From positions 18,591 to 82,590 of the forward strand of contig JALGSV010000002.1 of NCBI GenBank assembly GCA_029821755.1: DNA of 64,000 nt, in the 5' to 3' direction. How positions within the stretch are numbered: position 1 is the first letter of the stretch; each line of letters begins with the position of its first letter. Shown here piece after piece: positions 1-64,000 of this stretch. The translations under genes and the position numbers were made by a program. The notes beneath the pieces were generated by a model. That model saw only the letters and a program-made list of their open reading frames with translations, had not been told where the DNA came from and did not search any database. The stretch comes from Candidatus Zipacnadum vermilionense (GTDB taxonomy: Bacteria; Armatimonadota; Zipacnadia; Zipacnadales; Zipacnadaceae).

Positions 1-1780
1 GCAGTACATGACTAGCGGTCCGGAGATCGCCGCCTTCACCGTCTCCGCCAGCGGCCGGGACATGGAGTGGCTCGGACCGGACACGGATATCCCCGACACC
101 GCCGACTGGTTCCGCGCCGATGTCAACGGCTTCCGCCTGCGGCTCAAAGTCACCTCCGAGGTAGGCGTGGACCGGGTGCTGCTGTACGACGGCGAGCGCC
201 TGATCCGGCGATGGCTGCCCGGTGGGGAGAAGGTCTTCGAGATCGAGCTAGACCTGACCAACGCGCAGCAGTTCAACTACTGTGTGGAGGCTCACGACCT
301 GCAGGGCGGCATGGCCCTCACACCTGACTTCCACACCCAGCGCAACGATTGGGCCGAGTTCTTCTGCGCCGACCGCAACAACCAGCTCAACGTCGGCTAC
401 GAGAGGGCCGCAGACGGCACCGCCTTCGGCTGGTCCGGCACTATCTATCTGACCTACAACAACGGTAAGTGGGGCGGCTGTACTCCCACCACCGGCCGCT
501 TCTGGTTCCGCGACTCCCTGGCTCCGGTGCCCAACGACCCCGTCTATGACGAGATCGGCCCCTGGGACGGCGGCGTCAACACCCCCGGCGCCGCCTTCAA
601 CTTCAGCCTGGTCATGCCGGACCTCGACCCGCCCGAGTACGTCTTCATGACCACCCCGGGGCGGGAGCTCATCTCCACCGACATCGGCATCGGCCGCATG
701 ATCCTCCAGGACGGCTTCGACCTGTCCTGGCCCAACTTCGCCGGCGAGACTTACGTCGGCTGGAGTATGTTCCCCGTCTGTGAAACCCGCTACGTCCGCG
801 CCGAGCGCCTGGGTATGGTCTTCCGCCCCCGCCCGCGCTCGCTAGCCACGGTCATCTTCCAGTGGGACATCAGCCTCAAGCAGCCGGTCGAGTTCATCGA
901 ACCCCTCCAGGTCGGCTTCCTCGATGCCCTCGCTACCCACGTTCTGCACAAGGCGGACGGCTGCCGCGTGGAGATGGCTGGCGAGGGTGAGGACCCCCTC
1001 GACTTGACCTGGGAGCCCGGCGAGTACCTCATCTCCTGGACCCAGGGCCGCCGCCCGGCGATCTTCTTCAACGACAGCGTCCCCCTGCACCTGCGCCGAG
1101 CCCAGGCGGACTCCAGTGGCCCGCTGACCCTCGGGTGTGAGCCTGGCCAAATTGCCGCCTTCCTGGAGGGCGACTGTCTCCCCGCCCTGGACCATCCGGT
1201 CCGAATCAAGCTCCTCGGCATCGGCGGCGCCCACGATGACCGCGACCCGGAGATCGGCGAGATCGCCCTCCGCCAGATGGGTGTCCTGGGCGACCCCGCC
1301 TATCGCGTCGAGCTGGAATCCGGCGGCCTGCTCAGCACCCGCCTCCTTCTTACACTGGACGCACAAGGAACCGGCGTGGCCTGCCACATTCCGCAGGCCA
1401 ACTTGCTCATGGCAATACCGATCGCCGTGGAGAATCTCAACCCCAACTGGCCCACCGTCCTGGTGGACCGGGCGACCCGCCGCTGGCGCCCGCTGGGGAT
1501 GTTGGGGACCACCGCTTACGCCACCCTCGATACTCTCCCGCAGGACTGGAGCCTCTACCTGGGGCACCCCGTCACCGCTTCCGACCCCCAGGTGGTCCTG
1601 AGCCTGGCGCAGATCTCGCCGGAGGAGTGGGTCCTGGAGGCGCACAACCCGACGGACGAGGCGATGGACCTGAGGGTGCAACAGTCGCCGTACGCCGACC
1701 TGCTCAACTGGGAGGGCGCCGCCTGGAGGTTGGAGCCGGGGATGTCGAGGTTCGAGACGATCAGGGGGAAGGGTGACTGA
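1..1780 (+). CDS. 5'-partial secreted hypothetical protein, paralog of the C-terminal ~600 aa of the 40075..44004 protein
   Basis: ORF 8..1780 is open to the window start. It aligns with the C-terminal part of the 1309-aa protein at 40075..44004 (shared CADRNNQL, LIRRWLPGG/LIRRFLPGG, HNPTD motifs). The true gene probably extends upstream of the window. Confidence 0.6.
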   Translation, partial: QYMTSGPEIAAFTVSASGRDMEWLGPDTDIPDTADWFRADVNGFRLRLKVTSEVGVDRVLLYDGERLIRRWLPGGEKVFEIELDLTNAQQFNYCVEAHDLQGGMALTPDFHTQRNDWAEFFCADRNNQLNVGYERAADGTAFGWSGTIYLTYNNGKWGGCTPTTGRFWFRDSLAPVPNDPVYDEIGPWDGGVNTPGAAFNFSLVMPDLDPPEYVFMTTPGRELISTDIGIGRMILQDGFDLSWPNFAGETYVGWSMFPVCETRYVRAERLGMVFRPRPRSLATVIFQWDISLKQPVEFIEPLQVGFLDALATHVLHKADGCRVEMAGEGEDPLDLTWEPGEYLISWTQGRRPAIFFNDSVPLHLRRAQADSSGPLTLGCEPGQIAAFLEGDCLPALDHPVRIKLLGIGGAHDDRDPEIGEIALRQMGVLGDPAYRVELESGGLLSTRLLLTLDAQGTGVACHIPQANLLMAIPIAVENLNPNWPTVLVDRATRRWRPLGMLGTTAYATLDTLPQDWSLYLGHPVTASDPQVVLSLAQISPEEWVLEAHNPTDEAMDLRVQQSPYADLLNWEGAAWRLEPGMSRFETIRGKGD

Positions 1781-1832
1781 TCCCCACGTGGTCCGCCATG
1801 TACGACGGTCGCTCAGTGAGTGTCCCCTCCGT

Positions 1833-1857
1833 CCCCCTCTCCTGCAAGGAGAGGGGG
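1833..1857. terminator. perfect 10-bp stem hairpin (CCCCCTCTCC-TGCAA-GGAGAGGGGG) between convergent genes
   Basis: Inverted repeat read directly from the sequence. It lies between the stop of the 8..1780 gene and the stop of the minus-strand CHAD gene. No T-tract follows, as expected in a high-GC genome. Confidence 0.5.
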
Positions 1858-1924
1858 CAGGGGGTGAGGCTCCGCGGCTGGCGCGAGCAAGTCGCAGGCA
1901 TCGCGGCACTGGTGCGCGGCGACG

Positions 1925-2833
1925 CTAGTCCAATGCATCCAGTAGCGCGCTTCGCCAGGTCTCCTCGCCCAGGACGCCGATGGATTCGCGCGCGGTGACG
2001 TAGAGGGCCTCGCGGCGCTCCTGCAGGGCGCGGAGCGTCTCGCTGGTGCCCTTGAGCCGCCGGGCTTGCGCGTGGAAAAACTCCCTCAGTGCGGCGTCCA
2101 GCACGTCGCAGTCATGGGCCAGGCCCAGCGTCTCCTGGATCCCCGCCACGCTCTGGTACGGCCCGGCCAGCGCTGGCAGGGCCGAGAGCAAGGGCTCCAG
2201 CGTGTATTTGAGGCGCTTGACGACGATACGCAGGCGGTGCAGGGCAGCGGGATCGGCGGTCGCCTGCGCCTCGGCCAGGCGCTGGCCGGTGCGTTCCAGG
2301 CGGGCGTTGACGGCCAGATAGGCGAAGCGGTCTAGCGGCAGACCGCTCAACCGGCCTTTGTGTTTCCCCGTGTCCCGGGCTAGCCGCCGCAGGCGCGCCA
2401 CCAGCCGGTCCGGCCCGGCCAGCCGCTCCCACAGCTCGACCGTCGCCTCATGCGCCGTCAGCCGCTGCTCCTCCCAGGTCGCCACTGCCACCTCCAGGAC
2501 CGGTGCCGCCCCCGACACGGCCTCTGCCAGCTCCCGCGCATGCCCGATCAGCACGTCCCTGTCGCGCGCCCGCCCCAGACCGTCATTCAGATCCTCTACC
2601 CGCGGTAGTACCCGCCGCCGAGCCTTCACCGGCACCAGCCGCTGGAACAACCGTAGCGTTTCCCGTAGCCGCTTCACCGCTACCCGCAGATCATGCAGCC
2701 CCTCCACCTTCCCCGCGCACGCCGGTTTCACAGACGCCAGCACCTCGTCGGTCTTAGCATCTATCAGCTTACCCGCCGCTTTCCCGGCGCGGGTATTTGG
2801 CGTAAGTCCCTTGGGCAAAATAGGCTTGGGCAT
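1925..2833 (-). CDS. CHAD domain-containing protein
   Basis: Repeated CHAD-type helical motifs (LHDLRVAVKRLRETLRLF, LHRLRIVVKRLKYTLEPL). The ORF-track N-terminal extension (to 3028) is read-through of a palindromic repeat (RGAGFLARP translation). The real start is probably ATG at 2833 (MPKPILPKG). Confidence 0.7.
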   Translation of the reverse strand: MPKPILPKGLTPNTRAGKAAGKLIDAKTDEVLASVKPACAGKVEGLHDLRVAVKRLRETLRLFQRLVPVKARRRVLPRVEDLNDGLGRARDRDVLIGHARELAEAVSGAAPVLEVAVATWEEQRLTAHEATVELWERLAGPDRLVARLRRLARDTGKHKGRLSGLPLDRFAYLAVNARLERTGQRLAEAQATADPAALHRLRIVVKRLKYTLEPLLSALPALAGPYQSVAGIQETLGLAHDCDVLDAALREFFHAQARRLKGTSETLRALQERREALYVTARESIGVLGEETWRSALLDALD

Positions 2834-2856
2834 GGTGGTGTAGGGCAGGATCTCTT

Positions 2857-2934
2857 CCGCGTGGGGCGGGCTTTCTAGCCCGCGTTCCCCGCTGGTGTCC
2901 GTCCCCGGGCGGGCTAGAAAGCCCGCCCCACGCG
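2857..2934. repeat. REP-like palindromic repeat, type A pair (CCGCGTGGGGCGGGCTTTCTAGCCCGC ... GCGGGCTAGAAAGCCCGCCCCACGCG)
   Basis: Two inverted copies of the 26-nt unit separated by 27 nt. The same unit recurs at 31027, 33827 (degenerate), 60941 and 63435/63487. Confidence 0.8.
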
Positions 2935-2940
2935 CACGTG

Positions 2941-4326
2941 TCAGCACGTCACGTGCATAAACAGCGCCTTCGGCCCCTCGGCGGCATTGAAGGCTTCGGC
3001 GGCCTCCGGCGTCGGCAACAACTCCCATCGCACGCCCTGCGCGCGCAGGAAGGCCTCGGCGTCTTCGGTCAGGCGCACCATTTCCTGGAAGCCGGCCCCG
3101 ATGATCAGCAGGCTCGGGCCGCCCTTGATTACCTTCGCCAGTTCCTCCGGTCCCAGCACATGGGAGGTCCCGTAACGCCCGCGCGCCAGCTTCTTCTTCC
3201 GCGCTTTCAGCTTCCCCCCGGCTCGGATGTACAGGTCAGTCGCCAACTCCTTGCCGTTCACCACCGCGGCCCCGAAGCTGACGCTGTCCAGGTGCGGGTA
3301 GGTAGGAGCGGGATCCGCTTCGGCGGGGCAGCCTCCCTCCTCCGTCTGCGTCGGGCGGAATGGCTGCCCGCTGGTCTCGGCGTGGGCCAACGCCGCCGCG
3401 CCCAGGGCCACGGCATCGTCGCCCAGTTCCGAGAGCGCGAGGCGCAGCACATCCCGCGAACGCCGCAGGTGGTCGCCCCGTACCTCGGCCTCGATCAGTG
3501 GCATCAGAAAGTCGCCGCAAGCCTCCATCACACCCCCACCCAGGATGACCATATCCGGGTCCACTATATGCCGCAGGCTCACCACGCCCTGCCCCAGGTA
3601 ATGCCCCACGCGGGTCATAATCTCGGTAGTCAACTCATCGCCCGCGCCCAGGGCCTCCGCCAGCATGCCGCTGCCGACCCGCCCGGTTTCCGCGGCTTCC
3701 CGCAGAGACGACGTACGTCCAGCCGCCAAGCCTTCGCGCAGTTCCCGCTCAATGGCCGTACGACTGGCCAGGGCCTCGAAGCAGCCGGCATTCCCACATC
3801 CGCACCGTGGACCGTCGACGCTCACCACCATGTGCCCGATCTCACCCGCCTGGTCCTCAGACCCCGCCAACAACCGCCCGCCCAACACGACGCCGCCGCC
3901 GACGCCCGTGCCGACGAAGATACCCACCACATTCGCCACGCCCCGCCCAGCCCCCCGCCACACCTCCGCCAGCGTCCCCAGGTTCACATCATTACCCAGG
4001 AAGATCGGCACGGGGAAGCGTTCGGCCAGTTGGTCGCGCAGATGGGCATCGGCGTTAGACAGATTAGGCGCGTGCACCACCAGTCCCGCCCGGCTGTCCA
4101 CCACCGCCGGCACCGCCAGCCCCATGCCCGCCACCTCGCCGACGGTAGTGCCCGCCTTTGCCAGGACCTCACTCACCGCGGCCGCGATCTGGTCGCCCAG
4201 GGAGCCCTCTCGCGCGACCCTGAGCTTCTTGCGCCCCAGTATCTCGCCCTCCGCCGTCGCCACTACGGCCAGAATCTTAGTTCCACCCACGTCAACGCCC
4301 AGGTATAGGGACCGGTCTGCACTCAT
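2941..4326 (-). CDS. ROK-family sugar kinase (glucokinase / possible polyphosphate glucokinase) fused to a C-terminal Mth938-like (DUF498) domain
   Basis: N-terminus has LGVDVGGTKI and the ROK zinc motif CGCGNAGCFE. The C-terminal ~140 aa (SLLIIGAGFQEMVRL...EAAEAFNAAEGPKALFMHVTC) resembles the Mth938-like fold. GAGGTG lies 8 nt upstream of ATG 4326. Confidence 0.75.
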   Translation of the reverse strand: MSADRSLYLGVDVGGTKILAVVATAEGEILGRKKLRVAREGSLGDQIAAAVSEVLAKAGTTVGEVAGMGLAVPAVVDSRAGLVVHAPNLSNADAHLRDQLAERFPVPIFLGNDVNLGTLAEVWRGAGRGVANVVGIFVGTGVGGGVVLGGRLLAGSEDQAGEIGHMVVSVDGPRCGCGNAGCFEALASRTAIERELREGLAAGRTSSLREAAETGRVGSGMLAEALGAGDELTTEIMTRVGHYLGQGVVSLRHIVDPDMVILGGGVMEACGDFLMPLIEAEVRGDHLRRSRDVLRLALSELGDDAVALGAAALAHAETSGQPFRPTQTEEGGCPAEADPAPTYPHLDSVSFGAAVVNGKELATDLYIRAGGKLKARKKKLARGRYGTSHVLGPEELAKVIKGGPSLLIIGAGFQEMVRLTEDAEAFLRAQGVRWELLPTPEAAEAFNAAEGPKALFMHVTC

Positions 4327-4390
4327 CTGCTGCACCTCAAGTGCCGCCGGATCGGAAGGATTGCTGGCCTCTAGCGGCTAATGTAACGAC

Positions 4391-4954
4391 ATGGGAGACG
4401 ACACCGGCTTCGGGGCGATTCTGGGCCTGCTGGACCCCTCGGCGCCCCCCGAGGCTCACCGGGCGCTGCGCGAGGCCTACCTGTGGGCGCGAGAACTGTA
4501 CGGTGACCAACGGCGCCAGGACAGTTACTCCGTTCTCACTCACGCCTGCTCCGTCGCTGCGGACGTATCCCGCTTTGGGCACCGGGACCCGGAGATGCTG
4601 GCGAGTGCCCTCCTCCACGACGTTCTGGAGGTCACCCACGCCTCTCCCACCGAGATCGAGCGCCGTTTCGGCCCCCGCGTGCTGCGCCTGGTCGAAGCCC
4701 TCACCCATGGGCCCGGCGAGCCCACCGCGGTCTCAGCCCAACGCGCACTCGAAGCCGGCGAGGACGCCGTACTACTGCGCCTCTGTGATCGGCTCGACGG
4801 CCTCCGCCGTAGCCGCCTCCGCTCTCCCCTCTCCCGCTCCCGCTTCCTTGCCGCTACCCACGAAACTTACATCCCCCTGGCGGAGCAGCACTTCCCCGCC
4901 CTCGCCACCACGATGCGCCAAGCGCTCCGCGAAGTAGAGCAGACGCTGGAGTAG
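4391..4954 (+). CDS. HD-domain phosphohydrolase, RelA/SpoT hydrolase-like (small alarmone hydrolase-like)
   Basis: Motif ELYGDQRRQDSYSVLTHACSVA...LLHDVLEVT...EIERRFGPRVLRLVEALT resembles the (p)ppGpp hydrolase HD domain. Confidence 0.55.
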   Translation: MGDDTGFGAILGLLDPSAPPEAHRALREAYLWARELYGDQRRQDSYSVLTHACSVAADVSRFGHRDPEMLASALLHDVLEVTHASPTEIERRFGPRVLRLVEALTHGPGEPTAVSAQRALEAGEDAVLLRLCDRLDGLRRSRLRSPLSRSRFLAATHETYIPLAEQHFPALATTMRQALREVEQTLE

Positions 4955-5082
4955 AGCCACGTGCCTCCGATCACATGGCGGCCTACGCTACAGACACTCC
5001 CTTTCCCTATCCGGTTTCCTCTTGACCCCCCTCCCTATCAAGCGCGCGGAAGGTACGCAAGGGGGGCAGGGGAGGAGTCGCC

Positions 5083-5904
5083 TCAGCCATCCTCCAGCAG
5101 CGACGAGAAGAACTCCCGCAGCCTCTCCGTCGCCCCGCGCTTCTCCTCCTTCGGCTCCTCCGGAGTCTCCAGGATCCGCTCGGCGAACTCCGTGGTGATG
5201 ACTTGCCCCGGTATCATCCCCTGCACCACAGACTGGACGTGGCTCTGCAGATCGATGAATACCTCCCGGACGGTCCGGTTGGCGTCGACCACGGTGAAGT
5301 TGTACTCGTCCACCATGGTCTCGAACTCGCGCAACAGGCGTGCCTGGTAGGTCACGAAGCCCTCGTACATGTCGTCCAGACACAGGAAGTCCATCCCGGA
5401 TTCCCAGTAGTCAAATCCCCCACTGGCCAGGACGCGGGGAAGAAGCTTGTCCAGCGAGATCTTCAGGTACAGCACCAAGTCGGGCTTCAGGGCGAAGCCG
5501 TATAGCCGCCGCAGCCACGGCGCCTCCACGCCCCGCACCGCCGCTCGCGCTATCAGTGAGTAGGTGTAGCGGTCGGTCAGCACCACATACCCCGCGCGCA
5601 GGGCCGGGAAGATCTCGTTCTCCAGGCGGTTAGCGAAGTCGGTGGCGTAGAACAGGCACTGGGTGCGCCGCCCCATGGTGTGCCCGAGCTTCGCTTGCTG
5701 GATGTGCCGCCCGGCCAGGTTGCTCCGAGTCAGGCCCGTGTCGTAGACGGCCAGGCCGGAGCTCTCCAGCCAGTTGCGCAGTATCCGTGTCTGCGTGCTG
5801 CGACCCACCCCGTCGGTGCCCTCCAGGACGATCAGCTTGCCGGGTAGTTCCTCCTCGAGACCGGTCATGCCGGGGAGGGGAACCCAGTAGAACTCAGGGA
5901 TCAT
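5083..5904 (-). CDS. thymidylate kinase-like P-loop kinase (paralog 1)
   Basis: Walker A LIVLEGTDGVGRSTQ and a DRY(T)YS motif typical of dTMP kinases. 273 aa, longer than canonical Tmk. GGAGGTGA lies 8 nt upstream of ATG 5904. Confidence 0.6.
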   Translation of the reverse strand: MIPEFYWVPLPGMTGLEEELPGKLIVLEGTDGVGRSTQTRILRNWLESSGLAVYDTGLTRSNLAGRHIQQAKLGHTMGRRTQCLFYATDFANRLENEIFPALRAGYVVLTDRYTYSLIARAAVRGVEAPWLRRLYGFALKPDLVLYLKISLDKLLPRVLASGGFDYWESGMDFLCLDDMYEGFVTYQARLLREFETMVDEYNFTVVDANRTVREVFIDLQSHVQSVVQGMIPGQVITTEFAERILETPEEPKEEKRGATERLREFFSSLLEDG

Positions 5905-6714
5905 CTAACCCTCACCTCCCATCGGGAAGGCCGGTGCCCTGGCATCTGCCGGCTGGCGCAACAACCCTTCCAGGTGCGGCTTGACGATGTCGCGCATCTG
6001 CCGCTGCTGCTCGCCGATGGGCAGTGTGCCGTCGATGATGGTGAGGTCGAACTCCGTCGCCGCCTGGTCATACTGCTCCAGGATCCTCCCTTGAAACAGC
6101 GCGAAGCTCTCCTCCGGATCATCCGACAACCCCAGGTCCATCCCCGCCTCGTACCACTTCAACTCCGGCCGGCCCGAGAGAATGCGGTCTAGGGCCACCT
6201 CCAGCGGGACCCGGAAGTAGAACCCAACCGTAGGGCGCACGGCGAAGGAGTACACCTCCCGCACCCAAGCCGGGTCGCAACCGCGCGCCACGTCCCGTGC
6301 GAAGGCGGTGTAAACGTAGCGGTCCGCCAGCACCGCCGCCCCTGCCCGCAGTGGCGGCACGATGTTGCGCTCGGTCCGGTCCGCGAAGTCGGTGGCGTGG
6401 ATCAGGGAGAAGGTGAGAGGAGTGAGTAGCCGGCGCGATTTGCCACGCCGCGTGGTCCGCTTGACCAGCGGGGAGGAATTCCACTCCGAGAAAAATGTGC
6501 TGTAGCCTTGCGAAAGCAGCCACTTGTACAGCAGACTGATCTGTGTGCTCTTGCCCGACCCGTCAATACCCTCCACCACGAAGAGCCGACCGCGATAGTG
6601 CTCACTGGGTTGTGCCATCCCGACACCGCCGTTCTCGTAGTATAGGCTGTGACCTGTTGTAGGGCGGGGGCCGCCTCCCTCCCCGGTGGGGGCAGCATTA
6701 TAGTAGCCGCCCAT
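5905..6714 (-). CDS. thymidylate kinase-like P-loop kinase (paralog 2); alternative start ATG 6618
   Basis: Walker A LFVVEGIDGSGKSTQ and a DRYVYT motif. Its stop abuts the start of paralog 1 (0-nt gap). The long form carries a Gly-rich N-terminal extension. Confidence 0.6.
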   Translation of the reverse strand: MGGYYNAAPTGEGGGPRPTTGHSLYYENGGVGMAQPSEHYRGRLFVVEGIDGSGKSTQISLLYKWLLSQGYSTFFSEWNSSPLVKRTTRRGKSRRLLTPLTFSLIHATDFADRTERNIVPPLRAGAAVLADRYVYTAFARDVARGCDPAWVREVYSFAVRPTVGFYFRVPLEVALDRILSGRPELKWYEAGMDLGLSDDPEESFALFQGRILEQYDQAATEFDLTIIDGTLPIGEQQRQMRDIVKPHLEGLLRQPADARAPAFPMGGEG

Positions 6715-6758
6715 GACGATAGCAAGGCCTTCCTGCCCCGCCTGGAGAACATGCGCTC

Positions 6759-7706
6759 GTGAGACGCCCTTGTCCTGTCCCAGATCACTCTCCCGGCGCG
6801 CGCTACGTTGCTTTCGACGTGGGCAGCAATACCGTCCGCGCCCTTGCCGCCGCCTGGCAGCCTGGCGGCACCCTCCTGGTCACTCAGCAGGCCGGCCGCA
6901 TGACTGCGCTAGGGCGGGGGCTGTCGGCCACGCGGCGTTTACAGAAGGACACGATAGCCGACACCGCGGAGTTCGTCCGGGACTTTCTGGCCCAGGCCGG
7001 GCCTTTCCAGGAGGTTTTCTGCGCCGGGACGGCGGCGACCAGGGAGGCGCAAACCACCGGCGCGCTGGCGGCGGCCCTGCGCCGGCAGGGGGCGAAGCTG
7101 CAGGTGCTGACCGGCGAGGAGGAGGCGCGCCTGTCCTACCTGGGGGCACTCGCAGTTCTCGAGCTACCGACCGCCGTCCGGCCCCTGGTTGCCGACCTAG
7201 GCGGGCGCAGTATCGAACTGGCCCTGCGCCGGGGCAATCGCCTGCTAGGCCTCAGCTTGCCGCTTGGCGCTCGGGCCCTGACGGAGGCGTGCCTGCTCCA
7301 GGAAATCCCCTCCCGCTCCGAGATCGCCGCCGCACGTCGCGACGCCCATGCCGCCCTGGCCGCAGCCAACCGCCTCCTCGAGCAGGCAGGCCTGGTAGTT
7401 GCTACCGGCGGCACCGCCTTCGCCGCGGCTTTGCTGACCGGCCCGTGCTGGAGGCTTAGCGCCGATGCCCTCCAGCGGCTCCGCCGGCGGTTGTGCCGCC
7501 TCCCGCTCCCGGAGCGGCGTGAGGCAATGTCATTCGATCCGGAGCGCGCCGAGATTATCTGCGGGGGATTGATCGCGCTGGAGGTGCTGGCCGAGCGGGC
7601 GCCGGGCCGCCGCCTGACCCTCAGCCCCGGAGGCCTGCGAGAAGGTCTACTACTCGATCGCACCGGCGCACGGAGGGTGGCGTTCGCGGAGGGGATGCGA
7701 ATCTAA
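6759..7706 (+). CDS. Ppx/GppA family phosphatase (exopolyphosphatase / pppGpp phosphohydrolase)
   Basis: N-terminal YVAFDVGSNTVRAL and the overall Ppx/GppA actin-like fold pattern. GTG start in the ORF track. Confidence 0.7.
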   Translation: MRRPCPVPDHSPGARYVAFDVGSNTVRALAAAWQPGGTLLVTQQAGRMTALGRGLSATRRLQKDTIADTAEFVRDFLAQAGPFQEVFCAGTAATREAQTTGALAAALRRQGAKLQVLTGEEEARLSYLGALAVLELPTAVRPLVADLGGRSIELALRRGNRLLGLSLPLGARALTEACLLQEIPSRSEIAAARRDAHAALAAANRLLEQAGLVVATGGTAFAAALLTGPCWRLSADALQRLRRRLCRLPLPERREAMSFDPERAEIICGGLIALEVLAERAPGRRLTLSPGGLREGLLLDRTGARRVAFAEGMRI

Positions 7707-7719
7707 GCCCGGCGAGTCT

Positions 7720-9726
7720 TCAGAACACCGTCGCCAGCCCCACCAACTCCAGGCTGATCCGCCCGGTCTGTCGCGACCAAGACAGCCCCACCTCCCGGTC
7801 CTGGTAGACCTTCCGCCCTACGAAGAGCGACTGGTCCGAGTAGGACGACTCGTTCTGCCGATACCAGTTGCCCATCAACTCCACGCGCCACAGGGACGAC
7901 AGGTAGTAGTCCCAGGTCACCAGGCTGTACCAGTCTGAACTATCCAAATAGTCCTCCACGGTGCCGTACACCATCCATTTCCGGCCGTGGTAGGCTCGTA
8001 GTTCCGTCGAGATAACCTGCTGCCACCCCCCCCCCGCCATATTTCCGCTCAGGTGACTGGCGCTGTACCGCAGGTTCAGGTCCAGCGCCTCGCCGAACGA
8101 CCGTTTCAGTCGCACTTCCCCGCGCAGGTTGTTCCCGTGGAAGGGTGAGGTGTCCCAGGTGAAAACGTTGCTCAGGGAGGGAGTCAGGCGGGTGTTCCGG
8201 TCGAGCCGGATCGGCCGCCAGTCCATCGACCCGTACAGCTCCTGCACAAACTGCGGGTTGGTATTATTCAGGCCCGCACCTCTCTGCACCCCCGCCGACA
8301 CCCCTATCCGGTAGTACGGGCTCTGCACGGTCTTGCCAAACGGGCGCGGATCACTCAACCACTCCCCCACCGCTCCCCACGAGCTACCCAGGCCAGTCGG
8401 TTTCTGGTAGAAGCTGCGTAGGTTGACGCTGTACCCCGGACGGGAGTCGTACACCGACCCGTCATAGTACAAGCTCCTGTGGTCCGGCGAGGCCACGTTG
8501 AAGAAGGCGTTCGCTCCTCCCCAGATCGTCCGGCTGTCCCGCCACTGCGCCCCCCACTCGGACCTCGGCAGCCCGGACAGCGAAAGCACCCCGCTGGTCT
8601 GGCCTACCCGGTACTCATGTTGCAGCCCCAAACCCCACTCATCCGAGCCCATGATGCTGGTCGCCGGCGCCCCCTTCTGTAGGGCGACGGAGCTAGTCGT
8701 GTTCTCGCCGGCACTCAGGAAGTACGGGTAGTTGACCGCCAGGCCGCCACTGGAGCTAATCCCTAAGACCTGCGTGTTGGAGGCCCCCGTGTAGCCGGGA
8801 AGGGCGAAGATCCAGATCCGCGGCAGCGACATCAGCTTCTTCTCTTCGGTGTACAGCCCTCCCTCGCGGAATACCATCTTCTCGTTGCTGAAGACAGTGA
8901 CACGCTTGGCGATAATCCAGGTGGCGCTGGCGTCATCCTCCCGCTGGAAGGCGTCCTCAGGGATCTCCCAGTCCATGGCTCGCGCCTCGAGGGTGGCCAG
9001 ATCGAAGGTGACGCGTTCCACTCCCTCGCCACCCAAACGCCGCAGCACTCCTCGCTGGCGCTGCAGGTCCAGATAGAAATCCACCCCCTCCAACTCCACC
9101 TTGCCATCGGTCAGCACCCCCGGCCCGCCTCGCAGGATCATCTCTGCCACGTTCAGTTGCAGCAGATCGGCGCCTTCCAGCCGGATGCCGCCCATTCGCG
9201 CCCAGGCCTGGTCCCGCGTCTCTACCACCCCCTGGTCCACCGCGTACCCCGTCCAGCCTCCGCCCAGGTGCACGATATGCGTGTCGGCGAGGGAGGTCTC
9301 TCCGGGCCGGAGGAACACCACCGCGCCCTGTAGCCGAGAGTTCAAGGCGGTAACCGTGATGATGGCGGTGCCCGGCGCGTCGCTGACCAGGAAGGCGTTC
9401 ACTACGCCCCCGCGCGAGACCAGGTTGATAGTGGCCTCCCGATCGGCTCCGGTCGTAGTAAAGTAGCCGAAGTCAGTGTGCAAGACCACCGCCAGACCAT
9501 CGACGACGTAGCTGCCGTCGTCATTGCGCAGGTCCACGCGCAAGCGGGCGCGCGTCTTGCCGTCGGACGGCACGCGGTTCGGGGTAGCGCTCATGGAGAG
9601 GAAGACGCGGCCCATCAGGGCGCTCTGCGCACGGACCGGAAGAGGAACCGCCGCGCCGCCGGCACACAGCAGTAATCCGGCGGCGAGGCGCAGTAGGAGG
9701 ATTCCCGGCTTACGGATAGGGTTCAT
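7720..9726 (-). CDS. outer-membrane beta-barrel protein with N-terminal Ig-like domain, possibly LptD/OstA-like
   Basis: Signal peptide. N-terminal Big-1-like Ig segment. Long Gly/Ser/Tyr-rich beta-strand region ending in a terminal Phe (LELVGLATVF), the outer-membrane-protein signature. Confidence 0.4.
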   Translation of the reverse strand: MNPIRKPGILLLRLAAGLLLCAGGAAVPLPVRAQSALMGRVFLSMSATPNRVPSDGKTRARLRVDLRNDDGSYVVDGLAVVLHTDFGYFTTTGADREATINLVSRGGVVNAFLVSDAPGTAIITVTALNSRLQGAVVFLRPGETSLADTHIVHLGGGWTGYAVDQGVVETRDQAWARMGGIRLEGADLLQLNVAEMILRGGPGVLTDGKVELEGVDFYLDLQRQRGVLRRLGGEGVERVTFDLATLEARAMDWEIPEDAFQREDDASATWIIAKRVTVFSNEKMVFREGGLYTEEKKLMSLPRIWIFALPGYTGASNTQVLGISSSGGLAVNYPYFLSAGENTTSSVALQKGAPATSIMGSDEWGLGLQHEYRVGQTSGVLSLSGLPRSEWGAQWRDSRTIWGGANAFFNVASPDHRSLYYDGSVYDSRPGYSVNLRSFYQKPTGLGSSWGAVGEWLSDPRPFGKTVQSPYYRIGVSAGVQRGAGLNNTNPQFVQELYGSMDWRPIRLDRNTRLTPSLSNVFTWDTSPFHGNNLRGEVRLKRSFGEALDLNLRYSASHLSGNMAGGGWQQVISTELRAYHGRKWMVYGTVEDYLDSSDWYSLVTWDYYLSSLWRVELMGNWYRQNESSYSDQSLFVGRKVYQDREVGLSWSRQTGRISLELVGLATVF

Positions 9727-9735
9727 ACGGCGACT

Positions 9736-9765
9736 GGCCGGCCCGACAACTTCGCCGGGCCGGCC
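9736..9765. terminator. intercistronic hairpin GGCCGGCCCG-N10-CGGGCCGGCC
   Basis: Perfect 10-bp inverted repeat between the FN3 membrane-protein gene and the barrel gene on the minus strand. Confidence 0.4.
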
Positions 9766-9778
9766 GAGGAGTCGGCGG

Positions 9779-10840
9779 TTAGGACGAGGCAGGTGGGAAG
9801 ATGATCTGCGTGAAGTTCGCGTAGGCGCTGACTGCCTGGGTGGTATAGACCGCCGCGATGCGGTAGCGATACCGTTCCCCAGAGGTCACGTTGTTGTCGA
9901 AGAAGCTGGTCGCGCCCGGCCCGACCAGCCCTCCGTCGATGAACTGGTAGGGCTGTCCATTCACGGAGCGTTGGATCTGATAGCGAAGCAAGGTCAGGTC
10001 CCCTACCTGTGGCGCCCGCCAGGTCAACTGAATGCCGCCCGTCTGTACCACCAGGGATACCGGGACCGGAGGCAAGGCCCCCTGCGGAGCCCTGTTATCG
10101 CTCTTGGCGCCGCTGATCACGAGAGCGAGCAGGCCGACGACCAGAACCGCGGCAATCCAAGAGGTATTGCGCTTGCGCGAGGGCGCTTTCGGCGCCGTCG
10201 CCTCTTCTCCGGCGATGGCCCGCGCCACCTGCCCCACGGCCTCCCGGACCGCCTCCTTAATGAGCGGCTGGTCGGAGCCGGCGTACTGCGTCACCAGCCG
10301 CGATTCCCCTACTACCTTGAAGGTCCGCTCCGAGGTCGGCGTAGCCGAGGCCTCGCCAGTCTGCGTGTTGAAGTTGGCCCCCACGGCGTACAGCTCCCCG
10401 GCCAGGCTGATCTTCGCTTGCTTGGGATACTCGGTGATGACCAGGATCTCTACAGTGACTTGCAGGACGGCGTCAGCCCCCAGCGCGTGCCCGATCACCA
10501 CGGCTGCCGAGGGGCTCGGCGGGGCAGTCTCCACCTGCGCGGGCAACACCCGACCCTCCGATATGGCGCGGCGCACTAGCGGGGAAGTAGCACTGAAATC
10601 TAGCCCGGCCAAGCCCTGCTTGCCGGTGATGCCCAGGACCAGGTCGTCCGAGATCCACCTGGACAGCCGCGCGTCGCCCCGGCCGCTGTGATCGGATACC
10701 GGCAGCACCAGTATCTTACGCGGCCCCTCCTCCTGCGCCCGCACCGGCCCGGCTGCAACCGGTACCAGCGTGGCGATGAACGCTGCCATCAGTAGCCAAT
10801 ATAGGGTGCGGCACAGCCTGCTTCTTAGAATTACGGTCAT
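9779..10840 (-). CDS. single-pass membrane protein: periplasmic LpoB/TolB-N/CsgG-like N-domain, TM helix, C-terminal fibronectin type III domain
   Basis: Signal peptide, ILVLPVSDHSG...LGADAVLQVTVE pattern, TM helix WIAAVLVVGLLALVI, FN3-like tail. Paralog of the 18784..20670 gene. Confidence 0.5.
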   Translation of the reverse strand: MTVILRSRLCRTLYWLLMAAFIATLVPVAAGPVRAQEEGPRKILVLPVSDHSGRGDARLSRWISDDLVLGITGKQGLAGLDFSATSPLVRRAISEGRVLPAQVETAPPSPSAAVVIGHALGADAVLQVTVEILVITEYPKQAKISLAGELYAVGANFNTQTGEASATPTSERTFKVVGESRLVTQYAGSDQPLIKEAVREAVGQVARAIAGEEATAPKAPSRKRNTSWIAAVLVVGLLALVISGAKSDNRAPQGALPPVPVSLVVQTGGIQLTWRAPQVGDLTLLRYQIQRSVNGQPYQFIDGGLVGPGATSFFDNNVTSGERYRYRIAAVYTTQAVSAYANFTQIIFPPASS

Positions 10841-11193
10841 TGCTTCCGGCCCCCTTGATTCGATGAGGTCAAGTTGTTGTGACCACCGGAATGCGCCGAT
10901 GGCCGCGCCAGGACTCGCATCTGCTCACCGCGGCAGGGGCCTTACCCCGGTGCCGCTGGTGCTGTCTCGCAGGGCCCGCCCCTGCGTCAGGGGCACGTTA
11001 CTGCGCCCCTCCCTCGACCGGTCCCGGACTCCCCCGGGATCAGCCTTTCCACTTGCCCAGTCGCCCGCAACCTCCCCTCCCCACCGTCCGGGCGATGTGC
11101 CGCGCGACGGCCCCCTCCTCCTCAGCGAGCGGGAACGAGCGCGGCCGCTAGTGCCGACTGCGGCCTGCGCACGGGCCCAGATACGAGCCTCGC

Positions 11194-14064
11194 TTACCGC
11201 GTCACCTCGAAGCTGGTGACCAAGCTGTTGGCCTGGCCGCTCTCCGGAGAGCGCGCAGTGATCTGGCACAGGTAGCGCCCGGACGGCACCCGGGTCCCGC
11301 TATCGCTCCGGGCGTTCCATAGTACGGTGTTGACCCCTGCGGTCCCCACCTGCCCGATGCTCACGCGGCGGATGACCACGCCGGCGATGTTACGGATCAC
11401 GACGTCCACACTCGCCGACGACGCCAGCGCATAAGTGAGAGCGAGTTGCCCCCCCGGCGCGGCCTGCGCTTGGACGCTCGTAAGCAAAGCGGCCGCCGAT
11501 CCCCGCGGCTGCGCCACTATCTTGAACAGCCGGCTTCCCTCTTCCATCATCTGGAAGGAATACGCCGCCGTTGTGCGCATGTAGCACCGCGTGCCACTGG
11601 CCACATCCTCCAGGATCAGCGTGTACTTCTCCGGCACCGCCGACAGGTCCGGCCAGGCCACGGCCAGATTGCGCTGGGCGCCGGCGGAGGTAACCTGCAG
11701 GTACCAGGTCTTCTCATTGCCGTCGTCGGCCTTAAGGTCCACCATGCGCTGCTCTCCGCCGCCTCCGGCGGAGACGAAGGCCGCCTGCAGACCCGTGCCG
11801 AAGGGCGAGGGCGGTGCGAGCAGATCCCGAGCATCCGCCCCATCCTTGGCCTCGCGTGCCACCCCGAAGGCCCGCACCATCGTCGCCGCACCTCCACCGC
11901 TGACGGTGATCCCCGCCCGCCAGCCGTTGGCCGCTGGGCTCACCTGGGCTATCGGAGCCGCGCTTACGCCCACCGCACTGGGCGGCGGCACCAGCAACTC
12001 GGTATCGTCATACGCCAAGATCCAGTAGCCCACGAACGGGTCCAGCCGTACCTTGGCTAACTGCTCCTCCCACCCATACTGCCTCGTCATCGGGTCGTAA
12101 TCAAACACCGTAGGCTGCAGCAGCGCCCGGCCGATCGCCTCCGCCATGGTCAACTGCCCACTGTCGGAGCTGATCACCTGCATGTCCCGCAGGTAAACTG
12201 GCAGGATGAACGGGTTCCCGATCTGATTCCAGCCCTTGGTCAGCGAGATGCTGACCGACGTGAGGCTCGGCACCGGCTGGGCGTCCGCCGGCAGCACGAT
12301 CTGCTGCTGCGCCCGGTTTAGTAGCCAGTACCCCTTCCCCACCGCCACGTTGGTCACAAAGGGGTTGGGGAACCAGCGATAGATGAGCGACAGCGGGTCC
12401 CAGCGAATCAGCGCTCCGAGTTGTCCCGGCTGCAACCCGCCCAGGCTCTGGAAAACGTGTTCCGCGTCGCTGTTGGTGAACTCGTAGGGGATGGAGATCA
12501 TCTCCAGCCCGTCGGGTGAAGGCCGCGGATTGATCACTGGGACCGAGGGTATGGTGATGGTCCGGTCCACCGCGCGCCCCCGGGGTCCGGTCAAACCCAC
12601 CGTCACTACTCCCGGCCGCGCCCCGCTGGCGCTGACATTCCAGACTGCCCCCACGAACCCGTCCCGCGGGATCGCCCCGAAGGCCTGGGTTTGCGGCTGC
12701 GTATCCGGTGACAGGGTCAACCCCTCCGGCAGCCTGATGCTCGCGCTGGTCCCCGCCAGGGCGGATGCGCCGAAGTTGTCCACGAAAATCCCCATCGGGA
12801 AGGGCGAGCGCCCCTGCCCGTCGGCCAGGTAGCAGCTCTCGACGATGTCCGGAGTCGAGGGATCGTCTCCGGCGGCTTCCTGCAGGCGCTGCGGGCCGTA
12901 GCCCATCGTCGCGAAAGTCGGCTCGTAGTTGGCCGTCGAGGCCCCAAAGGCAAGGTATGTCACGTACCGTCGCGAAGCGCCCGCCGGAAGGTTGAGCTCA
13001 TTCCACTTGACTCCCACACCCCAGTCCTGCCCCACGATAGACAGCGCCGGGTTCGGGACGAAGTCGAAGTTCGCACCCGCCAGACGCGCCCACATCCCAA
13101 TCTCCACTGCATCCGGCACCCCCGCCGAGGACCCGGCCGTGTTCCGCTGGCGTACCTCCGGCGCATCGAGTACACCTTTTACCGAGATCAGCGGGTTAGT
13201 GGGATCGTCGTACGCCACCCAACCGGTCGGCATCACCCCGGCGCCCCCCGACAGCACGCGCTCGTTGCGGATAGTCGTCCCGTCCGGCAGTATGACCGAC
13301 GTCCCGTCGCGTACGCCGGCCCCGCCGAAGCCGGTGTCGAACCCCCAGCGCACCCCTACACTATGTGGCTCGGCGGTGGTGTTGGTCACGATAAGCTCGA
13401 GCATCAGCGCGTCGCCCACCAGCTCGTAATTGTGGTAGACAGTCAACGAGTCGTCTATCGGGACTTGAAGCGGCACCACCGGCGGCTCCACCGGCGGCTC
13501 CACCGGCGGCTCCAGCGGGTCGTCTATGTCACCTGTGTCGTCTCCGCCTTGATCGGTAAGCGGCACAAGCGAAGTTCCCCTCGCTGCGCGGGTGGTGGCG
13601 GTCAGCGGCACCGGCCAGTAGCTGGGCAGCGTACCGGGATCGGCGGCCGTCTCTGCCTCGTTCATGGCCGCGTACGTATCGAACAGTAGCGCCTCGCCAT
13701 CTTCTACCGTAGCATCCACGGAGAACTGCAAGAAGGAGGTGAAGCCGGTAAAGTCGTTCGTATCGTTGAACGCCTTGCTGGCGATAGCCACGTCCTCATC
13801 GCCGGTCCGAGTGGGGTCGCCCCCCCGGGGGGCGAGCCGTCCCGTCAGCAATTGGAACCGGCCCGCCGGCCGAACCCAGAAGTCAGTCCCCACGGACACC
13901 ACTTGCGGTGCGCCGATCTGCATCCGCATTAGTCCGCCGGGCTGGGAGATGTCCAGCATCGACTGGGCCGCGGCCGGGCCCGACAGCGCCACTGCCGCGA
14001 AAGTGCAGACCAGGGCCATCACACCTGCGATGAGCATCTTCTTCGATATAAGGCTACAGTGCAC
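11194..14064 (-). CDS. giant secreted protein (956 aa) with shared C-terminal modules and FlgD-Ig/T9SS-like C-terminal domain
   Basis: Signal peptide, Pro-rich linker (PVEPPVEPPV). A C-terminal ~450-aa region is shared with the 14098 and 20934 gene products, including module A (SIPYEF...RW.P..Y..P...GYWL) and the CTD ...RNIAGVVIRRV...WNARSDSGTRVPSGRYLCQITAR. Confidence 0.6.
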   Translation of the reverse strand: MHCSLISKKMLIAGVMALVCTFAAVALSGPAAAQSMLDISQPGGLMRMQIGAPQVVSVGTDFWVRPAGRFQLLTGRLAPRGGDPTRTGDEDVAIASKAFNDTNDFTGFTSFLQFSVDATVEDGEALLFDTYAAMNEAETAADPGTLPSYWPVPLTATTRAARGTSLVPLTDQGGDDTGDIDDPLEPPVEPPVEPPVVPLQVPIDDSLTVYHNYELVGDALMLELIVTNTTAEPHSVGVRWGFDTGFGGAGVRDGTSVILPDGTTIRNERVLSGGAGVMPTGWVAYDDPTNPLISVKGVLDAPEVRQRNTAGSSAGVPDAVEIGMWARLAGANFDFVPNPALSIVGQDWGVGVKWNELNLPAGASRRYVTYLAFGASTANYEPTFATMGYGPQRLQEAAGDDPSTPDIVESCYLADGQGRSPFPMGIFVDNFGASALAGTSASIRLPEGLTLSPDTQPQTQAFGAIPRDGFVGAVWNVSASGARPGVVTVGLTGPRGRAVDRTITIPSVPVINPRPSPDGLEMISIPYEFTNSDAEHVFQSLGGLQPGQLGALIRWDPLSLIYRWFPNPFVTNVAVGKGYWLLNRAQQQIVLPADAQPVPSLTSVSISLTKGWNQIGNPFILPVYLRDMQVISSDSGQLTMAEAIGRALLQPTVFDYDPMTRQYGWEEQLAKVRLDPFVGYWILAYDDTELLVPPPSAVGVSAAPIAQVSPAANGWRAGITVSGGGAATMVRAFGVAREAKDGADARDLLAPPSPFGTGLQAAFVSAGGGGEQRMVDLKADDGNEKTWYLQVTSAGAQRNLAVAWPDLSAVPEKYTLILEDVASGTRCYMRTTAAYSFQMMEEGSRLFKIVAQPRGSAAALLTSVQAQAAPGGQLALTYALASSASVDVVIRNIAGVVIRRVSIGQVGTAGVNTVLWNARSDSGTRVPSGRYLCQITARSPESGQANSLVTSFEVTR

Positions 14065-14097
14065 TGATCGCTCTCTCCTCTCGCCGGCTTCCCTGGA

Positions 14098-17000
14098 TTA
14101 GGGGAATACCTCGAAGGGCCGGATGGCTTGCACCGTCTGGCCCTTGTCCGTCCGGGCCGTCAGGCGCACCACGTAGCGCCCTGCCGGCACCTTGCTGCCG
14201 CGATCGCTGCGGCCGTTCCACACCAGCAACTCCACCGCTCCCCCCGCCGTGAGCTGGGGGCTGAACTGCTTGATGAGCAACCCCGAGATGTTGCGGATCT
14301 CCGCTGTCACCTCGGCAGGCTGCGACAGCGCGTAGGTAAAGGCCACGCCGCCGCCCGTTATCCCTTGCGCGCTGACCCCGCTCAGGCTCAACCCGCCCAC
14401 CGCTTCCGTCGAGGCGATGATCCGTACCCGCCGCGTGCTGCCCTGCGGCCCCGAGTTGAAGCTATAGCCCGCCGAGGTCCGCATGTAGATCTCCTCACCG
14501 GTGTCCAGATCCTCCAGCAGGAGGGTGACCCCGGCGGGGACGGTGGCGTTCAGCTCCGGCCAACGCAAGGACACCTCGGAGTTGGGCTGGGCGCAGGCGA
14601 TCTCCATATCCCATTCCTGCCGCCCCGAAGCGGGTCTAACTATCTGCGCGTAGTACGCCGACTCGTCGCCCCAGTCCCTCTCCACCAGCGCTGCACGCAG
14701 GCTGCTATCCACCGCCGGCGGCTTCCCCACAGCCCAGAAGGGGCTGTACGCGGCCGTCGCCTTGGTGTTCATGCCGATGTAGTTGCATGGTTCGACTACG
14801 CCGTTGGCGGTCGCCACCAGTTGTAGCCGCCATCCCTCGCCACCCTCGGTCGGCCGCGGCGTCGCCGTCTGCGTGGCGATCACCGGCGCGTAGATCACCA
14901 GCGTCGTATCCTTGCGCACCCGCAGCCAGTAGCCCTGGAACGGCTCCAACATCGCCGAGAAAGGATCTGCCGAGAATGTATAGTAGCCGCCCGAGGCGGT
15001 GCTGCGGAACCCGAAGAGAACGCCGTCGGTCACCCCGGAACTGATCGCTTCGGCCAGGGTCTCTCGCTTGCCGGCGGTCACGAACTGCACGCTGCCGAAA
15101 TCGACCGGAGTAAGGAAGGGACAGCCGATCATGTTCCAGCCCCGCGGCTCGCGGCTTCCCATGAGTAAGTTGATGTCGTACTGCGTCAGCCCCGCGACCG
15201 GAGCCCCGGTGATGTTGAGAGTCGTCGCCCGCGGCAGGCGCACAAAATAACCTATTCCCGCCGGCGGTTGGGGCACAACCTGTGCTGGCCCCGATGCGTC
15301 CGGCGGGTCGAAGGTCGCGTAGGGGTCGGGGTACAGGTGATACTGAGTGTCCCCCGGCCACCAGCGCGCCAGCCGGACCTCCTCGCTGGATAGCCCGAAC
15401 ACCTGGCTGGGGTCAGGGAAGCTGCCCGGCGCGTAGGTGTAGGGCAGCGAGAACAAGTGGATGCCCGCGTCCATCCTGGGCAGGGCCACCCGGAAATTGG
15501 ACAGCGCGGTCACCGACCGGTTGCCGTCCTGGTCCGCCACCGAAAGTGTGAGCTGATGGCTGGCCAGGGTTAGCGACGTCGTTACCTGGAAGGTGAGCAC
15601 GCCGCTAGTCGCGTCGAAACTGTAACCGGTGAGCTGCCGGCCATCGATCGCCAGCAGAATGCTGGCGGGGTCGATCCCGGTGCCGGTGTCGATGAGGGAG
15701 GCGCGGATCAGCGGCGTCCGGGTGTTGATGGTCGTGCTGTTCTGCGGGAAGATAATGGTCACCGTCGGCAGATCAGTGTCCCGTCCCGCCTGCAAAGTCA
15801 AGCGACCCTCCCCATAGGTGTTGCTGGGCGGAGAGGTGTCGGTTGGCAGCGGCTTGGCCAGCATCAGTATAATACGCCGCAGGTCCGCCCCAGTCCGACT
15901 AGGGTTCTCTGAGTACAGCAGGGCCGCGGCTCCGGCGACATGCGCCGCACTAGCGGACGTGGACAGGAAGGGGGTATAGGCGGCCAGACTGGTCGTCACC
16001 CGGTCCGGCCCCACCATATTCGGCTTGCGCGAGCCACCCACGGTCGGCCCCTGGCCGCTATAGAGCTCAATGTCGTCTATCCCCGGTGCCGGCGGCACCC
16101 CCGCCGTACCCGCGGTTGCCCCCACCGTCAGGGCCCGGGACGACATGGCGGGGATTGGCAGGCTGGTGGCGGCTACCGCCACGCTGACCGGCAGGTTCGC
16201 CGCCGGCGTATACAACTGGAACTTGTCCGGTTGCATCAGATCCGCCCGCACCGCCTTGATCCGTAACTCATGGACTCCCGCCGTGATGACCTGTGCGATC
16301 AGCGTTTCCCGCGGGGGTGTGGCGCCGTTCTGGGACACGCCCGAATCCGCGATCAGGGTCGTGCCCTGCCACAATTGCAGGTTGTAATCCTGCGAGGTAA
16401 CCGCTCCGGCGGTTTCATACCATGATAGAAAGGCCGTAAACTCGCCCGCCGGCAGGTCGAGGCTGACACCGGTATTGGTCTCGATGTCGCAGAAGGTGTC
16501 GCTGTTCACGTCAACAAAGGTTCCCTGCCAGTGGCGCTGGGCCAGGTCTCCCGAAGCCTGCACCCATAGCACCCCGCTGTCGCTCGCCGTGGCCACTGCC
16601 TGCGAGATCATGTCACTACCGTCGAAGGGCCCGTCGACCGTCCCCACGGTGTTGACGACAGCGGTATACCGGTTCGTAGCTACGTAGTTGATCGCCTGCC
16701 GCAGGGAGAGCGCGGTGTCGACCGCGATGAGGATGAAGTTAGCCTGCGGAGCCATGTCCGCGGCCACCTCCGCGGCGGCCGTCCCCAAGGCATCGGTGCC
16801 CATGGTGCCGTCCGCGCGGAAGGACACTTGGGCGGGCGTAGGGATCTCTGCGTCGACAGCTCCGGCAAACCCCTCCGCGATGATGCCGATATTGGCGCCA
16901 GCCCCCGCGATGCCGAGGGACTGGTATGAGGAGGCGTTCGTTAGCTGTACGCCTTCACTCACGTTGGCCCCGAAGCCAAAGATCGCCTGCTGCGGCCGCA

Positions 17001-17424
17001 CGGAGCTCCCCTGCGAGGCGTGCATCCCGGCGAGAGGCAGCCGAGGCCCCACCACCGGCGTCGGAAGGGTAACGCAGGCCACTCCGGGCAGCGCTGCCAG
17101 TGCCTGTAGCTTGCCGCCGGCGATCTGCCCTTGCACCCGCTGCGCCGTCTCAAATTGTATCTGCAGGCCAGCCAGCGACAGGCTGGCCAGCGAGGCTGGC
17201 TGCCTCTGGTCCAGCCACACCTCCACCACTACCGGACGTCCTGCCCAGACAGCGGACATGGCATACGGCTGCAGCACTCCGCTGAGCGATCCGGCAACGG
17301 CCGGTGCCCCCATCAGCGCCCCCGGCCCCACTGCCAGCAAGAGAGCGGATGACATCATAACGATACTCGGCCTCAGGTGACTCGTCGCTTGCTTATCGGA
17401 CTTCACCTCGCAGACCTCCCTCAT
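14098..17424 (-). CDS. giant secreted protein (1108 aa) with subtilisin-like (S8) domain and shared C-terminal modules plus FlgD-Ig-like CTD; alternative start 17358
   Basis: STSASAAHVAGAAALLYSENP closely matches the S8 Ser-region GTSMAAPHVAGAAAL. The Asp and His motifs were not clearly found, so it is possibly degenerate. The C-terminal region is paralogous to 11194 and 20934. Confidence 0.55.
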   Translation of the reverse strand: MREVCEVKSDKQATSHLRPSIVMMSSALLLAVGPGALMGAPAVAGSLSGVLQPYAMSAVWAGRPVVVEVWLDQRQPASLASLSLAGLQIQFETAQRVQGQIAGGKLQALAALPGVACVTLPTPVVGPRLPLAGMHASQGSSVRPQQAIFGFGANVSEGVQLTNASSYQSLGIAGAGANIGIIAEGFAGAVDAEIPTPAQVSFRADGTMGTDALGTAAAEVAADMAPQANFILIAVDTALSLRQAINYVATNRYTAVVNTVGTVDGPFDGSDMISQAVATASDSGVLWVQASGDLAQRHWQGTFVDVNSDTFCDIETNTGVSLDLPAGEFTAFLSWYETAGAVTSQDYNLQLWQGTTLIADSGVSQNGATPPRETLIAQVITAGVHELRIKAVRADLMQPDKFQLYTPAANLPVSVAVAATSLPIPAMSSRALTVGATAGTAGVPPAPGIDDIELYSGQGPTVGGSRKPNMVGPDRVTTSLAAYTPFLSTSASAAHVAGAAALLYSENPSRTGADLRRIILMLAKPLPTDTSPPSNTYGEGRLTLQAGRDTDLPTVTIIFPQNSTTINTRTPLIRASLIDTGTGIDPASILLAIDGRQLTGYSFDATSGVLTFQVTTSLTLASHQLTLSVADQDGNRSVTALSNFRVALPRMDAGIHLFSLPYTYAPGSFPDPSQVFGLSSEEVRLARWWPGDTQYHLYPDPYATFDPPDASGPAQVVPQPPAGIGYFVRLPRATTLNITGAPVAGLTQYDINLLMGSREPRGWNMIGCPFLTPVDFGSVQFVTAGKRETLAEAISSGVTDGVLFGFRSTASGGYYTFSADPFSAMLEPFQGYWLRVRKDTTLVIYAPVIATQTATPRPTEGGEGWRLQLVATANGVVEPCNYIGMNTKATAAYSPFWAVGKPPAVDSSLRAALVERDWGDESAYYAQIVRPASGRQEWDMEIACAQPNSEVSLRWPELNATVPAGVTLLLEDLDTGEEIYMRTSAGYSFNSGPQGSTRRVRIIASTEAVGGLSLSGVSAQGITGGGVAFTYALSQPAEVTAEIRNISGLLIKQFSPQLTAGGAVELLVWNGRSDRGSKVPAGRYVVRLTARTDKGQTVQAIRPFEVFP

Positions 17425-17508
17425 GGCCGCCTTCGGGCGGTCCCTTGCTTCGTATTCTGCTGCTACACGTACTTGCTCCGCCCCCGATCCGTCCCAACCC
17501 CGAGTTCC

Positions 17509-18699
17509 CTACCTCCCACCCCGCGCCAGGAAAGCCATTCTCTGCAGGTAAGCCCGCAGGAGCAGTGCCCAGTCGGCCGTGAAACCCCCGTCCGGCTCCG
17601 CCCCATACCCCTGCGCCCACGACCGTATATCCAGCGGATAGAATATGCCCAATCCGGACCCAGTTTGCTCGCTGTCGTCCGGTTCCTGCCTCCAAGCCTC
17701 CACGGTCGCGTTCTGCGCCGCCACACTCACCTGCTTGGCCAGGTCCGCCACCTCCGGCACGGTAGTCGTCTCTGCCAGCGCCTGGGCCAGCGAGGTCACG
17801 GCTACCAGCTCCCGCCGCGGCCCCCAACCCGCCGCCTCTCCCCGGGCCAGGGTCAACTCCGGCGCGAGCCCCTCCACCCGCGGCAGGGCCGTCTGCGCCA
17901 AACTCCGCAGGGCCTGCGTCAGCGCCGGCAGGCGCCCCAAGTCCACCGCTACCAGACTCGACGGTACCTCCCGCCGCTCCCCCCAAAACATTCGGGCCTG
18001 CCGCGAGGCCTCCAGGGCTAAGTCGCGGCCGCCTATCTCCGGCCGGCGAAGCAACTGTCCCAGAATGGCTCCCCACGGCAACCCCGGCGAGTACAGCAGT
18101 CCCGGCGCCGCCACCATGTATCGCGCTCGTCCCACCAGCCGATCCGCCACCTCGACGCTGCCCGAGTAACAGCAGTCCAGCGATACCAACTCAATCGGCC
18201 GGGGTTGCCCCACACCCAACGCCGCGGCCACCGTGCGAATCTCCAACCGTCCCGCCGCATTCTGCGTCTCCTGGTCCTCGGGCGCCGGCGAGACCCCATG
18301 CGCCAGGATGAGCAAAGCGTAGCGTTCTGCCGGGGCCTCCTCCCGTACCCAGCCGACAAACTCCGCCAGCGCGGGTGTCCGACCCATGTCCGCTGCCACT
18401 TCCGTAGCCGGTCCGGCCGGACCACCCATGAACACCCAGCGCCGCGCCATCTTGTGCCGGGTCTCGTCCTCCACCTGCGCCGCCACCACCACGCGGCCCG
18501 CCCCTCCGGGCGTCTCCAGAGCACGGCGCATCTGCTCCAAGTACCCCTTCGCAGCCTCCTGCAACCCCCCCCGGGCCCGCAGATAGGCCATCACCGTCCA
18601 AGCGGCCGGCTCCGACGCGCCAGATCCCGGTCCGGCCGCCGCCACCACCAGTCCCACGGCCAGCAGCAACACTCGGATTGTGTGCGCCACACCCCTCAC
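17509..18699 (-). CDS. clostripain-like cysteine peptidase (family C11), secreted
   Basis: Signal peptide. WTVMAYL N-terminal pattern, His motif LLILAHGVS and Cys motif LVSLDCCYSG at the spacing typical of C11 peptidases. Confidence 0.5.
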   Translation of the reverse strand: MRGVAHTIRVLLLAVGLVVAAAGPGSGASEPAAWTVMAYLRARGGLQEAAKGYLEQMRRALETPGGAGRVVVAAQVEDETRHKMARRWVFMGGPAGPATEVAADMGRTPALAEFVGWVREEAPAERYALLILAHGVSPAPEDQETQNAAGRLEIRTVAAALGVGQPRPIELVSLDCCYSGSVEVADRLVGRARYMVAAPGLLYSPGLPWGAILGQLLRRPEIGGRDLALEASRQARMFWGERREVPSSLVAVDLGRLPALTQALRSLAQTALPRVEGLAPELTLARGEAAGWGPRRELVAVTSLAQALAETTTVPEVADLAKQVSVAAQNATVEAWRQEPDDSEQTGSGLGIFYPLDIRSWAQGYGAEPDGGFTADWALLLRAYLQRMAFLARGGR

Positions 18700-18783
18700 T
18701 GCTGCTGCTCGCTTATCAACCGGCCCTCCCGATCTCGACTTACCGGTCGGAACTCTCCCGGCGCCAACCTGTGCCCGCCACCG

Positions 18784-20670
18784 CTACCGCCCCGGCGTAC
18801 GACGCTCGCGCCACCAGCCCCGCACACCCGTCGGCCGTCCGCCCTCTACCGCCGCCGCTGCCGGCCCGGGCGGCAGGGCCACCGTCTTGAAGCTTGTCCG
18901 CTCGCTCAGCACCCACGGCAGAGTGCGTGAGCCGCCTACCTTGCACGAAGGCTTCGTCTCCCCCGAGGTCCGACTGGCAACGACCCACCACATGGTGGTG
19001 TCTCCCGGGAAGATGAAGTCGTTGAAGGTGTACCGTAGCAGCGTCTGCCCCGTCGCCGCCGTGCGCGTGGGGCTCGCCGTTACCAGTTGCGTCAACTCCC
19101 GGTCGAGATAGACCTGCACCTGGTATTGGTCCGCGCCCCGTGACGGCATCCATTCAAAGGTAGCTGCCTGGGGATTAACGGTGGTGCTTCCCAGTGGGCG
19201 CTGCTGCACCGCCGGCAGCGAATAGGTTACTGGCGGCGTAGCCGGGCTGGGGTTGCCCAGCGCGTCCGGCGGATCTACGGCGAAGGTAACGGCGATGAAC
19301 TCCTGCTGGGGATTGGGCAATATCGGTCGCCACGGGTCTACCAGCCGCCGCACCTTGTAGTAGTAGGTGTTGCCCGCTACCAGTTCGGCGTGGTTGTACG
19401 TCGCGGTCAGGGTGCCGGTCTCCTGCTCCCCGGCTCGGCTGAAGAAATCGAAGGATATGTCGGAGGTGATGCCCACCTGTCGGTCCTGCGTGTCCTCGTA
19501 GTAGTTCAGATGCGCGTCCGGAACGATCGCCACCAGCGGCCCGCCGTCCAGCGTGCCGTCGCCCATAGCGGTAGCGTCGGCGACAAAGCCGGCGCTACGC
19601 CCTCGGTAGAACAGGAAGGCGTGCGTGTGTTCGGGGTCTGGGTTGAGGTTGCGGGAAATGTTCACCCGGATAACCGGCGTGGACCCCGGGAACTCCTGCG
19701 ACACCAGGGCACCGACCACGGGCGGGGTGATGTTCTGGTTGCCGGTGGCGGTAGCGACGATCCCGAGGATCAGAGCTCCCGCGGCCAACAAGCGCAGGCT
19801 CGAAGTGGTCTTGTGCCCCTTCTGGATGGACTTGACCTCCGAGGGCGGGCTGTACAGCACGTAGACCCGGTCCCCAATGCGCGGGGTCCTACCGCTGACG
19901 ACCTTCGCCTGCGAGAGACGCACCTGCACTCCCGTCAACTCGATCACGCCCAGCGGGCGCATGACCGTCTGCTCCAGGCTGCGATCCCAGTAACCCCGCA
20001 TGACCAACAGCCGGGTACCTGCCCCCACTCCGTCGTTAATGCCCAGATCCGTCGTAATGACGCCCTGGTCATCGACCAGATAGATGCTGCCATGGCGAAT
20101 CCGCGTTCGCTCCATCTCGGCGACCGCCGCTTCCGCTACCTGGCGCAGCGCCTCGTTTATGACCGGGACCAAGTCTCCATTGAACCCGGGAATCGCCTTG
20201 GTGTTGACCTGCACGGCCGCGCCACTTAGCACCGCTCGGATAGGGATGTTGTAGGCGCGCAAGTCCATGGCCACGCTTACCGCCCCATTGCTCCCGTCGG
20301 GTGCTAGCTTGGTGAGAGTAGCCGTGACCACCACATCTGCCTGCAGGTCCTGGCCCACCCGCAACTGCATGCTCTCATTCAGCGGGGGAGTCATATCCTG
20401 CGCCGTGAGTTCGCGCTGCAAGTCTGCCTTGGAGATGACGCGATAACTCCTGGAGTCTTCGAGGGCGAGGGCCAGCGCGTCGGTAGCCTTGGCGCCGATC
20501 ATCGGATCACGCCCGCCGGTCGCGTCCGTCACCGGAATGACGACGGCAGCCGTGACCTCCCGGGCCTGGGCACAGGCCGGCGTCAGATAAACGCGTACTG
20601 ACGAGGTCATGAGAGCTACAACGAGTAGTGACAGCGACCAGTACAGCGGGCGACAGCGTAGTATGTGCAT
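18784..20670 (-). CDS. single-pass membrane protein, paralog of 9779..10840 (LpoB/TolB-N-like N-domain, TM, FN3-like C-terminal region)
   Basis: Signal peptide; AAVVIPVTDATGG...DVVVTATL pattern matching the paralog; TM helix LRLLAAGALILGIVATA. GGGAGGGAG lies ~10 nt upstream of ATG. Confidence 0.5.
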   Translation of the reverse strand: MHILRCRPLYWSLSLLVVALMTSSVRVYLTPACAQAREVTAAVVIPVTDATGGRDPMIGAKATDALALALEDSRSYRVISKADLQRELTAQDMTPPLNESMQLRVGQDLQADVVVTATLTKLAPDGSNGAVSVAMDLRAYNIPIRAVLSGAAVQVNTKAIPGFNGDLVPVINEALRQVAEAAVAEMERTRIRHGSIYLVDDQGVITTDLGINDGVGAGTRLLVMRGYWDRSLEQTVMRPLGVIELTGVQVRLSQAKVVSGRTPRIGDRVYVLYSPPSEVKSIQKGHKTTSSLRLLAAGALILGIVATATGNQNITPPVVGALVSQEFPGSTPVIRVNISRNLNPDPEHTHAFLFYRGRSAGFVADATAMGDGTLDGGPLVAIVPDAHLNYYEDTQDRQVGITSDISFDFFSRAGEQETGTLTATYNHAELVAGNTYYYKVRRLVDPWRPILPNPQQEFIAVTFAVDPPDALGNPSPATPPVTYSLPAVQQRPLGSTTVNPQAATFEWMPSRGADQYQVQVYLDRELTQLVTASPTRTAATGQTLLRYTFNDFIFPGDTTMWWVVASRTSGETKPSCKVGGSRTLPWVLSERTSFKTVALPPGPAAAAVEGGRPTGVRGWWRERRTPGR

Positions 20671-20933
20671 TGCCTTGGATCTCCCTCCCGGCGGGACCGT
20701 TGCAGAATCTCGGCGCTTTCGCGCCTGCGCTCGGGACCGGGCTTATGCCCGGACCCCGGCGCTTCCCCCGTTGCCGGAGGAAAACGTGAACGTGCGTCCT
20801 CTCCACGGGCCCAGGCGCTTCTCTCCACCCCCGGCTGCCAGCCCTGCCCCGTGGACCCCTCCACACAACGCTCGTCAGTATAACACAGCCCTCGGGGCGG
20901 CTGCAACGACTCCTTCGGCGCGGCGCGCCCTGT

Positions 20934-23900
20934 CTACCTCCCCAGCCACACGCCGGTCACCGCCTGCGCGACTTGGCCCTCCGGCGTCTGCGCCTTCACG
21001 GTTACCAGGTAACGCCCCGCGGGCGCCGCCGACCCCGCGCCGTTCCGCCCGTTCCAGGTCAGCGTTTGCACGCCCGCCCCCTGCGGCAGGGAGCTTACCA
21101 GCCGGCGCACCACCACACCACTTAGATTGCGGATCTCGACCGTCACCGCCGATTCGGCGCCCAGCGTGTAGCACAAGCTTACCCGACCGGCGCCCGGCGT
21201 CGCGCTCAGCGCGGAGACCACCGCCGTCCCCGGCTCGGAGACGACCGCTGTGATCTTGAAGCGCCGCTCGCCCTCCTGGGCGGTGAACCGGTATCCCGCG
21301 CTGGTGCGCATGTACACGCGCTGCCCGGTGGCGAGGTCCTCCAGCACTGGCCGCACCTCGTTAGGCAGCAGGGACAGATCCGGCCAGCCCACCACCACCT
21401 GCGCACCCTTCTGGTTGGTCTGCACCGAGACCACCCAGCTCTGCCGCGCCGCCGCCGCGCGCATGTCCACGGCCAGCGGGCCCGGTGCGCCGTCCTTGAC
21501 CAGCGCTGCGTAGATGTAGGGCTGGAAGTCCACCGCGGGCGGCTTCAACTGGTCCGTGAGGCTGTTGTAGGTCGCCTTGCCCTGGGCCGAGACGCCCAGG
21601 ATCGTCGCCTCATCTGCGCAGCCCGCGCCGCGCACCGTCAGCGGCAGCAGCCAGCCTCCGGCCGGGGCGTCCATCCCCCACCGCGCCCGCACCGCGCTCG
21701 TCGCCGGCCCGCTCTCCACCGACAGCCCGCCGGTCGCCGCGCTCACCCACAGGGTCAGCGGCTCACCTGCCCGCAGCCAGTACCCCACCCACGGGTTCAT
21801 CGTCGAAACCATCCGGTAGCCGCCCAGCACATAGGCGAACAGCGTTCCCTGGAGCTTGGGTGGGCTGGAGGTGATGGCCTGCTGCAGAGACATCATCACG
21901 TGGTTCTCATCCTCAACCTGCACCGTCCCAAAGTCGATCTGCTGGTCGAAGGGATCGCCAATAATGTTGAAGCCGGCCTTGACGTGAATCGGGTACGGAT
22001 CGCCACCTGGGGTCCCCGCCCGTGTCAGGTCAACCCGTGCCGGCAGATTCAGCCAGTATCCACTCCCCAGCCGGAAGTGATCGGCCGGTGCCTGCGGATA
22101 CAACGCATACCGGTTAGCCTGCGGCAGCCACGTCGCTAGCATCAACCCGCCACCGCCCTGCCCGAGCAGCCGAGCCGGGTCGTTGACGTCCACCCCACCC
22201 ACTTCCCGGGTGGGATAGTCGTAGGGCATCGATATCAGCGACAGGCCGGCAGCGAACGTGTGTAGGGAGGACAGCGTGAAGTTGACGCTCGTCGTCTCTC
22301 GCTCGGTGACCACGGTTACCGTCCGACTCGGTGGGGTGATCGTGAAGCCCGGGGCCTCCGGCACCACATCGACGACCCCGGCGGGGGCGGACGGGAACCG
22401 ATAGTTGTACGGATCGCCCACCGCGGGAGTGGTGAACTGCGGGTCTGACTGCACCGCCGGCACCACGTCCACCCCGTTGACGCGCAGATGGACGGTGACC
22501 CCCCCGATGGGGGTCCCGCTCGCAGCGCTAACGATCTTCCCGCTCAGTGAACCGTCCGCCTCGGGCGAGAGCGTAATCGTCACCTGCGTGATGCCGGACG
22601 GCATAACCACTTGCCCGGCTTGGGAGCCCACCCCGAATCCTGGCGCCGAGGCCGTCACGGTATAGGTGCCGGCCGGTACCTCCCGCGTGACCCTACCGTT
22701 GCCGTCGGTCACCCCCGAGGCCACCACCGTCGTGCCTTGCAACACCTGCACGGTCGCGCCGGCCAGCGGCTCTGGGCCGAGCGTTCCGGGGCGCTGCACG
22801 GTGATCTCTAGGTTACCAGGCGCCGCACCGAGCTGGAAGTCCGCCCGGGTGCTAGTGCTGGACGTCACGTCCACCATCTGCTCGGCGGTCCCGTAGCCGA
22901 TGTCGGTGCCGTCCGCCTCCGCGATATACGTCCCCGGCGGCACTCCTATTGCGTACGTCCCGTCGGCTGCGGTGGTGGTGGAGCCTACCTCGTCACCCCG
23001 CACAAACCCGGTTGCCGGCGGAGTAGCGGCCACTGCCTGGTAAATGGTGATCTTGACGTTCCCCAGCACCTGCCCCGTAGCCTGCGCGGTGACCGTGCCG
23101 GAAATCGCCCCCGGCGGCGCCGCGTTGAGGACGAAGTCCACGACATCGGGAGCCTTTGCGGCATGTGCCAGGTGGACCCCGGCGTCCCGCGCCAGTTGGT
23201 ACTGCGGATGGAAGGCCTCTAACAGGTAGTTGCCGGGCGCCACGCCATTCATGACGTAGGTGCCGTCACTCTGGCAGCGCACCGCGTACTTGACCTCCCC
23301 GCCTTGCAGGGCCCGGACGATGGGACTGGGATTCTGAATTGGCTGCCCGTCCATCGCCAGTACGCGTCCCTGGAAGCTGCCGGTCGTCATCCAGATGTAG
23401 GAGTTAGTTAGCAGACGTGACCGGTGGTTGGCGCAGTGCGCCCCGGCCCCTGGCGCGTGGTACCCACGGTGGATCTGCTCAAAGCCAAAGGCCAGGTAGA
23501 CCAGTTGCGCGCCGTTCGTCACGTCCTGGAAATGCAGGCCGCCCGCCGGCCCGTCATAGGCGAAGTCCCCCTCCGCGTTGTACCCGTACAGCTTCACCGC
23601 CGGCGCCAGCACTGTGATCGCGTCCGGGAAGTAGGAGTTGTTGGCCGCATCCTGCTTCCACCCATCGGCCACGTCGTTGGTCACCCGGGGCGTCTCCATG
23701 TTCACCGGCGCGTCTTCCGCGTCGTAGCCGCCGCCCCAGATCGGCCCGGCCACCGGGTCGGTGGCCTGTCCGCCCAGGGTGAAGCCGTAACCCATCGCCC
23801 TGTCGGTGACGAAGTTGGCGTGCAGCGTGTTGGTGAAGAAGGTGTTGGCAGTGGTCCCATTGAGCGTCAAGGCCCAGCCGATGTCCTGACCGCTCACGAA

Positions 23901-25892
23901 CAGCTTCCCGCCCGTGCTCATGTAGTTGGACAAGTCGGCCTGCACCGCCGGGTCCACTAGGGAGCCGGAGTTGCTCGGTACCCAGACATTCCCGGTGTGC
24001 GGAGCAGCCCAGACGATCATATGCTCCGACACCGGCACCCGCCGTGTAGGTTGCGCGTCCGTCGGATCACTGGCCTGGGCCTCTGGGTCGAGCTGGAACT
24101 CGATGGTGGGCTTGTAGATCGAGTAGACGGTAGCGGGGACGCGCCCCCGGCAGATCACCCGCCAGGTGTCATATGACAGGCCGAAGAACCCGGCGATGGA
24201 GTCCGAGCTAATGGTGCCGCGCGCGGTCTGCTCGAAGCCCGGATTAGACCGGTAGTAGCTCTCCACCGGGAACCCGACCGGGATGGTGCTGTTGTCACCC
24301 AGGCGCGAGATGAACTTCTGCCCCTCGCAGTAGTCGTCCACGAACAGGACGCGCCCGGTCGGGGTGAACTCCCGGGTACTGAAACCGAACAGCGAGTCGT
24401 ACCGCAGGCTGTTGCCCACGTTATCCGACGCCTCAATATCGATGATGTAGTCGTGGGGCGCTAGCTCAGTGGTGAAGGTGCCCGCGTACGTCCCGTCCCC
24501 CTCGGGGTCCGTCAACTCCACCGTGCCCACGATGACCGATTCCATTTCCAGCCACCGGTTTCCCTCGGTGAAGCCGCTGTCAAAGACCAAACCGGTGCTC
24601 ACCGCATAGAGCTTGCGGTCGGGGTCGTGCAGAATGGCCGTGACCTGCCGCACGCCACTGCCGGCATCCGAGACCGGGACACTGATCTGCACGTCCGCGC
24701 CGGGAGCCGGAAGCCGGTTGTCCACCCGGGGGATCTCTCCCAGCCGCGGCGGCAGGACGTCGGCCAGCATGTGAGAGTACAGGTCGATATTGTCGCGGGA
24801 GGGGCTGGTCTTGTCGGACTCGTAGACCACCCGCAACTCTTGCCGGTCCAGCGGGACGCTGATCGTGGGGTTAGTGTTGCTGAAGGTGTCGCTGGGGTCG
24901 GCCTGGGCGCTGAGCATGGCCGGGGAGCCCGTCGTCTCGCCCACGTCGGACATGCGCCAGATGTTGAAGTTGTGGATGCTGTCTCCGGCCCCGGTATACC
25001 GGTCGGAGGCAAAGGCGAGGGTGGCTGCGGTGCTCTGCCAGGAGGGCTGCTTGTCGTTCGCGCCAGCGTCCCCGCCCCCGTCGGACAGGGCCGTCGCGAC
25101 CGTCCCCTGGTCGTCTATCTGGTAGACGCGCGTGACGCTGCCCATGCGCGCGGTGTAGGCGATCAGATTGGAGTTCGGCTCCCAGGCCGGGTCACTGGCC
25201 CCGAGGCCCGAGGTGAGCTGCACCGGCGCGCCCGAGCCGTCCGAGCGCCCCTTGTAGACCTGCCGCGTGCCGGAGGCGTCGGAGTCGAAGGCAATCCAGT
25301 TCTCATCCGGAGACCAGGTGGGATGCCGCTTGTTGCCGGCCCCCGTTGTCACCTGTCGCACCGTGCTGGTGGCAATCTCAAAGATGTAGATCTGGTAGGT
25401 GCCGCTCTGGTCGTTCGCGAAAGCGAACATGTTCCGGCTGGGGTCGTAGGACGGCTCGCGGGAGTCCCCGGGGAGATCGGCGATCTGAATCTGCTCGGTC
25501 CCATCCGGCCGCATGATCCAGAGGGTGTAGTGGGCGTTGGCCGGGAGGGTCGGGTCGATGCGGCCGTTGCCATCGGCGTCCACGCCGTTGGAGGCGAAGC
25601 CGATGCGGTTGGTAGTGCCGCTGACCCACGCCGTCGGGTCTACCTGATCACTATCCGGGGTGTTGAAGGTGAGGTTGGCGTCCGGGGCCGCCTGCTGGGC
25701 GCGCACCGCCGCCGGCAGAGGCGGTAAAGCAGTGGTGATGACTGGCCGTCCCCCGCCCGGCCCGCTCCAGCCCGCACTGGTCGCACCAGGCAGCGCGACG
25801 CCTACGGCGGCCACGGCGAGGATGAGAGCGGAAACGATCAGGAAATAAACAAGAACCGCACGTCGACGGTGGCCCTTGCGCAACACTATCAC
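20934..25892 (-). CDS. giant secreted protein (1652 aa): TolB-like beta-propeller (PD40 repeats), carboxypeptidase-regulatory-like domains, shared C-terminal modules, FlgD-Ig-like CTD
   Basis: PD40-like repeats (IAFDSDASGTRQVY, LIAYTARMGSVTRVYQ). CarboxypepD_reg-like segments (GTYTVTASAPGF, GNYLLEAFHPQY). The C-terminal 450 aa are paralogous to 11194 and 14098. GTG start region with AAGGAG. Confidence 0.6.
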   Translation of the reverse strand: MIVLRKGHRRRAVLVYFLIVSALILAVAAVGVALPGATSAGWSGPGGGRPVITTALPPLPAAVRAQQAAPDANLTFNTPDSDQVDPTAWVSGTTNRIGFASNGVDADGNGRIDPTLPANAHYTLWIMRPDGTEQIQIADLPGDSREPSYDPSRNMFAFANDQSGTYQIYIFEIATSTVRQVTTGAGNKRHPTWSPDENWIAFDSDASGTRQVYKGRSDGSGAPVQLTSGLGASDPAWEPNSNLIAYTARMGSVTRVYQIDDQGTVATALSDGGGDAGANDKQPSWQSTAATLAFASDRYTGAGDSIHNFNIWRMSDVGETTGSPAMLSAQADPSDTFSNTNPTISVPLDRQELRVVYESDKTSPSRDNIDLYSHMLADVLPPRLGEIPRVDNRLPAPGADVQISVPVSDAGSGVRQVTAILHDPDRKLYAVSTGLVFDSGFTEGNRWLEMESVIVGTVELTDPEGDGTYAGTFTTELAPHDYIIDIEASDNVGNSLRYDSLFGFSTREFTPTGRVLFVDDYCEGQKFISRLGDNSTIPVGFPVESYYRSNPGFEQTARGTISSDSIAGFFGLSYDTWRVICRGRVPATVYSIYKPTIEFQLDPEAQASDPTDAQPTRRVPVSEHMIVWAAPHTGNVWVPSNSGSLVDPAVQADLSNYMSTGGKLFVSGQDIGWALTLNGTTANTFFTNTLHANFVTDRAMGYGFTLGGQATDPVAGPIWGGGYDAEDAPVNMETPRVTNDVADGWKQDAANNSYFPDAITVLAPAVKLYGYNAEGDFAYDGPAGGLHFQDVTNGAQLVYLAFGFEQIHRGYHAPGAGAHCANHRSRLLTNSYIWMTTGSFQGRVLAMDGQPIQNPSPIVRALQGGEVKYAVRCQSDGTYVMNGVAPGNYLLEAFHPQYQLARDAGVHLAHAAKAPDVVDFVLNAAPPGAISGTVTAQATGQVLGNVKITIYQAVAATPPATGFVRGDEVGSTTTAADGTYAIGVPPGTYIAEADGTDIGYGTAEQMVDVTSSTSTRADFQLGAAPGNLEITVQRPGTLGPEPLAGATVQVLQGTTVVASGVTDGNGRVTREVPAGTYTVTASAPGFGVGSQAGQVVMPSGITQVTITLSPEADGSLSGKIVSAASGTPIGGVTVHLRVNGVDVVPAVQSDPQFTTPAVGDPYNYRFPSAPAGVVDVVPEAPGFTITPPSRTVTVVTERETTSVNFTLSSLHTFAAGLSLISMPYDYPTREVGGVDVNDPARLLGQGGGGLMLATWLPQANRYALYPQAPADHFRLGSGYWLNLPARVDLTRAGTPGGDPYPIHVKAGFNIIGDPFDQQIDFGTVQVEDENHVMMSLQQAITSSPPKLQGTLFAYVLGGYRMVSTMNPWVGYWLRAGEPLTLWVSAATGGLSVESGPATSAVRARWGMDAPAGGWLLPLTVRGAGCADEATILGVSAQGKATYNSLTDQLKPPAVDFQPYIYAALVKDGAPGPLAVDMRAAAARQSWVVSVQTNQKGAQVVVGWPDLSLLPNEVRPVLEDLATGQRVYMRTSAGYRFTAQEGERRFKITAVVSEPGTAVVSALSATPGAGRVSLCYTLGAESAVTVEIRNLSGVVVRRLVSSLPQGAGVQTLTWNGRNGAGSAAPAGRYLVTVKAQTPEGQVAQAVTGVWLGR

Positions 25893-26023
25893 TCCTTGGC
25901 GGTTACGTTAGCTGCTGCGATGTAGAGTAGACCAGACCGGGCGTTCTCCCCCGAATCCGTTTCCGCAGGACACGGCCACATCCAGCCGGCCTGCGAACCC
26001 GCCAGCCCAGTGTCGCGGTCTGG

Positions 26024-26052
26024 AGTATAGCACAGGAAACCTGCAATGGCAA
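26024..26052 (-). promoter_or_regulatory. putative sigma70-type promoter (TTGCCA-N17-TATACT) upstream of the 20934..25892 gene
   Basis: Hexamers read on the minus strand about 130 nt upstream of the start codon. Confidence 0.3.
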
Positions 26053-26236
26053 GTCAAACAGCAAGCCTATCACACTTCAAACTAGAGAGCGCACCGGCAA
26101 GAATCCCGGCCTTTCGTGAGGGCAGATGTTTCGCGGAGTCTATCCCGCGGAAGATCCAGTCGCCCCAGTTCGACCTCCGCCCTCGACCCCACCCTCCCCG
26201 TCCGCAGTCTGAGGTCTGAAACATTGGGGCTAAGCC

Positions 26237-27097
26237 CTACTCCCGACACACAATCAGCGTCCCCGGCACGTCGCGCTGTACGCCGCTGCAAATCCAGATG
26301 TTGATCCCCTGCTTCACGGCGAACTGCACGGCTTCCTTCTGAATGACCTGCGGGAAGGGGTCCCAGGAGAAGAGGTCGGAGGCGCGTACCTCAGACAACT
26401 TGACGGCTTCCTCATGAACCCGCGGGTCCTTGTCGTAGACCCCGTCCACGTCGGAGAACATGGTGGTCTCTTCCTCACCCAGTGCCGCCGCCAGGGCCAC
26501 CGCCGTTAGGTTCGATCCGCCCCGCCCCAGAATGGAGGTCTCATCCCGCCCCGTCTCCTTGTCGTAGTAATAGCCCTGAAATCCCGCCACCACGGGCACG
26601 ATCTCCATCTCGATCAGGTCCAACAGGTGGGCCTTGTTCACGCTATCCATCAGGGCACCGATGGGCGTCGGGGTAGTGACCAGGCCGGCCTCGCGCCCAG
26701 TCATGGACCGCGCCCGGCAGCCGAGGTCCTCCAGAACGATGGCCAGGGAGGAATTGGCCCGCAACTCCCCGCTCATCAGCAGGCGGGCGTACTCGCGGGG
26801 GGCGGGACTGGAGGACAGCGCGGCAGCCAGTTGCTCCAGCTTGTCGGTCGCCCAGTCAAAGGCTGAGACTACAACTACCGGCACCATGCCCTGGTCACGC
26901 AGGGGGAGGATGAACTTGCGCGCTACCTCGTGGAGTCGCTGGGCGCGGGCGATGTTCCGCCGCTGCGCCAACAGGCGGTAGATATCGTTGGCGGAATTCT
27001 GACGCTTGCACTCCTCCAGTAACCGCTCCTCATCCGGGCCGTAGCGCTGGTGACCTTGCAGGGTCAATCCGCCGAATTTCAACACAGGGGTCCGCAA
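26237..27097 (-). CDS. amino-acid kinase family protein, aspartokinase-like catalytic domain without ACT domains
   Basis: VLKFGGLTL N-terminus and VVVVSAFDWATDKLEQLA resembling the aspartate kinase pattern VVVVSAM-G-T--L. Only ~290 aa, with no regulatory ACT region. Probable TTG start with GAGGGAGG upstream. Confidence 0.5.
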   Translation of the reverse strand: MRTPVLKFGGLTLQGHQRYGPDEERLLEECKRQNSANDIYRLLAQRRNIARAQRLHEVARKFILPLRDQGMVPVVVVSAFDWATDKLEQLAAALSSSPAPREYARLLMSGELRANSSLAIVLEDLGCRARSMTGREAGLVTTPTPIGALMDSVNKAHLLDLIEMEIVPVVAGFQGYYYDKETGRDETSILGRGGSNLTAVALAAALGEEETTMFSDVDGVYDKDPRVHEEAVKLSEVRASDLFSWDPFPQVIQKEAVQFAVKQGINIWICSGVQRDVPGTLIVCRE

Positions 27098-27252
27098 GGC
27101 AGCCGCACCTCCCTCTCGACCAACCCGCAACTATCGCCGATGGTATGATTGCTCCGAACAGAGACCATGAAGGAACCCAGTTCCTCTCCCGACCTTAGTT
27201 CTCCTCTCTCCTCCCCTCCACCTTTCTTACTACCTGCTGTCCCGACTGCCTT

Positions 27253-28416
27253 CTAACCCCACTTCTCCTGCACATACTTCGCCATCAGCACTGCCATCTC
27301 ATCCTGCACCCTCCTCGCCGTCCCCGCCGGGCAGGAATAGTCGTTCATCAGGATGCTGAAGGCCAACCGCGGAAGCCCTCCTCCGGCCACGTACCCGGAC
27401 AGGCAGCTCACTCGGGGCAGCGTTCCGGTCTTGGCCCTGATTCGACCTTCGGCAGCGGTCCCGCGCATCCGATCGGAAAGCGTTCCGTCTTCCCCGGCCA
27501 CCGGGAAGCTGCCACTGAGCGCCTGGTACTCCTCCGTCGTTTCCGCGCAGCGCCGCAGCACCGCCACCAGCAGTCCCGCGCTCAGGCGATTATCCCGCGA
27601 GTATCCGCTCCCATCCACCAGTCGCAGGCCCTCGACCGCCTGCCCCTGCTGGGCCCAGTAGCTCAGAACAAACTGCGGGTCGGGCGCCGTCGGGCTCTGG
27701 AAGCACGCCAGCAACGATCCCAGCAGCCGCTCCGCCTCGGCGTTGCGCGAATTCTTGTTGATCTTTCGCAGGTACTCCTTCAGCGACAGCGTCGTGTGCC
27801 GGGCCAGCAGCACCGGGGCTGGCCCGCTGGAGGCGCCGCGAACCTTCCCGGCCACGTGGATGCCGGCCACCCTCAGCGACTCGTTCAGTCGCCGCGCCGC
27901 CTGCAGTCCCGCGTCGTGGTCCCCTACCAGCACCGGTGCTGTCCCCACCACGTCCCCCTCGATACTCCGCACCCCCTTGGCCTTCATCTGGCTGACGAGT
28001 TGCGCGTACACGCCCTCCCCCGCGATGGGATCGGCGTAGCCGAAGAGGTAGACATTGCCCCGCAGCGCGCCCCCGTCAGGATCGGCCTCACTCCAGACGG
28101 TAGTGGCATAGGAGAACGACGGGCCAAACAGCTCCACCGCGGTCGCGGAGACCAGCAGCTTGACGTTGGAGGCGGGAATGCGGGACTTGTCCGCGCGCAG
28201 GGAATAGATGGTATGCCCGTCGCTCAGGTCTTGCACCAGACACGAGGTGGAAGCCCCCCGCAGCGCGGCGTGGGCCATGAGCCCCCCGAGCGCATTGCGC
28301 AGGCCCCCCTCGGTCAGGGCGAGACTCGGCCCACTCAGACCGGTAGCCAGGAGAACGCAGAGGAAGGTAAGCCAGACATACGGACGGCGAGGTGTGGAGC
28401 GACGAATGCTGCTCAT
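27253..28416 (-). CDS. dacB: D-alanyl-D-alanine carboxypeptidase/endopeptidase (PBP4, peptidase S13 family)
   Basis: SNVKLL (SxxK) and KTGTL motifs; signal peptide after MSSIRR... Confidence 0.7.
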   Translation of the reverse strand: MSSIRRSTPRRPYVWLTFLCVLLATGLSGPSLALTEGGLRNALGGLMAHAALRGASTSCLVQDLSDGHTIYSLRADKSRIPASNVKLLVSATAVELFGPSFSYATTVWSEADPDGGALRGNVYLFGYADPIAGEGVYAQLVSQMKAKGVRSIEGDVVGTAPVLVGDHDAGLQAARRLNESLRVAGIHVAGKVRGASSGPAPVLLARHTTLSLKEYLRKINKNSRNAEAERLLGSLLACFQSPTAPDPQFVLSYWAQQGQAVEGLRLVDGSGYSRDNRLSAGLLVAVLRRCAETTEEYQALSGSFPVAGEDGTLSDRMRGTAAEGRIRAKTGTLPRVSCLSGYVAGGGLPRLAFSILMNDYSCPAGTARRVQDEMAVLMAKYVQEKWG

Positions 28417-28509
28417 AGTGCGACGATCCCGTAGCGGCAGGGAGCAGTGGACTGTGACGCGGACATTATACTGAGGATCACGTATTGATGGCAAGAGTCA
28501 ATCCGGAGG

Positions 28510-28578
28510 TGGAACGTGGAAAACGGCCTGATCGAGGGGTTTGTCCCGTCGTTTTCCACGTTCCATCTTCCACGTTCC
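28510..28578. promoter_or_regulatory. candidate operator: 16-nt perfect inverted repeat TGGAACGTGGAAAACG-N23-CGTTTTCCACGTTCCA plus a third half-site TTCCACGTTCCA
   Basis: Read directly from the sequence. Lies 85-150 nt upstream of the GH2 start (28662), in the divergent region shared with the PBP4 gene. Confidence 0.4.
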
Positions 28579-28661
28579 ACTGCTCCCCTTGCCTTCCTTT
28601 CCCCTCTCGGCTATCATCCCGCTTCGTATCCTCACCCGAATTATCCGCTCCCGGAGGACCC

Positions 28662-31019
28662 ATGAAAACCATCCATAAGTCCCAAGTCGTCGAGTACCAG
28701 CTTGGCGCAACTGCTCCGGAGGAGGTCGCCTTCGAGGAAGGCGGCTCCACCCTCCTCACCCCGGCTCGCTGGGTACCGGAACTCGCCAACGGCTGGCCGA
28801 TCATGCTCGACGGATGCTGGGAAGTCACTTACTGGCCCTTCCCCGTCCCGGAGGAATCGCTGCTCGCCGATGCCGGCGCCGAGGTGAAGTGGGACGACAT
28901 CGAGCAGCCTGGCAAGGTCTTCTACTATGAGCCCGACGAGTCGCCCGACCAGATTGAGGGCTGGAATCGCGTCACGCTCGAGCATCTTGACCCGGAGGAC
29001 GGCGCCATGCTCCGCCGCGAGGTCTGCATCCCCGCGGAGTGGACCGGCAAGCGCATCCTGCTCCGCTTCGAGGGGATCTTCCCCGCCGGGCGTATCTACT
29101 TCGACGGCCGGCTCGTGGCCGAGCAGTTCAGCGGCCTGACCCCGATCGAGGTCGACGTCACCGACCTTGCCGTCCCCGGCCAGGTCCACACTGTCGCCGT
29201 CCGTCTCTACCGCCGGCACAACGACGTCCAGCTCGACATGCCCCGCCACGCCTTGGAGTTCTGCGGCCTCTCCCGACACTGCTTCCTCCACGCCGTGGAG
29301 CCGGTGCACCTCACCGAAACCAACGTCCGCCCCACCCTGGCCGACGACTACGAGACCGGGCAGCTCGCGGGCGAGGCGCTCATTAAGAACGCTACCGACC
29401 GAGAAGTCCAGATCGTCATGCAGGCCACCCTCACCGAGGGGAACGGCACCGTGGTGGCCTCCGAGTTCTACAGCGCCACCCTCATGCCCGGCGCCGAGGA
29501 CCCCGTCGGCTTCGACCTTAACGCCGGCCTGGTCCAGGTCTGGAACGCCGAGACCCCCTACCTCTACGACCTGACCCTCCGCCTTACCTGCCCCGGCCAG
29601 GCCAACCAGGAGGTGACCTCACCCGTCGGCTTCCGCCGCTTCGAGATCAAGGACCAGCGCTGCCTACTCAACGGCCAGCCGGTGAAGTTCCGGGGCGTCA
29701 ACCACCTGACCTTCCATCCCGAGCTCGGCATGTGCACCCCCGAGGAGTGGCTACGCGACTGCCTCCTGCTGATGAAGAAGGCCAACGTCAACGCCATCCG
29801 CACCCACTTCTATGGCCCGCCCGAGCTGACCGCTCTGTGCGACGAGTTGGGGCTCTACTTCCTCCAGGAGCTGCCCATCGACTGGGGCCACAGCTTCCTC
29901 GCCGAGCCCGAGAAAGTCGGCCCGGTCCTGCACCGGCTGCACGCCGGGGTACGCCGCGACCGCAACCACCCCTCCATCATGGTCTGGTCCATCGGTAACG
30001 AGAACATGCCCCCGGACGAGGCGCGCTACGAGGTCTTCATGGACCACCTGCGCCTGTTCAACCAGATGGTCAAGCGCACCGACCCTACTCGCCCCACCAT
30101 GTTCCCGCCGCCCGGTCCCGCCGGCCGCATCAAGGGCATCTTCGAGGCGCGCATGAGCGAGATCGCGGACATCCACTACTCCTTCAACCTGGTCCGCGAC
30201 TTCAACGAGACCGACGTAGTATCCGGCAACCCCCGCACCTGGGAGCCGACCTTCGAGCCTGACGCCACCCGTGAGGAGCTACTTCAGGGCCCCTGGCAGG
30301 GCGTCTGGTTCTCCTCCGAGTACGGCATCATCAACCAGCAAGCCGATCTGCTCAACGCGCCGTACGTCTCCATCATCTCCGACGTCATGGAGGACCCGCT
30401 GTCGGGCAAGAACACGCAGCAGGTCTTCCTCGACCGGCTCTCGCGCGAGTGGGGCTACATGCGCGACGACCCCACCTGCTTGGGCGGCGCCTACTTCCCC
30501 TGGATGGCCAGTGGCGCCGGCGACCCTTGGGGCTGGGTCCGCTGGGGCGAGGATGCCGACTGGGGCGTAGTCCTGGGCGACCTGACCCCCAAGTCCAACT
30601 TCTGGGCCATGCGGGTCCTCTTCAGCCCGGTGCGCTTCCCCGAGCGCATCACCTGGAAGCCGGGCGAGACCGAGTTGTGCTTCACCGTCCACAACGACTA
30701 CAACTCGATCAACCTATCCCAGTGCACCTTCCGCACGCAGATGGGCGGCGGCCCCCCGTACATGGCTATGCTGCGCGAGTTCAAGGATGTGACGGTAGAG
30801 TGCCCGCCTGCGAACAGCAGGGAGGTGGTAGTCCCGATCTGGAGTGAGAACACGAAGAACACGCTAGAGAAGGGCAGCCCGGCGGTGGTGCGAGTAACCG
30901 TGATCGACCCGGAGGGCTTCCGCCCCATCATGGCCGACATCCTGATCATTCCCGAGGCCGACCAACCCGGCGAGGAGGCCGTAATCCCGATGGGCCCCGA
31001 CGCCCCGGATGCGATGTAG
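28662..31019 (+). CDS. glycoside hydrolase family 2 (beta-galactosidase/beta-mannosidase-like)
   Basis: GQPVKFRGVNHLTFHP and NHPSIMVWSIGNE (catalytic acid/base NE). GGAGG lies 7 nt upstream of ATG 28662. The ORF-track start 28485 is a read-through extension. Confidence 0.8.
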   Translation: MKTIHKSQVVEYQLGATAPEEVAFEEGGSTLLTPARWVPELANGWPIMLDGCWEVTYWPFPVPEESLLADAGAEVKWDDIEQPGKVFYYEPDESPDQIEGWNRVTLEHLDPEDGAMLRREVCIPAEWTGKRILLRFEGIFPAGRIYFDGRLVAEQFSGLTPIEVDVTDLAVPGQVHTVAVRLYRRHNDVQLDMPRHALEFCGLSRHCFLHAVEPVHLTETNVRPTLADDYETGQLAGEALIKNATDREVQIVMQATLTEGNGTVVASEFYSATLMPGAEDPVGFDLNAGLVQVWNAETPYLYDLTLRLTCPGQANQEVTSPVGFRRFEIKDQRCLLNGQPVKFRGVNHLTFHPELGMCTPEEWLRDCLLLMKKANVNAIRTHFYGPPELTALCDELGLYFLQELPIDWGHSFLAEPEKVGPVLHRLHAGVRRDRNHPSIMVWSIGNENMPPDEARYEVFMDHLRLFNQMVKRTDPTRPTMFPPPGPAGRIKGIFEARMSEIADIHYSFNLVRDFNETDVVSGNPRTWEPTFEPDATREELLQGPWQGVWFSSEYGIINQQADLLNAPYVSIISDVMEDPLSGKNTQQVFLDRLSREWGYMRDDPTCLGGAYFPWMASGAGDPWGWVRWGEDADWGVVLGDLTPKSNFWAMRVLFSPVRFPERITWKPGETELCFTVHNDYNSINLSQCTFRTQMGGGPPYMAMLREFKDVTVECPPANSREVVVPIWSENTKNTLEKGSPAVVRVTVIDPEGFRPIMADILIIPEADQPGEEAVIPMGPDAPDAM

Positions 31020-31026
31020 CTCTGCT

Positions 31027-31055
31027 CCGCGTGGGGCGGGCTTTCTAGCCCGCCC
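31027..31055. repeat. REP-like palindromic repeat type A (single unit), followed at 31064..31085 by type C palindrome GGCACCGGCGTCCCGCCGGTG
   Basis: The same unit occurs at 2857, 60941 and 63435. Confidence 0.7.
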
Positions 31056-31105
31056 TCCCAGTGGCACCGGCGTCCCGCCGGTGTTCCCCTGGCCCCAAAC
31101 AAGAG

Positions 31106-31133
31106 AGAGGGCGGCCCACCCGGGCCGCCCTCT
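31106..31133. terminator. perfect 12-bp stem hairpin AGAGGGCGGCCC-ACCC-GGGCCGCCCTCT, bidirectional terminator between convergent GH2 and GH38-like genes
   Basis: Inverted repeat read from the sequence. A U-rich tail (CTCTTGTTT) follows on the minus-strand reading. Confidence 0.6.
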
Positions 31134-31158
31134 TAGTTCCTGTCTGCAATACGTCCCC

Positions 31159-33786
31159 TTACCCAGGCTTCACCACCACCGTCGCAATCTCCCACGGCCT
31201 TAGCTTCAGCTTCACCCTCTCGCCTTCGACCTCGACCTCCCCTCCCACACCTTCCAGGTTGAAGTCCACCTTCCTGGCCTCCCCAACCGCGAACGGTAGC
31301 CTCACCTCCGCCTCGGTCGCCTCCCCTGCCGACTCGTATAGCCGCACCACGTACTCCTCCCCCGCCTGGTAGAACGCCGACAGGCGCACACTCGCCGGGC
31401 TTACCTCCAGGCCCCTCTGACTCCCCCTCTCCTGCCAAGCGCGTCCGCGCGCAGAGAGGGGGCCGGGGGGTGAGGCGGCTCCCAGCGGCTTGACCGCCTG
31501 CATCGCCGTCCTCACCTTATCCGACTCCCCGCACACCCCCGCCGTCTTCCAGTCCCCCTCATGCAGCAGCAGCCGGTGCCGGAACTCGTGCCAGCCTAAG
31601 GCCATGCGGTCCTTAGTGATCCACGCCTCCCATTCTCCGCCCGGCGCGGTCTCGTCGCGCACCGGGGTGTAGAGGATATGCCGCAACTCCCGCCGCTCGG
31701 CGTCCCAGGTCCAGTACCGGTCCCCATCCACGCTGATCAGACTGACCCCCTTCTCCCCATCGCTCACCGAGGCAAAGCTCCGCGCCCAGAACTGATTGCG
31801 CCGATAGCGCTCGATGTTCATCCACGACCACGACTCCGGCAGGTCGGGCGACCACGGCTCGGCGTTCAGGTCGCGCGGCTCCACGCCGAAGGGGATGTCC
31901 GCGTGTAGTGCCCCGCCCACCGGCAGGTCCAGACACATCGCGAAGAAACCGGTCGTCTCCACGCTGCATACGCGGCTGAGGAAGTCGACGTACCTCTTCC
32001 CCGCATCCACAATGATATCTTGTCGCACCCTATGCCCATGGAACTCCGTCTCCCATCGGTACACCCACCGCGCCGGACCGGCCAGCGCCCAGCCCCCTTT
32101 CCCCTCCGCCCCCGCCAGCTCCGCCGTGATCGGCCCCACGTGCAGCACCTGCGGCTGCCCCATCTCGTACAGCCGCACATCCCCGAGGCACGACCCCTCC
32201 GGTGCGCGCCAGTCAATCCCCGTCTCAGCGTCGCTGATTTCCTGCAGCCCTCTCCTCGAGAACCGCAGCCGCACCCCCTCCACTTCCAGCGTATCCTTCT
32301 CCGGCGCGGCCGGTGCCTGCCGGCGCGGCCGGTCGCCTACCGCGTAGGTCACCACGCCCATGGCCGGCACCCGCGCCCGGAAGATCGCCGAAGCTTCCGC
32401 CAGGCCCTCACCGAAGTTCTGCGCAACCCTCTCCCCCACTTGCGTCTCCACCTCCGCCCCCGTCTCGTCGTACAACACCGGCTCCCCCTTCTCCAGTCGC
32501 GGCTGGCTCCAGGGCACCTCGAGCCACTCCTCCCGCGCATACGGCAGCGGGTTGAACAGCACCAGCGGCCGCCGCCCTCCGTACCTGCGCCCTACTCCCG
32601 CCAGTCCCGCCACCGCCCGCTGCGTAGCCTCCTCAATCCGCCGCAGGTTCCACTTCGCCCCCGTAGTTAGCCACTCCCAGTCCCGCTCGAATACCCACTG
32701 CTGTGCATGGGAGGCCACCCGGATCGTCTCCCACCACATTTCCCGCAGCTCTTCTTCCCCTGCGGCTTCCACCCCGCACGCTGCCGCCAGCGCACAGGCC
32801 CTCTCGGCCACCACCATCGCCGTGTCCAGCCGCTGCCGCTGCCGCCACAGCCCCTTCCCGCCCAACCACCCACTGTTGTACGCCACATCCACCGGGTCAA
32901 TCACCCCCTCCACCACCGGCAGCTCCTCCTCCGCCAGCCGCGCGGCATACTCCTGCGGCGTAGCGAACACCAGCCGGCTCGGCTCCCGCTCGTCCCACTC
33001 GCGGGCGACCTCCACCAGCGGCATCAGCTCATCGCCCCAGATGGACCTTAGCGGCCGGGAGTCATCCATCCCCTGCGACACCCACCACGTCTTCGCCCCC
33101 GTCATGGACAGTGCATAGTGGAACTGATCCCGGTACATCCCCTCGGCGAAGCTCTCCCAGTCCTCCGGTGGCCAGGGCGTGAATCCCCCGATATGCGTCA
33201 TTCCCCCATACGGCCCCCGCGAGACCATGATCTCCGTGCCGTCCAGCCCCCGCCAGATGAACTCCCGCGGTACTCCCTTCTCGCTTAGCGCCGCCTCCGA
33301 CCGCCATCCCCGGTACAGCCGCGCCCCGACCAGCCCCAGCACCTGCGGGAGTTGCGAGTGTCCAATCCCCACATCCGGGCAGGACATGCAGGTCAACTCC
33401 ACCTCCGGCGCGAACGCCAGATACTGCTCCCTGCCTCGCACCATATTCCGAATAAAGGTCTCCTCTCCCGCGCTGACCGGCCGGGGGCTGGTCAGCGTGA
33501 AGGCCACCACTCCCATCTGCCCCGAGTTGAGCCGCGCCTGGAGTTGGTCTGCCAACTCCGGGCAGCGCTCCAAGAAGGGAATGATCTCATCAATCCAAGG
33601 CTCCACGCAGAAGCGGAACTCCGGGTGCTGCGCCATAAGGTCCAGCGCCTCGGAAACGGTCACCGCATACCTCTCCTCATGCCACTCCCGGTGATGGGTC
33701 CAGGCAAAGTCCGGGTGGCAGTAGGAGAGAATGCAGAAGGTCCCGTTCGCGGTCTTCTCTCGGAATCCGTCCAGTTGGTCACTCAT
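31159..33786 (-). CDS. large glycoside hydrolase, GH38-like (alpha-mannosidase-like) N-terminal region
   Basis: 875 aa, cytoplasmic, N-terminal CILSYCHPDFAWTHHREW metal-site-like pattern. Family assignment is tentative. Confidence 0.4.
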   Translation of the reverse strand: MSDQLDGFREKTANGTFCILSYCHPDFAWTHHREWHEERYAVTVSEALDLMAQHPEFRFCVEPWIDEIIPFLERCPELADQLQARLNSGQMGVVAFTLTSPRPVSAGEETFIRNMVRGREQYLAFAPEVELTCMSCPDVGIGHSQLPQVLGLVGARLYRGWRSEAALSEKGVPREFIWRGLDGTEIMVSRGPYGGMTHIGGFTPWPPEDWESFAEGMYRDQFHYALSMTGAKTWWVSQGMDDSRPLRSIWGDELMPLVEVAREWDEREPSRLVFATPQEYAARLAEEELPVVEGVIDPVDVAYNSGWLGGKGLWRQRQRLDTAMVVAERACALAAACGVEAAGEEELREMWWETIRVASHAQQWVFERDWEWLTTGAKWNLRRIEEATQRAVAGLAGVGRRYGGRRPLVLFNPLPYAREEWLEVPWSQPRLEKGEPVLYDETGAEVETQVGERVAQNFGEGLAEASAIFRARVPAMGVVTYAVGDRPRRQAPAAPEKDTLEVEGVRLRFSRRGLQEISDAETGIDWRAPEGSCLGDVRLYEMGQPQVLHVGPITAELAGAEGKGGWALAGPARWVYRWETEFHGHRVRQDIIVDAGKRYVDFLSRVCSVETTGFFAMCLDLPVGGALHADIPFGVEPRDLNAEPWSPDLPESWSWMNIERYRRNQFWARSFASVSDGEKGVSLISVDGDRYWTWDAERRELRHILYTPVRDETAPGGEWEAWITKDRMALGWHEFRHRLLLHEGDWKTAGVCGESDKVRTAMQAVKPLGAASPPGPLSARGRAWQERGSQRGLEVSPASVRLSAFYQAGEEYVVRLYESAGEATEAEVRLPFAVGEARKVDFNLEGVGGEVEVEGERVKLKLRPWEIATVVVKPG

Positions 33787-33938
33787 TAATAGGCAACTCC
33801 ACTCCGGTTCTGGATACCGAATGCCCCTCCGCGTGGGGCGGACTTCCAGCGCGCCCTCTTTACTGCACCTATCCGCTCTTAGTGGCGCCGCCCCCCACAG
33901 CGGTGTCCCGCCGTCGTCCAGCGGTCCTTCAGTTTCCC

Positions 33939-35063
33939 CTACAGCCTCTTCCGGAACGCCAGCGCCCCTATCGCGAAGGTCACCACCCCGAACCCCACCA
34001 GCATCGCCATCTGCGGCCAGAGCACCTCCACTCCCACCCCCCGCAGGAATATCCCTCGCACAATCTGCAGGAAGTAACGCAGCGGGATGAGGTAGGTCAC
34101 GTACTGGATCACCACCGGCATGTTCTCAACCGGGTACATGAACCCCGAGAGCAGTATGTTGGGCATGACGACCATGAAAGCGGTAAGCTGCGCTTCCTGC
34201 TGGGTGCGGGCCAACGCCGAGATGACCAGCCCCAGCCCCAGCGAGTGCAGCAGAAAGACCAGCGCCATGCCAAACAGCAGCGCCATGCTCCCCCGGAAGG
34301 GCACGTGGAACCACCCCCGCGCCAGCAGGAAGATGATCCCCGCGTCGAACATCGCCATCAGCGCAAAGGGCACGGTCTTACCTATCAGCAGCTCCCGCGC
34401 CCGCAGCGGCGTCACCAGTAGTTGCTCCAGCGTCCCCGTCTCCCGCTCCCGCACGATCGCTAGCGAGGCCAGGTTCACGGTCAGTACCAGCAGAATCATG
34501 GCAAAGACTCCGGGCACCATGAAGTTGACGCTCTTGAGGTCCTGGTTGTACCACACCCGCGGTTCCGACCGAATCCCCGGCATGGTCACCCCGCGCCGCC
34601 CGGCCGCCCGCGCGCTCCGCTCCGCCAGGCTCACCCCCCGCGCCCGCAGCAGCCCGGTCAGGTACGCCGCCGCCACCGTGGCGTTGTTGGAGTCGGTCCC
34701 ATCCACATACATCCCCACCTGCGCCGTCTGCCCCCGCTCGAGCGTCCGATGGAAGTCGCGGGGGACGTGCAGCCCGATCTGGACCGTCCCCCGCAGTAGC
34801 AGCCCTTCCAACGCCCGCGGGTCGCCCGCCATCGGCGTCAGGTGGAAGTACCGGCTCTGGCTGATTTCCTCGGCCAACTGCCGGCTGTCTGCCGAATTGT
34901 CCTGGTCGCAGATAGCCACCGGGACATTCCGCACGTCGTTGCTGGCGGCATATCCGAACAGCACCAACTGCATAATCGGCGCAATCAGAATCAGCCGCAG
35001 CACCGCAGGATCGCGCCGCACCTGGGTGAATTCCTTCTTGATGAGATGGGCGAGTCTGCTCAC
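33939..35063 (-). CDS. ABC-2 type transporter permease
   Basis: Large N-terminal periplasmic loop then 6 TM helices, typical of the YhhJ/ABC-2 family. GTGA overlap with the upstream permease gene. Confidence 0.8.
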   Translation of the reverse strand: MSRLAHLIKKEFTQVRRDPAVLRLILIAPIMQLVLFGYAASNDVRNVPVAICDQDNSADSRQLAEEISQSRYFHLTPMAGDPRALEGLLLRGTVQIGLHVPRDFHRTLERGQTAQVGMYVDGTDSNNATVAAAYLTGLLRARGVSLAERSARAAGRRGVTMPGIRSEPRVWYNQDLKSVNFMVPGVFAMILLVLTVNLASLAIVRERETGTLEQLLVTPLRARELLIGKTVPFALMAMFDAGIIFLLARGWFHVPFRGSMALLFGMALVFLLHSLGLGLVISALARTQQEAQLTAFMVVMPNILLSGFMYPVENMPVVIQYVTYLIPLRYFLQIVRGIFLRGVGVEVLWPQMAMLVGFGVVTFAIGALAFRKRL

Positions 35064-36187
35064 AGTCTTTTCCTAAACCTCCCCGCCGCCACCACCACAA
35101 TCACCACCGCGAACCCCGCCAGCACCAGCAACTGCGGCCACAGGATTTCCAGGCCCGCCCCCTTCAGATACAGCGACCGGATGATGACCAGAAAGTGCGT
35201 CGCCGGGATGATCTGCGCGATGGCCGCAATGATCGTCGGCATACTTCGCAGCGGGAAGACAAACCCGCTCAGCAGAATCGTCGGCAGGAAGGTCAACAAC
35301 ACAGCAAAGAGGATGGCCATTTGCTGGCTCCGGGATACCGCCGAGAAGAACAGTCCGATCCCCAGCGACGCGGCCATGTACACCATGCTCGCCGTTAGCA
35401 GCAGCGCCATGCTCCCCAGCGGCACCACCCCGAAGACCACCCAGCCCACCACGATCGACAGCACCACATTGGCGAAGGCAATAACGATGTAGGGGATCAG
35501 CTTGCCGAGCACTATCTCTCCCGCCGCCGCCGGGGAGGCGATCAGCGTCTCAAAGCTCCCCCACTCCCGCTCGCGCACGATGCACGTCGAGGTCAGCAAC
35601 CCCGCCAGCAGCGTCAGTAACACCGCAATCAACCCCGGCACGATAAAGGGCCGCGAGCGCAGGTCGGGGTTGTACAGGATCGTCGGATACACCGTAAACG
35701 GGGCCGCGACCTGCGTCCCCTGCCGGTTGGCCCACTGCGCCTGCAGCTGCCCTGAGAAGTCGTTCAGCACCCCCTCGATATACCCTAGCGCCACACTCGC
35801 CCGCGTGGTATCCGACCCATCCAGGACAAACTGTACCTCCGCCGGACGCCCCGCCCCTACGGTCCCACCCAGGTCCGGCGGCACCACCAGGACAAATACT
35901 ACCTTCCGCTCATCCAGCAACTCCTCGATCCGCCGCTGCTCCAGTACGCTCTCCCGCAAGTCGAAGTAACGATTCTGCCGGAACTCATCAATCAGGTCCC
36001 GCGACACCTGGGTCCCATCGAGATTCCATACGGCGAAGGGGATGCGGTCCAGGTCGTAGTTGATCCCATACCCGTACAGCAGCAGCATGAAGACGGGCAG
36101 GATGAGGATGACCACCAGGCTCCGGGGATCCCGACGTATATGGATCCACTCGGCCCGTGCCACGGCCATCATGCGCCGGCGGTTCAT
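35060..36187 (-). CDS. ABC-2 type transporter permease (second copy)
   Basis: Real start at MNRRRMMAVARAEW (ATGA overlap with the upstream ATPase stop). The ORF-track N-terminal 177 aa are read-through of the upstream gene in another frame. Confidence 0.8.
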   Translation of the reverse strand: MNRRRMMAVARAEWIHIRRDPRSLVVILILPVFMLLLYGYGINYDLDRIPFAVWNLDGTQVSRDLIDEFRQNRYFDLRESVLEQRRIEELLDERKVVFVLVVPPDLGGTVGAGRPAEVQFVLDGSDTTRASVALGYIEGVLNDFSGQLQAQWANRQGTQVAAPFTVYPTILYNPDLRSRPFIVPGLIAVLLTLLAGLLTSTCIVREREWGSFETLIASPAAAGEIVLGKLIPYIVIAFANVVLSIVVGWVVFGVVPLGSMALLLTASMVYMAASLGIGLFFSAVSRSQQMAILFAVLLTFLPTILLSGFVFPLRSMPTIIAAIAQIIPATHFLVIIRSLYLKGAGLEILWPQLLVLAGFAVVIVVVAAGRFRKRL

Positions 36188-37134
36188 GGGGAGGCCTCCC
36201 TGACCGCCTCTTCCCCTCCCCGGGCCAGCGCTACGAACACATCCTCCATGGTCGGCGGAATGCACTCGGCGGCTTCCACCGCCACCCCCGCCTCCCCCAG
36301 CGCCTGCCGCACCGCCTCCGCCGGGTCGACCACCTCCTCGCGCAGTTGCACGTGCAGGGCGTCCCCGAACAGCGCTGCCTCCCGCACCAGCGGCGAGGCC
36401 TGCAGCGCCTCCAGCGCCTCCCACAGCGGGGCCGCCTGCACCTCCACCATGTTCTGCACGTACCGCGTCCGCATCTCCTCCGGCGTCCCCTCGGCGATGA
36501 TCGCACCGTCGTGCATTATCACCAGCCGGGTGCAATGCTCCGCCTCGTCCATCACGTGCGTCGTAACAAAGACCGTGGTCCCCTCCCGCGCCAGGTCGTC
36601 GATGAATTCCCAGAACTGCCGCCGAGTCACCGGGTCCACCCCACTGGTCGGCTCGTCCAGGAAGGCCAGCGGCGGCTGGTGTACCAGCGCCGTCGCCAGC
36701 GCCGCTCGCTGCCGCCACCCGGTGGAGAGCGTCCGGGTCATCCGATCCAGCAACCCCTCCAGTCCCAGCCGCCCCGACAATTCCTCGACCCGCTCACGCG
36801 CTCGCGCCCGGGGAACCTCGTACATCCCCGCGTAGAACTCGATATTCTCGCGCACGGTCAGGTCCGGGTACAGGGAAAAGAACTGGGGCATGTAGCCGAT
36901 GGAGCGCCGAATAAGCTCGGTCTCGCGGTAGATGTCATGCTCTGCAATCCGCGCCTCCCCGCTGGTCGGCAGCAAGAGCCCGCATAGCATGCGGATAGTG
37001 GTGGACTTCCCGGCCCCGTTAGGCCCCAGGAAGCCAAAGACTTCCCCCTTACTGACCGAGAACGAAATCCCGTCTACGGCGGTGAAATCGCCAAAGCGCT
37101 TCACCAGGTTGGAGACTTCCACGGCGAGTGCCAC
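36184..37134 (-). CDS. ABC transporter ATP-binding protein
   Basis: Walker A GPNGAGKST, signature LSTGWRQR, Walker B LAFLDEPTSGVD. Confidence 0.9.
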   Translation of the reverse strand: MALAVEVSNLVKRFGDFTAVDGISFSVSKGEVFGFLGPNGAGKSTTIRMLCGLLLPTSGEARIAEHDIYRETELIRRSIGYMPQFFSLYPDLTVRENIEFYAGMYEVPRARARERVEELSGRLGLEGLLDRMTRTLSTGWRQRAALATALVHQPPLAFLDEPTSGVDPVTRRQFWEFIDDLAREGTTVFVTTHVMDEAEHCTRLVIMHDGAIIAEGTPEEMRTRYVQNMVEVQAAPLWEALEALQASPLVREAALFGDALHVQLREEVVDPAEAVRQALGEAGVAVEAAECIPPTMEDVFVALARGGEEAVREASP

Positions 37135-37137
37135 CGA

Positions 37138-38196
37138 TCACTTGCCTCCCGGTGGCACCGGCGTCTCGCCGGTGCGAGGTGGAGGGGGCTCTCCCGAGGG
37201 GAGAATCGGCGAGACGCCGGTACCACCCGACTCGCCGTCCTCCCCATTTCCGACTTCCGACTTCCGATTCTCGACTTCCCCTCCCATCGCCACAAACACA
37301 TCCTCCAGCGACGGCTCCACCTCTCGCGGCGCCAGTTCTCCCACGCCCGCCTCCCGCAGCGCACGCCACGCCTCCGCCGGCGCCGCCTCCGGTCGCAGGG
37401 TCACATGCAGTCGGTCACCGAAGACCTCCACTCCCTCCACCAGCGGCAAACGCTTGAGCATCTCCCGCGCCAGGTGCTGAGGGCGGCAGCGGACCTCGAA
37501 GATGCGGCTGTGGATCGACTCCCGCAGCGCCGCCGGAGTATCCTGGCGCAGAATTTGCCCCTGGTGCAGGAAGGCGACGCGGTTGCAGCGGGCGGCCTCG
37601 TCCATGTAGGGCGTACACAAAAGCATGGTCACGCCCTGGCGAGGCAGGTCGTAGAGGATTTGCCAGAAGTCGCGCCGAGAGAGGGGGTCCACGCCGGTGG
37701 TGGGCTCGTCCAGCAACAGTACCTGGGGGCGGTGAATCAGCGCGCAGATAAGCGACAACTTCTGCCGCATCCCGCCGGACAGCGCCGCGGCCAGCCGATC
37801 CCGGAAGGGCGCCATCTGCGTGATCTCCAACAGCTCCTCCCGCCGCGCCGTCCACGTCCCCGGCGGGACGGTGTACAGGTCGGCTAAGTAGGCGATGTTC
37901 TCATTGACGGTCAGGTCGCGATGCAGACTGAACCGCTGGGGCACATACCCGATGCGCGCCTTGACTTCCTCGGGATCGCGTACCGCGTCATGCCCGGCCA
38001 CCCGTACCTCCCCGGCATCGGGAAGCAGAATCCCGCACAGCATCCGCAGCGTGGTCGTCTTTCCCGCCCCATCCGGTCCCACCAGCCCCATGATCTCCCC
38101 AGTGCCCACCTCCAGGTCCAACCCGTCCACCGCAACCACGTCCTCGAAGGCCTTGCGCAAGCCTCGGACCTGTACGGCCAGATCGCCGCTCACCAC
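37138..38196 (-). CDS. ABC transporter ATP-binding protein with low-complexity C-terminal tail
   Basis: Walker A GPDGAGKTT, signature LSGGMRQK, Walker B LLLDEPTTGVD. The last ~45 aa (ENRKSEVGNGEDGESGGTGVSPILPSGEPPPPRTGETPVPPGGK) are encoded by palindromic/direct repeats. Confidence 0.85.
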   Translation of the reverse strand: MVSGDLAVQVRGLRKAFEDVVAVDGLDLEVGTGEIMGLVGPDGAGKTTTLRMLCGILLPDAGEVRVAGHDAVRDPEEVKARIGYVPQRFSLHRDLTVNENIAYLADLYTVPPGTWTARREELLEITQMAPFRDRLAAALSGGMRQKLSLICALIHRPQVLLLDEPTTGVDPLSRRDFWQILYDLPRQGVTMLLCTPYMDEAARCNRVAFLHQGQILRQDTPAALRESIHSRIFEVRCRPQHLAREMLKRLPLVEGVEVFGDRLHVTLRPEAAPAEAWRALREAGVGELAPREVEPSLEDVFVAMGGEVENRKSEVGNGEDGESGGTGVSPILPSGEPPPPRTGETPVPPGGK

Positions 38197-39866
38197 TCGC
38201 CTCCGGTAGCCCCCTTCGGGCTCCCCCTCCCCTGCACGGGGAGGGCCTTCGGGGGTGGGGCCTCTCCCACCTCGATCTTCGCATCCACCGGCATCCCCGG
38301 CTTGAGAATCCCCTCCCGGTTCTCCAGCGCTATCTCCACCGCGAACACCGTCCGCGTGCGCTCCTCCACGGTCTGGACGTACTTGGGGGTAAACTCCGCC
38401 TGGGAGGCGATCCGCCGCACCCGGCCTACGAAGGGTTGGCCGGGCCGCCCGTCGATGAACACCTGCGCTGTCTGCCCCAGCTTGACCCGAGGCAATTCCG
38501 GCTCGGGGACGTAGACCGTGACGTAGGTGTCGGTGAAGTCCACCATAGTCACCACCGACGACCCTGGCCGGACCACCTCGCCGACGCGGACGTGGGTATC
38601 GTCCACCAGCCCGTCCACGGGGGCCTCTACGCGGTACTTGTCCAGCGCAGCTTTGGCGGCTTCCACGGTCGCCTGGGCCTGGGCCAGCGACGCCCGCGCG
38701 GCAGCCACCTCCGCTTGCCGCACCGCCACCTGCCCCGTGCCGGCCTGGGCTTGCTGCAGGACCGCTTCCGCCTCGCCCACCTGCTTAGCGGCCACTTGCA
38801 CCTGTCCCGAACGCGCCCCCGCTCTCACCAGCGCCGCCTGGGCACTCGCCGCCTCCGCCGCCGCTTCCGTCTGTTTGACCGCCGCCGCCGCGCGCGCTAT
38901 CTCCTCTTCCCGGGGGCCCTTGCGGGCCAAGGTCAAGGCCTCCTGCGCCCGCCGCTGGTCGGCCACCGTGGCCTGCAGGGCGGCGTCCGCGGCGGCAATC
39001 TGCTCCGGCCGCGATCCGGCCTGCAGCAGTTTCAGCCGCTCCTGGGTTGCGTCCAGGTCGGCCTGCGCCGCGTCCCGCGCCGCCGCTGCCGCATCCCGCG
39101 TCTGCGGCGAGATGGCGCCATCCGCGATCAGCTTCTCCGCCCGCTCGTAATCGCGGGAGGCTTTCACCAGCGCCGTCCGGGCTTTATCTACCGCCGCCTG
39201 CGCCTGCTGAATCTCCTGGGGCCGCGCCCCCGCTTGCAGGTCGGCCAGTTGCGCTTGGGCCGAGGCCACCCGGGCTTCCGCCGCCCGGTACGACTCCTCG
39301 GCCCCGCGGATCTCCTCCGGCCGCAGCCCCGCCTGCAATTGCCGCAGGTTCTCCCGAGCCCCAGACACCGCCGCTTGCGCCTGCCGGAAGGCCGCTTGCG
39401 CCGCCGCAATCTCCTCGGGACGCGAACCGGTTTCCACGTCCCGGTAGCGCGCCCGCGCCGTACCCGTCGCCGCTTGTGCCCGCTGCACGTCCGCCGAGGA
39501 CACCCCTTGCTGCAGCCGCAGGGCCTCGTCCGTTTGCTGCACCCGCTTACTCGCCGCCTCCGCTGCCGCTTGGGCCTGGAGGAACTGGGCCGCCGCGACC
39601 TGGTCCGCCACCTCCGCGATCAGTTGCCCCTTCTGCACGGTCTGCCCCTTCTCCACCGGGCGGCTGACCACCACGCCCTGCACGTCCGTGCCCACCTCGA
39701 TCACTCGCGCCTCGATAATGCCGCTGGCCGCGATGATGTTGGAGGGGGTCGGCCGCCAGACGCCCGCGGCCCACAGGACCAGGACCACAATTCCGGCCAG
39801 CAGCACCAGAACCAGGAGGATTCTCAGAGGAACGGGCACTCGATGCAGCTTCGCGGACCCAACCAT
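38190..39866 (-). CDS. HlyD-family membrane fusion protein (periplasmic adaptor) with extended repetitive coiled coil
   Basis: N-terminal TM helix; lipoyl/beta-barrel segments (GIIEARVIEVGTDVQGVVV...GQLIAEV); 4 or more coiled-coil repeats LQAG(A/S)RPEEI. GGGAGG lies 9 nt upstream of ATG 39866. Confidence 0.75.
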   Translation of the reverse strand: MVGSAKLHRVPVPLRILLVLVLLAGIVVLVLWAAGVWRPTPSNIIAASGIIEARVIEVGTDVQGVVVSRPVEKGQTVQKGQLIAEVADQVAAAQFLQAQAAAEAASKRVQQTDEALRLQQGVSSADVQRAQAATGTARARYRDVETGSRPEEIAAAQAAFRQAQAAVSGARENLRQLQAGLRPEEIRGAEESYRAAEARVASAQAQLADLQAGARPQEIQQAQAAVDKARTALVKASRDYERAEKLIADGAISPQTRDAAAAARDAAQADLDATQERLKLLQAGSRPEQIAAADAALQATVADQRRAQEALTLARKGPREEEIARAAAAVKQTEAAAEAASAQAALVRAGARSGQVQVAAKQVGEAEAVLQQAQAGTGQVAVRQAEVAAARASLAQAQATVEAAKAALDKYRVEAPVDGLVDDTHVRVGEVVRPGSSVVTMVDFTDTYVTVYVPEPELPRVKLGQTAQVFIDGRPGQPFVGRVRRIASQAEFTPKYVQTVEERTRTVFAVEIALENREGILKPGMPVDAKIEVGEAPPPKALPVQGRGSPKGATGGEW

Positions 39867-40074
39867 CGACACCGGCCTCCCTTACAGTATGCAAGCAGGC
39901 AGATTGCTCCCGGGGACGCCTAAGCAGATACCACAGCCCGCCGGGGATGTCAACGGACGAGGCCTAGAGAATGGCTCCTCCCGCGTGGAGGGGAGGTATG
40001 CCCCAGCCGGAGGCGGAACAAATGTCTTGACCTCTCCTATAGCTAGACTGACCTCTCTCTCTCGGAGGCCCACC

Positions 40075-43000
40075 ATGCGAAGAAGGTTCGCTTTGCTCAC
40101 CGCTCTGCTCCTCGGAGCAGGACTTGCCCTTCCCCTGTCCGCCCAGATTAACGAGGGCAACCTGCTCCGGAACCCCAGTTTCGAGGAACCCCTCCGCACC
40201 GACGGCAATACCTATGCCGGATGGGCCTTCGTCAACCACGATCAGGACTTCATCCGCGGCCAGACCGGGGCCCAGGACTTCCACACCGGCCTGCAGGCCG
40301 CCGAGGTCTCAGTCGCCGGCGTGCCTAAGGTGTACGCCTGCTTCGGCCAACATGTCCGGCTTACGGACGACAACCAGCTCCCTGATCAGGTCTCCGTCTG
40401 GTACCGCGCCCCCCAGAACGACGCCGCTATCGTGCTTGGTTACACCGCCTCCGAGGGCGGGAAGCCGGTGGCCAAAGGCGGCGAAGTCGTCCCCCTCCCC
40501 CAGAGCACCGACTGGACCCAGATCAAAGCCACCGTCCAAGTCCCCCTGGGTACCCGCAACATCCTCTTTGAGCTGCGCGTCGATAAGCAAGGAGAATACC
40601 GCTTCGACGATGTCTCCCTGGTCCGCACCGAGCTGGCCGCAGTCGGGGGCAAGCCCGACCGCCTCCTCTTCGTCGGCGCGAGCAAGATCACCTACCTCTG
40701 GCAGGACGCCCTCCAGGCCGCTGGCTGGCAGCGCGTGAGCTATGGGTCTTGGGACAATCTTACCCCCGAGCTGCTCCGGCAGTGCCGTCTGGTGGTGATG
40801 GTCTCCCTCCCTTCACGCCCCGACCTGACCGACGCGGACCAGGCCACCCTCGAACTGCTCGATGACTACGTCAAGTCCGGAGGCGGGCTGCTGCTCAGTC
40901 AGCAAGCGGGGCAGGTCATCACCTCCATGACCCTCCCCTTCGCCTTGGCGCGACAGTTTGGGACGCAGATTCTCTACGAGAAGACCATCTCCGACCCCGA
41001 GTTGACCAAGCAAGTCGGGGCCTGGGGGCCGGACATCTACACCTACACGGAAAGCGTCGCGGGCCCGGTCGCCGCGGGCGTCAAGGGGGTCCTCTACCAG
41101 TCCGTCGTGCATATGCAAAGCCTGGGCGGCGTCATGCCCTTCCTGCCGCAAGACCCCTGGCAGGTAGTCCTCTCCGCCGGTCCGAACTCGAAGACCGAGA
41201 TCTTCGAACTGGGCCTCGACGAGATCGACCGCAACGCCCGCGCTCAAGGCTTCGCTTCCGAGGTGCCCATCGCCGGGATCCGCGCATACGGTCAGGGACG
41301 GGTCGGCTACTTCGGCGTTCTGCCCGATATCGTCTTCACCCGCCCCATCGCCACCGACGTGGACAAGACCGTCCACGAGGCCTACCTCACCAAGGGCGCC
41401 AACGGTTTCGGCAGCGACCTACAGAAACTCTACCTGAACATCTTCCAGTGGCTAAGCGCCAACGCGGATAAGCTGATCGGGACGGAGCTGAACCGCCCCG
41501 CGGTCGAGGGGGTCAAGTACGCGACCGGTTTCAAGTTCTTCCGGGGGATCATCGGCCCGCGCACTACTCACTCTTCCGGGCAGTCCACGCCCGAGCAATA
41601 CGTCACCCGCGCCCGGGCCGCGGGATATGACTTCCTTGTCTTCCTAGAGGACTTCGGTGCGCTCCAGCCCGGCGGCTTCGACGCGCTCAAGGCTGACTGC
41701 AAGCGCCTCTCCGACGGTACCTTTCTCGCCATCCCCGGCATCACCTACGAAAACACCGACGGTAACCATGAGTTCGCCTGGAGCAAGTACCTTAAGCTCC
41801 CCTCGGCCAAACTGCTCAGTCCGGACGGCAAGCGCTTCCTGACTCGGGATCCGAACTCCCCGACGCCCAACTCCATGTTCGGCATCATCTGGCTCTACAC
41901 CCTCTGTGGCTTCGAGAACATGTCCGGCTGGTATAGGTTCGGTGAGAACCCCTACCCGCACTTTGACGCCCGCAACGTCAACTCCATGGGTGTCATCACC
42001 CAGGAAGACGGGAAGACCGTCGAGTCGGTGGTGGACTCCTACGCCGCCGAGGCGCGCAACGGCCAGTTCATGTGGCCGCTGGCCCTCACCCTGATGAAGA
42101 GCGCCGACGAGATCGACCTGGTCGAAAAGGGTACCTACTACCACAACGAAGTCGGCCTCGAGGGCGTGGAGAAGCTCGACACCTGGCTCAACACCCTGGG
42201 CGGTCGCAGCGGCCGCAATCTGTTCCCCGGAGCCCCATGCTTCGGGCAGGTCTTCCTTTCCAACGGGCCGAGCATTGACCTGAAGATGCCCCGCGGCGAC
42301 ACCGACGCGGAGAGCAATATCTGGAACCCGCGCCTGCAGGAGTGGGCCTTCGACCTGAAGGTCACCTCGCCGGTGGGCTTGCAGGAAGTGCGGGTGATGG
42401 ATGGGACGACCCTCATCCGCCGGTTCCTGCCAGGCGGAGCCCAGGAGTTCACTCACGTCACCAGTCTCCCCCGCGAGCGGCAGAAGGCGATCTGGGTGCG
42501 CGCCTTTGACACCCAGGGCCGCGAGGCCGTCAGCCGCGACATCACCTCCGACTCCTGGCTGCTGCGCGACACCCAGTGCGCCGACCGCAACAACCAACTA
42601 CTCTATTCCATGCAGACCCGCCCGGACGGGACCCCCTTCTTCATCACCTACGGTGGCGACACTCCCATGCCCGATAAGGGCCCCTGGAACGGCCGCACCC
42701 GCCCCGTGGGCATCTTCGTTTTCGACAAGCTGCTCGGCGCCGGCTCTATGGCCTACGACGGTTCCCCGGAGAACCACCCGCAGTGCGCCTTCAGCCCCTC
42801 GCTGTGGTACGGCGAGACCGCGCCGAAGCCACTGGGTTGGGTGAGTCAACTGGTGGGAGGCAAGGAGGGCGGGCCGCACGTCCAGCCCTACCGCGTCTCG
42901 CACTCCTCCGATGTGCTCATCGGGGAACGCATCCTCGACGGCGTTTTCGGCGTGGACACGCAGCCGATCATCCACGTCTGGCACACGCTCTACCCGGTCA

Positions 43001-44004
43001 GCCCCAGCGAGTACCTCAAGACCACCGCCCGCCAGTATCTCTACCTCGTAAAGGTGGACGGCATCAGCGTCTATCTCTGGGACCAGGAGTTCGAGTTCCT
43101 CCAGGACGTCCCCGTCAAGCCCCAGCATGCCTACGCCCTGGGCCTCGGCAGCATCCTCGGTTCCACTGCCACCCAGCGGGTTGTCTCCAGTAGCGGCAAG
43201 GTGGTCGACACCGGCCCCCTTGAGGCCAAGCCCCTGGAGAGCTTCCCCTTCAACCGGGGCGACTACGTCGGCCTGCTGCAGAGCCCCTTCGGTTCGCTGG
43301 CCGTCTACAGCCTGACCGATGGCCTGGTCCTCCAGGGCGACGGGGTCAACTACGGCGTGGGCTTCCAGCCGGAGGGGGACGTGTACAGGAAGGGGACCAA
43401 GCTGCGGGCACGGGTGCTGATGGTCGGGATGCACCGGCTGGTAGCCGACCCGGCGGCCCTGGCGGCGCAGATCGCCACAGACTACGGCCTTCGCGGCGAA
43501 CCGACCTGGAAGTTCGAACCACAGGAGGGCACCGTCGGCGCACCGGACTACCCGGTGGCCCTGGAGGCGGGTCCCGGCCACTGCTTCCTCGGCCGGGTGA
43601 CCGGCGTGGCGCAACTCGCGGGGAATCTGGGCACTGCCACCTCCGGCCTGCACGACAACTGGACCGCCTTCTACCAGGCGCGCCCGGACGCAACCCAGGG
43701 CGCCGAGGCCAAGACCCGGATCATCTCGGTGGAGAAGGGCACCGGCTATGCGGTGGTGCGCGAGGAGGACGAGGGCAAGACCCTCTTCATCGGCCACCCA
43801 CTGGTCGCGGACAACCCGGCCCTCAGTTTGACCGTAGCGAGGAGCGGGGACTGGAAGAAGTGGGTGGCGGAGATCCACAACCCGACGGACCAGCCCATAA
43901 CGGCGACGGTCCGCAGCACCCCGGCCTACCAGGGCTTCGTGTTCAGCGAGAAGCTGACGCTACAACCGGGGACCTCGGTACAGCGGAAGCTGGGACCAAC
44001 GTAG
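40075..44004 (+). CDS. large secreted protein (1309 aa) with N-terminal CBM4/9-like carbohydrate-binding module; paralog of the gene at the window start
   Basis: GGAGG lies 6 nt upstream of ATG 40075; signal peptide MRRRFALLTALLLGAGLALPLSA; NLLRNPSFEE...W CBM-like N-terminus. The ORF-track start 39688 overlaps the divergent HlyD gene. Confidence 0.6.
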   Translation: MRRRFALLTALLLGAGLALPLSAQINEGNLLRNPSFEEPLRTDGNTYAGWAFVNHDQDFIRGQTGAQDFHTGLQAAEVSVAGVPKVYACFGQHVRLTDDNQLPDQVSVWYRAPQNDAAIVLGYTASEGGKPVAKGGEVVPLPQSTDWTQIKATVQVPLGTRNILFELRVDKQGEYRFDDVSLVRTELAAVGGKPDRLLFVGASKITYLWQDALQAAGWQRVSYGSWDNLTPELLRQCRLVVMVSLPSRPDLTDADQATLELLDDYVKSGGGLLLSQQAGQVITSMTLPFALARQFGTQILYEKTISDPELTKQVGAWGPDIYTYTESVAGPVAAGVKGVLYQSVVHMQSLGGVMPFLPQDPWQVVLSAGPNSKTEIFELGLDEIDRNARAQGFASEVPIAGIRAYGQGRVGYFGVLPDIVFTRPIATDVDKTVHEAYLTKGANGFGSDLQKLYLNIFQWLSANADKLIGTELNRPAVEGVKYATGFKFFRGIIGPRTTHSSGQSTPEQYVTRARAAGYDFLVFLEDFGALQPGGFDALKADCKRLSDGTFLAIPGITYENTDGNHEFAWSKYLKLPSAKLLSPDGKRFLTRDPNSPTPNSMFGIIWLYTLCGFENMSGWYRFGENPYPHFDARNVNSMGVITQEDGKTVESVVDSYAAEARNGQFMWPLALTLMKSADEIDLVEKGTYYHNEVGLEGVEKLDTWLNTLGGRSGRNLFPGAPCFGQVFLSNGPSIDLKMPRGDTDAESNIWNPRLQEWAFDLKVTSPVGLQEVRVMDGTTLIRRFLPGGAQEFTHVTSLPRERQKAIWVRAFDTQGREAVSRDITSDSWLLRDTQCADRNNQLLYSMQTRPDGTPFFITYGGDTPMPDKGPWNGRTRPVGIFVFDKLLGAGSMAYDGSPENHPQCAFSPSLWYGETAPKPLGWVSQLVGGKEGGPHVQPYRVSHSSDVLIGERILDGVFGVDTQPIIHVWHTLYPVSPSEYLKTTARQYLYLVKVDGISVYLWDQEFEFLQDVPVKPQHAYALGLGSILGSTATQRVVSSSGKVVDTGPLEAKPLESFPFNRGDYVGLLQSPFGSLAVYSLTDGLVLQGDGVNYGVGFQPEGDVYRKGTKLRARVLMVGMHRLVADPAALAAQIATDYGLRGEPTWKFEPQEGTVGAPDYPVALEAGPGHCFLGRVTGVAQLAGNLGTATSGLHDNWTAFYQARPDATQGAEAKTRIISVEKGTGYAVVREEDEGKTLFIGHPLVADNPALSLTVARSGDWKKWVAEIHNPTDQPITATVRSTPAYQGFVFSEKLTLQPGTSVQRKLGPT

Positions 44005-44060
44005 CCGTCTCCCCACACCCCTCGGGAGAGCAGTGCTCCCCCGGAGGGGCCGCGTCGAGT

Positions 44061-44083
44061 GGGCGCGCGCTGTTTGCGCGCCC
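44061..44083. repeat. GC palindrome GGGCGCGCGCTGTTTGCGCGCCC (type B-like) between convergent genes
   Basis: Read from the sequence; placed where a terminator would be expected. Confidence 0.5.
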
Positions 44084-44110
44084 AGGAGGCCGGCCCCCGC
44101 CTGAGAACTC

Positions 44111-47100
44111 CTACCCCGGATACTTCACCTCCACCGGCACGGGCTGGCGGGCCTGACCCGACTCGTCTACGCCGATGAACTGCAGGCTGGTCCCGTTGAC
44201 GATGATGCGGTCGGTGATGTTGCCCTGGCCGTCGCGGGTGATGATCCCCAACAGACCGTTTGTCGACAGGGCCCCCTCGCTCGGCTGCCCGGTAGTATTG
44301 AGCACCACCCAGGTCTCCTTGCGGGCCCGCCCGGAGGGGCTGTTCTCGCTGATGACCTTCACGCCGGTGACGCCATTGTCGTCGCTGAGCACGTCAATTC
44401 GCGGCTGGTCGCCCGAGTCCGGCGGGGGTACTAGCAGGTCCGCGGGCTGCAGCACTGGCGCATGCGGGAGCAGCACCGAGGTGAAGCTGATCTCCTCGCC
44501 GGCCCGAGCCATCCCCGACCAAACCTGGCGCACCTGCACCGGCGAGTTGCGGTAGGGGTTGTCCTCGAAACGGTCCAGAACCGTCTGCTTGCGGCCCTCG
44601 CGGGAGACGAAGTAGATCAGCAAGTCCCAGGCCGGGTTGCGGATGGCCTGCACGCCCCGCCCCAGGCCCAAGCCGGTGTAGTAGATCTGGTCGTAGTACG
44701 CGTTGAACCAGTTGTCGCCGTTCTGCGGCCCCAGGTTGCGCGCGTAGTAGCACGGCCCCAGACGCACCTTCATCGTCCGGTCGAACTTGACCCGGTCCTT
44801 CACCATCAGGAAGCCGTTCTTGTAGAAGAGCAAGTCCCGCGTGTAGGTCAGCGGGAGGTGCTGGTAGTTGGTGGTCACAATGCGGGCGAAGGTGAAGACA
44901 GGGTCCTCCACAAAAATCGGCACGCTGGTTTCGGGTAGCGCCGCCGGGCTGGGGACACCCTCCAGGTCCTCCACCCACATCAAGTTCTGGAAGTCGGGGG
45001 TGTTCTCGTAGTACCCCTGCCCCGCGAAGAGCGCCGAGTCCATCTGCATCAGCGCGATGATGTTCCCGGGCAGTTCCCCGCCGTGCCCTGCGGTAGGCAG
45101 CAGCTCCACCAGCCCCCAAGTATCCAGCGGGCCATTGCCGCTGCTCAGGACGATCTTGTCCGGAATCCACTGGTCGGGGACCATGCGCAGGTGCCAGGTC
45201 GGGTGCGCTTTCATCTCCGCCTCGGGCGTGGGCAGCCAGGGATGGCGCCAGGTGATGCGGCTCTGCGTCGGGGGCGGCGTCGGCTGCACCTCATCATCCG
45301 CCAACAGATACGCCAGGCAGAAGTTGTTCAGCGCGTTATCGTAAGGGCCATGGTACTGGTTGGCCCGATGGTCCAGGTGGTTGTAGTAGTACTCGGCAAT
45401 GCGCTGGGAGGTCCAGCGGTAGCGGCCGCTCTTGGTGAGGTTGGACATCCACTCGTAGGCCCACATGGACATCCCCACCTCCGGCCACCCACTGCAGGAG
45501 GCGAAGGGCGGCACCGCCCCCGAGGGGCTGACCATCTCCACGTACCGCGCCATTGTCTTCTGGAACCCCTGGTGCTCCACGAACGCCTCCCAGTCGCCCG
45601 TGTGGAAGTAGATGCCGACGGCGGCGTCAAAAAAGACCCAGTGGTACCCGGCCGAGGCGTCGTCGGTATCGCCCACCTCGCCGATGATCTTGTCGTGGTA
45701 GTCGGTGTACGCGATCACTCGCGGGTCAATGGGCTGGCCGTCCTGCTCGGCGACCATGCGGGCAATCTTCAGCACGGCGTAGCGTGACCAGGTGCGGTTG
45801 TGCGTCCCCCACTCGGTGAACAGCGACTTGTTGGGATTGGCGGCCACCGGGTACAGAGCGGCCCGGTAGCGCTTCTCTGCGTCCTGCGGCGCCCAGGGAC
45901 TGTCCGGGTCCTGCAGCCACGTCAGGTAGCGGTACATGGCGACCATCGTCAGCTTGGACCCGCCCCAGCCGTCGCCCACGGTGTCAATGGTGTAGTCCAT
46001 GATGTCCCGCGCCAGGGCCATGTAGGCCTCATCCCCGGTGATCTCGTAGAAGGCCATGCAGCGCATCATTTCCTGGTAGCCATACGGCGACTCGCTCGTG
46101 ATGTCCTGCCCCGCTTGGCTCTTGAGGTACGGCTCTAGGTGGGTGCGGAGGTAGGGGATGTAGTCCTGGCGGGACTTGATCCAGTTGTGCCGGTAGAAGC
46201 CTTGCTCCCCCAGGGCGTTGCGGGCGACGCGGCCCGGCGGGGCGTGGTGGATCGCGCCCTCGGCCGCGGTCGCCGGGGCGGTTCCGGCCAAGGGGTCGGT
46301 GACGGTGACCGCGTAGCGGGCGATCACTGCGCTCTTGCCGCCTATCGAGGCCGTCTCCTCGACCGTGTAGCGGCCCGGTTGGCCCAGCGCGCCGGGCTTG
46401 ACCTCACGCAACTCTGTCCCGGTCCGCCCCACGGGGACGTTCAGGCCCAGCTTCTGCTCCCAGACCGTCTTGCCGGCCGCATCGGCGAGGCGAACCTTCT
46501 CCAGCTTGGCCGCGCCGGTCAGAGCGTCGAGGTCCACGCGGATGGAAAGCCCTTGGGCGGGGGTGATCTCATCGTTGGAGACCGTCACCAGGCCGAGCAT
46601 GTCCTTGCGATCGGTCAGGCGGAAGACGGGGCGCAGGTTCATCTGCAGGGCGCTCCCATACTGCTCCGTGTGCGAGGCCCAGCCGACTTGGTTCAGGTCC
46701 TCGTCAGGGTCCATGTCTCCCGCGAGGAAGGCAATGAACAGCGGCTCTCCCGGCGCCGGGAGATACTGCAGGCCCTTCCACGGCACCGCGGCCTCCACCC
46801 AGTACCCGTCGGGCGTCTCACTGACCGCAAACTGGGAGCCGTCGGGGAGGTACCAGTACAGATCGCGCTTGTCCAACACTCCTGGCGCCACCGGCACCAA
46901 CTCCCCTCGCGGGTCGGGCCCCACCGGGGCATAGCGCAGGGCCAGGAAGGGGGTGGGGCTGAAGGGGGAGTTGGACTTCATGTGCTGGCGGAACGAGCTG
47001 ATCGACATCATCAGGCTATCGCAGGCCCAGCCGGCCACTCCTTGGTTTAGCTTGCTGTCGGGCTTCACGCCCAGTAGGTGGTCGTCCACCATCTGCGCGG

Positions 47101-47392
47101 CGATGTATAGCCAGGTATCGTCCCAGGCCAGCGCCGCCTTGCCCGACAGGTCCGCGTTGCTCTTAACCGGGTTGTCGGGGTCATTGGACCAGACCCTGTT
47201 CATGGGGTTATCGCCCGAACCGCTGATGGTGTAAGGCGTGTTGCCGAGGTCCCATTCGCCCAGTTGCCCGTCTACGACGATAGGCTTGGCGGGGCGGGTG
47301 ACGAGGTACTGGGTCGGGGTCTTGACGGTCTCCGCCGAGGCCAGGCCGCCGGCGAGGAGTGTAGTGATCAACAAGGCGAGAGTGCGTTTCAA
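44111..47392 (-). CDS. secreted protein (1093 aa) with CBM9-like N-terminal domain and polysaccharide-lyase-like (alginate lyase / heparinase II/III-like) body
   Basis: TTG start with GGAGG 8 nt upstream; signal peptide; IVVDGQLGEWDL...WDDTWLYIAAQMVDD CBM9/DOMON-like; later TAGHGGELPGNIIAL heparinase-like segment. Confidence 0.45.
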   Translation of the reverse strand: MKRTLALLITTLLAGGLASAETVKTPTQYLVTRPAKPIVVDGQLGEWDLGNTPYTISGSGDNPMNRVWSNDPDNPVKSNADLSGKAALAWDDTWLYIAAQMVDDHLLGVKPDSKLNQGVAGWACDSLMMSISSFRQHMKSNSPFSPTPFLALRYAPVGPDPRGELVPVAPGVLDKRDLYWYLPDGSQFAVSETPDGYWVEAAVPWKGLQYLPAPGEPLFIAFLAGDMDPDEDLNQVGWASHTEQYGSALQMNLRPVFRLTDRKDMLGLVTVSNDEITPAQGLSIRVDLDALTGAAKLEKVRLADAAGKTVWEQKLGLNVPVGRTGTELREVKPGALGQPGRYTVEETASIGGKSAVIARYAVTVTDPLAGTAPATAAEGAIHHAPPGRVARNALGEQGFYRHNWIKSRQDYIPYLRTHLEPYLKSQAGQDITSESPYGYQEMMRCMAFYEITGDEAYMALARDIMDYTIDTVGDGWGGSKLTMVAMYRYLTWLQDPDSPWAPQDAEKRYRAALYPVAANPNKSLFTEWGTHNRTWSRYAVLKIARMVAEQDGQPIDPRVIAYTDYHDKIIGEVGDTDDASAGYHWVFFDAAVGIYFHTGDWEAFVEHQGFQKTMARYVEMVSPSGAVPPFASCSGWPEVGMSMWAYEWMSNLTKSGRYRWTSQRIAEYYYNHLDHRANQYHGPYDNALNNFCLAYLLADDEVQPTPPPTQSRITWRHPWLPTPEAEMKAHPTWHLRMVPDQWIPDKIVLSSGNGPLDTWGLVELLPTAGHGGELPGNIIALMQMDSALFAGQGYYENTPDFQNLMWVEDLEGVPSPAALPETSVPIFVEDPVFTFARIVTTNYQHLPLTYTRDLLFYKNGFLMVKDRVKFDRTMKVRLGPCYYARNLGPQNGDNWFNAYYDQIYYTGLGLGRGVQAIRNPAWDLLIYFVSREGRKQTVLDRFEDNPYRNSPVQVRQVWSGMARAGEEISFTSVLLPHAPVLQPADLLVPPPDSGDQPRIDVLSDDNGVTGVKVISENSPSGRARKETWVVLNTTGQPSEGALSTNGLLGIITRDGQGNITDRIIVNGTSLQFIGVDESGQARQPVPVEVKYPG

Positions 47393-47474
47393 GGTGGGAC
47401 CTCCTAAAGGGTACGACAGGCGAGGGAGCTAATTCCACGTGGGAGGGGAATTATCCTGCGTGGAGGGGCCGTCT

Positions 47475-48365
47475 CTACCCCTCCGGCCGCTTGCCGAACC
47501 TCGCGAGGTTGATCAGCCAGTGCACCAGCTCGTTATAGCCCTTCTCGCCCAGGTGCGGCAGGCCCACCTTCCCCTTCTCCTGCAGCTCCACCGCGTCTAT
47601 ATTGGTGACCATCCCGGGACCTGCGTACAGGAACCAGCGCGCCAGGGTCTGTATGTTGGCGTCGCCACCCATGGCCAACTGGTCGCCGAGAAGGCTGTAG
47701 TCGAACTGCCCCGAGTCAATCCGGTACCGCCGCAGGGGCTTGAGGAAGACCAGATCCAGCCACACCCGCTGCTCGGTCCGGTGCACCGTCTCCGCACTCA
47801 TGGCCGACCTCATGGCCGAACCGGAAACCGACAGCGCTACCCCGGCCATCCCGCCCATGGCGAAGGCTCCGGCGGTCCCGATAGGCTGGGAGAGGACGCT
47901 GCCTTCCCCTTTGGTCCTGCGCTCCTCTTTCTGCGCCGCCACCCCGCCGAGCGCCAGCACGATGGCGGCCTCCCAGGGGGCTTTCTCCTGCCGGCCCACC
48001 GTATCTAGCGGCCCCAGGTCCGTCTTGGTCAGGTTCACCGCATGCACCGGCACCGCCCGCGGCAAGGGGACGATCTGTTCAGCGGGAACCGCAAAGCTAG
48101 CCTCGCCGGTCTCGTGAAGGGCAGCCACCAGAGCTTCGGCTCCCGCTGGGTCGATGTTGTCCACCAGAACCCCCCCGCCCTGGACGCAGGCGGTCTTGGC
48201 CTCGAGCTGGAGCATCCCCGCGTGCTCCATCAGCAGGGGGGGGCAGGTCTCGATGTTCAGCTTGCCCAGGCGCAGACGGATGACGGTGGCGCCGCTGCGG
48301 GGTCGCTCGGCGGGGAGCAGGTCCTCATCCGGTTGGTCCGAGTTGGTGAGATCGTCCTCGTACAT
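47475..48365 (-). CDS. hypothetical protein
   Basis: Coherent 297-aa ORF from MYEDDLTNSD with GGAGG ~10 nt upstream; no recognisable motifs. Confidence 0.4.
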   Translation of the reverse strand: MYEDDLTNSDQPDEDLLPAERPRSGATVIRLRLGKLNIETCPPLLMEHAGMLQLEAKTACVQGGGVLVDNIDPAGAEALVAALHETGEASFAVPAEQIVPLPRAVPVHAVNLTKTDLGPLDTVGRQEKAPWEAAIVLALGGVAAQKEERRTKGEGSVLSQPIGTAGAFAMGGMAGVALSVSGSAMRSAMSAETVHRTEQRVWLDLVFLKPLRRYRIDSGQFDYSLLGDQLAMGGDANIQTLARWFLYAGPGMVTNIDAVELQEKGKVGLPHLGEKGYNELVHWLINLARFGKRPEG

Positions 48366-48517
48366 GAGAGGTGGTCCTCCGGTAGGGAAGTCCCCGTGTC
48401 GCATGTTGATTATGCTACATGAGGGCTGGATAGTTCAAGGGCGCGGGTTGCACAGCGAGGGATTTTCTCTGCCGGCGGCGAAATGCTCTGCAATTCGTCT
48501 CGAACAGGAGCCTATCC

Positions 48518-51500
48518 ATGACTCGCACCTCCCTGCTTCTGCTGCTTGGTTTGAGCGTCACTGCCGTCTCCGCGGCCCCTACGCAGACCTTTCGCCTCCA
48601 GGAATACCTCGGCCACACCTGGAGCGACGAGCTTATTAGTTACCCTCTGGCGCCGGAGTTGGCCAGGGCCACCTCCCTGTCCGTCACCGACGCGGCGGGG
48701 CAGGCGGTGCCCTACCAGCTAGACGCCGGGCGGGTCTACCTGGTTGTCACCCTACCCGCCGACGGGGAGCTGTCGTTCACTGTAACCGACGGCGAGACCA
48801 CCGCACTGCCCGACCCGGCCGTGACGACGAAGGAAGAGGGCGGGTTGCTGACCCTTGACAGCGGCGTGCTGGCCGTGCGGCTGCCGGCGGGGCAGGAAAC
48901 CTTCCCCCAGCCGGTGTCCGCCGATACCGTTCCCGGTCCCTTGCAGGGCGTCCGAGGCATGACTGGCGGCTGGATCGGCAAGTCCTGGCTCTCCGCCCCG
49001 CTCAAGGTCACCGGTTACACCACCACCCTGAGCGCCTCCGGCCCGCTGTTCGCCGAGGCGACGGTGGACTACACCTTCGAGGGCGACAAGCACTACCGCT
49101 TCACGCTGCGCGCCATCGCCGGGCAGCCCACCGTGATCATTGACGAGTCCATGGACCTCAACCCCGGTGGCGCCTACTCGATCGCCTCCTACGATAACGA
49201 CGCGGATGCCTCCACTTGGGAATGGTGGTGGATAGACGCGGCGGAGGCCATTCACCCGGCGACCGCTTACTTCTCCTTCTATTCGGGCCTGGAGCCCAAC
49301 CAGTGCCGCTGGACCGGCCACCATGCCACCCAACCCCGCAAGGGCATGAACGCCGAGGGCGCCATCATGACCAACAGCGCCGAGACGAACGCCGTGGCCT
49401 ACGCCCCTCTCCCCTACGACCAGGACGAGATGTGGAACCGCGTCTCCGGCTGGTGGGTTAATTCCTTTGGCGACCGCTCCAACGAGTTCCTCTTCTACAA
49501 CGACCGCGACCCCAACACTCCGGTCATCTCGATCAGCCGCGGCCGCCCCAGCCGCAACCTCAACCCCCAGATCTCGCCGGTGGCTGAGCCCTGGGTCAAG
49601 ATCACCACAGCGCTCAACGACCTGCGCGTCTGGACCAAGCCGACCCCCGACCTGCAGGTCCTCGCCCCCATCTGCCTGGGCACCCGTGAGTGGTTGCTTT
49701 CCGTGGAGCCCCAGACCACCCTCGTCCCCAAAGGCACCGCCCAGGCGTCCAGCGCCTACCGCACGATGATCAAGTACGCCTACTTCCCTCTCGACAAGAT
49801 CAAGGACTGGAGCTTCGACTGGCCCGAGCCGGCCAACGCCTGGCCCCGGATGTTCTGCAAGACGGGAGATCTGCAGGCCATGCGCGACCGCGTCGCCGCC
49901 GCCGGGGGCGCGCAGGCCACCGCCCCCAACATCCCCTACCTCTATCGCGCCAAGTGGACCCCCGACGACGTTGTCAAGCAGTGCCTGGCGCCGATGAAAG
50001 CGGTCGTTGACGCCGCCTTGTCGGGGATGGCCGGCAGCGGCAGCATCAACTGGTTCCACGCCTCCCTGCACATGATGTCCTTCATGCCGCTGTGGGAGGG
50101 GGCCATGGCCACCCCGGACCTGGACCCCGCGGTGCGCGCCAAGCTCAAGGCCTACGGGGCCTTCATTGCCCAGCGCGCCTGGGACGACGACTACTGGCCC
50201 CCCAAGGAGACCGGCAACGGCTGGGGCTCGGCGAATATGGGCATCCTCGCCGCCGGGGCCCGGGTCCTGACGGCCGCCGCCATGGCCGGACACCCCCGCG
50301 ACGCCGCCTGGCTCCAGCGCTGCCAGGGCTACCTCCACGGCAACCTCCAGGGGCTTCTCGCCCCCGACGGCTCCGGCCTCTCCTGCCCGCACTACCTGGG
50401 CGCGAGCGTTGACCCGGTCCTGTACATGGCCCTGGCGCTCAAGTACGGCGGAGACTACGACGTCTTCGAGACCGACCCCCGCATGGCCAAGTTCGGCCAA
50501 TTCATGATCGACGTATTGACCCCGCCCGACCTGCGCTCACCGATTGGCGGGCCTGGCCATGGCCTGTCCCTGGGCGCCACGCTGGACCCCCAGGCCGTCA
50601 ATCGCCGCAACCTGTGGCCTCTCGGCCATACCTCCCGCACCGAGACCACCGGCATCCTGGACATGCTGGCGCTGGGATATGCGGGCGTCAACGAGCCGCT
50701 GGCGGGGGCGCTACGCTCCATGGCCGCCGAGATGGGCGGCAACTCCAGCCAGGGCTTCGTGGCCTACGCGCTGATGTCCAACACCTCCTCCCCGCTGGTC
50801 AAGCCCGACCTGCACACCCGTTGGTACCCCGCCTACGGCGCCTTCCTGCGCGACCAGCAGCCTATGGAAACTTGGCTGGCCGTACGCTACTCCAAGTTCG
50901 CCTTCGACCACTTCCAGGCCGACACCGGCGCCTTCACGCTATTCGCCCAGGGCGTGCCGCTGATGATGGACTTTGGGTCGATGTACTCTCCCGAGAACGG
51001 TCAGGCGGTGTACCACAACCGCATCGCCTGGAATGTGCAGGAGGGACCGCAGAAGCCCTGCCCCGGCAACGGCGGCCCCGGCTGCTTCTACCAGGGCTTG
51101 ACCTATTTCGAGCACGAGTTCGAGCCGTGGACCGACCAAATCGAGGCCCCGGGCACCGGCATGGGGATCATTGACCACTACGGCGAGATCAAGGCCTTCT
51201 CCAGCCTGCCGGAGGCCGACTACCTGCTCGGCCAGGTGGACGTCAAGGCCCTGGAGTCGGAGCCCTACTTCCCCGACACCCCCGTCGGCCGCGCCGGCGA
51301 CCCCACCCAGGCGCGCAAAATCAAGGACGTCCCGCCCTTCTCCTGGCTGCGGCGGATAATGACGGTGAAGGCCACCCAACCGGAGCAACCGTCGTACCTG
51401 CTGGTGCGCGACGACTTCACCGCCCCCTGCCCGCCGCCGATGGCCAGCTACTGGGTGATGGCCAACAGCCTCGAGTTCGCCGGCAACCAGGCCCACGCCA

Positions 51501-52102
51501 CCGGCCAGTTCGGCGTAGACCTCGACCTGTACTGCGCCCAGCCCGCCGCGCCCCAGTTCAGCCAGTGGGCCTGGGAGCACAATAACTGGGGCGGCGAGAA
51601 GCAGCTCTGCGTCCGCATCACCCAGGCCGAGGGCAAGCCCTTCCTGGTAGTGCTGTACCCGAGGAAGGCCGGGGAGCCGGCACCCCAGTTCGAGACGATC
51701 GCGGACGGGAATGGCGTGAAGGTGACCTACGCCGACGGAGCCGTGGATTATGCGTTCCTCGGCCCGGGAACCGTAGACTTCGCCGAGGGGGACCTCGCCT
51801 TCCACGGAGTCGCGGGATTTCTGCGCGTGTCCGGCGAGGCTGTCTCGGTCGCGCTGCCCCAGGGCGGCAGAGCCACGCTGGCCGGCCTGACGCTCGAGGC
51901 GGCGGAGGCGGCAAGCCTGCGCTGGCGAGCCGGGCGGGGCGAGTTGAGAACTGGGGCGCAGGCCCAGACGCTGCGCCTCTCCGGCAAGCTTCCGGCCGCG
52001 CCCAAGGTGACTCTCGATGGGAAACCGCTCTCGGCCACCATGCAGAACGGTGTCCTAACGGTGCCCGTCCCCGTCGGCGAGCACGAGATTGTCATCAGGT
52101 AG
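48518..52102 (+). CDS. secreted heparinase II/III-like polysaccharide lyase family protein (1194 aa)
   Basis: AGGAG lies 7 nt upstream of ATG; signal peptide. DTGAFTLFAQGVPLMMDFGSMYS matches the heparinase II/III pattern (D.GsF.l...G.pL..D.G...Y). Confidence 0.45.
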   Translation: MTRTSLLLLLGLSVTAVSAAPTQTFRLQEYLGHTWSDELISYPLAPELARATSLSVTDAAGQAVPYQLDAGRVYLVVTLPADGELSFTVTDGETTALPDPAVTTKEEGGLLTLDSGVLAVRLPAGQETFPQPVSADTVPGPLQGVRGMTGGWIGKSWLSAPLKVTGYTTTLSASGPLFAEATVDYTFEGDKHYRFTLRAIAGQPTVIIDESMDLNPGGAYSIASYDNDADASTWEWWWIDAAEAIHPATAYFSFYSGLEPNQCRWTGHHATQPRKGMNAEGAIMTNSAETNAVAYAPLPYDQDEMWNRVSGWWVNSFGDRSNEFLFYNDRDPNTPVISISRGRPSRNLNPQISPVAEPWVKITTALNDLRVWTKPTPDLQVLAPICLGTREWLLSVEPQTTLVPKGTAQASSAYRTMIKYAYFPLDKIKDWSFDWPEPANAWPRMFCKTGDLQAMRDRVAAAGGAQATAPNIPYLYRAKWTPDDVVKQCLAPMKAVVDAALSGMAGSGSINWFHASLHMMSFMPLWEGAMATPDLDPAVRAKLKAYGAFIAQRAWDDDYWPPKETGNGWGSANMGILAAGARVLTAAAMAGHPRDAAWLQRCQGYLHGNLQGLLAPDGSGLSCPHYLGASVDPVLYMALALKYGGDYDVFETDPRMAKFGQFMIDVLTPPDLRSPIGGPGHGLSLGATLDPQAVNRRNLWPLGHTSRTETTGILDMLALGYAGVNEPLAGALRSMAAEMGGNSSQGFVAYALMSNTSSPLVKPDLHTRWYPAYGAFLRDQQPMETWLAVRYSKFAFDHFQADTGAFTLFAQGVPLMMDFGSMYSPENGQAVYHNRIAWNVQEGPQKPCPGNGGPGCFYQGLTYFEHEFEPWTDQIEAPGTGMGIIDHYGEIKAFSSLPEADYLLGQVDVKALESEPYFPDTPVGRAGDPTQARKIKDVPPFSWLRRIMTVKATQPEQPSYLLVRDDFTAPCPPPMASYWVMANSLEFAGNQAHATGQFGVDLDLYCAQPAAPQFSQWAWEHNNWGGEKQLCVRITQAEGKPFLVVLYPRKAGEPAPQFETIADGNGVKVTYADGAVDYAFLGPGTVDFAEGDLAFHGVAGFLRVSGEAVSVALPQGGRATLAGLTLEAAEAASLRWRAGRGELRTGAQAQTLRLSGKLPAAPKVTLDGKPLSATMQNGVLTVPVPVGEHEIVIR

Positions 52103-52351
52103 GCGGTCGCGGACCCCAGGAACCTCCTCTCCCAAGCGTGCCCACGTCCGCGTGGTCCGCGCGGGAGAGGGGGCAGGTGGTGAGGCGCCGCCCCCGGACA
52201 CCGCTTTGCAGAACGGCGCCACTAGGCCACGGGGAACCGGTCTCCAGACCGGTGTCGGCTGGCACCTCCCGATGAACCCTCTCTCGCCCTCCTTCGTCCC
52301 CATACCAGTACACCATCCCGCGCCTCTCATCGCTGACGGGAGGGTCTCACT

Positions 52352-53557
52352 ATGAGCGTCTTGAGCTACCGCTATGTCGTTGTCGGAGCCGGGCTGGCCG
52401 GAGCCTCGGCCGTGGAGGGGATCCGCGAGGTCGACCCGGAGGGGTCCCTTCTGCTGCTCGGCCACGAGAAGCACCTACCCTACGATCGCCCCCCGCTGTC
52501 CAAGAAGTTGTGGTTCGGCAAGATGAAGCTCGAGAAGGTCTATGTCCATCCCGAGGAGTGGTACATGGAGGCCGGCGTCGAGGTGCTCCCCCATGTGGAC
52601 GTCGCCGGTCTGGACCCGGCGGCCCAGCGCCTCACCACCGCTGGCGGGCGGCAGTATACTTACGAGAAGCTGCTGCTGGCCACCGGCGCCACGCCCCGCC
52701 CCCTCCCCCTCCCCGGCGGCGACCTGGAGGGGCTTTACTATTACCGCTACCTCGATGATTACCTCCGCCTGCGCGAGCAGGTGACGGCGGGCGCCCGCGT
52801 GACGGTCATCGGCGGCGGCTTCATCGGCTCGGAGATCGCCGCAGCGCTCAATATGAACCACGCCGCAGTGACCCTCCTCTACCCTGACCCCTACCTGGTG
52901 GACCGCGTCTTCCCCGACTACCTGGGCCGAGCGCTGGAGGAGCACTGCCGCGGCAAGGGCGTCCGCCTCCTGCAGGGCCAGCAGCCCGTGGCGCTGGAGC
53001 GGGAGGGCGAGCAGTACGTCACGGTCACCGACACCGATGAGCGAATCGTTTCTGACGCGGTGGTCATCGGCATCGGCGTCACCCCCAACCTCAGCCTCGC
53101 TGAATCGGCGGGGCTGCAGGTGGGCAACGGCGTCGTGGTGGACGAGTACTGCCGGACCTCCCACCCCAACATCCATGCGGCGGGCGACGTCGCCCTCTTC
53201 CCCTACACCGCCCTGGGCCAGACCCGCCGCATCGAGCACTGGGACCATGCGATCAACCACGGCAGGCAAGCTGGCCGCAACCTGGCCGACGCCGGGGCGC
53301 CGTATGACTACATGCCCTACTTCTACTCCGACCTGTTCGAGTTCGGCTACGAGGCGGTAGGCGACGTCAGCTCCCGCCTGACGACCTTCGCCGACTGGCA
53401 GAAAGAGAACGACACCGGCGTCATCTACTACCTGCAAGAGGGCCGGGTGCGCGGAGCTATGATGTGCAATGTCTGGGACCAGGTCCCCGCCGCCCGAGAG
53501 CTAATCCAGTCCGGGAAACAGATGACCGAGGCGGAGCTGAAGGGAGCGATCTCGTAG
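52352..53557 (+). CDS. FAD-dependent pyridine nucleotide-disulfide oxidoreductase (ferredoxin/rubredoxin reductase or AIF-like)
   Basis: YVVVGAGLAGASA dinucleotide-binding motif, a second Rossmann motif VTVIGGGFIGSEIAA, and AAGDVA. Confidence 0.7.
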   Translation: MSVLSYRYVVVGAGLAGASAVEGIREVDPEGSLLLLGHEKHLPYDRPPLSKKLWFGKMKLEKVYVHPEEWYMEAGVEVLPHVDVAGLDPAAQRLTTAGGRQYTYEKLLLATGATPRPLPLPGGDLEGLYYYRYLDDYLRLREQVTAGARVTVIGGGFIGSEIAAALNMNHAAVTLLYPDPYLVDRVFPDYLGRALEEHCRGKGVRLLQGQQPVALEREGEQYVTVTDTDERIVSDAVVIGIGVTPNLSLAESAGLQVGNGVVVDEYCRTSHPNIHAAGDVALFPYTALGQTRRIEHWDHAINHGRQAGRNLADAGAPYDYMPYFYSDLFEFGYEAVGDVSSRLTTFADWQKENDTGVIYYLQEGRVRGAMMCNVWDQVPAARELIQSGKQMTEAELKGAIS

Positions 53558-53676
53558 GGACGGCTTTCCGGGCTTCGGAGCCGGGACAGCCGCCCGTTCG
53601 GTGCGCGATCAGTTAGCGAACGGGCGTGTGTTGCGGTGAGCACACCGCAAAACGCGCCCCTACAGGAGGGAACATC

Positions 53677-53997
53677 ATGTCCCTGGCCGAGGAAGACTGC
53701 GCGCCCCCGGAGGGCCTTCCGGCCCTGACCGCCGCCGAGGCCTCGGCACTGCTCGCCGAGGTCTCCGACTGGACCCTCGCCGACCAGGCTCTGACCCGCG
53801 AGCTGCTCTTCCCCGATTTTCCAGAGGCCATCGCCTTCGTTGACCGCCTCGCGGAGGTCGTTCAGGCCCAGGACCACCATCCCGACATCTGCATCTCATA
53901 CCGCAAGGTCCGCCTGACCTACACCACCCACAAAGCCGGCGGCCTCACCCGCAACGACTTCATCATGGCGACCAAGACGGACAGGTTGCAGAAGTGA
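53677..53997 (+). CDS. phhB: pterin-4a-carbinolamine dehydratase (PCD/DCoH)
   Basis: QDHHPDICISYRKVRLTYTTH and GLTRNDFIMATKTD match the PCD signature. GGAGGG lies 6 nt upstream of ATG 53677. Confidence 0.85.
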   Translation: MSLAEEDCAPPEGLPALTAAEASALLAEVSDWTLADQALTRELLFPDFPEAIAFVDRLAEVVQAQDHHPDICISYRKVRLTYTTHKAGGLTRNDFIMATKTDRLQK

Positions 53998-54094
53998 CAG
54001 GTGATAGGTGATGGCTGGTAAATGGGGCCCTGAGCCCGCGCCCTAGTCCCTTTCCTTGCCCGCCATTTACCATCAATCACTCCTCCCAAAACCC

Positions 54095-54835
54095 ATGACG
54101 AACCTCACCAACCACACGGCTCTCGTCACCGGCGCGGCCAAGCGCCTCGGCCGGGCCATCTCCCTGGCCCTGGGCCGGGAGGGCGCCAATGTGGTGCTGC
54201 ACTACCGCTCCTCCCACGAGGAGGCCGAGGCCTTGGCCGGCGAACTGGAGGCCATGGGCGTCCACGCCTGGACGGTGCAGGCGGATTTCGCCGACCCCGC
54301 ACAGACCGAGTCGCTGGTCGCTCGCGCCGGGGAACTAGCCGGGCCGCTGGACCTGCTGGTCAACAGCGCCTCCGACTTCCCGCCCAGCACGATGGCGGAG
54401 GTAAGGTGGGAGGACCTGCAGCAGCAGCTAGCGGTCACCGCCTGGGCGCCTTTCGAGCTCTGCCGCAGCTTCGCCCGCCAAGCAGCGGCTGGCAGCATCG
54501 TCAACCTGCTCGACTCGCGCGTGACCGCCTCGGACTTCAGCCATGTCGCCTACCTCTGGGCCAAGCAGCTTCTCGCCCATATGACCAGCCATCTGGCCCT
54601 CACTTACGCGCCGGGGATAACCGTCAACGGCGTAGCTCCCGGCCTGATTCTACCGCCGCCCGGCCAAGACGATTCCTACCTGGAGGCCCTGGTACACACC
54701 GTCCCCCTCCGCCGCCACGGCGCCCCGGAGGACATAGCCGCCGCCGCCGTCTTCCTCCTTAAGAGCCCCTTCATCACGGGGGAGGTCATCTTCGTAGATG
54801 GAGGCCGGCATCTGGAGGAGAGGGAGAGGGCGTGA
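54095..54835 (+). CDS. SDR-family pteridine reductase-like oxidoreductase (PTR1/FolM-like)
   Basis: TALVTGAAKRLGRAISLAL...VVLHY closely resembles the PTR1 N-terminus (ALVTGAAKRLGRSIAEGL...CLHY). SDR catalytic region is present. Confidence 0.7.
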   Translation: MTNLTNHTALVTGAAKRLGRAISLALGREGANVVLHYRSSHEEAEALAGELEAMGVHAWTVQADFADPAQTESLVARAGELAGPLDLLVNSASDFPPSTMAEVRWEDLQQQLAVTAWAPFELCRSFARQAAAGSIVNLLDSRVTASDFSHVAYLWAKQLLAHMTSHLALTYAPGITVNGVAPGLILPPPGQDDSYLEALVHTVPLRRHGAPEDIAAAAVFLLKSPFITGEVIFVDGGRHLEERERA

Positions 54836-54987
54836 CGGGCGACGGTGTCAGCAGGGAAACGGGAACTACACCCCTCGAAGGTCGGCTCTCTGAACCTTTC
54901 CCTCCCGCCTGCGTCCTCCAGTTGACCTTGGCGTGGCGATGTCCCTGACCGCCAGGCTAGTATGACACGTCGAAAGGAGATCGCAAG
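54836..54987 (+). promoter_or_regulatory. structured 5' leader of the DUF2769-like gene carrying motif GTGTCAGCAGGGAAACGGGAACT; candidate cis-regulatory RNA
   Basis: 5' CGACGGTGTCA pairs with TGACACGTCG located just before the AAGGAG SD. The motif is shared with the folB leader (55326..55389). Confidence 0.3.
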
Positions 54988-55266
54988 ATGAGCCAAGTCG
55001 CCAGATCGAAAGAGAACCTGGGGAAATGTATGTGCATGAAATGTCCGACCTACACCTTCATGTGCAAGATGAGGAACATGCCGGGGAACATGATGGCCAT
55101 GATGGGTGATCTGGAGAAGAAGGAGCATGTCGAGGCGATGTACTGTGCGTTTGAGCAAAGCAGATGCATGGACGAAGAAAAGGGCTGCATCTGCGAGGAA
55201 TGCCTCGTACACAAGGAGAACGGTCTCGACAAAGCCTACTACTGTATGGCTACCGGCGGCAGATAG
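54988..55266 (+). CDS. small Cys/Met-rich protein, DUF2769-like (putative metal-binding)
   Basis: 92 aa with 10 Cys and 11 Met (CMCMKCP, MMAMMG, CICEECL, YYC). AAGGAG lies 7 nt upstream of ATG. GC content is clearly lower than the flanks. Confidence 0.6.
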   Translation: MSQVARSKENLGKCMCMKCPTYTFMCKMRNMPGNMMAMMGDLEKKEHVEAMYCAFEQSRCMDEEKGCICEECLVHKENGLDKAYYCMATGGR

Positions 55267-55325
55267 AGTCTGCCACGGTTCGCTGATGCGACCCTAGTTG
55301 ACTAGCACAGAAAGTTGCGGCCGCC

Positions 55326-55389
55326 GACCGTCAGTGTCAGCAGGGAACGGCAACTGCTGTCGTCTGACGTTGCCGACTGACACTGACGA
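55326..55389 (+). promoter_or_regulatory. compact structured leader immediately upstream of folB: perfect 12-bp closing stem CGTCAGTGTCAG/CTGACACTGACG enclosing motif GTGTCAGCAGGGAACGGCAACT
   Basis: Inverted repeats read from the sequence. The element ends 3 nt before the folB ATG, so it could occlude translation initiation. Confidence 0.35.
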
Positions 55390-55391
55390 CT

Positions 55392-55751
55392 ATGCCCGCC
55401 TACCGCATCTACATCACCGACCTGACGGCCCGCTGTGTGCTCGGCGTCTCCGCGGAGGAGCGGCGCGAGAAGCAGGAGGTCGTCATCAACGTGGCGCTCT
55501 CCGCCGACCTGAGCGCCGCCGCCGCCAGCGACCGCTTTGAGGACACCCTCGACTACCGGACGCTGAAGAAGGTGATGCTGGCGATGGTCGAAAGCTCGGA
55601 CTACTACCTCCTGGAGGCGCTGACCGAGCGGGTCGCGGACCTGTGCCTGCAGGATGCGCGCGTGCAGCGGGTGACAGTAAGGATCGAGAAGCCCTCGGCC
55701 CTGCGCTTTGCAAGGAGCGTGGGGGTGGAGGTGGAGAAGGGGCGATTGTAG
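55392..55751 (+). CDS. folB: dihydroneopterin aldolase
   Basis: YRIYITDL...VLGVSAEERREKQEVVINVAL...DTLDYRTLKKVM...LLEALTERVADLCL...KPSALRFARSVGVEVE matches the FolB family pattern. Confidence 0.8.
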   Translation: MPAYRIYITDLTARCVLGVSAEERREKQEVVINVALSADLSAAAASDRFEDTLDYRTLKKVMLAMVESSDYYLLEALTERVADLCLQDARVQRVTVRIEKPSALRFARSVGVEVEKGRL

Positions 55752-55776
55752 GGCGCGGGCTCGTACCGCGCCCTAC
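55748..55776. repeat. REP-like palindrome type B GTAGGGCGCGGGCTCGTACCGCGCCCTAC between folB and folK
   Basis: 10-bp stem. A related unit occurs at 60993 and a variant at 63398. Confidence 0.7.
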
Positions 55777-55795
55777 AGCGGAGGGAGACGCCCCT

Positions 55796-56362
55796 GTGCC
55801 TCGCGCCTTCATCGTTCTCGGCTCCAATCTCGATCCGGAGCGCCATATCCCGGCGGCCCTGCGCCGCCTGGCGGAAACCGTCCACCTGGTGGCTGTCTCA
55901 ACCTTCTACGTCTCCCCGGCCTTGGACCGTCCGAAGCAGCCGGACTTCTACAATGGCGCGGTCGCGATCGAGACCGACCTGCCGCCCCGCGAGCTGAAGT
56001 TCGTCGTCCTGCGCAAGATCGAGGCGGAGCTGGGCCGACAGCGAAGCGCCGACAAGTTCGCCGCGCGCGAGATCGACCTGGACCTGGTCTGGCACGACGG
56101 CCTGACCCTCAACGAACCAGACCTAGTGCTGCCCGACCCGGAGATCCCTGCTCGTCCCTTCTTGGCCGTGCCGCTGGCTGAGTTGGCCCCGGAGTTTTTC
56201 CCGGCGGAGGCCCGGCCGGCCGACCCGCACTTGCGCCCCCTGCCCGATTTCACCGCCCGCCTCCGAAAGGAACTGCTCAATGAACCACGAGAAGGTACAG
56301 AAGCTCATTCGCGAATTGCTGGTGGAGATGGGCGAGGACCCCGATCGCGAGGGTCTGGTTGA
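55796..56362 (+). CDS. folK: 2-amino-4-hydroxy-6-hydroxymethyldihydropteridine pyrophosphokinase (HPPK)
   Basis: [11 protein letters not shown]...[32 protein letters not shown]...REIDLDLV...[19 protein letters not shown]. Probable GTG start at 55796. Overlaps folE by ~80 nt in another frame. Confidence 0.75.
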
Positions 56363-56852
56363 CACCCCGGCGCGCGTCGCCAGGTCCTACGAGTTCCTCA
56401 CTAGCGGCTACCACCAGTCACAGGCGGAGATCATCGGCAGCGCGGTCTTCACTCAGCAGGTTGACCACATGGTGATCGTACGCGACATTGAGCTGTACAG
56501 CCTGTGCGAGCACCACCTGCTGCCCTTCTTCGGCCGCTGCCACCTCGGCTACATCGCCGACGGCACCGTCCTGGGGGTGAGCAAGCTGGCGCGGCTGGTG
56601 GACATGTACGCCCGGCGCCTGCAGATTCAGGAGCGCCTTACCGAACAGGTGGCACAGGCCATCATGGACCAGGGCGCCGCCGGCGCCGGCGTAGTTATCG
56701 AGGCCCAGCACCTCTGCATGATGATGCGCGGGGTAGAGAAGCAGAACTCCTTGATGACCACCAGCGCGGTCCTGGGCACCTTCCGCCACTCCCCGACCAC
56801 ACGGAACGAGTTCCAGACGCTAATCGCGAGGTCGCGCCCGCGTACGGACTGA
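56280..56852 (+). CDS. folE: GTP cyclohydrolase I
   Basis: [59 protein letters not shown], and [25 protein letters not shown] match the FolE signatures. Confidence 0.9.
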
Positions 56853-56918
56853 CCGGCGGTGCGCACCCGCACCTGCGGCTTGCAGGTATCGGCGGGAGAG
56901 CCGGAGCAATACTCTTCT

Positions 56919-58724
56919 ATGACGACCCCGCACCTTACGACAGGTGATGAGCCCATGGATACTGAAACCCTACCTTCTGGCGCCCGGTTTGCTTTCTGGG
57001 AGGATGAGACGGTCTACCGCGCCGTTTTCCACGTAGATCAGCAACATCCCGCTGCCTCCGACGACAATCCGGGTAGGGAAGAAGCGCCTTTCCGCACTAT
57101 CAACGCCGCGGCGCAGCGGTTGCAGCCGGGAGAGAAGGTGGTGATCCACGCCGGCCTCTATCGTGAATGCGTGCGGCCGGCGCGAGGAGGCACGGGACCG
57201 GAGGCGATGATCGCCTACGAAGCCGCACCCGGCGAGCGCGTGGTGGTGCGCGGGTCCGAGGTCTGGACGCCGTCGGCCCGCCCCAGTGCTGGCTATGCGC
57301 TACGGCCGACCCCGGAGGGCGCCCCCTGGATGGCGGAGTTGCCCGAGATCTTCAGCGAAGACTACAACCCCTTCCTCCTGCGCAACGCCTATGACTACCT
57401 GGAGCAGTACGGTAACCTGAGCGACAAGCGGTTCCTCCGGCGAGCTTTGCAGCGCCGCGGCATGGTCTTCGTCGACGGCGTGCCGCTGGAGCAGGTCTAC
57501 CGCTTCCGCGACCTGGCGGGGCACGCCGGGGCTTTTTGGGTGGAGGAACCGGGCCGACGCCTGCACGTTCGCCTGCCCGGGGATGCCGACCCCGCGCAGC
57601 ACAAGATCGAGGTGACGGCGCGCGAGCAGATCTTCGCGCCGCGCGAGTTCGGCCTGGGCTACCTGCGCGTGAGCGGCCTCCTCTTTGAGCACGCGGCGGA
57701 CGGCTTGCCGGTCCCCCAGCGCGCCGCGGTCAGCACCATGCGCGGACACCATTGGATCATCGAGAACTGCGAGGTTGCCTGGGCCAACGCCTGCGGGATG
57801 GATATCGGCGCTCAGACCTGGGATGCCACCGTCCCCGATCCCACCGGAGGCCATATCATCCGGGGCAACACCATCCGGCAGTGCGGCGTGTGCGGCTTGG
57901 CCGGCGCCCTGGGTGTGCACCACACGCTGGTCGAGGGCAACACCTTTGAGCATATCGGGACCCTGAACCTCGAGCGGATGTGGGAATGCGCCGGCCTCAA
58001 GTTCCATCTGGCGGAGCACTGCCTGATCCGGGGCAACGTGTTCCGCCACCTTCACAACGCCCTTGGTCTCTGGCTCGATTGCAGCAACGTGGACAACCGA
58101 GTCACGGGTAACGTGTTCACTGATATCGAGACTCTCGCCGCCGCCGTCTACATGGAGATGAATTTCGAGCGGAACCTGGTTGACCACAACGTCTTCTGGG
58201 ACATACGCTCGGCGGACCCCGCCGGGGACAGTTCCGGACATTCCGGGTCCGCGATTCGCTCCGACTGCAACGAAGCGCTCCTCGTGGCGCACAACTTCAT
58301 CGGCCGTACGCAGGGGTACGGCATAGACTTCTCCCTGAACCAGAGTGATCGGCGTCACGAGGGGCGTACCGGCTTGTGCCGCGCCAACGAGGCCTACAAC
58401 AACGTCCTCTACCGCTGCCCCCATCGCGTGCACCTGGGCCGGCGGGAGGAAAACTGCAGCGACGGCAATCTGTTCGACTTGACCGATGACCAGTATTCCT
58501 TTGAGATCGCCTTCCCCGCGCCGGGGTGCTATCAGAATCTGGCCGGCTGGCAGCGCTACTTCGACCTCGATCTGCACTCCGCTCAGGCCCACCTGTCCGC
58601 GGAGGTCGATCCGGAGACCGGCGATCTCAATTGGAGCACCGACGGCTCGCTACCGACAACGCAGCCGGTCGACGCCCTGCCGGAGAGCGCCCACCGCCGC
58701 AGGCCGGGTCCCTCCCGGGACTGA
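56919..58724 (+). CDS. right-handed parallel beta-helix (pectate-lyase fold) protein
   Basis: Repeated PbH1-type turns (NCEVAWANACGMDIG, GNTIRQCGVCGLAG, GNTFEHIG, GNVFRHLHNALGLWLDCSNVDNRVTGNVF). Start uncertain: ATG 56919 or 56955. Confidence 0.55.
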   Translation: MTTPHLTTGDEPMDTETLPSGARFAFWEDETVYRAVFHVDQQHPAASDDNPGREEAPFRTINAAAQRLQPGEKVVIHAGLYRECVRPARGGTGPEAMIAYEAAPGERVVVRGSEVWTPSARPSAGYALRPTPEGAPWMAELPEIFSEDYNPFLLRNAYDYLEQYGNLSDKRFLRRALQRRGMVFVDGVPLEQVYRFRDLAGHAGAFWVEEPGRRLHVRLPGDADPAQHKIEVTAREQIFAPREFGLGYLRVSGLLFEHAADGLPVPQRAAVSTMRGHHWIIENCEVAWANACGMDIGAQTWDATVPDPTGGHIIRGNTIRQCGVCGLAGALGVHHTLVEGNTFEHIGTLNLERMWECAGLKFHLAEHCLIRGNVFRHLHNALGLWLDCSNVDNRVTGNVFTDIETLAAAVYMEMNFERNLVDHNVFWDIRSADPAGDSSGHSGSAIRSDCNEALLVAHNFIGRTQGYGIDFSLNQSDRRHEGRTGLCRANEAYNNVLYRCPHRVHLGRREENCSDGNLFDLTDDQYSFEIAFPAPGCYQNLAGWQRYFDLDLHSAQAHLSAEVDPETGDLNWSTDGSLPTTQPVDALPESAHRRRPGPSRD

Positions 58725-58807
58725 CGGCCTGGTTGGAGACTGCGACCCGGACCGGCCTTCACGGCGCGTGCTCGCCCTGTCGATCTTCGACTCCCCCCGG
58801 AGCCCTC

Positions 58808-59412
58808 ATGCCCGACCTAACCTCTCGCCTGCCTCTACCCAAGATCGGCCTCCTGCCCCTGGGCCACTCCTACTACTGGGACCAGTTCCCGCGCCTGCAG
58901 GAGATGGGCCGGCGCATGGGGGCGAAGCTGCGCGCACGACTGGAGGCCCTCGGCGAGGTCATCGCCCTCGACCTCGTAGACACGCCGGAAAAGTCCGCCG
59001 CTGCGGGTGACCTCTTCCGCCGCGAGCGGATTGACTTGCTGCTGGTCTTCCCCTTCGGCTACACGCCAGGGATGAACCTCGTCCCCGCTGTCCGCGGTCT
59101 AGATGTCCCCCTGCGCCTGCTCAACGCCCACGAGGACTCCTCCTACGACTACGCCGCCGCCGACACCACCGACTACCTCCGCCACGAGGGCGTCTGCTGC
59201 ATCCCGGAGTTCGCCGGAGCGCTGGTGGCGCTGGGCCGGAGATTCCGGGTGATCACCGGCCCTTCGGCGAGGAGCGACTCTGGGAGGAGATCCGCATGGA
59301 CGCTTGGTGCCAACAGGGCGCCGCCCATCACCTCGCGCTGGGGCTAGGTGACCGCCGGCGGGAGCTAGCCGCGTTCGCGGAGGCGATGGGGTGGGAGTAC
59401 GTGGAGGTCTAG
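58808..59412 (+). pseudogene. hypothetical ~200-aa protein with apparent -1 frameshift near 59255-59263 (or sequencing error)
   Basis: Frame A (MPDLTSRLPLPKIGLLPLGHSYYWDQF...) turns to Arg/Ser-rich junk after RVITGP. The -1 frame continues protein-like (FGEERLWEEIRMDAWCQQGAAHHLALGLGDRRRELAAFAEAMGWEYVEV) to TAG at 59410. Confidence 0.4.
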
Positions 59413-59541
59413 CGGAGGATGCCTCGATTCTGTGGGGAGCGGGCCTGGACCCTTCCTCAGGGAGGAGAATCCCCTCCCCGCGGCGCATCTTATTCTCGCC
59501 GGGCCTTGTCGCCCCTCACCCCCTATTGCGGATGTGAACCA

Positions 59542-60936
59542 ATGGATCGCTCTTCCCCTCCCCATATCCTCCTGCTCATGACCGACCAGCAGCGCTGGGA
59601 TACGCTCGGCGCCCTCGGGTTTCCGCACGTCCTGACCCCGCATCTCGACAGCCTGGTGCGCCGCGGCGTGGCCTTCACCAACGCCTATGTGCAGGGCGCC
59701 ATCTGCGGGCCCTCGCGCGCCAGTCTGGTCACCGGCCAGTACGTCCACGCCCACGGCGCCGAGGGGAACGAGACCTGGCCCGACGCCTCTCATCCCAACT
59801 GGATCGAGGCCCTGCGCACCGCCGGCTACCACACCGCCAATATCGGCAAGATGCACACCGCGCCGATCTACCTGCCCTGCGGCTTTGACTACCGCTGGGT
59901 GGTGGAGAACAAGAACTACATGCAGGGCGTGATGGGCCCGCCGGACGACTTCGACAAGCTCCTGGCCGAGCGCGGCCTGCTCCGCCCGGCCCAGCGCTAC
60001 GCCGAGACCGTCCCCGACTGGTACGACTACCTCCAGGCCGCGATCTGGCCCTACGACGACGACCTGTACCCGGACAACGTCATCGGCCGGCGCACGCTGG
60101 AGTACCTGGAGCGCCACGACTGGTCACAGCCGCTCTTCTTCTGGGCGGGCTTCGTCGGCCCGCATGACCCTTACGACGTCCCGGCGAGCGCCCTGGAGCG
60201 CTATGCGGACGTGGCCATCCCCGATCCGGTCGGCTTCCCCGGCGAGGCGGAAACCAAGCCTGCCTCCCACCGGCGGGCCATGGAGCAGATGGATGGCTGG
60301 ACCCACCCAGCCGCCATCTGGTGGTCCCGCGCCACCCCCGAGCGCGTCCGGCGCATGCGGCGCCACTACTACGCGAACATTTCGCTGATTGACGACTGGG
60401 TGGGGAGGATCGTGGCGCTACTGGAGCGTCGGGGGGTGCTGGATAACACCTTGATCGTCTTCACCAGCGACCACGGCGACTGCCTAGGGGACCACGGCAA
60501 CGTCTACAAGTTCAGTACGCATTACGACGCCGTGGCCAAGACCCCGCTGGTGCTGGCCGGTCCGGGGATTCCGGCGCGGGGTCCGATGGCGCCGCTGGTG
60601 GAGCAGATCGACCTGGGACCGACGCTGCTCGAGCTAGCGGGCGCCGACCGGCCGGAGGGGATGCAGAGCGTTTCACTGGCGCCACTGCCGAACGGGGACA
60701 CGACCGCGCTGCACGAGGCAGTCTTCTCCGAGCACCTTCCCCCGCGGCTGATGGTGCGTGCCGAGGAGTGGAAGCTGGTGCACTACCCGCAAGAGCCGGA
60801 CGGAGAGCTATATAACCTGGCCGAGGACCCCGACGAGCTACACAACCTCTACGCCGACCCCGCCCATCGCTCCCAGCGCCAGGAGCTGGAGGAGCGCCTG
60901 CTCAATTGGCTGGTGGAGACGAGACGGAGGACCTGA
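59542..60936 (+). CDS. sulfatase (formylglycine-dependent arylsulfatase family)
   Basis: ILLLMTDQQRWDTLG and the CGPSRASLVTG (C-x-P-x-R) signature; conserved C-terminal sulfatase region (VFTSDHGD). Confidence 0.85.
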   Translation: MDRSSPPHILLLMTDQQRWDTLGALGFPHVLTPHLDSLVRRGVAFTNAYVQGAICGPSRASLVTGQYVHAHGAEGNETWPDASHPNWIEALRTAGYHTANIGKMHTAPIYLPCGFDYRWVVENKNYMQGVMGPPDDFDKLLAERGLLRPAQRYAETVPDWYDYLQAAIWPYDDDLYPDNVIGRRTLEYLERHDWSQPLFFWAGFVGPHDPYDVPASALERYADVAIPDPVGFPGEAETKPASHRRAMEQMDGWTHPAAIWWSRATPERVRRMRRHYYANISLIDDWVGRIVALLERRGVLDNTLIVFTSDHGDCLGDHGNVYKFSTHYDAVAKTPLVLAGPGIPARGPMAPLVEQIDLGPTLLELAGADRPEGMQSVSLAPLPNGDTTALHEAVFSEHLPPRLMVRAEEWKLVHYPQEPDGELYNLAEDPDELHNLYADPAHRSQRQELEERLLNWLVETRRRT

Positions 60937-60940
60937 GATT

Positions 60941-61011
60941 CCGCGTGGGGCGGGCTTTCTAGCCCGCCCTGCGATCCGCATGTTCATCAGACGCGGGCTC
61001 GTACCGCGCCC
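60941..61011. repeat. composite REP-like element: type A unit, conserved spacer CCGCATGTTCAT, type B unit GCGGGCTCGTACCGCGCCC
   Basis: Immediately after the sulfatase stop; the same spacer occurs at 63468. Confidence 0.7.
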
Positions 61012-61096
61012 CGCCAGGAGACCGGTTCACACGCCTAGGCGGTGGCCACCCGGCCGCCGGGCAGCCTCCACTATCTATCTTCCTCGCCACGTCTGC

Positions 61097-63322
61097 CTAC
61101 CCCTCCAGTGCCCTTCCCGCCGCCAGGGCCGCCAGTTCCGCTTCGCTCAGCGTCGTCTTTCCTTCCGCGCCGATCTCCACTACCTGGTTGTTGAGGATTA
61201 CCAGGACGCTGTCCCCTACGCTCATCTGCTGGTTGAGCGCCGGGAAGTTGCGGCTGAGCTGGAAGTAGGCCTCCGAGTACACCTGCACCCGCAGCGCTAT
61301 CTTCATCTCCGGCGTGTAGCGGGTGTCCTCCCAGCGAGTGCCCCGCTGGATGTACCCCCGCTGCCCCACGTTCTGGATGTTGGCGATGCGCTCGGTATCG
61401 CCCTTAGCGTTCAGGTAGGTGTTGGTCGCTCCCAGGCCTGTCTGGTACTGCAGGGCCTGCGCGTTCTGGGAACCCGCCATCGCGCTCCCGCCCGCCGTCG
61501 GCGCCGCGCCTGGGCCACGCATGGCCGGGCTCTCGGCGAGTACCCGAGCTCCGATATCTGCCGGCAGCAGCGCCTCCTTCTCCCGCGCCAGGAAGGCCGT
61601 GTACTCGGTTAGGATGCCGTACTCCAGGCTCAGCCTGACTACCTCGTCTATCAGTTCCTTGCTGGAGCCCTCGAGCCTGATTTCGTCCAGTAGGAACCCA
61701 ATCTTGCGCGAGGCCCACAGCGAGGCGATGTAGTCGGTGCCGGCCCGCGCCTCGGGGAAGTCCGCGGCTAACTCAAAAGTCTGAGAGCCACCGCCCATCG
61801 TCCCGGTCAGCAGGATGGTCGCCCGCCCCGCGCTGTCTGCCTTGTAACGCCCGAGGACCTGCACCTGCGAACCGTAGAACAGGTCCGGCAACTCCCGCGG
61901 GAAGGCGTCATACGTCTGCACCTGGCCCAGGTCTAACTGCAGGTCCGCCAGCACCGGCTGCGCGATCTTGGCGTAGAAGCTAGAGACTTTCTGCTCGATG
62001 TTCTCGTTGGGGCGGACGTAGGTGCTCAGGCCGTTGTTGTTGTAGGCCAACTTGTCCAGGAACGGAATCTTCACGTCGTAGCCTACCCCGAAGTCGAACA
62101 GCCGGGTGGGGGCCTTGATACTCTCCACCTGCTCGCGCACGTGCTTGAGAATCTTCTCGGGGTCCTGTTCGCCGACCGTGGGGTCCCCGTCGGTGAGGAA
62201 CACGAGGTACGAAGGCTGCCCCGCCTGGCGGTACTTCAGGGCCGCCGTCAGGGCGGTGTCAATATCCGTACCGCCCCGGGCCTCGAAGCCGGCGATGAAC
62301 TTGCGCGCCTCCCTAACCTTGTCCTCCGTGGCGGTCACCAGGCCGTTCGCGAAGTCCTCCACATGGTCGCTGAAGGCGATGATGTTGAACTTGTCCTGCG
62401 GGTTGAGGCTATTGACGCAGTAGGTGAGGGCGGCCTGGACCTGCTTGATCTTCTCCCCGGACATGCTGCCCGAGGTGTCCATGACGAAGACCACCTGCTT
62501 GGCCAAGATCTCCCCGCGCCCCTTGTCGGTAGTCGGCGCCGCCAGCAGCAGGAAGAAGCCGTCCTTGCCCGGCTCCTTGAAGGTGATCAAGCTCAGGCCC
62601 ACCGGGTCCTTCGCGGTATTGTAGTACAGCAGCAGATCGCGGTCCGGCTTGCTGTTGGTCTCCTCGTACGAGACCTTCACATGGTTGTCGGTCAGGCGGT
62701 TGCAGGAGATGTCGTGCGTCGGCGAGTAGACGGTGCCGATCGGCAGCTTGGAGTTGATGTCCGCGACGAAGGTCACGCTCTTGAGCGGCTTCGGCGAGAA
62801 CTTCTCGGTGGACAGCGGGTACAGGTAGGTGACGAGCCCCGCGTCGTAAGGGAGCAGTTCGGAGTATGAGAGTTGGATCCTCTGCTCGCCCCCGGCGGGA
62901 ATGGGGAAGATGCGTGCCTGGTAGGCGTTGTTGCCCGCGTAGGTGAGTAGGGCGGGGTCCTTGCGCCGGCGGACGATGTCCTCGTAGATGCGCTGGGCCT
63001 CTTCCTTGGTCAGCAGCTTGGCCGCCATCTCTTCGCCGTCGGCAATCAGGGTGAACTTCTGCACCACCGCCCCGGCGGGCAGGGGGAACATGTAGGTAGC
63101 CTCCTGCTCCCGGCCTGTCTCGTTCACGAAGACCTGGTCCACCGAGGTAGTGCAGACCTGGTCGGTGACTTCCATAGTCACGTGGTGGTACTTGATGGTG
63201 AAGTAGGGAACGTCGGGGTGGATGGCGGTCGGCGGGCCGGGGAGGAGAATCCCATCGGCAAGCGCCGCCGTACCGAGCAGAGAGAGAATGACAGCCAACC
63301 ACAGCGCTGATAGGTGTCGCAT
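61097..63322 (-). CDS. secreted VIT domain plus von Willebrand factor type A domain protein
   Basis: Signal peptide; VIT-like N-terminus; vWA MIDAS VVFVMDTSGSMSGEK...NIIAFSD...FLTDGDPT. AAGGGGG lies 9 nt upstream of ATG. GC content is somewhat lower (~62%) than the neighbours. Confidence 0.75.
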   Translation of the reverse strand: MRHLSALWLAVILSLLGTAALADGILLPGPPTAIHPDVPYFTIKYHHVTMEVTDQVCTTSVDQVFVNETGREQEATYMFPLPAGAVVQKFTLIADGEEMAAKLLTKEEAQRIYEDIVRRRKDPALLTYAGNNAYQARIFPIPAGGEQRIQLSYSELLPYDAGLVTYLYPLSTEKFSPKPLKSVTFVADINSKLPIGTVYSPTHDISCNRLTDNHVKVSYEETNSKPDRDLLLYYNTAKDPVGLSLITFKEPGKDGFFLLLAAPTTDKGRGEILAKQVVFVMDTSGSMSGEKIKQVQAALTYCVNSLNPQDKFNIIAFSDHVEDFANGLVTATEDKVREARKFIAGFEARGGTDIDTALTAALKYRQAGQPSYLVFLTDGDPTVGEQDPEKILKHVREQVESIKAPTRLFDFGVGYDVKIPFLDKLAYNNNGLSTYVRPNENIEQKVSSFYAKIAQPVLADLQLDLGQVQTYDAFPRELPDLFYGSQVQVLGRYKADSAGRATILLTGTMGGGSQTFELAADFPEARAGTDYIASLWASRKIGFLLDEIRLEGSSKELIDEVVRLSLEYGILTEYTAFLAREKEALLPADIGARVLAESPAMRGPGAAPTAGGSAMAGSQNAQALQYQTGLGATNTYLNAKGDTERIANIQNVGQRGYIQRGTRWEDTRYTPEMKIALRVQVYSEAYFQLSRNFPALNQQMSVGDSVLVILNNQVVEIGAEGKTTLSEAELAALAAGRALEG

Positions 63323-63397
63323 AGGTCGCGCCCCCTTGCGGGTCTGTGTGTCCTTGTTTCAGCCGATAGGACACCCCAGGGGGCAAAAGTGTTCCGC

Positions 63398-63514
63398 GTA
63401 GGGCGCGAGCGCGTGCCGCGCCCTCCCCGCCTTTTCCGCGTGGGGCGGGCTTCCAGCCCGCCACGGGAGCCGCATGTTCATGGGAGGGCGGGCTGGAAGC
63501 CCGCCCCACGCGGA
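63398..63514. repeat. REP-like cluster: type B variant (GTAGGGCGCGAGCGCGTGCCGCGCCCTCC) plus inverted type A pair with CTTCCAG variant and conserved CCGCATGTTCAT spacer
   Basis: Read from the sequence; its translation produces the GRAGWKPAP peptides seen in spurious ORFs. Confidence 0.75.
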
Positions 63515-63818
63515 GGAGAAGAACGACTTTCTGAACACAACCCGAGCCCGCGCTCTACAGAAGCGGAGCTACTCCCTACCCTCCAACAGCCCCGTGAACT
63601 GCGGCAGATACGGCGACCCGCCATGCCCCGCCTCCGGGTCCAGAAGGAAATACTTGTCCGGCCAGGTGATGGCGTTCGCCGCGGCGGTCATGCCGGCGGA
63701 CCTCCCCTCCCCCGGGCTTGCCGTGGTGCGGCGGCCCCGCCACCGTCGTGGCCGACAACTGCAACACCGCAGTTTCCTTTTACATAATCAGAGCTACATT
63801 ACCGCCAAACGTGGGCAC

Positions 63819-63847
63819 TTGACGAGGAGAGGGCCTACTGGTATAAT
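63819..63847 (+). promoter_or_regulatory. near-consensus sigma70 promoter TTGACG-N17-TATAAT in an AT-rich island
   Basis: Hexamers and 17-nt spacer read directly from the sequence, ~35 nt upstream of ATG 63881. The surrounding ~100 nt are AT-rich, unlike the rest of the window. Confidence 0.55.
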
Positions 63848-63880
63848 AAATTAGTACTTTGGTTTTTTGGGTAAAGAGAA

Positions 63881-64000
63881 ATGCATCTAACGGCGCGACA
63901 AAGAGAGTTCCTCGGCACACTGGTCGACATTTACCGCGAGCAGACCGAGGCTGTCCACTATGCTGACCTCGCCACAAGACTCGGGGTGAGCAAGTGGACG
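63881..64000 (+). CDS. 3'-truncated gene encoding an N-terminal HTH-containing putative transcriptional regulator
   Basis: MHLTARQREFLGTLVDIYREQTEAVHYADLATRLGVSKWT; helix-turn-helix-like LATRLGVS; runs off the window end. Confidence 0.4.
   Translation, partial: MHLTARQREFLGTLVDIYREQTEAVHYADLATRLGVSKWT

Follow-up and report, generated by a model that had tools for sequence, protein, structure and literature searches.

Family-3 polyphosphate kinase (PPK3) is known from Sulfolobus acidocaldarius, where SaPPK3, composed of cPPK3 (Saci_2019) and rPPK3 (Saci_2020), is a heteromeric enzyme with polyphosphate kinase and polyP:ADP phosphotransferase activity (Hofmann et al., J Biol Chem 2026, PMC12995831; preprint 10.1101/2024.08.28.610084). 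Both ADP + polyP → ATP and ATP → polyP were demonstrated by experiment, the former being preferred, and some activity was seen with GDP (PMC12995831). Saci_2019 has PPK activity, Saci_2020 is inactive yet activating at 1:1, and the Sulfolobus complex is α2β2; neither protein has dTMP kinase (dTMPK) activity, which was found in a third paralogue, Saci_0893 (PMC12995831). A structure is available for a cPPK3 homologue, S. tokodaii STK_15430 (2plr/5h70). We found no assay of a bacterial PPK3 in the literature.

Here we analyzed a 64-kb stretch of DNA from an Armatimonadota bacterium (hereafter the window), in which two tandem genes read as thymidylate kinases most likely encode the catalytic (c) and regulatory (r) subunits of one PPK3. 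An Armatimonadota PPK3 locus with polyphosphate partner genes is, with high probability, the best explanation of the region, its function being assigned through orthology and context. The enzyme type is thus most likely the one already known from Sulfolobus (2024–2026), present here in an Armatimonadota bacterium, and not a new system.

Genes of the locus

A first-pass annotation of this DNA had listed six genes with CHAD, ROK, HD, Tmk (twice) and Ppx domains. All six open reading frames are present, every domain scored above its Pfam gathering threshold in an HMM check (72 and 66 bits for the two Thymidylate_kin matches), and NCBIfam agreed with Pfam at the family level.

1925–2833, minus strand: 302-aa CHAD-domain protein at the end of the ROK-CHAD unit (Pfam CHAD, 113 bits)
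2941–4326, minus strand: ROK sugar kinase with C-terminal DUF498/Mth938, 461 aa, putative lineage-specific accessory (Pfam ROK, 217 bits; DUF498, 41 bits)
4391–4954, plus strand: stand-alone degenerate SpoT/Rel-type HD_4 protein, 187 aa (Pfam HD_4, 62 bits)
5083–5904, minus strand: probable rPPK3-type regulatory, degenerate subunit, 273 aa (Pfam Thymidylate_kin; r clade)
5905–6618, minus strand: predicted cPPK3-type catalytic subunit, 237 aa (Pfam Thymidylate_kin; c clade; 2plr/5h70)
5905–5920, minus strand: c/r junction with Shine-Dalgarno sequence GGGAGGTGA and stop/start, read directly from the sequence
6697–6725, minus strand: promoter-like TTGCTA-17-TATAAT upstream of cPPK3 (consensus match only)
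6759–7706, plus strand: predicted short two-domain exopolyphosphatase (Ppx/GppA family), divergent from cPPK3 (Pfam Ppx-GppA, 113 bits)

Start codons were corrected according to homologue lengths: 2833 is the most likely start of CHAD (homologues 303 aa), ROK starts at 4326, and cPPK3 at 6618, which is M33 of the long open reading frame, and not at 6714, because its homologues have 237 aa. This shorter cPPK3 model is compatible with the promoter-like site, which lies in the divergent intergenic region common to cPPK3 and ppx, matches the consensus at 10 of 12 positions and is the sole such site in 1700–7900 (0.4 expected from shuffles).

The two Tmk-like genes abut, as had been noted: the c stop codon TAG (5907–5905) is directly followed by the r start codon ATG (5904–5902), with the Shine-Dalgarno sequence (5920–5912) inside the 3' end of c, 7 nt upstream of that ATG. 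Among homologues, c-r fusion proteins occur naturally. Two features had escaped the first-pass annotation, namely the C-terminal DUF498/Mth938 of the ROK protein and a Walker-A Lys-to-Arg replacement in one Tmk-like protein. Neither a canonical tmk nor PPK1 or PPK2 was found within the 64-kb window.

The proposed catalytic and regulatory subunits

For the c subunit, the best solved structure was 2plr/5h70 (E = 5e-56), whereas canonical dTMP kinases gave only about 1e-12 to 1e-14 (best 4e-12 for c); the r subunit, 34% identical to c, matched the same structure at E = 3e-38. Identities to the Sulfolobales proteins were 46% (cPPK3) and 35% (rPPK3). When 85 c and 83 r sequences were placed in a neighbor-joining tree (BLOSUM distances, rooted on Thermus thermophilus TMK, drawn without support values), c and r were each monophyletic, and the window and Sulfolobales proteins fell in matching clades.

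The window c subunit has the Walker A motif GSGKST, DRY, EWNSS and all of the c-specific basic positions K53, R58, R62, R150 and K154, the last two being the basic residues of the lid. These features are general among c subunits: Walker A reads GK[ST] in all 84 sequences where the motif can be recognised, DR[YF] occurs in 83/85, and no sequence departs from Arg in the DRX Arg column (85/85). Across bacteria and archaea, EWNSS, H74, the lid and the basic cleft each reach a conservation of 82/85 or more. At the positions where T. thermophilus TMK has the thymine-stacking Phe and the dTMP-phosphate Arg, the window c subunit has His74 and Phe78, consistent with the reported lack of conservation of dTMP-binding residues (PMC12995831).

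Regarding the r subunit, its Walker A reads GVGRST, the same Lys-to-Arg replacement being found in all 83 r subunits examined and in 118 of the top 120 r homologues, and the lid basic positions are lost in r subunits including this one. These two losses are common to Sulfolobales rPPK3, which carries DGY (Arg lost) where the window protein has DRY; the DRY arginine is kept in 81/83 r subunits. Since inactivity of rPPK3 was ascribed to loss of the DRX arginine (PMC12995831), the window r subunit could retain some activity or owe its inactivity to another change. Judging from its motifs, r is probably a degenerate, regulatory subunit of a single enzyme with c.

In the mechanism that we propose, c would bind ATP or ADP in the normal P-loop site and polyP in the basic cleft replacing the dTMP site, and r, the catalytically degenerate paralogue, would assemble with c and activate it. 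The complex would transfer the terminal phosphate reversibly between ATP and polyP, so that ATP would be regenerated from polyP at low ATP/ADP and polyP built at high ATP/ADP; the divergent short PPX would hydrolyze polyP. What this analysis observed directly is the orthology, the states of the motifs, the adjacency and coupling of the genes and the conservation of their neighbourhoods; which reaction is catalysed, with what stoichiometry and with r as activator, is carried over from the Sulfolobus enzyme.

Conserved neighbourhood and alternative readings

The synteny survey covered more than 12 phyla, with 80 genomes at species level. Both c and r were present in 79/80, and they were adjacent in the c-then-r order in 75/80; at most 5 kb from the pair, PPX was encoded in 51/80 and CHAD in 40/80. 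Other recurring neighbours were His_Phos_1/SixA-like (13), PstS-like (4), PPK2 (3) and PhoU (2), the three genomes with adjoining PPK2 indicating that PPK3 can coexist with another PPK. A Sulfolobales operon SixA-PPX-c-r-CHAD, matching the published saci_2017–2021 operon, was found in a metagenome (L086). The full CHAD-ROK-HD-Tmk-Tmk-Ppx order was seen only in one 85%-identical relative. In Armatimonadota relatives, CHAD comes after the pair or after the ROK gene. What is conserved is a c-r core, to which PPX and CHAD may or may not be added.

The pair might instead be a polyP-dependent nucleotide kinase for another acceptor (AMP, GDP or dNMP/dNDP), working mainly in nucleotide salvage and not in polyP synthesis, like class II/III PPK2; this is close to what the first-pass annotation had suggested. 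It would fit the strong preference of SaPPK3 for the polyP-consuming direction and its GDP activity, the large divergence of c and r from the assayed enzyme, and the difference of r at the DRX motif. We consider it unlikely, however, because the near-invariance of the c residues across bacteria and archaea argues for the same substrates, and the PPX, CHAD, SixA and PstS neighbours constitute a polyP-kinase context.

Still less probable is that both genes are true duplicated dTMP kinases, which is how the source annotations, those of c homologues included, read and how the S. tokodaii structure was first reported. Although both proteins match Thymidylate_kin above threshold, their TIGR00041 scores (81.9 and 69.5) stay just under the equivalog cutoff of 83.25, the orthologues Saci_2019 and Saci_2020 lack the dTMPK activity that Saci_0893 has, the canonical Phe and Arg dTMP contacts are His and Phe, one copy carries the Walker-A Lys-to-Arg change, and the genes sit among PPX and CHAD, not replication genes.

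The best NCBIfam match of PPX was exopolyphosphatase TIGR03706, below its cutoff, and its best structures were the two-domain PPX/GppA of Aquifex aeolicus (2j4r and 1t6c). Proteins of the CHAD family decorate polyP granules. The ROK translation, as read by eye, contains what look like the usual ROK motifs, namely the DxGGT nucleotide-binding motif, a catalytic Asp and the CxCGxxGC zinc motif; its nearest structures were ATP glucokinases (2qm1, 3vov), and its tail matched the Mth938 fold (2cyj, 1ihn). No polyP-glucokinase model was among its 13 NCBIfam matches, nor did its 35 listed structure matches include that of Arthrobacter PPGMK (PDB 1woq); its sequence does not place it among the known polyP-glucokinases. 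The ROK-DUF498 fusion adjoins PPK3 in four Armatimonadota loci (L003, L089, L090 and L092) and a plain ROK gene occurs in three Verrucomicrobiota PPK3 loci; DUF498/Mth938 together with ROK or polyP was not found in the literature. ROK-DUF498 would be a lineage-specific addition, which might perhaps connect the polyP pool with sugar phosphorylation.

The HD_4 protein matched best the hydrolase domain of T. thermophilus Rel; it lacks part of the (p)ppGpp-hydrolase motif, having HDVLEV (HDxxEV) versus HDxxED and DG in place of the Rel HN, and in its orthologues, too, the ED pair is without its Asp and the HN motif without its Asn. A homology search detected no homologue in 85 PPK3 loci, and among loci annotated later with Pfam the closest relative was the only one in which it lay beside the c/r pair. 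Its gene and ROK-DUF498 are divergently oriented in two loci (L089 and L095), and it pairs with the ROK gene even where the latter is 46 kb from PPK3. HD_4 is associated with the ROK gene rather than PPK3, and may well be its passenger. An alarmone module, in which HD_4 and Ppx/GppA degrade (p)ppGpp/pppGpp and the Tmk-like proteins phosphorylate guanine nucleotides, draws on the likeness of HD_4 to the Rel/SpoT hydrolase domain and on the pppGpp phosphatases within the Ppx/GppA family, but is highly improbable given these motif losses, this distribution and a PPX whose best NCBIfam match is exopolyphosphatase, not GppA.

Of the earlier interpretation, the polyP-linked nucleotide-phosphorylation module with non-canonical substrates for the Tmk-like proteins was borne out by orthology to Sulfolobus PPK3 and by PPX and CHAD as usual neighbours. 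Its two tandem kinases appear instead to form one enzyme, in which one subunit is catalytic and the other degenerate and probably regulatory, and its dNMP/NMP acceptors give way to ADP, which the characterised enzyme uses with polyP as the other substrate or product. The (p)ppGpp branch and the ROK polyP-glucokinase were not retained, and the proposed six-gene synteny recurs as its c-r core.

Comparison with known systems

Like SaPPK3, the window locus has adjacent dTMPK-superfamily paralogues in the c-then-r order, c with intact motifs and a basic cleft and r degenerate, each in the clade of its archaeal counterpart, with PPX and CHAD in the same locus. Unlike the Sulfolobus system, the host is a bacterium, SixA is missing, PPX is a short two-domain protein transcribed divergently, and the c/r pair is separated from CHAD by the genes for ROK-DUF498 and HD_4.

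The two-domain class II PPK2 (for example Pseudomonas aeruginosa PA3455/PPK2C) is likewise a polyP-using P-loop kinase combining an active module with an inactive, oligomerisation-promoting homologous one, an analogy drawn by the PPK3 authors (PMC12995831), and the c-r fusions resemble its architecture. PPK3 is, however, a different family, nested in the dTMPK superfamily and giving no PF03976 match, and compared with PPK2 its ADP and polyP sites have changed places (PMC12995831).

With canonical Tmk (TIGR00041) the pair shares the fold and the Pfam family, and the c subunit also the P-loop, DRY and lid motifs; it differs in scoring below the equivalog cutoff, in the replaced dTMP-contact positions and in being a putative heteromeric pair in a polyP context. 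The ROK protein, finally, has the fold of the polyP glucokinases of Actinobacteria and cyanobacteria (PPGK/PPGMK) and is encoded beside polyP genes (CHAD, PPK3), but is nearest to ATP-dependent glucokinases and carries a C-terminal DUF498/Mth938.

Gene content and identity of the Tmk-like pair

Six real genes were found in the interval 1925-7706, and the first-pass annotation, which had listed these genes with their domains, was borne out, the domains of all six scoring above the Pfam thresholds. NCBIfam families agreed with Pfam, and none of the six proteins reached an equivalog cutoff. Going by the organism names attached to its nearest homologues, the locus belongs to Armatimonadota. Three starts (CHAD, ROK and the upstream Tmk-like gene) were reset from homologue lengths.

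Genes of the interval 1925-7706 (domains from Pfam)
1925-3028(-), start moved to 2833: CHAD protein; CHAD, 113 bits vs cutoff 25.6, profile positions 3-228 of 228
2941-4335(-), start moved to 4326: ROK kinase; ROK and a C-terminal DUF498/Mth938 domain
4391-4954(+): HD protein; HD_4
5083-5904(-): Tmk-like protein 1 (r); Thymidylate_kin
5905-6714(-), start moved to 6618, 237 aa: Tmk-like protein 2 (c); Thymidylate_kin
6759-7706(+), divergent: PPX; Ppx-GppA, 113 bits vs cutoff 27

The DUF498/Mth938 domain at the C-terminus of the ROK protein had been overlooked at first. The shorter 6618 start of the c gene is preceded by a promoter-like site at 6725-6697(-), and no intrinsic-terminator-like sites were found in 1700-7900. 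The stop codon TAG of c directly abuts the start codon ATG of r, and the ribosome-binding sequence GGGAGGTGA is located 7 nt upstream, inside the c gene, an arrangement that, as read from the sequence, is the one expected for translational coupling. Long antisense ORFs, e.g. 2938-4308(+), were taken as high-GC artefacts because the opposite strand has strong domain matches.

The two Tmk-like proteins share 34% identity. For both of them, by far the best solved match was STK_15430 of Sulfolobus (now Sulfurisphaera) tokodaii, annotated as "probable thymidylate kinase" (2plr, 4nzy, 4rzx and 5h70; E = 5e-56 for 5905-6618 and 3e-38 for 5083-5904), whereas genuine thymidylate kinase structures gave only about 1e-12 to 1e-14 with c or r (best canonical TMK against c, 4e-12). 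Both also missed the equivalog cutoff of the dTMP kinase model TIGR00041 (81.9 and 69.5 bits vs 83.25). The orthologue of STK_15430 in S. acidocaldarius, Saci_2019, and the adjacent Saci_2020, both formerly annotated as dTMP kinases, constitute the heteromeric family-3 polyphosphate (polyP) kinase PPK3 (Hofmann et al., J Biol Chem 2026, PMC12995831; preprint 10.1101/2024.08.28.610084). Saci_2019 is the catalytic subunit, cPPK3, and Saci_2020, rPPK3, is inactive alone and activates cPPK3 at 1:1 in an alpha2beta2 complex; neither has dTMP kinase activity, which belongs to a third paralogue elsewhere in the genome (PMC12995831). The reaction is reversible, the direction from polyP and ADP to ATP being about 50-fold faster (PMC12995831).

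In a metagenomic Sulfolobales operon (L086) the genes stand in the order His_Phos_1/SixA, PPX, c, r and CHAD, the structure published for S. acidocaldarius (sixA-ppx-cPPK3-rPPK3-CHAD; PMC12995831). Its c subunit is 46% identical to window 5905-6618, and its r subunit scored 102 bits against 5083-5904 and 80 bits against 5905-6618; a crystal structure 46% identical to the window c subunit also exists. Since iterated c and r HMMs each gathered both subunit types, all labelled c, we separated the classes by first-round phmmer scores. For a neighbour-joining tree, 85 c-type and 83 r-type sequences were taken from 85 loci, the Sulfolobales operon and the window, with a fragment of T. thermophilus TMK as the root. 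The c set and the r set each came out monophyletic, and the window and Sulfolobales proteins fell in the matching clades; as the method is purely distance-based and the branches carry no support values, the evidence for r is moderate. This topology agrees with the single-origin scenario of the published study (PMC12995831). Judged from these sequence comparisons, the window pair are orthologues of cPPK3 and rPPK3, and the locus is a bacterial member of the already published PPK3 family. The polyP pathway and the non-canonical nature of the Tmk-like proteins, both suspected in the first-pass annotation, were thus essentially right; the catalytic/regulatory split within the pair had gone unrecognised there.

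Distribution and gene neighbourhoods of the c/r pair

Scanning one genome per GTDB species gave at least 527 candidate stretches encoding a cPPK3 relative. The best 80 of these at least 527 loci spanned more than 12 phyla, including Acidobacteriota (35), Chloroflexota (13) and Nitrososphaerota archaea (8), as well as Planctomycetota, Verrucomicrobiota, Armatimonadota, Binatota, Thermodesulfobacteriota, Eisenbacteria, Bacteroidota, Actinomycetota and Nitrospirota. Among the same best 80, both c and r were present in 79 (the exception being a truncated contig), c was directly followed by r in 75, PPX lay within 5 kb of the pair in 51 and CHAD within 5 kb in 40, all of which are lower bounds because many contigs are short. 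A Pfam census of 150 other neighbour ORFs yielded His_Phos_1/SixA-like (13), PstS-like PBP_like_2 (4), PPK2 (3), Metallophos (3) and PhoU (2) domains, and the published PPK3 neighbourhoods resemble this PPX/CHAD/SixA/Pst context (PMC12995831). PPX and CHAD, as found in the window, are the usual neighbours of c and r, and the pair is co-inherited across phyla. Five metagenomic proteins of 427-469 aa (P0021, P0032, P0034, P0136 and P0157) are natural c-r fusions with the cPPK3 part N-terminal (GSGKST) and the rPPK3 part C-terminal (GVGRST), and such single chains support a physical 1:1 partnership of the subunits.

The order CHAD-ROK-HD-Tmk-Tmk-Ppx, whose conservation had been proposed as a check, recurred in its exact form only in the closest relative (L089; r 85% identical), so that it was the c-r core, with or without PPX and CHAD, not the full six-gene layout, that proved to be shared across phyla. 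The arrangements of the other Armatimonadota loci are listed below.

Gene order at further Armatimonadota loci
L090: PPX divergent from c-r-ROK/DUF498-CHAD
L092, L003: c-r-ROK/DUF498-CHAD and a C-terminal HD domain of PPX
L091, L001: TetR, c-r-CHAD
L004: c-r alone

On the long Armatimonadota contig of L003 (7297-8011) two ORFs of 68 and 144 aa take the place of a single cPPK3 gene next to an intact r, owing either to a frameshift that made c a pseudogene or to an error in long-read assembly. Three Planctomycetota loci (L014, L018 and L032) have the order r, CHAD/PPX fusion, c, in which the fusion is a single 856-aa protein with CHAD, Ppx-GppA and Ppx-GppA_III domains. PPK3-bearing genomes are stated to be usually without the other polyP kinases PPK1 and PPK2 (PMC12995831). 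The larger ORFs of the 64-kb window included no PPK1, PPK2 or third Tmk. In three genomes, a PPK2 (PF03976) was found near the c/r pair, among neighbour ORFs within about 1.3 kb at L006-L085; contrary to the published trend, PPK3 bacteria are therefore not always without other polyP kinases.

The other genes of the window encode peptidases, glycoside hydrolases, an ABC-2/HlyD export operon and large secreted FlgD_ig proteins. Very large predicted secreted proteins of 956, 1108 and 1652 aa, each with a FlgD_ig-like C-terminus, are encoded at 11194-25892(-), where a subtilase domain occurs in one of the large proteins and the gene of a C11 peptidase (clostripain family) lies in between; a similar FlgD_ig protein is found beside the PPK3 locus of L089. 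Four predicted ORFs gave no Pfam match at E<=1e-4: 39688-44004(+) (1438 aa), 48518-52102(+) (1194 aa), 18784-20670(-) (628 aa) and 8-1780(+) (590 aa). No tRNAs or Rfam families were detected anywhere in the window. A defence-system reading of the cluster was rejected, as PADLOC gave the Tmk-like pair only a weak generic Tmk-fold match to PDC-M51B (6e-11 and 1e-4), and the remaining four proteins had no match.

Motifs of the catalytic and regulatory subunits

Walker-A G-K-[ST] was present in 84/84 c subunits with a recognisable motif and DR[YF] in 83/85, with the DRX Arg column (85/85) and the EWNSS motif invariant. The lid of c subunits has basic residues at two positions (R150 and K154 in the window), and the set K53, R58, R62, R150 and K154 (window numbering) is basic in c only, not in r. 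The window c subunit carries GSGKST, DRY, R145, R150 and K154 and has the full c-subunit motif set except for one basic position, S61; by its motifs, it is predicted to possess a complete active site and the basic surface motif set. The positions of the thymine-stacking Phe and the dTMP-phosphate Arg of T. thermophilus TMK are occupied by His74 and Phe78 in c subunits. This replacement fits the published account, in which the dTMP-binding residues of cPPK3 are not conserved and polyP is taken by a basic cleft instead (PMC12995831).

In r subunits, the Walker-A Lys was replaced by Arg in 83/83 sequences, including those of Sulfolobales (GSGRT) and of the window (GVGRST). The Arg also occurred in 118 of the 120 closest r homologues, and among 50%-identity cluster representatives with recognisable P-loops 75 had Arg and three had Cys. 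The basic lid positions were lost, the R150 column being a gap and the K154 column an Asp. The r subunit has a non-canonical P-loop and a degraded lid. The inactivity of rPPK3 was put down in the main text to the replaced DRX arginine (PMC12995831). That arginine is kept (DRY) in 81/83 r subunits, the window's included, and Sulfolobales r reads DGY. Because the P-loop Arg is found in all 83 whereas DRY is kept in 81, the Walker-A change is the family-wide mark of r subunits. It provides a simple sequence rule separating regulatory from catalytic subunits, and it marks r across the family better than does the DRX change given in the main text of PMC12995831.

The strict conservation of the r P-loop may leave ligand binding possible: the Arg, the conserved glycines and the Thr appear strictly selected and the DRY arginine is kept, which makes ligand binding conceivable. 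Bacterial and Nitrososphaerota r subunits may accordingly be ligand-binding sensors rather than dead scaffolds, and r could bind ATP, ADP or polyP without turning them over and so control which way the enzyme runs. Armatimonadota r subunits have an acidic tail at the C-terminus, about 40 residues long (…ETPEEPKEEKRGATERLREFFSSLLEDG; window 5083-5904(-), residues about 232-273). The r-type ORFs of other phyla are mostly shorter (about 700-860 nt) and, judged by listed ORF length, seem to be without it.

ROK-DUF498, the HD_4 protein and the proposed polyP pathway

The ROK-DUF498 fusion (2941-4326(-) in the window) belongs to a large family, mostly of Armatimonadota with some Planctomycetota. It also occurs apart from PPK3: alone (L093), 46 kb from a c-r-CHAD locus on the same contig (L095), and overlapping a 464-aa CHAD gene with no PPK3 nearby (L094, 4610-7371), the last being a second, independent link of the kinase with polyP-granule proteins. 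Three Verrucomicrobiota loci have the order c-r-ROK-short PPX with a plain ROK 36-40% identical. From the loci of these two phyla, ROK joined polyP loci in both Armatimonadota and Verrucomicrobiota and adjoins CHAD independently. The link to polyphosphate glucokinases drawn in the first-pass annotation was not borne out by sequence, since the best matches of the window ROK were ROK_glcA_fam in NCBIfam (below cutoff) and the ATP glucokinase structures 2qm1, 3vov and 3vgk, with no polyP-glucokinase model or structure among its NCBIfam and solved-structure matches; donor specificity is unreadable from sequence. We hypothesize that ROK-DUF498 is linked to polyP, and that the Armatimonadota ROK-Mth938 may phosphorylate sugars in a manner coupled to polyP granules, possibly with polyP as donor. 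If so, ROK-Mth938, CHAD and PPK3 would directly connect sugar phosphorylation with the polyP pool, and the Mth938/DUF498 domain would gain its first prokaryotic functional context; a literature search for this domain together with ROK or polyP returned nothing relevant. The recurrent ROK association is a testable lead to such a sugar-polyP connection. That both proposals hold together, r being a sensor and ROK-Mth938 a polyP-coupled sugar kinase, each functional rather than incidental, we consider unlikely.

An alarmone function had been suggested by the SpoT-like HD protein. Rel/Mesh1 (p)ppGpp hydrolases have metal-binding His and HD residues and an HDxxED catalytic pair. The best structure for the window protein was indeed the Rel/SpoT hydrolase domain 6s2t (5e-15), and an HD_4 domain with the HD motif is present. 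In all three orthologues of this stand-alone subfamily, HDxxED reads HDxxE[VA] and the 'HN' of Rel is replaced by DG or QS; canonical (p)ppGpp hydrolysis by the subfamily is improbable.

Members of the HD_4 subfamily
Window: 4391-4954(+)
L089: 7841-8473(-)
L095: 5381-5896(-)

In 3/3 places found, HD_4 is divergent from ROK-DUF498. A homology search with the window protein gave no match in the 85 PPK3 loci, and HD_4 was excluded from the conserved module because of this. The alarmone link is thus unsupported by distribution, by the pairing with ROK and by the altered HDxxED and HN residues, and HD_4 is best regarded, on these sequence grounds, as accompanying the ROK gene rather than as a sign of alarmone function.

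The window PPX is of the short two-domain type and aligns end to end with Aquifex PPX/GppA, scoring below the NCBIfam exopolyphosphatase cutoff (152 vs 307). Its ASKHA phosphate-2 loop reads DLGGRSIE instead of DxGGGSxE. GGGS was found in 48/49 PPX genes with a recognisable loop at other PPK3 loci, and among these genes the Gly-to-Arg change is common only to the window and another Armatimonadota locus (L007). CHAD proteins sit on polyP granules. By analogy with the archaeal enzyme, r would activate c within a hetero-oligomer of the two, and this complex would shuttle phosphate between ATP and polyP: at a low ATP/ADP ratio polyP would be used to make ATP, and at a high ratio polyP would be stored. 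PPX would trim the polyP and the CHAD protein would be seated on the granule; more speculatively, ROK-DUF498 might couple sugar phosphorylation to the polyP pool, and r might serve as a nucleotide or polyP sensor.

PPK3 is experimentally defined in one archaeon only, S. acidocaldarius, and bacterial members had already been predicted from gene neighbourhoods (PMC12995831); their number was given as "few" in the preprint (10.1101/2024.08.28.610084) and still as few scattered bacteria in the article (PMC12995831). What is added here is the breadth of the bacterial distribution and, relative to the main text of PMC12995831, the recurrent ROK and ROK-Mth938 association and, from the alignments, the Walker-A Lys-to-Arg rule of r with DRY retention outside Sulfolobales. 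The c/r pair is widespread (at least 527 candidate stretches in species-representative genomes) and most of its genes are annotated "dTMP kinase", so that mending this annotation alters the inferred polyP metabolism of many uncultured soil and sediment bacteria. Compared with SaPPK3, the window likewise has two adjacent dTMPK-superfamily paralogues, c then r, together with PPX and CHAD; it differs in that the window r keeps the DRY arginine, whereas Sulfolobales r has DGY.

What the first reader, a model, noticed from the sequence alone, without database searches (positions are those of the whole stretch)
2857..2934. GC-rich REP-like palindromic repeat family (type A CCGCGTGGGGCGGGCTTTCTAGCCCGCCC), at six or more intergenic loci, with a conserved spacer
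The same 26-29-nt unit appears singly (31027), as inverted pairs (2857..2934; 63435..63514), degenerate (33827) and composite with a second palindrome family (60941..61011). The spacer CCGCATGTTCAT is conserved between two copies, which argues for a structured mobile or regulatory element rather than chance palindromes. Copies sit at gene ends. When translated they create false N-terminal extensions (RGAGFLARP, GRAGWKPAP) in at least four ORF-track entries.
Basis: seen in the sequence. Interest (0 to 1): 0.5.

Follow-up and report, generated by a model that had tools for sequence, protein, structure and literature searches.

The report
REP/REPIN palindromic repeats, RAYT-type
The GC-rich palindromes are real and are an ordinary bacterial REP/REPIN family: short intergenic hairpin repeats that, in related metagenome contigs, bracket the tyrosine transposase (RAYT) gene thought to copy them.

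Summary
The unit is (Y)CCGCGTGG + an 8-9 bp stem GGCGGGCT/AGCCCGCC with a 3-4 nt loop. It occurs 7 times at 5 intergenic loci, not "six or more"; 0.02 matches are expected by chance. There are two heads-out inverted doublets (2855-2937, 63434-63515), one A+E composite (31025-31083), one degenerate single (33827-33858) and one A+B hybrid (60939-61012). The 12-nt spacer piece CCGCATGTTCAT is shared by 60976-60987 and 63470-63481. The anatomy matches REP/REPIN elements: a GT[AG]G head directly 5' of a GC hairpin, heads-out doublets with a 24-25 nt spacer, and strictly extragenic positions. In metagenome contigs carrying the same unit, a RAYT gene (NCBIfam REP_Tyr_transpos 95.5 bits, cutoff 80; HUH and catalytic Tyr conserved) is bracketed by two inverted type A units (L084). 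A second RAYT starts 25 nt after a type A unit in a relative of the window's organism (L050). Insertion sites differ between the window and that relative, which fits turnover. The window has no RAYT and its genome could not be retrieved. The copies are not terminators, not in Rfam, and lack target-site duplications. Verdict: a new member of a known kind, probably in Armatimonadota. Interest is low to moderate.

The parts
2855..2887 (+). Type A REP unit, left arm of doublet 1. Head TTCCGCGTGG, then stem GGCGGGCT, loop TTCT, stem AGCCCGC(g).
   Evidence: CM R1 43.2 bits; sequence; 24 nt upstream of the CHAD gene start codon at 2831-2833.
2888..2904 (.). Central part of the doublet 1 spacer. The spacer is 25 nt between the 26-nt perfect arms 2858-2883 and 2909-2934.
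   Evidence: the repeat finder I15. As ssDNA the doublet folds into one long hairpin, -41.7 kcal/mol, z = -9.1.
2905..2937 (-). Type A REP unit, right arm of doublet 1, head pointing outward. It ends 6 nt from the stop codon (2941-2943) of the ROK/DUF498 gene.
   Evidence: CM R1 46.0 bits; Pfam on the flanking genes.
31025..31057 (+). Type A REP unit. Its CGCG head begins 8 nt after the stop codon of the GH2 gene 28485..31019, between convergent genes.
   Evidence: CM 48.9 bits; hairpin -12.9 kcal/mol, z = -5.0; Pfam.
31061..31083 (+). Type E palindrome GTGGCACCGGCGTCCCGCCGGTG. It is abutted to the type A unit, making an A+E composite.
   Evidence: Hairpin scan. The same A+E neighbourhood recurs in L017, L026, L038 and L054.
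33827..33858 (+). Degenerate type A unit with two stem mismatches, so the hairpin is lost. It lies between the ABC-2 permease stop (33939) and the GH38 start (33786).
   Evidence: CM 41.4 bits; no stable fold, z = 0.06.
60939..60971 (+). Type A unit, left arm of a hybrid A+B dimer. Its head begins 5 nt after the sulfatase stop codon (60934-60936).
   Evidence: CM 49.1 bits; sequence; Pfam.
60976..60987 (+). Spacer piece CCGCATGTTCAT, identical to 63470-63481.
   Evidence: (D8).
60986..61012 (+). Type B palindrome with a degenerate head. It occupies the position of the right arm of the doublet.
   Evidence: 2 mismatches to the type B core; aligns in register with the right arm of the doublets.
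63392..63425 (+). Type B palindrome carrying the same head as type A (TTCCGCGTAGGGCGCG...).
   Evidence: weak CM R1 hit of 15.4 bits.
63434..63465 (+). Type A unit, left arm of doublet 2.
   Evidence: CM 48.5 bits.
63466..63483 (.). Central part of the doublet 2 spacer. The spacer is 24 nt between the 28-nt perfect arms 63435-63462 and 63487-63514. Its consensus is shared with non-orthologous doublets in L021, L026 and L076.
   Evidence: the repeat finder I8; alignment A3; long hairpin -46.8 kcal/mol, z = -10.3.
63484..63515 (-). Type A unit, right arm of doublet 2. The whole doublet is orthologous to L072 3842-3923.
   Evidence: CM 50.0 bits; 88.5% identity over 131 nt including unique flank.
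55745..55778 (.). Type B palindrome tGTAGGGCGCG-ggctcgtac-CGCGCCCTACa, GTAG...CTAC tagged on both strands.
   Evidence: -16.3 kcal/mol, z = -6.7. The orthologous intergenic spacer in L054 carries a different palindrome.

Best explanation
These are REP (repetitive extragenic palindrome) elements. The two inverted pairs are REPIN-type doublets: non-autonomous elements dispersed by a REP-associated tyrosine (HUH/Y1) transposase, RAYT, encoded elsewhere in the genome.

Shown here:
- A 26-33 nt unit made of a conserved head (Y)CCGCGTGG, with GTGG abutting the stem, and an 8-9 bp GC hairpin.
- Seven copies, all intergenic.
- Doublets always have heads outward and a 24-25 nt spacer.
- The same unit brackets, in inverted orientation, a bona fide RAYT gene in a related metagenome contig, and directly precedes another RAYT in a relative of the window's organism.
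- Copy positions differ between the window and that relative.

Inferred from the E. coli TnpA_REP work (Messing 2012, PMC3479197) and the REPIN model (Bertels & Rainey 2011, PMC3116915):
- When the DNA is single-stranded, for example at the replication fork, the unit folds into a hairpin.
- The RAYT binds the hairpin together with the GT[AG]G head, which acts as a guide sequence. It then cleaves and rejoins ssDNA through a 5'-phosphotyrosine intermediate.
- The doublet plus its spacer is the unit that gets copied to new intergenic sites.
- Singles, the degenerate copy and the A+B or A+E hybrids are decayed or recombined doublets.

Secondary host-level effects are possible but untested. Candidates are mRNA 3'-end protection, intercistronic punctuation, and translation effects of hairpins placed 5-8 nt after stop codons.
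For: (1) Over-representation: 4 core matches against 0.02 expected, and 7 full-length CM hits with nothing in between.

(2) All copies fall in the roughly 8-10% non-coding DNA, between Pfam-verified genes.

(3) The GTGG head directly 5' of the stem is present in all 7 copies. GTAG variants occur in L026 and in type B. Nunvar 2010 defines REPs by a GT(A/G)G head plus palindrome and lists near-identical REPs, e.g. H. influenzae GTAGGGTGGGCTTCAGCCCACC.

(4) Across the window and 83 public loci, all 14 spaced inverted pairs are heads-out and none is tails-out. The modal gap of 17-19 nt between CM hits corresponds to a 24-25 nt spacer. Spacer length is constant, and its sequence is partly conserved among non-orthologous doublets. 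Di Nocera 2013 reports that heads-out dimers typically have conserved spacers.

(5) The doublets fold as single long ssDNA hairpins, z about -9 to -10.

(6) In L084, RAYT P0001 (10001-10501) is flanked by type A units at 9947-9978(+) and 10512-10543(-), 22 nt and 10 nt from the ORF. P0001 scores 95.5 bits on NCBIfam NF047646 REP_Tyr_transpos against a cutoff of 80. It aligns to E. coli TnpA_REP (4ER8) with HUH, Tyr115 and Asn119 conserved.

(7) In L050, from the FWPV01 assembly that holds a 75-81% identical syntenic relative of the window, an 81%-identical RAYT starts 25 nt after a type A unit.

(8) More distant RAYT relatives (57-62% identity) are flanked by inverted REPs with other stems; around P0004 the head is the same CGCGTAGG. 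This is the RAYT/REP co-variation expected of cognate pairs.

(9) Turnover: L054 carries type A units at two sites where the window has none. The type B site at window 55748 holds a different palindrome in L054. The 63434 doublet, in contrast, is conserved in L072.

(10) A few compensatory stem changes occur in copies that were not ascertained by the exact-match pattern: GC to CG four times and GC to AU three times.
Against: - No RAYT gene lies in the 64-kb window (tblastn).
- The window's own genome could not be retrieved, so the cognate RAYT and genome-wide copy number are unverified for this organism.
- Transposition itself was not observed. The presence/absence differences could be deletions.
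- Covariation evidence is thin, because most public copies were found with an exact-stem pattern.
- The two doublets in the window have unrelated spacers, so recent copying of one master doublet within this window is not shown.
- The L046 RAYT is flanked by variant units in direct rather than inverted orientation.
Confidence: 0.85

Rival explanations
1. The hairpins are primarily host regulatory RNA elements, not mobile DNA. They would act as 3'-UTR stabilisers against exonucleases, intercistronic punctuation or partial terminators, or translation modulators when placed just after stop codons.
For: Two units begin 5 and 8 nt after the stop codons of plus-strand genes and lie on the transcribed strand (31025, 60939). 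In L050 the unit also follows a stop codon by about 10 nt. Doublet 1 lies between two co-directional genes. REPs are reported to have such roles in E. coli (abstracts of PMC3733652 and PMC3479197; the translation effect of a REP within about 15 nt of a stop codon is from my own recollection of Liang, Rudd & Deutscher 2015, not checked here).
Against: - No U-tract follows any intact copy, and the terminator scan of 55000-64000 flags none of them.
- A separate terminator-like hairpin with a T-run exists at 31106-31133, beside the REP.
- Orientation relative to transcription is not consistent: 33827 is antisense to both neighbouring genes.
- There are no gathering-score Rfam hits, and only meaningless sub-threshold long-hairpin matches otherwise.
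- A regulatory role does not explain the conserved unpaired head, the heads-out rule, or the bracketing of RAYT genes.
- This rival is compatible with the main explanation as a secondary effect.
Confidence: 0.08
2. The doublets are MITEs, internally deleted derivatives of a conventional DDE-transposase insertion sequence, and the 26-28 nt arms are its terminal inverted repeats.
For: They have perfect inverted arms with a short non-coding core, which is superficially MITE-like.
Against: - No target-site duplication flanks either doublet: the left/right flanks are GGATCTCT / CACGTGTC and CGCCTTTT / GGAGAAGA.
- Each arm is itself a hairpin, and single arms occur on their own.
- The only transposase gene found bracketed by the arms is an HUH/Y1 RAYT, not a DDE enzyme.
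- There is no match in 72,556 plasmid records.
Confidence: 0.03
3. They are operator or binding sites for a DNA-binding protein, such as a regulator or nucleoid protein, kept by selection at specific promoters.
For: They are palindromic and intergenic. Three loci lie upstream of gene starts (2855, 33827, 63434).
Against: - The flanking genes are functionally unrelated: CHAD, GH38, VIT-VWA, GH2 and sulfatase.
- Two loci lie between convergent gene ends, where there is no promoter.
- Sites are not conserved between the window and its relative.
- The same unit occurs in MAGs of different classes and phyla.
Confidence: 0.03
4. They are chance GC-rich palindromes in a 66.5% GC genome.
For: High GC content raises the background of GC palindromes. 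Several unrelated 8-bp hairpins do occur inside genes.
Against: No dinucleotide-preserving shuffle reached the observed count, with 0.02 expected. The 9-nt unpaired head and the loop are conserved as well as the stem.
Confidence: 0.005

Closest known systems
REP elements with GT[AG]G head and their RAYTs (Nunvar et al. 2010, PMC2817692; E. coli TnpA_REP/YafM, Messing et al. 2012, PMC3479197)
   Same: - A 20-40 nt GC-rich palindrome with an unpaired GT(A/G)G head 5' of the stem.
- Extragenic and multi-copy.
- The RAYT gene is bracketed by two inverted units lying within a few nt of the ORF.
- The RAYT has HUH and a catalytic Tyr.
- Even the stem resembles listed REPs: H. influenzae GTAGGGTGGGCTTCAGCCCACC against GTGGGGCGGGCTTCCAGCCCGCC here.
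   Different: - The conserved head is longer here, (Y)CCGCGTGG.
- The stem is perfect, whereas E. coli REPs have a mismatch or bulge.
- The host is apparently Armatimonadota, not Proteobacteria.
- The RAYT shares only weak sequence similarity with E. coli TnpA_REP (35 bits, E = 1e-7), and His123 is not conserved.
REPINs of Pseudomonas fluorescens SBW25 (Bertels & Rainey 2011, PMC3116915; PMC3337134)
   Same: Two REPs in inverted orientation separated by a short spacer fold into one long hairpin. Singletons look like decayed doublets. The RAYT is flanked by the same sequences.
   Different: - The excess of doublets over singlets, the quasispecies structure and the single-copy status of the RAYT could not be measured without the genome.
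- In the pooled sample only about a quarter of units (28 of 122) are in spaced doublets.
GTAG-tagged palindromic repeat super-family (Di Nocera, De Gregorio & Rocco 2013, PMC3733652)
   Same: - Stem-loop tagged at one end by GTAG or GTGG.
- Their 'HH' dimers (tag outside) predominate and tend to have conserved spacers of 20-100 bp.
- Hybrid dimers form between different families, as with A+B and A+E here.
- Occasional intragenic copies occur, like the one in the L054 HPPK tail.
   Different: That survey covered 8 phyla, and a word search of the paper finds no mention of Armatimonadetes. Assignment of type A to one of its 24 numbered GTAG families was not attempted.
IS200/IS605-family subterminal hairpins and their PATE derivatives
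   Same: An ssDNA hairpin plus a 4-nt guide sequence is recognised by an HUH/Y1 transposase, and no target duplication is made.
   Different: The enzyme found here scores above the cutoff for the RAYT equivalog (95.5 bits against 80) and far below the cutoff for IS200. The elements are 80-nt doublets rather than IS ends with distinct left and right hairpins.

Membership tests
REP (repetitive extragenic palindrome) | Short (about 20-40 nt) palindromic unit able to form a stem-loop | tested here: met
   The unit is 26-33 nt with an 8-9 bp GC stem and a 3-4 nt loop. Fold energy is -12.9 kcal/mol, z = -5.0.
REP (repetitive extragenic palindrome) | Conserved unpaired GT[AG]G tetranucleotide at the 5' foot of the hairpin | tested here: met
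   GTGG abuts the stem in 7 of 7 window copies. GTAG occurs in L026 and in type B. Definition taken from PMC2817692.
REP (repetitive extragenic palindrome) | Extragenic location | tested here: met
   All 7 copies lie between Pfam-verified genes. The coding fraction is about 0.9.
REP (repetitive extragenic palindrome) | High copy number genome-wide (typically more than 100) | not testable with these tools
   Only 64 kb of the genome is available. Density is 7 per 64 kb here and 5 per 14 kb in L084. The source genome was not retrievable.
REPIN | Two REPs in inverted orientation separated by a short spacer, folding as one hairpin | tested here: met
   Doublets at 2855-2937 and 63434-63515 have 26 and 28 nt perfect arms and 25 and 24 nt spacers, with z = -9.1 and -10.3. 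All 14 spaced inverted pairs in the window plus loci are heads-out.
REPIN | The doublet including its spacer is the replicated unit (same spacer at non-orthologous sites) | tested here: inconclusive
   Spacer length is constant. A shared spacer consensus is seen in window 63434, L021, L026 and L076, and half of it in window 60976-60987. However, the two window doublets have unrelated spacers, and the copies come from different genomes.
REPIN | Evidence of mobility (insertion polymorphism between related genomes) | tested here: inconclusive
   L054 has type A units at 2 sites where the window has none, and a different palindrome at the type B site. Insertion cannot be told from deletion, and the two genomes are only 75-81% identical.
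REP-RAYT system | [quoted passage not shown] | tested here: met
   Met in related contigs, not in the window. In L084, units at 9947-9978(+) and 10512-10543(-) bracket RAYT 10001-10501. In L050 a unit lies 25 nt before the RAYT start, and the 3' side falls outside the held sequence.
REP-RAYT system | The enzyme is a RAYT: Y1/HUH fold with HUH motif and catalytic Tyr, and RAYT-specific profile above cutoff | tested here: met
   P0001 scores 95.5 bits on NF047646 (cutoff 80) and P0002 scores 93.2. There is no reportable IS200-model hit for P0001, and P0002 scores only 18.7 bits against a cutoff of 55. In the alignment to 4ER8, HVH aligns with HMH, Y140 with Y115 and N144 with N119.
REP-RAYT system | Cognate RAYT present, usually in single copy, in the same genome as the REPs | not testable with these tools
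   There is no RAYT in the window.
Intrinsic (Rho-independent) terminator | GC hairpin immediately followed by a U-tract on the transcribed strand | tested here: not met
   No T-run follows the intact copies, and none is flagged in the scan of 55000-64000.
MITE / IS terminal inverted repeats | Terminal inverted repeats flanked by a direct target-site duplication, with a parent IS encoding a DDE transposase | tested here: not met
   No duplication is visible at either doublet. The only enclosed gene found is an HUH/Y1 enzyme.
Described RNA families (Rfam 15) | Match at gathering score | tested here: not met
   There are 0 matches in the window. Only sub-threshold hits to eukaryotic long-hairpin families appear at the doublet.

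The most novel reading that the evidence does not exclude
The window's lineage, apparently Armatimonadota, may carry a multi-family REPIN-RAYT ecosystem. At least three GT[AG]G-headed families (A, B, E) form hybrid dimers, and the RAYT paralogues or orthologues share a CGCGTRGG guide-like head while their stems diverge. The near-identical type A unit in Thermoanaerobaculia (Acidobacteriota) MAGs would then reflect inter-phylum horizontal transfer of a REPIN-RAYT system. That would run against the prevailing view that these systems are inherited almost only vertically. The alternatives are convergence on a RAYT-constrained archetype or MAG binning error.
Probability: 0.12. Interest if true: 0.5.

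Novelty: new member of a known kind. Interest (0 to 1): 0.25.

Why it matters
Practically, it explains several artefactual ORF extensions and spurious small ORFs in this GC-rich window (RGAGFLARP, GRAGWKPAP, AWGGLPARP). It also gives annotators a model (head plus hairpin) to mask them.

Biologically, it extends the REP/REPIN-RAYT association to an apparently Armatimonadota lineage. A full-text search of the open-access paper library found no paper mentioning both. The material may suit study of RAYT-REP co-evolution: one conserved head with different stems among 57-81% identical RAYTs, and hybrid A+B and A+E dimers. It does not reveal a new kind of element or open a long-standing question.

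Tried and rejected
- **Locating the source genome.** The look-up of encoding contigs on three window proteins and on the 100%-identical database protein P0035 found nothing on record. The listing of cluster members gave no accession or name. The genome contigs motif scan hit other MAGs but not the source.
- **RAYT in the window.** Pfam shows that region is thymidylate kinase, so it is a false positive.
- **Known RNA families.** Rfam gave no match at gathering score. At relaxed E-value only sub-threshold long-hairpin (miRNA-precursor-type) matches appeared, judged meaningless.
- **Plasmid-borne IS or MITE.** blastn of the B+doublet region against PLSDB found no match.
- **Terminator reading.** Rejected for lack of U-tracts.
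- **Fuzzy-regex census.** It missed known copies and was replaced by the covariance model.
- **Covariation as proof of structure.** It is only weakly informative, because the public copies were ascertained with an exact-stem pattern.
- **P0002.** This RAYT sits on a 280-kb contig from the same source types (NCBI and JGI) as the window's contig. I considered it as the window genome's own RAYT, but its DNA could not be fetched, so the idea stays speculation.
- **Taxon.** The oxidoreductase search gave mixed named hits at 58-59% identity (Armatimonadota, Nitrospirota). The Armatimonadota assignment therefore rests mainly on the MAGs that share the repeat and is an inference.

Full report
**1. Observation**

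The stretch 2857-2934 is an inverted pair of a GC-rich unit. The arms are 2858-2883 and 2909-2934, 26 nt each, 100% complementary and 25 nt apart. A search for the 22-nt core with up to 3 mismatches finds 4 matches where dinucleotide-preserving shuffles give 0.02.

I built a covariance model (R1) of the head plus hairpin from 28 distinct units and ran it with filters off over all 64 kb. It returns exactly seven full-length copies at 41-50 bits. The next unrelated hit scores 15 bits.

| Copy | Strand | Note |
|---|---|---|
| 2855-2887 | + | left arm, doublet 1 |
| 2905-2937 | - | right arm, doublet 1 |
| 31025-31057 | + | part of A+E composite |
| 33827-33858 | + | degenerate |
| 60939-60971 | + | part of A+B hybrid |
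| 63434-63465 | + | left arm, doublet 2 |
| 63484-63515 | - | right arm, doublet 2 |

That makes five loci, not six or more.

The second family (type B, GTAGGGCGCGGGCTCGTACCGCGCCCTAC) is at 55748, 60986 and 63398. The shared spacer CCGCATGTTCAT is at 60976-60987 and 63470-63481. The artefactual peptides RGAGFLARP and GRAGWKPAP are there. The ORF 1925..3028(-) over-runs the repeat: the real CHAD gene starts at 2833.

**2. Anatomy**

The unit is (Y)CCGCGTGG + GGCGGGCT + a 3-4 nt loop + AGCCCGCC.

- Across 122 copies from the window and public loci, the stem is 8 bp. A ninth pair forms in only about half of the copies.
- The tetranucleotide GTGG always abuts the stem. GTAG replaces it in one L026 copy and in type B.
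- The type B copy at 63392 carries the same long head, TTCCGCGTAGGG.
- Intact single units fold at -12.9 kcal/mol (z = -5). The degenerate copy at 33827 no longer folds. The doublets fold as one long hairpin at -41.7 and -46.8 kcal/mol (z = -9.1 and -10.3).

**3. Context**

All copies lie between genes confirmed by Pfam.

| Locus | Position relative to genes |
|---|---|
| Doublet 1 | between the stop of a ROK/DUF498 gene (2941) and the start of a CHAD gene (2833), both on the minus strand |
| 31025 | 8 nt after the stop of a GH2 gene, facing the end of a GH38 gene (convergent) |
| 33827 | between an ABC-2 permease stop and the GH38 start |
| 60939 | 5 nt after a sulfatase stop, facing the end of a VIT-VWA gene (convergent) |
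| Type B + doublet 2 | upstream of the VIT-VWA start |

About 90% of the window is coding. The neighbouring genes have nothing in common. None of the intact copies is followed by a T-run, and the terminator scan of 55000-64000 flags none of them. A separate terminator-like hairpin with a T-run sits at 31106-31133. Rfam has no match at gathering score and only meaningless long-hairpin matches below it.

**4. Relatives elsewhere**

An exact-pattern scan found the unit in 9 loci of species-representative genomes. These are Armatimonadia MAGs, a Candidatus Zipacnadia MAG (class of Armatimonadota), Thermoanaerobaculia MAGs and an unclassified MAG. It also found 74 metagenome loci.

The window's own genome was not among them and could not be reached by protein look-ups. 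One assembly, FWPV01, holds a syntenic relative at 75-81% nucleotide identity (L054 against window 52578-59411). Its contig L072 carries the orthologue of doublet 2 with conserved unique flanks.

In the pooled set, all 14 spaced inverted pairs are heads-out and none is tails-out. The modal spacing is the same as in the window. Spacer length is constant at 23-25 nt. A spacer consensus (..GG.AG..GCA..TTCAT.GGAG) is shared by non-orthologous doublets in L021, L026, L076 and window doublet 2, and by the A+B hybrid at 60939.

**5. The transposase**

It pointed to ORFs next to the unit in L046 and L050.

- The L046 ORF (242 aa) passes Pfam Y1_Tnp (26.1 bits against 23). It scores 74 bits on NCBIfam REP_Tyr_transpos, against a cutoff of 80.
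- The L050 ORF starts 25 nt after a type A unit but is cut by the end of the held sequence.
- Its closest database relative, P0001 (81% identity), lies on an ENA contig, L084. There the 166-aa gene (10001-10501) is bracketed by type A units at 9947-9978(+) and 10512-10543(-), heads outward, 22 and 10 nt from the ORF.
- P0001 passes the RAYT equivalog model (95.5 bits against 80) and has no reportable hit to the IS200 model.
- It aligns with E. coli TnpA_REP (PDB 4ER8) with the HUH histidines, the catalytic Tyr115 and Asn119 conserved.
- RAYTs at 57-62% identity are bracketed by inverted REPs with other stems. Around P0004 the head is the same CGCGTAGG.

This is the defining REP-RAYT arrangement of Nunvar et al. 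[quoted passage not shown] Their table even lists closely similar REPs such as GTAGGGTGGGCTTCAGCCCACC. The window itself has no RAYT.

**6. Turnover**

Aligning window 55399-59420 with its relative L054 gives four results:

- The type B site at 55748 holds a different palindrome (CCCTCCCC..GGGGAGGG) in L054.
- L054 has a type A unit in the 3' region of the HPPK gene, where the window (about 56200) has none.
- L054 has a type A unit where the window has a 1.9-kb beta-helix gene.
- Doublet 2, by contrast, is conserved in L072.

This fits gain and loss over time plus some vertical retention. It cannot separate insertion from deletion.

**7. Mechanism**

Shown here: the anatomy, the distribution, and the association with RAYT genes.

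Inferred from E. coli TnpA_REP biochemistry and structure (PMC3479197) and the REPIN model (PMC3116915, PMC3337134, PMC5581495):

- The unit folds in single-stranded DNA.
- The RAYT binds the hairpin and the GT[AG]G head, which acts like the IS200/IS605 guide sequence. It cleaves and rejoins ssDNA through a phosphotyrosine intermediate.
- The doublet with its spacer is the copied unit.
- Singles and hybrids are decay or recombination products.

RNA-level side effects are plausible for the two units placed 5-8 nt after stop codons, but they are untested.

**8. Comparison and novelty**

The element meets every REP/REPIN/RAYT criterion that could be tested. Genome-wide copy number and the presence of the RAYT in this particular genome could not be tested.

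It differs from the textbook cases only in detail. The conserved head is longer, the stem is perfect, the host is different, and several co-resident families (A, B, E, and a non-GTAG family C) form hybrid dimers. Hybrid dimers are already described for Stenotrophomonas (PMC3733652).

A full-text search found no paper linking REPs with Armatimonadota. JGI annotations already name some of these proteins RayT. The verdict is a new member of a known kind, of low to moderate interest.

The most novel reading left open is inter-phylum transfer of the system, suggested by near-identical units in Thermoanaerobaculia MAGs. REP archetypes are similar across distant taxa anyway, and MAG binning errors are not excluded.

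Noticed in passing
window 1833-1874 and 38225-38245: A third palindromic repeat family without a GTAG head (type C): CCCCCTCTCCTGCAAGGAGAGGGGGCAGGGGGTGAGGCT. It is 95-96% identical to L011 9154-9195 (right next to a type A unit) and to L021 1-52. Related CCCTCYCC..GGRGAGGG hairpins occur in 15 of the fetched loci, as well as in the window itself.
   Followed up: partly
window 31061-31083 and 37152-37176: A fourth family (type E), GTGGCACCGGCGTC(C/T)CGCCGGTG, also GTGG-headed. In L017, L026, L038 and L054, and at window 31061, it lies within about 130 nt of a type A unit. This suggests BIME-like mosaics of different REP types.
   Followed up: partly
window 44055-44087: A type-B-like palindrome GAGTGGGCGCGCGCTGTTTGCGCGCCCAGG between convergent gene ends (44004 / 44111). 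It is 87.5% identical over 64 nt to L084 3449-3512.
   Followed up: no
window 31106-31133: A 10-bp GC hairpin AGAGGGCGGC-ccacccgg-GCCGCCCTCT followed by TT, between the convergent GH2 and GH38 genes. It looks like a bidirectional terminator and is distinct from the REP units beside it.
   Followed up: no
L054 2461-2492 (against window ~56200) and L054 1494-1788 (against window 56859-58724): In the relative, a type A unit appears to lie in-frame in the 3' tail of the HPPK gene, read by eye as ..DSAWGGLPARP.. (a possible intragenic REP). The window's 621-aa beta-helix gene is absent from the relative, where a 294-nt spacer with type A and E units sits instead.
   Followed up: partly
L046 850-1700 against L029 2301-2386: The right flanks of these two loci are 92% identical. 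L046 carries a 242-aa RAYT between REP units where L029 has only a REP doublet. This is a RAYT presence/absence polymorphism bounded by REPs. The left flanks beyond about 20 nt are unrelated.
   Followed up: partly
L002, L003, L006 (Thermoanaerobaculia MAGs); L022, L036, L044, L061, L075: A near-identical unit, (ATT)CGCGTGGGGCGGGCTTCAGCCCGCCCC with a shorter loop, occurs in Acidobacteriota MAGs and soil metagenomes, partly as overlapping tandem arrays. It could reflect horizontal transfer, convergence or mis-binning; this was not resolved.
   Followed up: no
window 11194-14064, 14098-17424, 20934-25892 (all minus strand): Three large adjacent or nearby proteins (956, 1108 and 1652 aa) each end in a FlgD Ig-like domain. 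One has a subtilase domain and one has CarboxypepD_reg repeats. Two further giant ORFs (39688-44004, 1438 aa; 48518-52102, 1194 aa) have no Pfam hit at all.
   Followed up: no
window 2941-4335 (-): A ROK-family sugar kinase or regulator is fused to a C-terminal DUF498 domain in one 464-aa ORF.
   Followed up: no
window 63819-63847 and 63882 onward: A near-consensus sigma-70-type promoter (TTGACG-17-TATAAT with TG) lies in an AT-rich patch, just upstream of a plus-strand ORF that runs off the window (MHLTARQREFLGTLVDIYREQ...).
   Followed up: no

Follow-up and report, generated by a model that had tools for sequence, protein, structure and literature searches.

The main new result of this analysis is the polyphosphate (polyP) context of a clade of ROK kinases, some with a C-terminal DUF498 domain (ROK::DUF498), which is represented by one gene in the window, i.e. 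the whole stretch of 64,000 nucleotides of DNA that was analyzed. PolyP genes (PPK3, PPK1, PPK2, PPX and CHAD) adjoin members of this ROK clade, tailed or tailless, in 19 of 25 loci, versus none of 51 other ROK loci (Fisher p = 4.6e-13). The adjacency was observed in Armatimonadota, WS1, Planctomycetota and Omnitrophota, across varied gene orders and three PPK types, and Pfam confirmed the PPK1, PPK2, PPX and CHAD assignments in two of the loci (L013 and L015). The clade to which the ROK part of the fusion belongs is distinct among ROK kinases and is sited at polyP genes.

The fusion gene is an uninterrupted ORF of 461 aa, read from an ATG at 4326, which is also the start in the public call P0001, to a stop codon at 2941-2943. 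An in-frame GTG upstream at 4335 gives a 464-aa form (window 2941..4335), and the residue numbering used here is that of the 464-aa form. The layout of the protein is a zinc-type ROK hexokinase, a variable linker and a 120-aa DUF498 domain ending in HVTC, with the following features:

2941..4326, minus strand: ROK::DUF498 fusion gene (ORF list; 100% match to P0001, 461 aa; two Pfam domains)
3379..4305, minus strand: ROK hexokinase domain, aa 11-319 (PF00480, 217 bits)
3775..3804, minus strand: zinc motif C178-G-C180-G-N-A-G-C185-F-E187 (direct sequence reading)
3304..3369, minus strand: inter-domain linker, aa 323-344, containing PTQTEEGGCPAEADPAPT (low pLDDT, low identity)
2944..3303, minus strand: MTH938/PH1505-type DUF498 domain, aa 345-464
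3160..3213, minus strand: Lys/Arg-rich loop and GTSH motif, GKLKARKKKLARGRYGTSH, aa 374-392, of which these coordinates span aa 375-392 (K+R counts, H392 conservation)
2944..2955, minus strand: terminal motif H461-V-T-C464, in which Cys is the last residue (116 fused homologues)

The original prediction had read this region as a single continuous ORF, and the unbroken frame and the match to P0001 bear that out. It had also called for a check that no frameshift had fused two neighboring genes. We consider an assembly or annotation artefact (a frameshift or a sequencing error) extremely improbable; nothing in its favor was found, and it was rejected based on the recurrence of the same fused ORF in assemblies made independently (NCBI, JGI, ENA and Logan; >120 protein clusters), as well as in genome and metagenome loci (the latter search used the narrow alignment A4 and returned 12 loci). 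Each locus that was read contained one fused gene, in agreement with the protein clusters, and ROK and DUF498 were not found as adjacent separate genes in any relative examined. In the search for the same architecture, both Pfam domains were present in 120 of the 120 relatives listed, down to 44% identity. ROK::DUF498 is therefore one genuine, widely conserved gene for a two-domain protein. In line with the suggestion that the fusion had not been described, our literature search (Mth938/DUF498 with ROK or polyphosphate) found no paper describing it. The architecture is, however, neither a rarity nor confined to this genome: it occurs commonly across Armatimonadota, WS1 and Planctomycetota, and it is present in public databases under the names "ROK family protein" or "glucokinase" only.

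As judged by its motifs, the ROK part is a catalytically intact zinc-type hexokinase, as had been predicted. It matched PF00480 at 217.3 bits (cut-off 22.9) over profile positions 1-293 of 294, and all of the kinase-type motifs are present, namely DxGxT, GNDxN with the catalytic Asp, GTGxGxG, GEIGH and CxCGxxGCxE. The residues kept include D15-G17-G18-T19 (ATP motif), N115-D116 (catalytic), G142-T-G144-x-G146, E165 and H168 (sugar/zinc), E187 and G266-G268. These motifs are invariant or nearly so across 104 fused homologues, and alignment A2 shows no variation at C178, C180, C185 or E187. The closest solved structures to the ROK part are the ATP glucokinases of Enterococcus faecalis (2qm1), Thermus thermophilus (3vov) and Streptomyces griseus (3vgk), with which it shares the fold (31-33% identity, TM about 0.85) and the catalytic, sugar, ATP and zinc motifs. 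Those enzymes end after the ROK domain, whereas the window protein adds a 120-aa domain; in addition, it scores under the cut-off of the ROK glucokinase subfamily model and its clade is sited in polyP clusters. That model, TIGR00744, was the top NCBIfam match, but at 185.7 bits versus a cut-off of 260.35, so that glucose is the likeliest substrate and not an established one.

No polyP-glucokinase model was among the NCBIfam matches of ROK::DUF498. Membership of the known actinobacterial polyP-glucokinase (PPGK) clade was rejected based on the scores for the Arthrobacter glucomannokinase 1woq (42 bits, E=6.5e-10) versus 2qm1 (157 bits). The actinobacterial polyP/ATP glucokinases are also ROK-fold hexokinases tied to polyP, and this is the functional analogy that we propose. 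In sequence, 1woq is distant and aligned over the N-terminal half only, and PPGK-type enzymes are single-domain proteins without a DUF498 tail.

The original prediction of a C-terminal Mth938-like (DUF498) domain was confirmed by a PF04430 match above the cut-off of 33 (41.1 bits with the full protein, 43.7 bits with the tail alone), and structural comparison agreed, in that the tail has the MTH938 fold. The conserved set of the domain comprises F354-G355, D367, R379, K381, G389-T-S-H392, E398, G413-x-G415, N450 and H461-V-T-C464. We define the MTH938/PH1505 subgroup of DUF498 by two motifs, GTSH and a protein end of H-x-T-C. The window protein has both, and they align with 2cyj and 1ihn. As a short query, the 119-aa tail gave only three matches, and its relatives were instead taken from a profile search of representatives. 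D367, R379, H392, E398, H461, T463 and C464 are nearly invariant in fused and stand-alone DUF498 alike. The protein ends at the C464 position in all 116 fused homologues, 112 of which keep H392, H461 and C464 together. H392 (domain position 48) is conserved at 94-100% in every class (ROK-fused, stand-alone and CHAD-fused), and at ≥97% in the comparison that gave the loop composition below. For H117 and C120 (domain positions), conservation is 94-100% in the ROK-fused and stand-alone classes versus 50-75% in the four CHAD-fused proteins, and the H-V-T-C end is also found in most stand-alone members and in two of the four full-length CHAD-fused members (P0168 and P0189), having decayed in the other two. 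Within the 19 positions of the basic loop, the mean K+R count is 8.2 in ROK-fused members versus 5.9 in stand-alone DUF498.

The comparison with NDUFAF3 that had been made for the tail does not serve as a functional guide, as the domain is nearer to the archaeal MTH938/PH1505 subgroup than to NDUFAF3. The AAMDC/NDUFAF3-type Mth938 domains (2ab1, 2fi9, 3cpk and 2gm2) are 17-25% identical to the window domain; in the alignment with 2ab1, the basic-loop region is shorter and the terminal HVTC is absent. The eukaryotic roles of this type, a reported signaling scaffold and complex I assembly, have no evident relation to the window context. MTH938 (1ihn) and PH1505 (2cyj) are free-standing archaeal proteins of ~115 aa, whereas in the window protein the domain forms the C-terminal part of a kinase, and they give no mechanism for it. 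No reported function for prokaryotic MTH938/DUF498 was found in the literature search.

The two domains are joined by a linker with a pLDDT <50 at aa 332-340 of the predicted structure. Among the 116 homologues its length ranges from 9 to 50 aa, with no constraint seen, and its identity is 15%, versus 58% for ROK and 54% for DUF498, two domains that are constrained to a similar degree. The ROK::DUF498 model had a pTM of only 0.72, yet the pLDDT was >90 in both domains, a prediction that fits a flexible tether between them. A Foldseek search of the full-length model against the PDB returned ROK proteins only, with no match to the tail among the matches listed. Of the 50 matches listed, the longest to align covered 376 columns of the 464-residue query, the chains being at most about 400 residues, and no solved chain among the 50 covered the extra 120-aa domain.

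The genes that surround the fusion in the window are arranged in the order PPX, two thymidylate kinase (Tmk)-like genes that resemble PPK3, HD_4, ROK::DUF498 and CHAD, as follows:

6759..7706, plus strand: Ppx/GppA-family exopolyphosphatase gene (PF02541, 113.5 bits), divergent from the PPK3 pair
5905..6714, minus strand: thymidylate-kinase-like gene, putative catalytic PPK3 subunit (2plr/5h70 E=5e-56)
5083..5904, minus strand: thymidylate-kinase-like gene, putative regulatory PPK3 subunit (PF02223; 2plr/5h70 E=3e-38)
4391..4954, plus strand: HD_4 (RelA/SpoT-type HD hydrolase) gene (PF13328, 62 bits), divergent from the fusion gene
1925..2833, minus strand: CHAD-domain gene (PF05235, 113 bits), 107 nt downstream of ROK::DUF498

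This polyP gene context, which was absent from the original prediction, is the most informative feature of the locus. The structure that both Tmk-like products matched, 2plr/5h70, is the S. tokodaii cPPK3 homologue, and against true Tmk structures the E values were only about 4e-12 (5905..6714) and about 1e-14 (5083..5904). A two-paralogue arrangement of PPK3 subunits has been described (PMC12995831), and we infer from sequence that 5905..6714 is probably the catalytic subunit and 5083..5904 the regulatory one. The product of 5905..6714 is the best conserved of the cluster (73-83% identity across relatives), and the true start of this gene is probably near 6618 because its homologues are of 237 aa. 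The start of the CHAD gene was placed at MPKPIL, which matches its homologues of ~300 aa. Parts of the arrangement recur elsewhere: CHAD directly follows ROK::DUF498 in L002-L005, L086-L090 and L092, the divergent HD_4 neighbor is found in L011 and L084-L087, a Ppx/GppA gene divergent from the PPK3 pair is found in L004 and L005, and ppx and CHAD are kept in one cluster with the PPK3-like pair in L002-L005, L089 and L092. No PPK1 or PPK2 was found within the 64-kb window, and most genomes carrying PPK3 are without both (PMC12995831).

A described counterpart is the PPK3 operon of Sulfolobus acidocaldarius, sixA-ppx-cPPK3-rPPK3-CHAD (PMC12995831), which resembles the window in its adjacent Tmk-like paralogues nearest to 5h70 and in having ppx and CHAD in matching order. 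The window cluster differs in being bacterial, in being without sixA and in carrying ROK::DUF498 and HD_4 as insertions that separate CHAD from the PPK3 pair. No sugar kinase neighbor is mentioned in the main text of PMC12995831.

Across the clade, the tail is lost or decayed in L014, L015, L017, L018 and L019, and L020-L023 are ROK-only members. Given that several ROK lineages have truncated DUF498 or let it decay, it is an accessory part that is probably dispensable for catalysis. Nor does the intactness of the tail track polyP adjacency: in L014 and L015 the tail is decayed, yet PPK1-PPX-CHAD adjoin, while no polyP gene was found within 10 kb in L001, L012, L011 and L084 despite an intact tail. 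The polyP link may, as such, be a property of the ROK part alone. Direct but rare CHAD::DUF498 fusions with the same DUF498 subfamily also exist, and CHAD has been described as a polyP-granule-binding module (10.1101/2024.08.28.610084). However, the CHAD::DUF498 proteins could have been derived by deletion from an arrangement in which CHAD precedes ROK::DUF498, and as evidence they are therefore not wholly independent. Some ~500-aa relatives of CHAD::DUF498 carry a Pfam annotation of Ppx-GppA domain III, and a direct match of the N-terminal region of CHAD::DUF498 to that domain reached only E=0.13. The stand-alone DUF498 loci examined had no polyP link, and their contexts were mixed (PEBP, TrmB-Metallophos and PCMT).

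The most likely reading of these data, in which we place about as much belief as doubt, is that ROK::DUF498 is a glucokinase coupled to polyP, with an accessory domain for docking or sensing, and would be the glucose-phosphorylating outlet of a polyP store of phosphate and energy. The neighboring PPK (PPK3 here, PPK1 or PPK2 elsewhere) would make ATP from polyP and ADP, and the ROK kinase would spend that ATP on glucose-6-phosphate, with the C-terminal domain as an accessory module that is not needed for catalysis. This domain might dock the kinase onto the polyP/CHAD granule surface via its Lys/Arg-rich loop or, alternatively, bind a phosphate-containing or metal effector at its His/His/Cys site. 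An ordinary ATP glucokinase with a regulatory tail (for ligand or metal sensing, or oligomerization), whose polyP neighborhood reflects only shared regulation under phosphate or energy stress and neither physical nor metabolic coupling, seems unlikely to us. The adjacency is close and seen repeatedly (CHAD overlaps the fusion gene by 4 nt, in reversed gene order, in L096/L097; the gaps are of 8-35 nt in L002-L004; in L013, 68 nt separate the convergent gene ends), and it survives changes in gene order and PPK type. Loose co-regulation does not usually produce as much, and CHAD is in some cases fused directly to DUF498.

We also regard as doubtful that the protein is a new type of direct polyP-dependent glucokinase, in which DUF498 would bind polyP, possibly relay phosphate via its conserved His and feed the ROK active site. 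Such an enzyme would account for the siting of the gene in clusters with three PPK types, the enrichment of the basic loop in ROK-fused members, the invariant His/His/Cys site and the fusion of CHAD to DUF498, and the flexible tether would let DUF498 reach the active site. However, the ROK part is far from 1woq by the scores given above and retains a complete ATP site, the model gave no confident inter-domain interface, and ROK-only and decayed-tail relatives share these polyP clusters, which means that the link to polyP cannot depend on the tail. It is with similar reserve that we put forward the MTH938/PH1505-type domain as a polyP-handling module, in which the Lys/Arg loop would bind polyP and the His/His/C-terminal-Cys site would perhaps relay phosphate or metal, making a tethered ATP-type ROK kinase polyP-dependent. 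Less probable by far is a bifunctional enzyme in which DUF498 would catalyze a second step, on a sugar phosphate or polyP, via a His/Cys site at the C-terminal sheet edge. Near-invariance of the seven residues listed above is what would be expected of an active site, and fusions often join consecutive steps, but no fold neighbor of DUF498 has a known enzymatic function, the domain was lost or decayed in several lineages with no visible replacement nearby, and the stand-alone DUF498 loci examined had no conserved metabolic partner.

The significance of ROK::DUF498 in polyP use is an inference from sequence and gene context. A clade of ROK glucokinases in polyP clusters of at least four phyla, with three PPK types, is a candidate route for spending polyP on sugar activation and might supply polyP-driven kinases for biocatalysis without ATP. 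Coupling of PPK to hexokinase is an in vitro assay for PPK3, and the recently described PPK3-type operon with an extra kinase gene in Armatimonadota/WS1-like bacteria appears to encode that same coupling. For the prokaryotic MTH938/DUF498 domain, the tether to a polyP-linked kinase, the occasional CHAD fusion and the invariant His/His/terminal-Cys provide a functional lead from genomics. The MTH938-type fold was solved in 2001 and is a structural-genomics orphan. If DUF498 is a polyP-handling module, this would be the first biochemical function for that fold, and ROK::DUF498 would be a second, independently evolved class of polyP-dependent glucokinase.

The original prediction of a fusion, in which a ROK glucokinase and an Mth938-like (DUF498) domain share one continuous ORF, is almost certainly correct. 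When the whole window protein was searched against 5.8 billion proteins, 2602 relatives were identified, and both Pfam domains (PF00480 and PF04430) were present in all 120 of the relatives listed, at identities from 100% down to 44%. These relatives are mostly 447-493 aa in length (the few shorter ones are fragments) and derive from independent NCBI, JGI, ENA and Logan assemblies, which rules out an artefact; in none of the compared loci did a relative have ROK and DUF498 as separate adjacent genes. Organisms named among the listed relatives were Armatimonadota, candidate division WS1 and Thermoguttaceae, the nearest named ones being ~60% identical to the window protein, and genome loci added Pirellulales, Phycisphaerae and one bin labelled Anaerolineaceae. 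Two near-identical loci, L014 and L015, differ in their MAG labels (Anaerolineaceae versus Phycisphaerae); one of these bins is probably misassigned, and for that reason the "Chloroflexota" occurrence of the fusion is untrustworthy. The architecture is already in public sequence databases with its tail ignored, the names given at source, where any, being "ROK family protein" or "glucokinase". No paper connecting Mth938/DUF498 to ROK kinases or to polyphosphate (polyP) turned up in a literature search, in keeping with the expectation that the fusion had not been described. A 456-aa antisense ORF (window 2938..4308, +) mirrors nearly the whole fusion gene. Long ORFs of this kind are common on opposite strands of the ~67% G+C window, so this one is most likely no gene but a shadow ORF.

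Across 104 aligned fused homologues (residues numbered on the 464-aa form starting at window 4335), D15/G17/G18/T19, N115-D116, G142-T-G144-x-G146, E165/H168, E187 and G266-G268 were invariant or near-invariant, as were the zinc cysteines C178, C180 and C185. All motifs expected of an active ROK kinase were retained across these homologues, which bears out the zinc-motif kinase that had been proposed. The closest solved structures were ATP glucokinases (2qm1, 3vov and 3vgk) and the top NCBIfam model was a ROK glucokinase subfamily; because its score (185.7) was under the cut-off (260), glucose is a likely but unproven substrate. Since all testable defining features were found, the window protein is a member of both the ROK and MTH938-like/DUF498 families. 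Mean identity among homologues was 58% for the ROK part and 54% for the DUF498 part; the linker between them ranges from 9 to 50 aa, has 15% identity to that of the window protein and was modelled at pLDDT <50. The full-length model had a pTM of just 0.72 despite a pLDDT of 93, which fits two rigid domains joined by a flexible tether, and among the structures matched by its fold search none spanned both domains.

The DUF498 tail is exactly 120 aa long, without indels across the family, and its invariant or near-invariant residues (domain numbering) are F10-G11, D23, G30, R35, K37, G45-T-S-H48, E54, G69-x-G71, N106 and H117-V-T-C120. The Cys position forms the C-terminal end in 116 of 116 fused homologues, with both His (H48 and H117) and the Cys kept in 112, and the same ending occurs in most stand-alone members and in two of four full-length CHAD-fused members. 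The GxG loop, the PTP helix cap and HVTC each follow parallel strands in the model, and we infer that they line one crevice. The loop preceding GTSH is basic: of its 19 positions, K/R occupy on average 8.2 when the domain is fused to ROK versus 5.9 when it stands alone. Archaeal MTH938/PH1505 are the nearer relatives of the tail, with AAMDC and NDUFAF3-type proteins more distant; the AAMDC structure 2ab1 aligns without the full basic loop and the terminal HVTC, both of which the window tail has.

A profile search with the tail recovered 2267 representatives (E<=1e-3) among 1.84 billion. Most of the best 150 were stand-alone proteins (about 115-125 aa), some of them named at source as from Bradyrhizobium, Rhodoplanes and a Methanopyri archaeon, the remainder being ROK fusions and five CHAD::DUF498 fusions of 553-622 aa (P0168, P0189, P0212, P0223 and the fragment P0181; loci L006, L007 and L075-L077). 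The latter are rare offshoots of a mostly tail-less, Planctomycetota-type family of ~500-aa CHAD proteins, and the terminal motif has decayed in two of the four full-length ones. Their N-terminal region may resemble Ppx-GppA domain III (direct E=0.13; annotated in some ~500-aa relatives), and at L075-L077 a gap of 6 nt separates the end of the CHAD::DUF498 gene from a convergent gene for a PfkB sugar kinase. Contexts of stand-alone DUF498 genes were heterogeneous: a PEBP-family (PF01161) gene directly adjoins in two unrelated bacteria, one a Bradyrhizobium (L008-L010, L079-L080), a PCMT gene in one locus, and a PstS-like ABC transporter in Methanopyri. Two archaeal loci (L083 7001..9149 and L093 9998..12104) share a row of DUF498, a TrmB/MarR regulator and a Metallophos phosphoesterase (~400 aa), and Metallophos+CHAD fusion proteins (P0391, P0393) surfaced in the CHAD search; these may hint at a phosphoesterase link.

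The neighbours of the fusion gene (2941..4326, -) in the window are as follows:
1925..2833 (-), CHAD-domain gene, same strand as the fusion gene, 107 nt downstream
4391..4954 (+), HD_4 hydrolase gene, divergent from the fusion gene, ~60 nt between starts
5083..5904 (-), thymidylate-kinase-like gene, upstream of the fusion gene
5905..6714 (-), thymidylate-kinase-like gene, upstream of the fusion gene
6759..7706 (+), Ppx/GppA gene, divergent, beside the thymidylate-kinase-like pair

The closest structure of both thymidylate-kinase-like proteins was Sulfurisphaera tokodaii 2plr/5h70 (E=5e-56 for 5905..6714 and 3e-38 for 5083..5904), with far weaker matches to true thymidylate kinases (about 1e-12 to 1e-14). 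In Sulfolobus, homologues of this protein make up the heteromeric polyphosphate kinase PPK3, whose main reaction yields ATP from ADP and polyP and whose operon reads sixA-ppx-cPPK3-rPPK3-CHAD (PMC12995831, 2026). Because the pair matches the PPK3 protein and the gene order is the same, we regard the window genes as a bacterial PPK3-type cluster, to which ROK::DUF498 has been added ahead of CHAD; a sugar-kinase neighbour of PPK3 is not mentioned in the main text of PMC12995831. Neither PPK1 nor PPK2 was found within the 64-kb window. The 5905..6714 gene, the most conserved of the cluster (73-83% identical across Armatimonadota/WS1-like relatives), probably encodes the catalytic PPK3 subunit. 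HD_4, a RelA/SpoT-type, small-alarmone-hydrolase-like HD hydrolase, interrupts the PPK3, ROK::DUF498 and CHAD row, and its divergent pairing with the fusion gene, seen again in L011 and L084-L087, is a hint of a link between (p)ppGpp and polyP.

The sole sigma-70-like promoter match in window 1700..7000 (6725..6697, -; TTGCTA-17-TATAAT, 10/12) sits where PPX and the PPK3-like pair diverge. The first PPK3-like gene probably starts near 6618, which puts the match ~80 nt upstream of it, and no intrinsic-terminator-like site was found across the same range. A 590-aa ORF (8..1780, +) had no Pfam match at all, and a 668-aa ORF (7720..9726, -) with a signal-peptide-like N-terminus had weak Big_1/Invasin_D3 matches below cut-offs.

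All fetched loci were compared with the window proteins and with the Pfam-confirmed PPK1, PPK2, PPX and CHAD of L013, giving these arrangements (PPK3a and PPK3b are the thymidylate-kinase-like genes):
L002-L005, L089, L092 (Armatimonadota, WS1, related metagenome loci): [PPX] PPK3a PPK3b -> ROK::DUF498 -> CHAD
L086-L088, L090 (Armatimonadota, WS1, related metagenome loci): ROK::DUF498 -> CHAD
L013, L016 (Phycisphaerae): ROK::DUF498 convergent with PPK2-PPK1-PPX-PPX'-CHAD (ends 68 nt apart in L013)
L014, L015: decayed tail, adjoining PPK1-PPX-CHAD
L017: truncated tail, adjoining PPK1
L020, L022, L023 (Planctomycetales, Omnitrophota): ROK-only, adjoining CHAD, PPK1 or PPX
L096/L097: 464-aa CHAD gene preceding ROK::DUF498, 4-nt overlap

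Between PPX and CHAD, L013 (16245..16811) and L016 (8220..8804) each have a further short segment resembling PPX, with 36-37% identity to the adjacent PPX.

PolyP genes were present at 19 of the 25 clade loci with usable flanks versus 0 of 51 other ROK loci from the same scan (729 kb; Fisher p=4.6e-13), in a sample that is modest and partly redundant (related pairs L002/L003, L004/L005, L013/L016, L014/L015 and L096/L097), and the association spans three different polyphosphate kinase types. In a neighbour-joining tree without support values, these ROK domains were apart from most other sampled ROKs (one, L025, was placed beside the clade), and ROK-only, truncated and decayed forms intermingled with fused forms. 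Because those forms also adjoin polyP genes and group with the fused ones, the polyP association belongs to the ROK clade itself, and on this genomic evidence the clade is quite likely to be functionally tied to polyP.

In L017 and L019 (Thermogutta and Blastopirellula bins) the tail is reduced to a short stub beginning "KKYPD", and in three genes from Phycisphaerae-like lineages it has lost GTSH (replaced) and HVTC, ending in ...LLHLG or ...LLLMG:
L014 2785..4128, decayed-tail gene
L015 10001..11344, decayed-tail gene
L018 6027..7343, decayed-tail gene

Intact versus decayed tails did not correlate with polyP adjacency. These lineages serve as natural experiments in which the tail proves dispensable; given its repeated loss or decay while the polyP context stayed, it is essential neither for catalysis nor for the polyP link.

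All functional readings are based on sequence, models and gene neighbourhood. We give roughly even chances to a model in which PPK3 (elsewhere PPK1/PPK2) would regenerate ATP locally and the kinase would use it to drain the polyP store into glucose-6-phosphate, with the tail as an accessory domain; the in-vitro PPK3 assay, PPK3 plus hexokinase, has the same coupling (PMC12995831). Based on its basic loop, the occasional CHAD fusion and CHAD adjacency in two gene orders, the tail would most plausibly dock the enzyme at the surface of polyP/CHAD granules, or sense a phosphate-containing or metal ligand; CHAD has been described as a polyP-binding module (10.1101/2024.08.28.610084).

It is unlikely that the protein is a direct polyP-dependent kinase for which the tail supplies the phosphoryl donor. 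Membership of the characterised actinobacterial polyP-glucokinase group was rejected (1woq, 42 bits, versus 157 bits for ATP glucokinase), and no NCBIfam PPGK model matched the window protein. We similarly doubt that it is an ordinary glucokinase whose regulatory tail is unrelated and whose neighbours are no more than co-regulated, and a bifunctional enzyme is very improbable. What is shown is an intact hexokinase, encoded inside polyP gene clusters, that carries a conserved accessory domain on a flexible tether; at the pathway level it may work like a polyP glucokinase.
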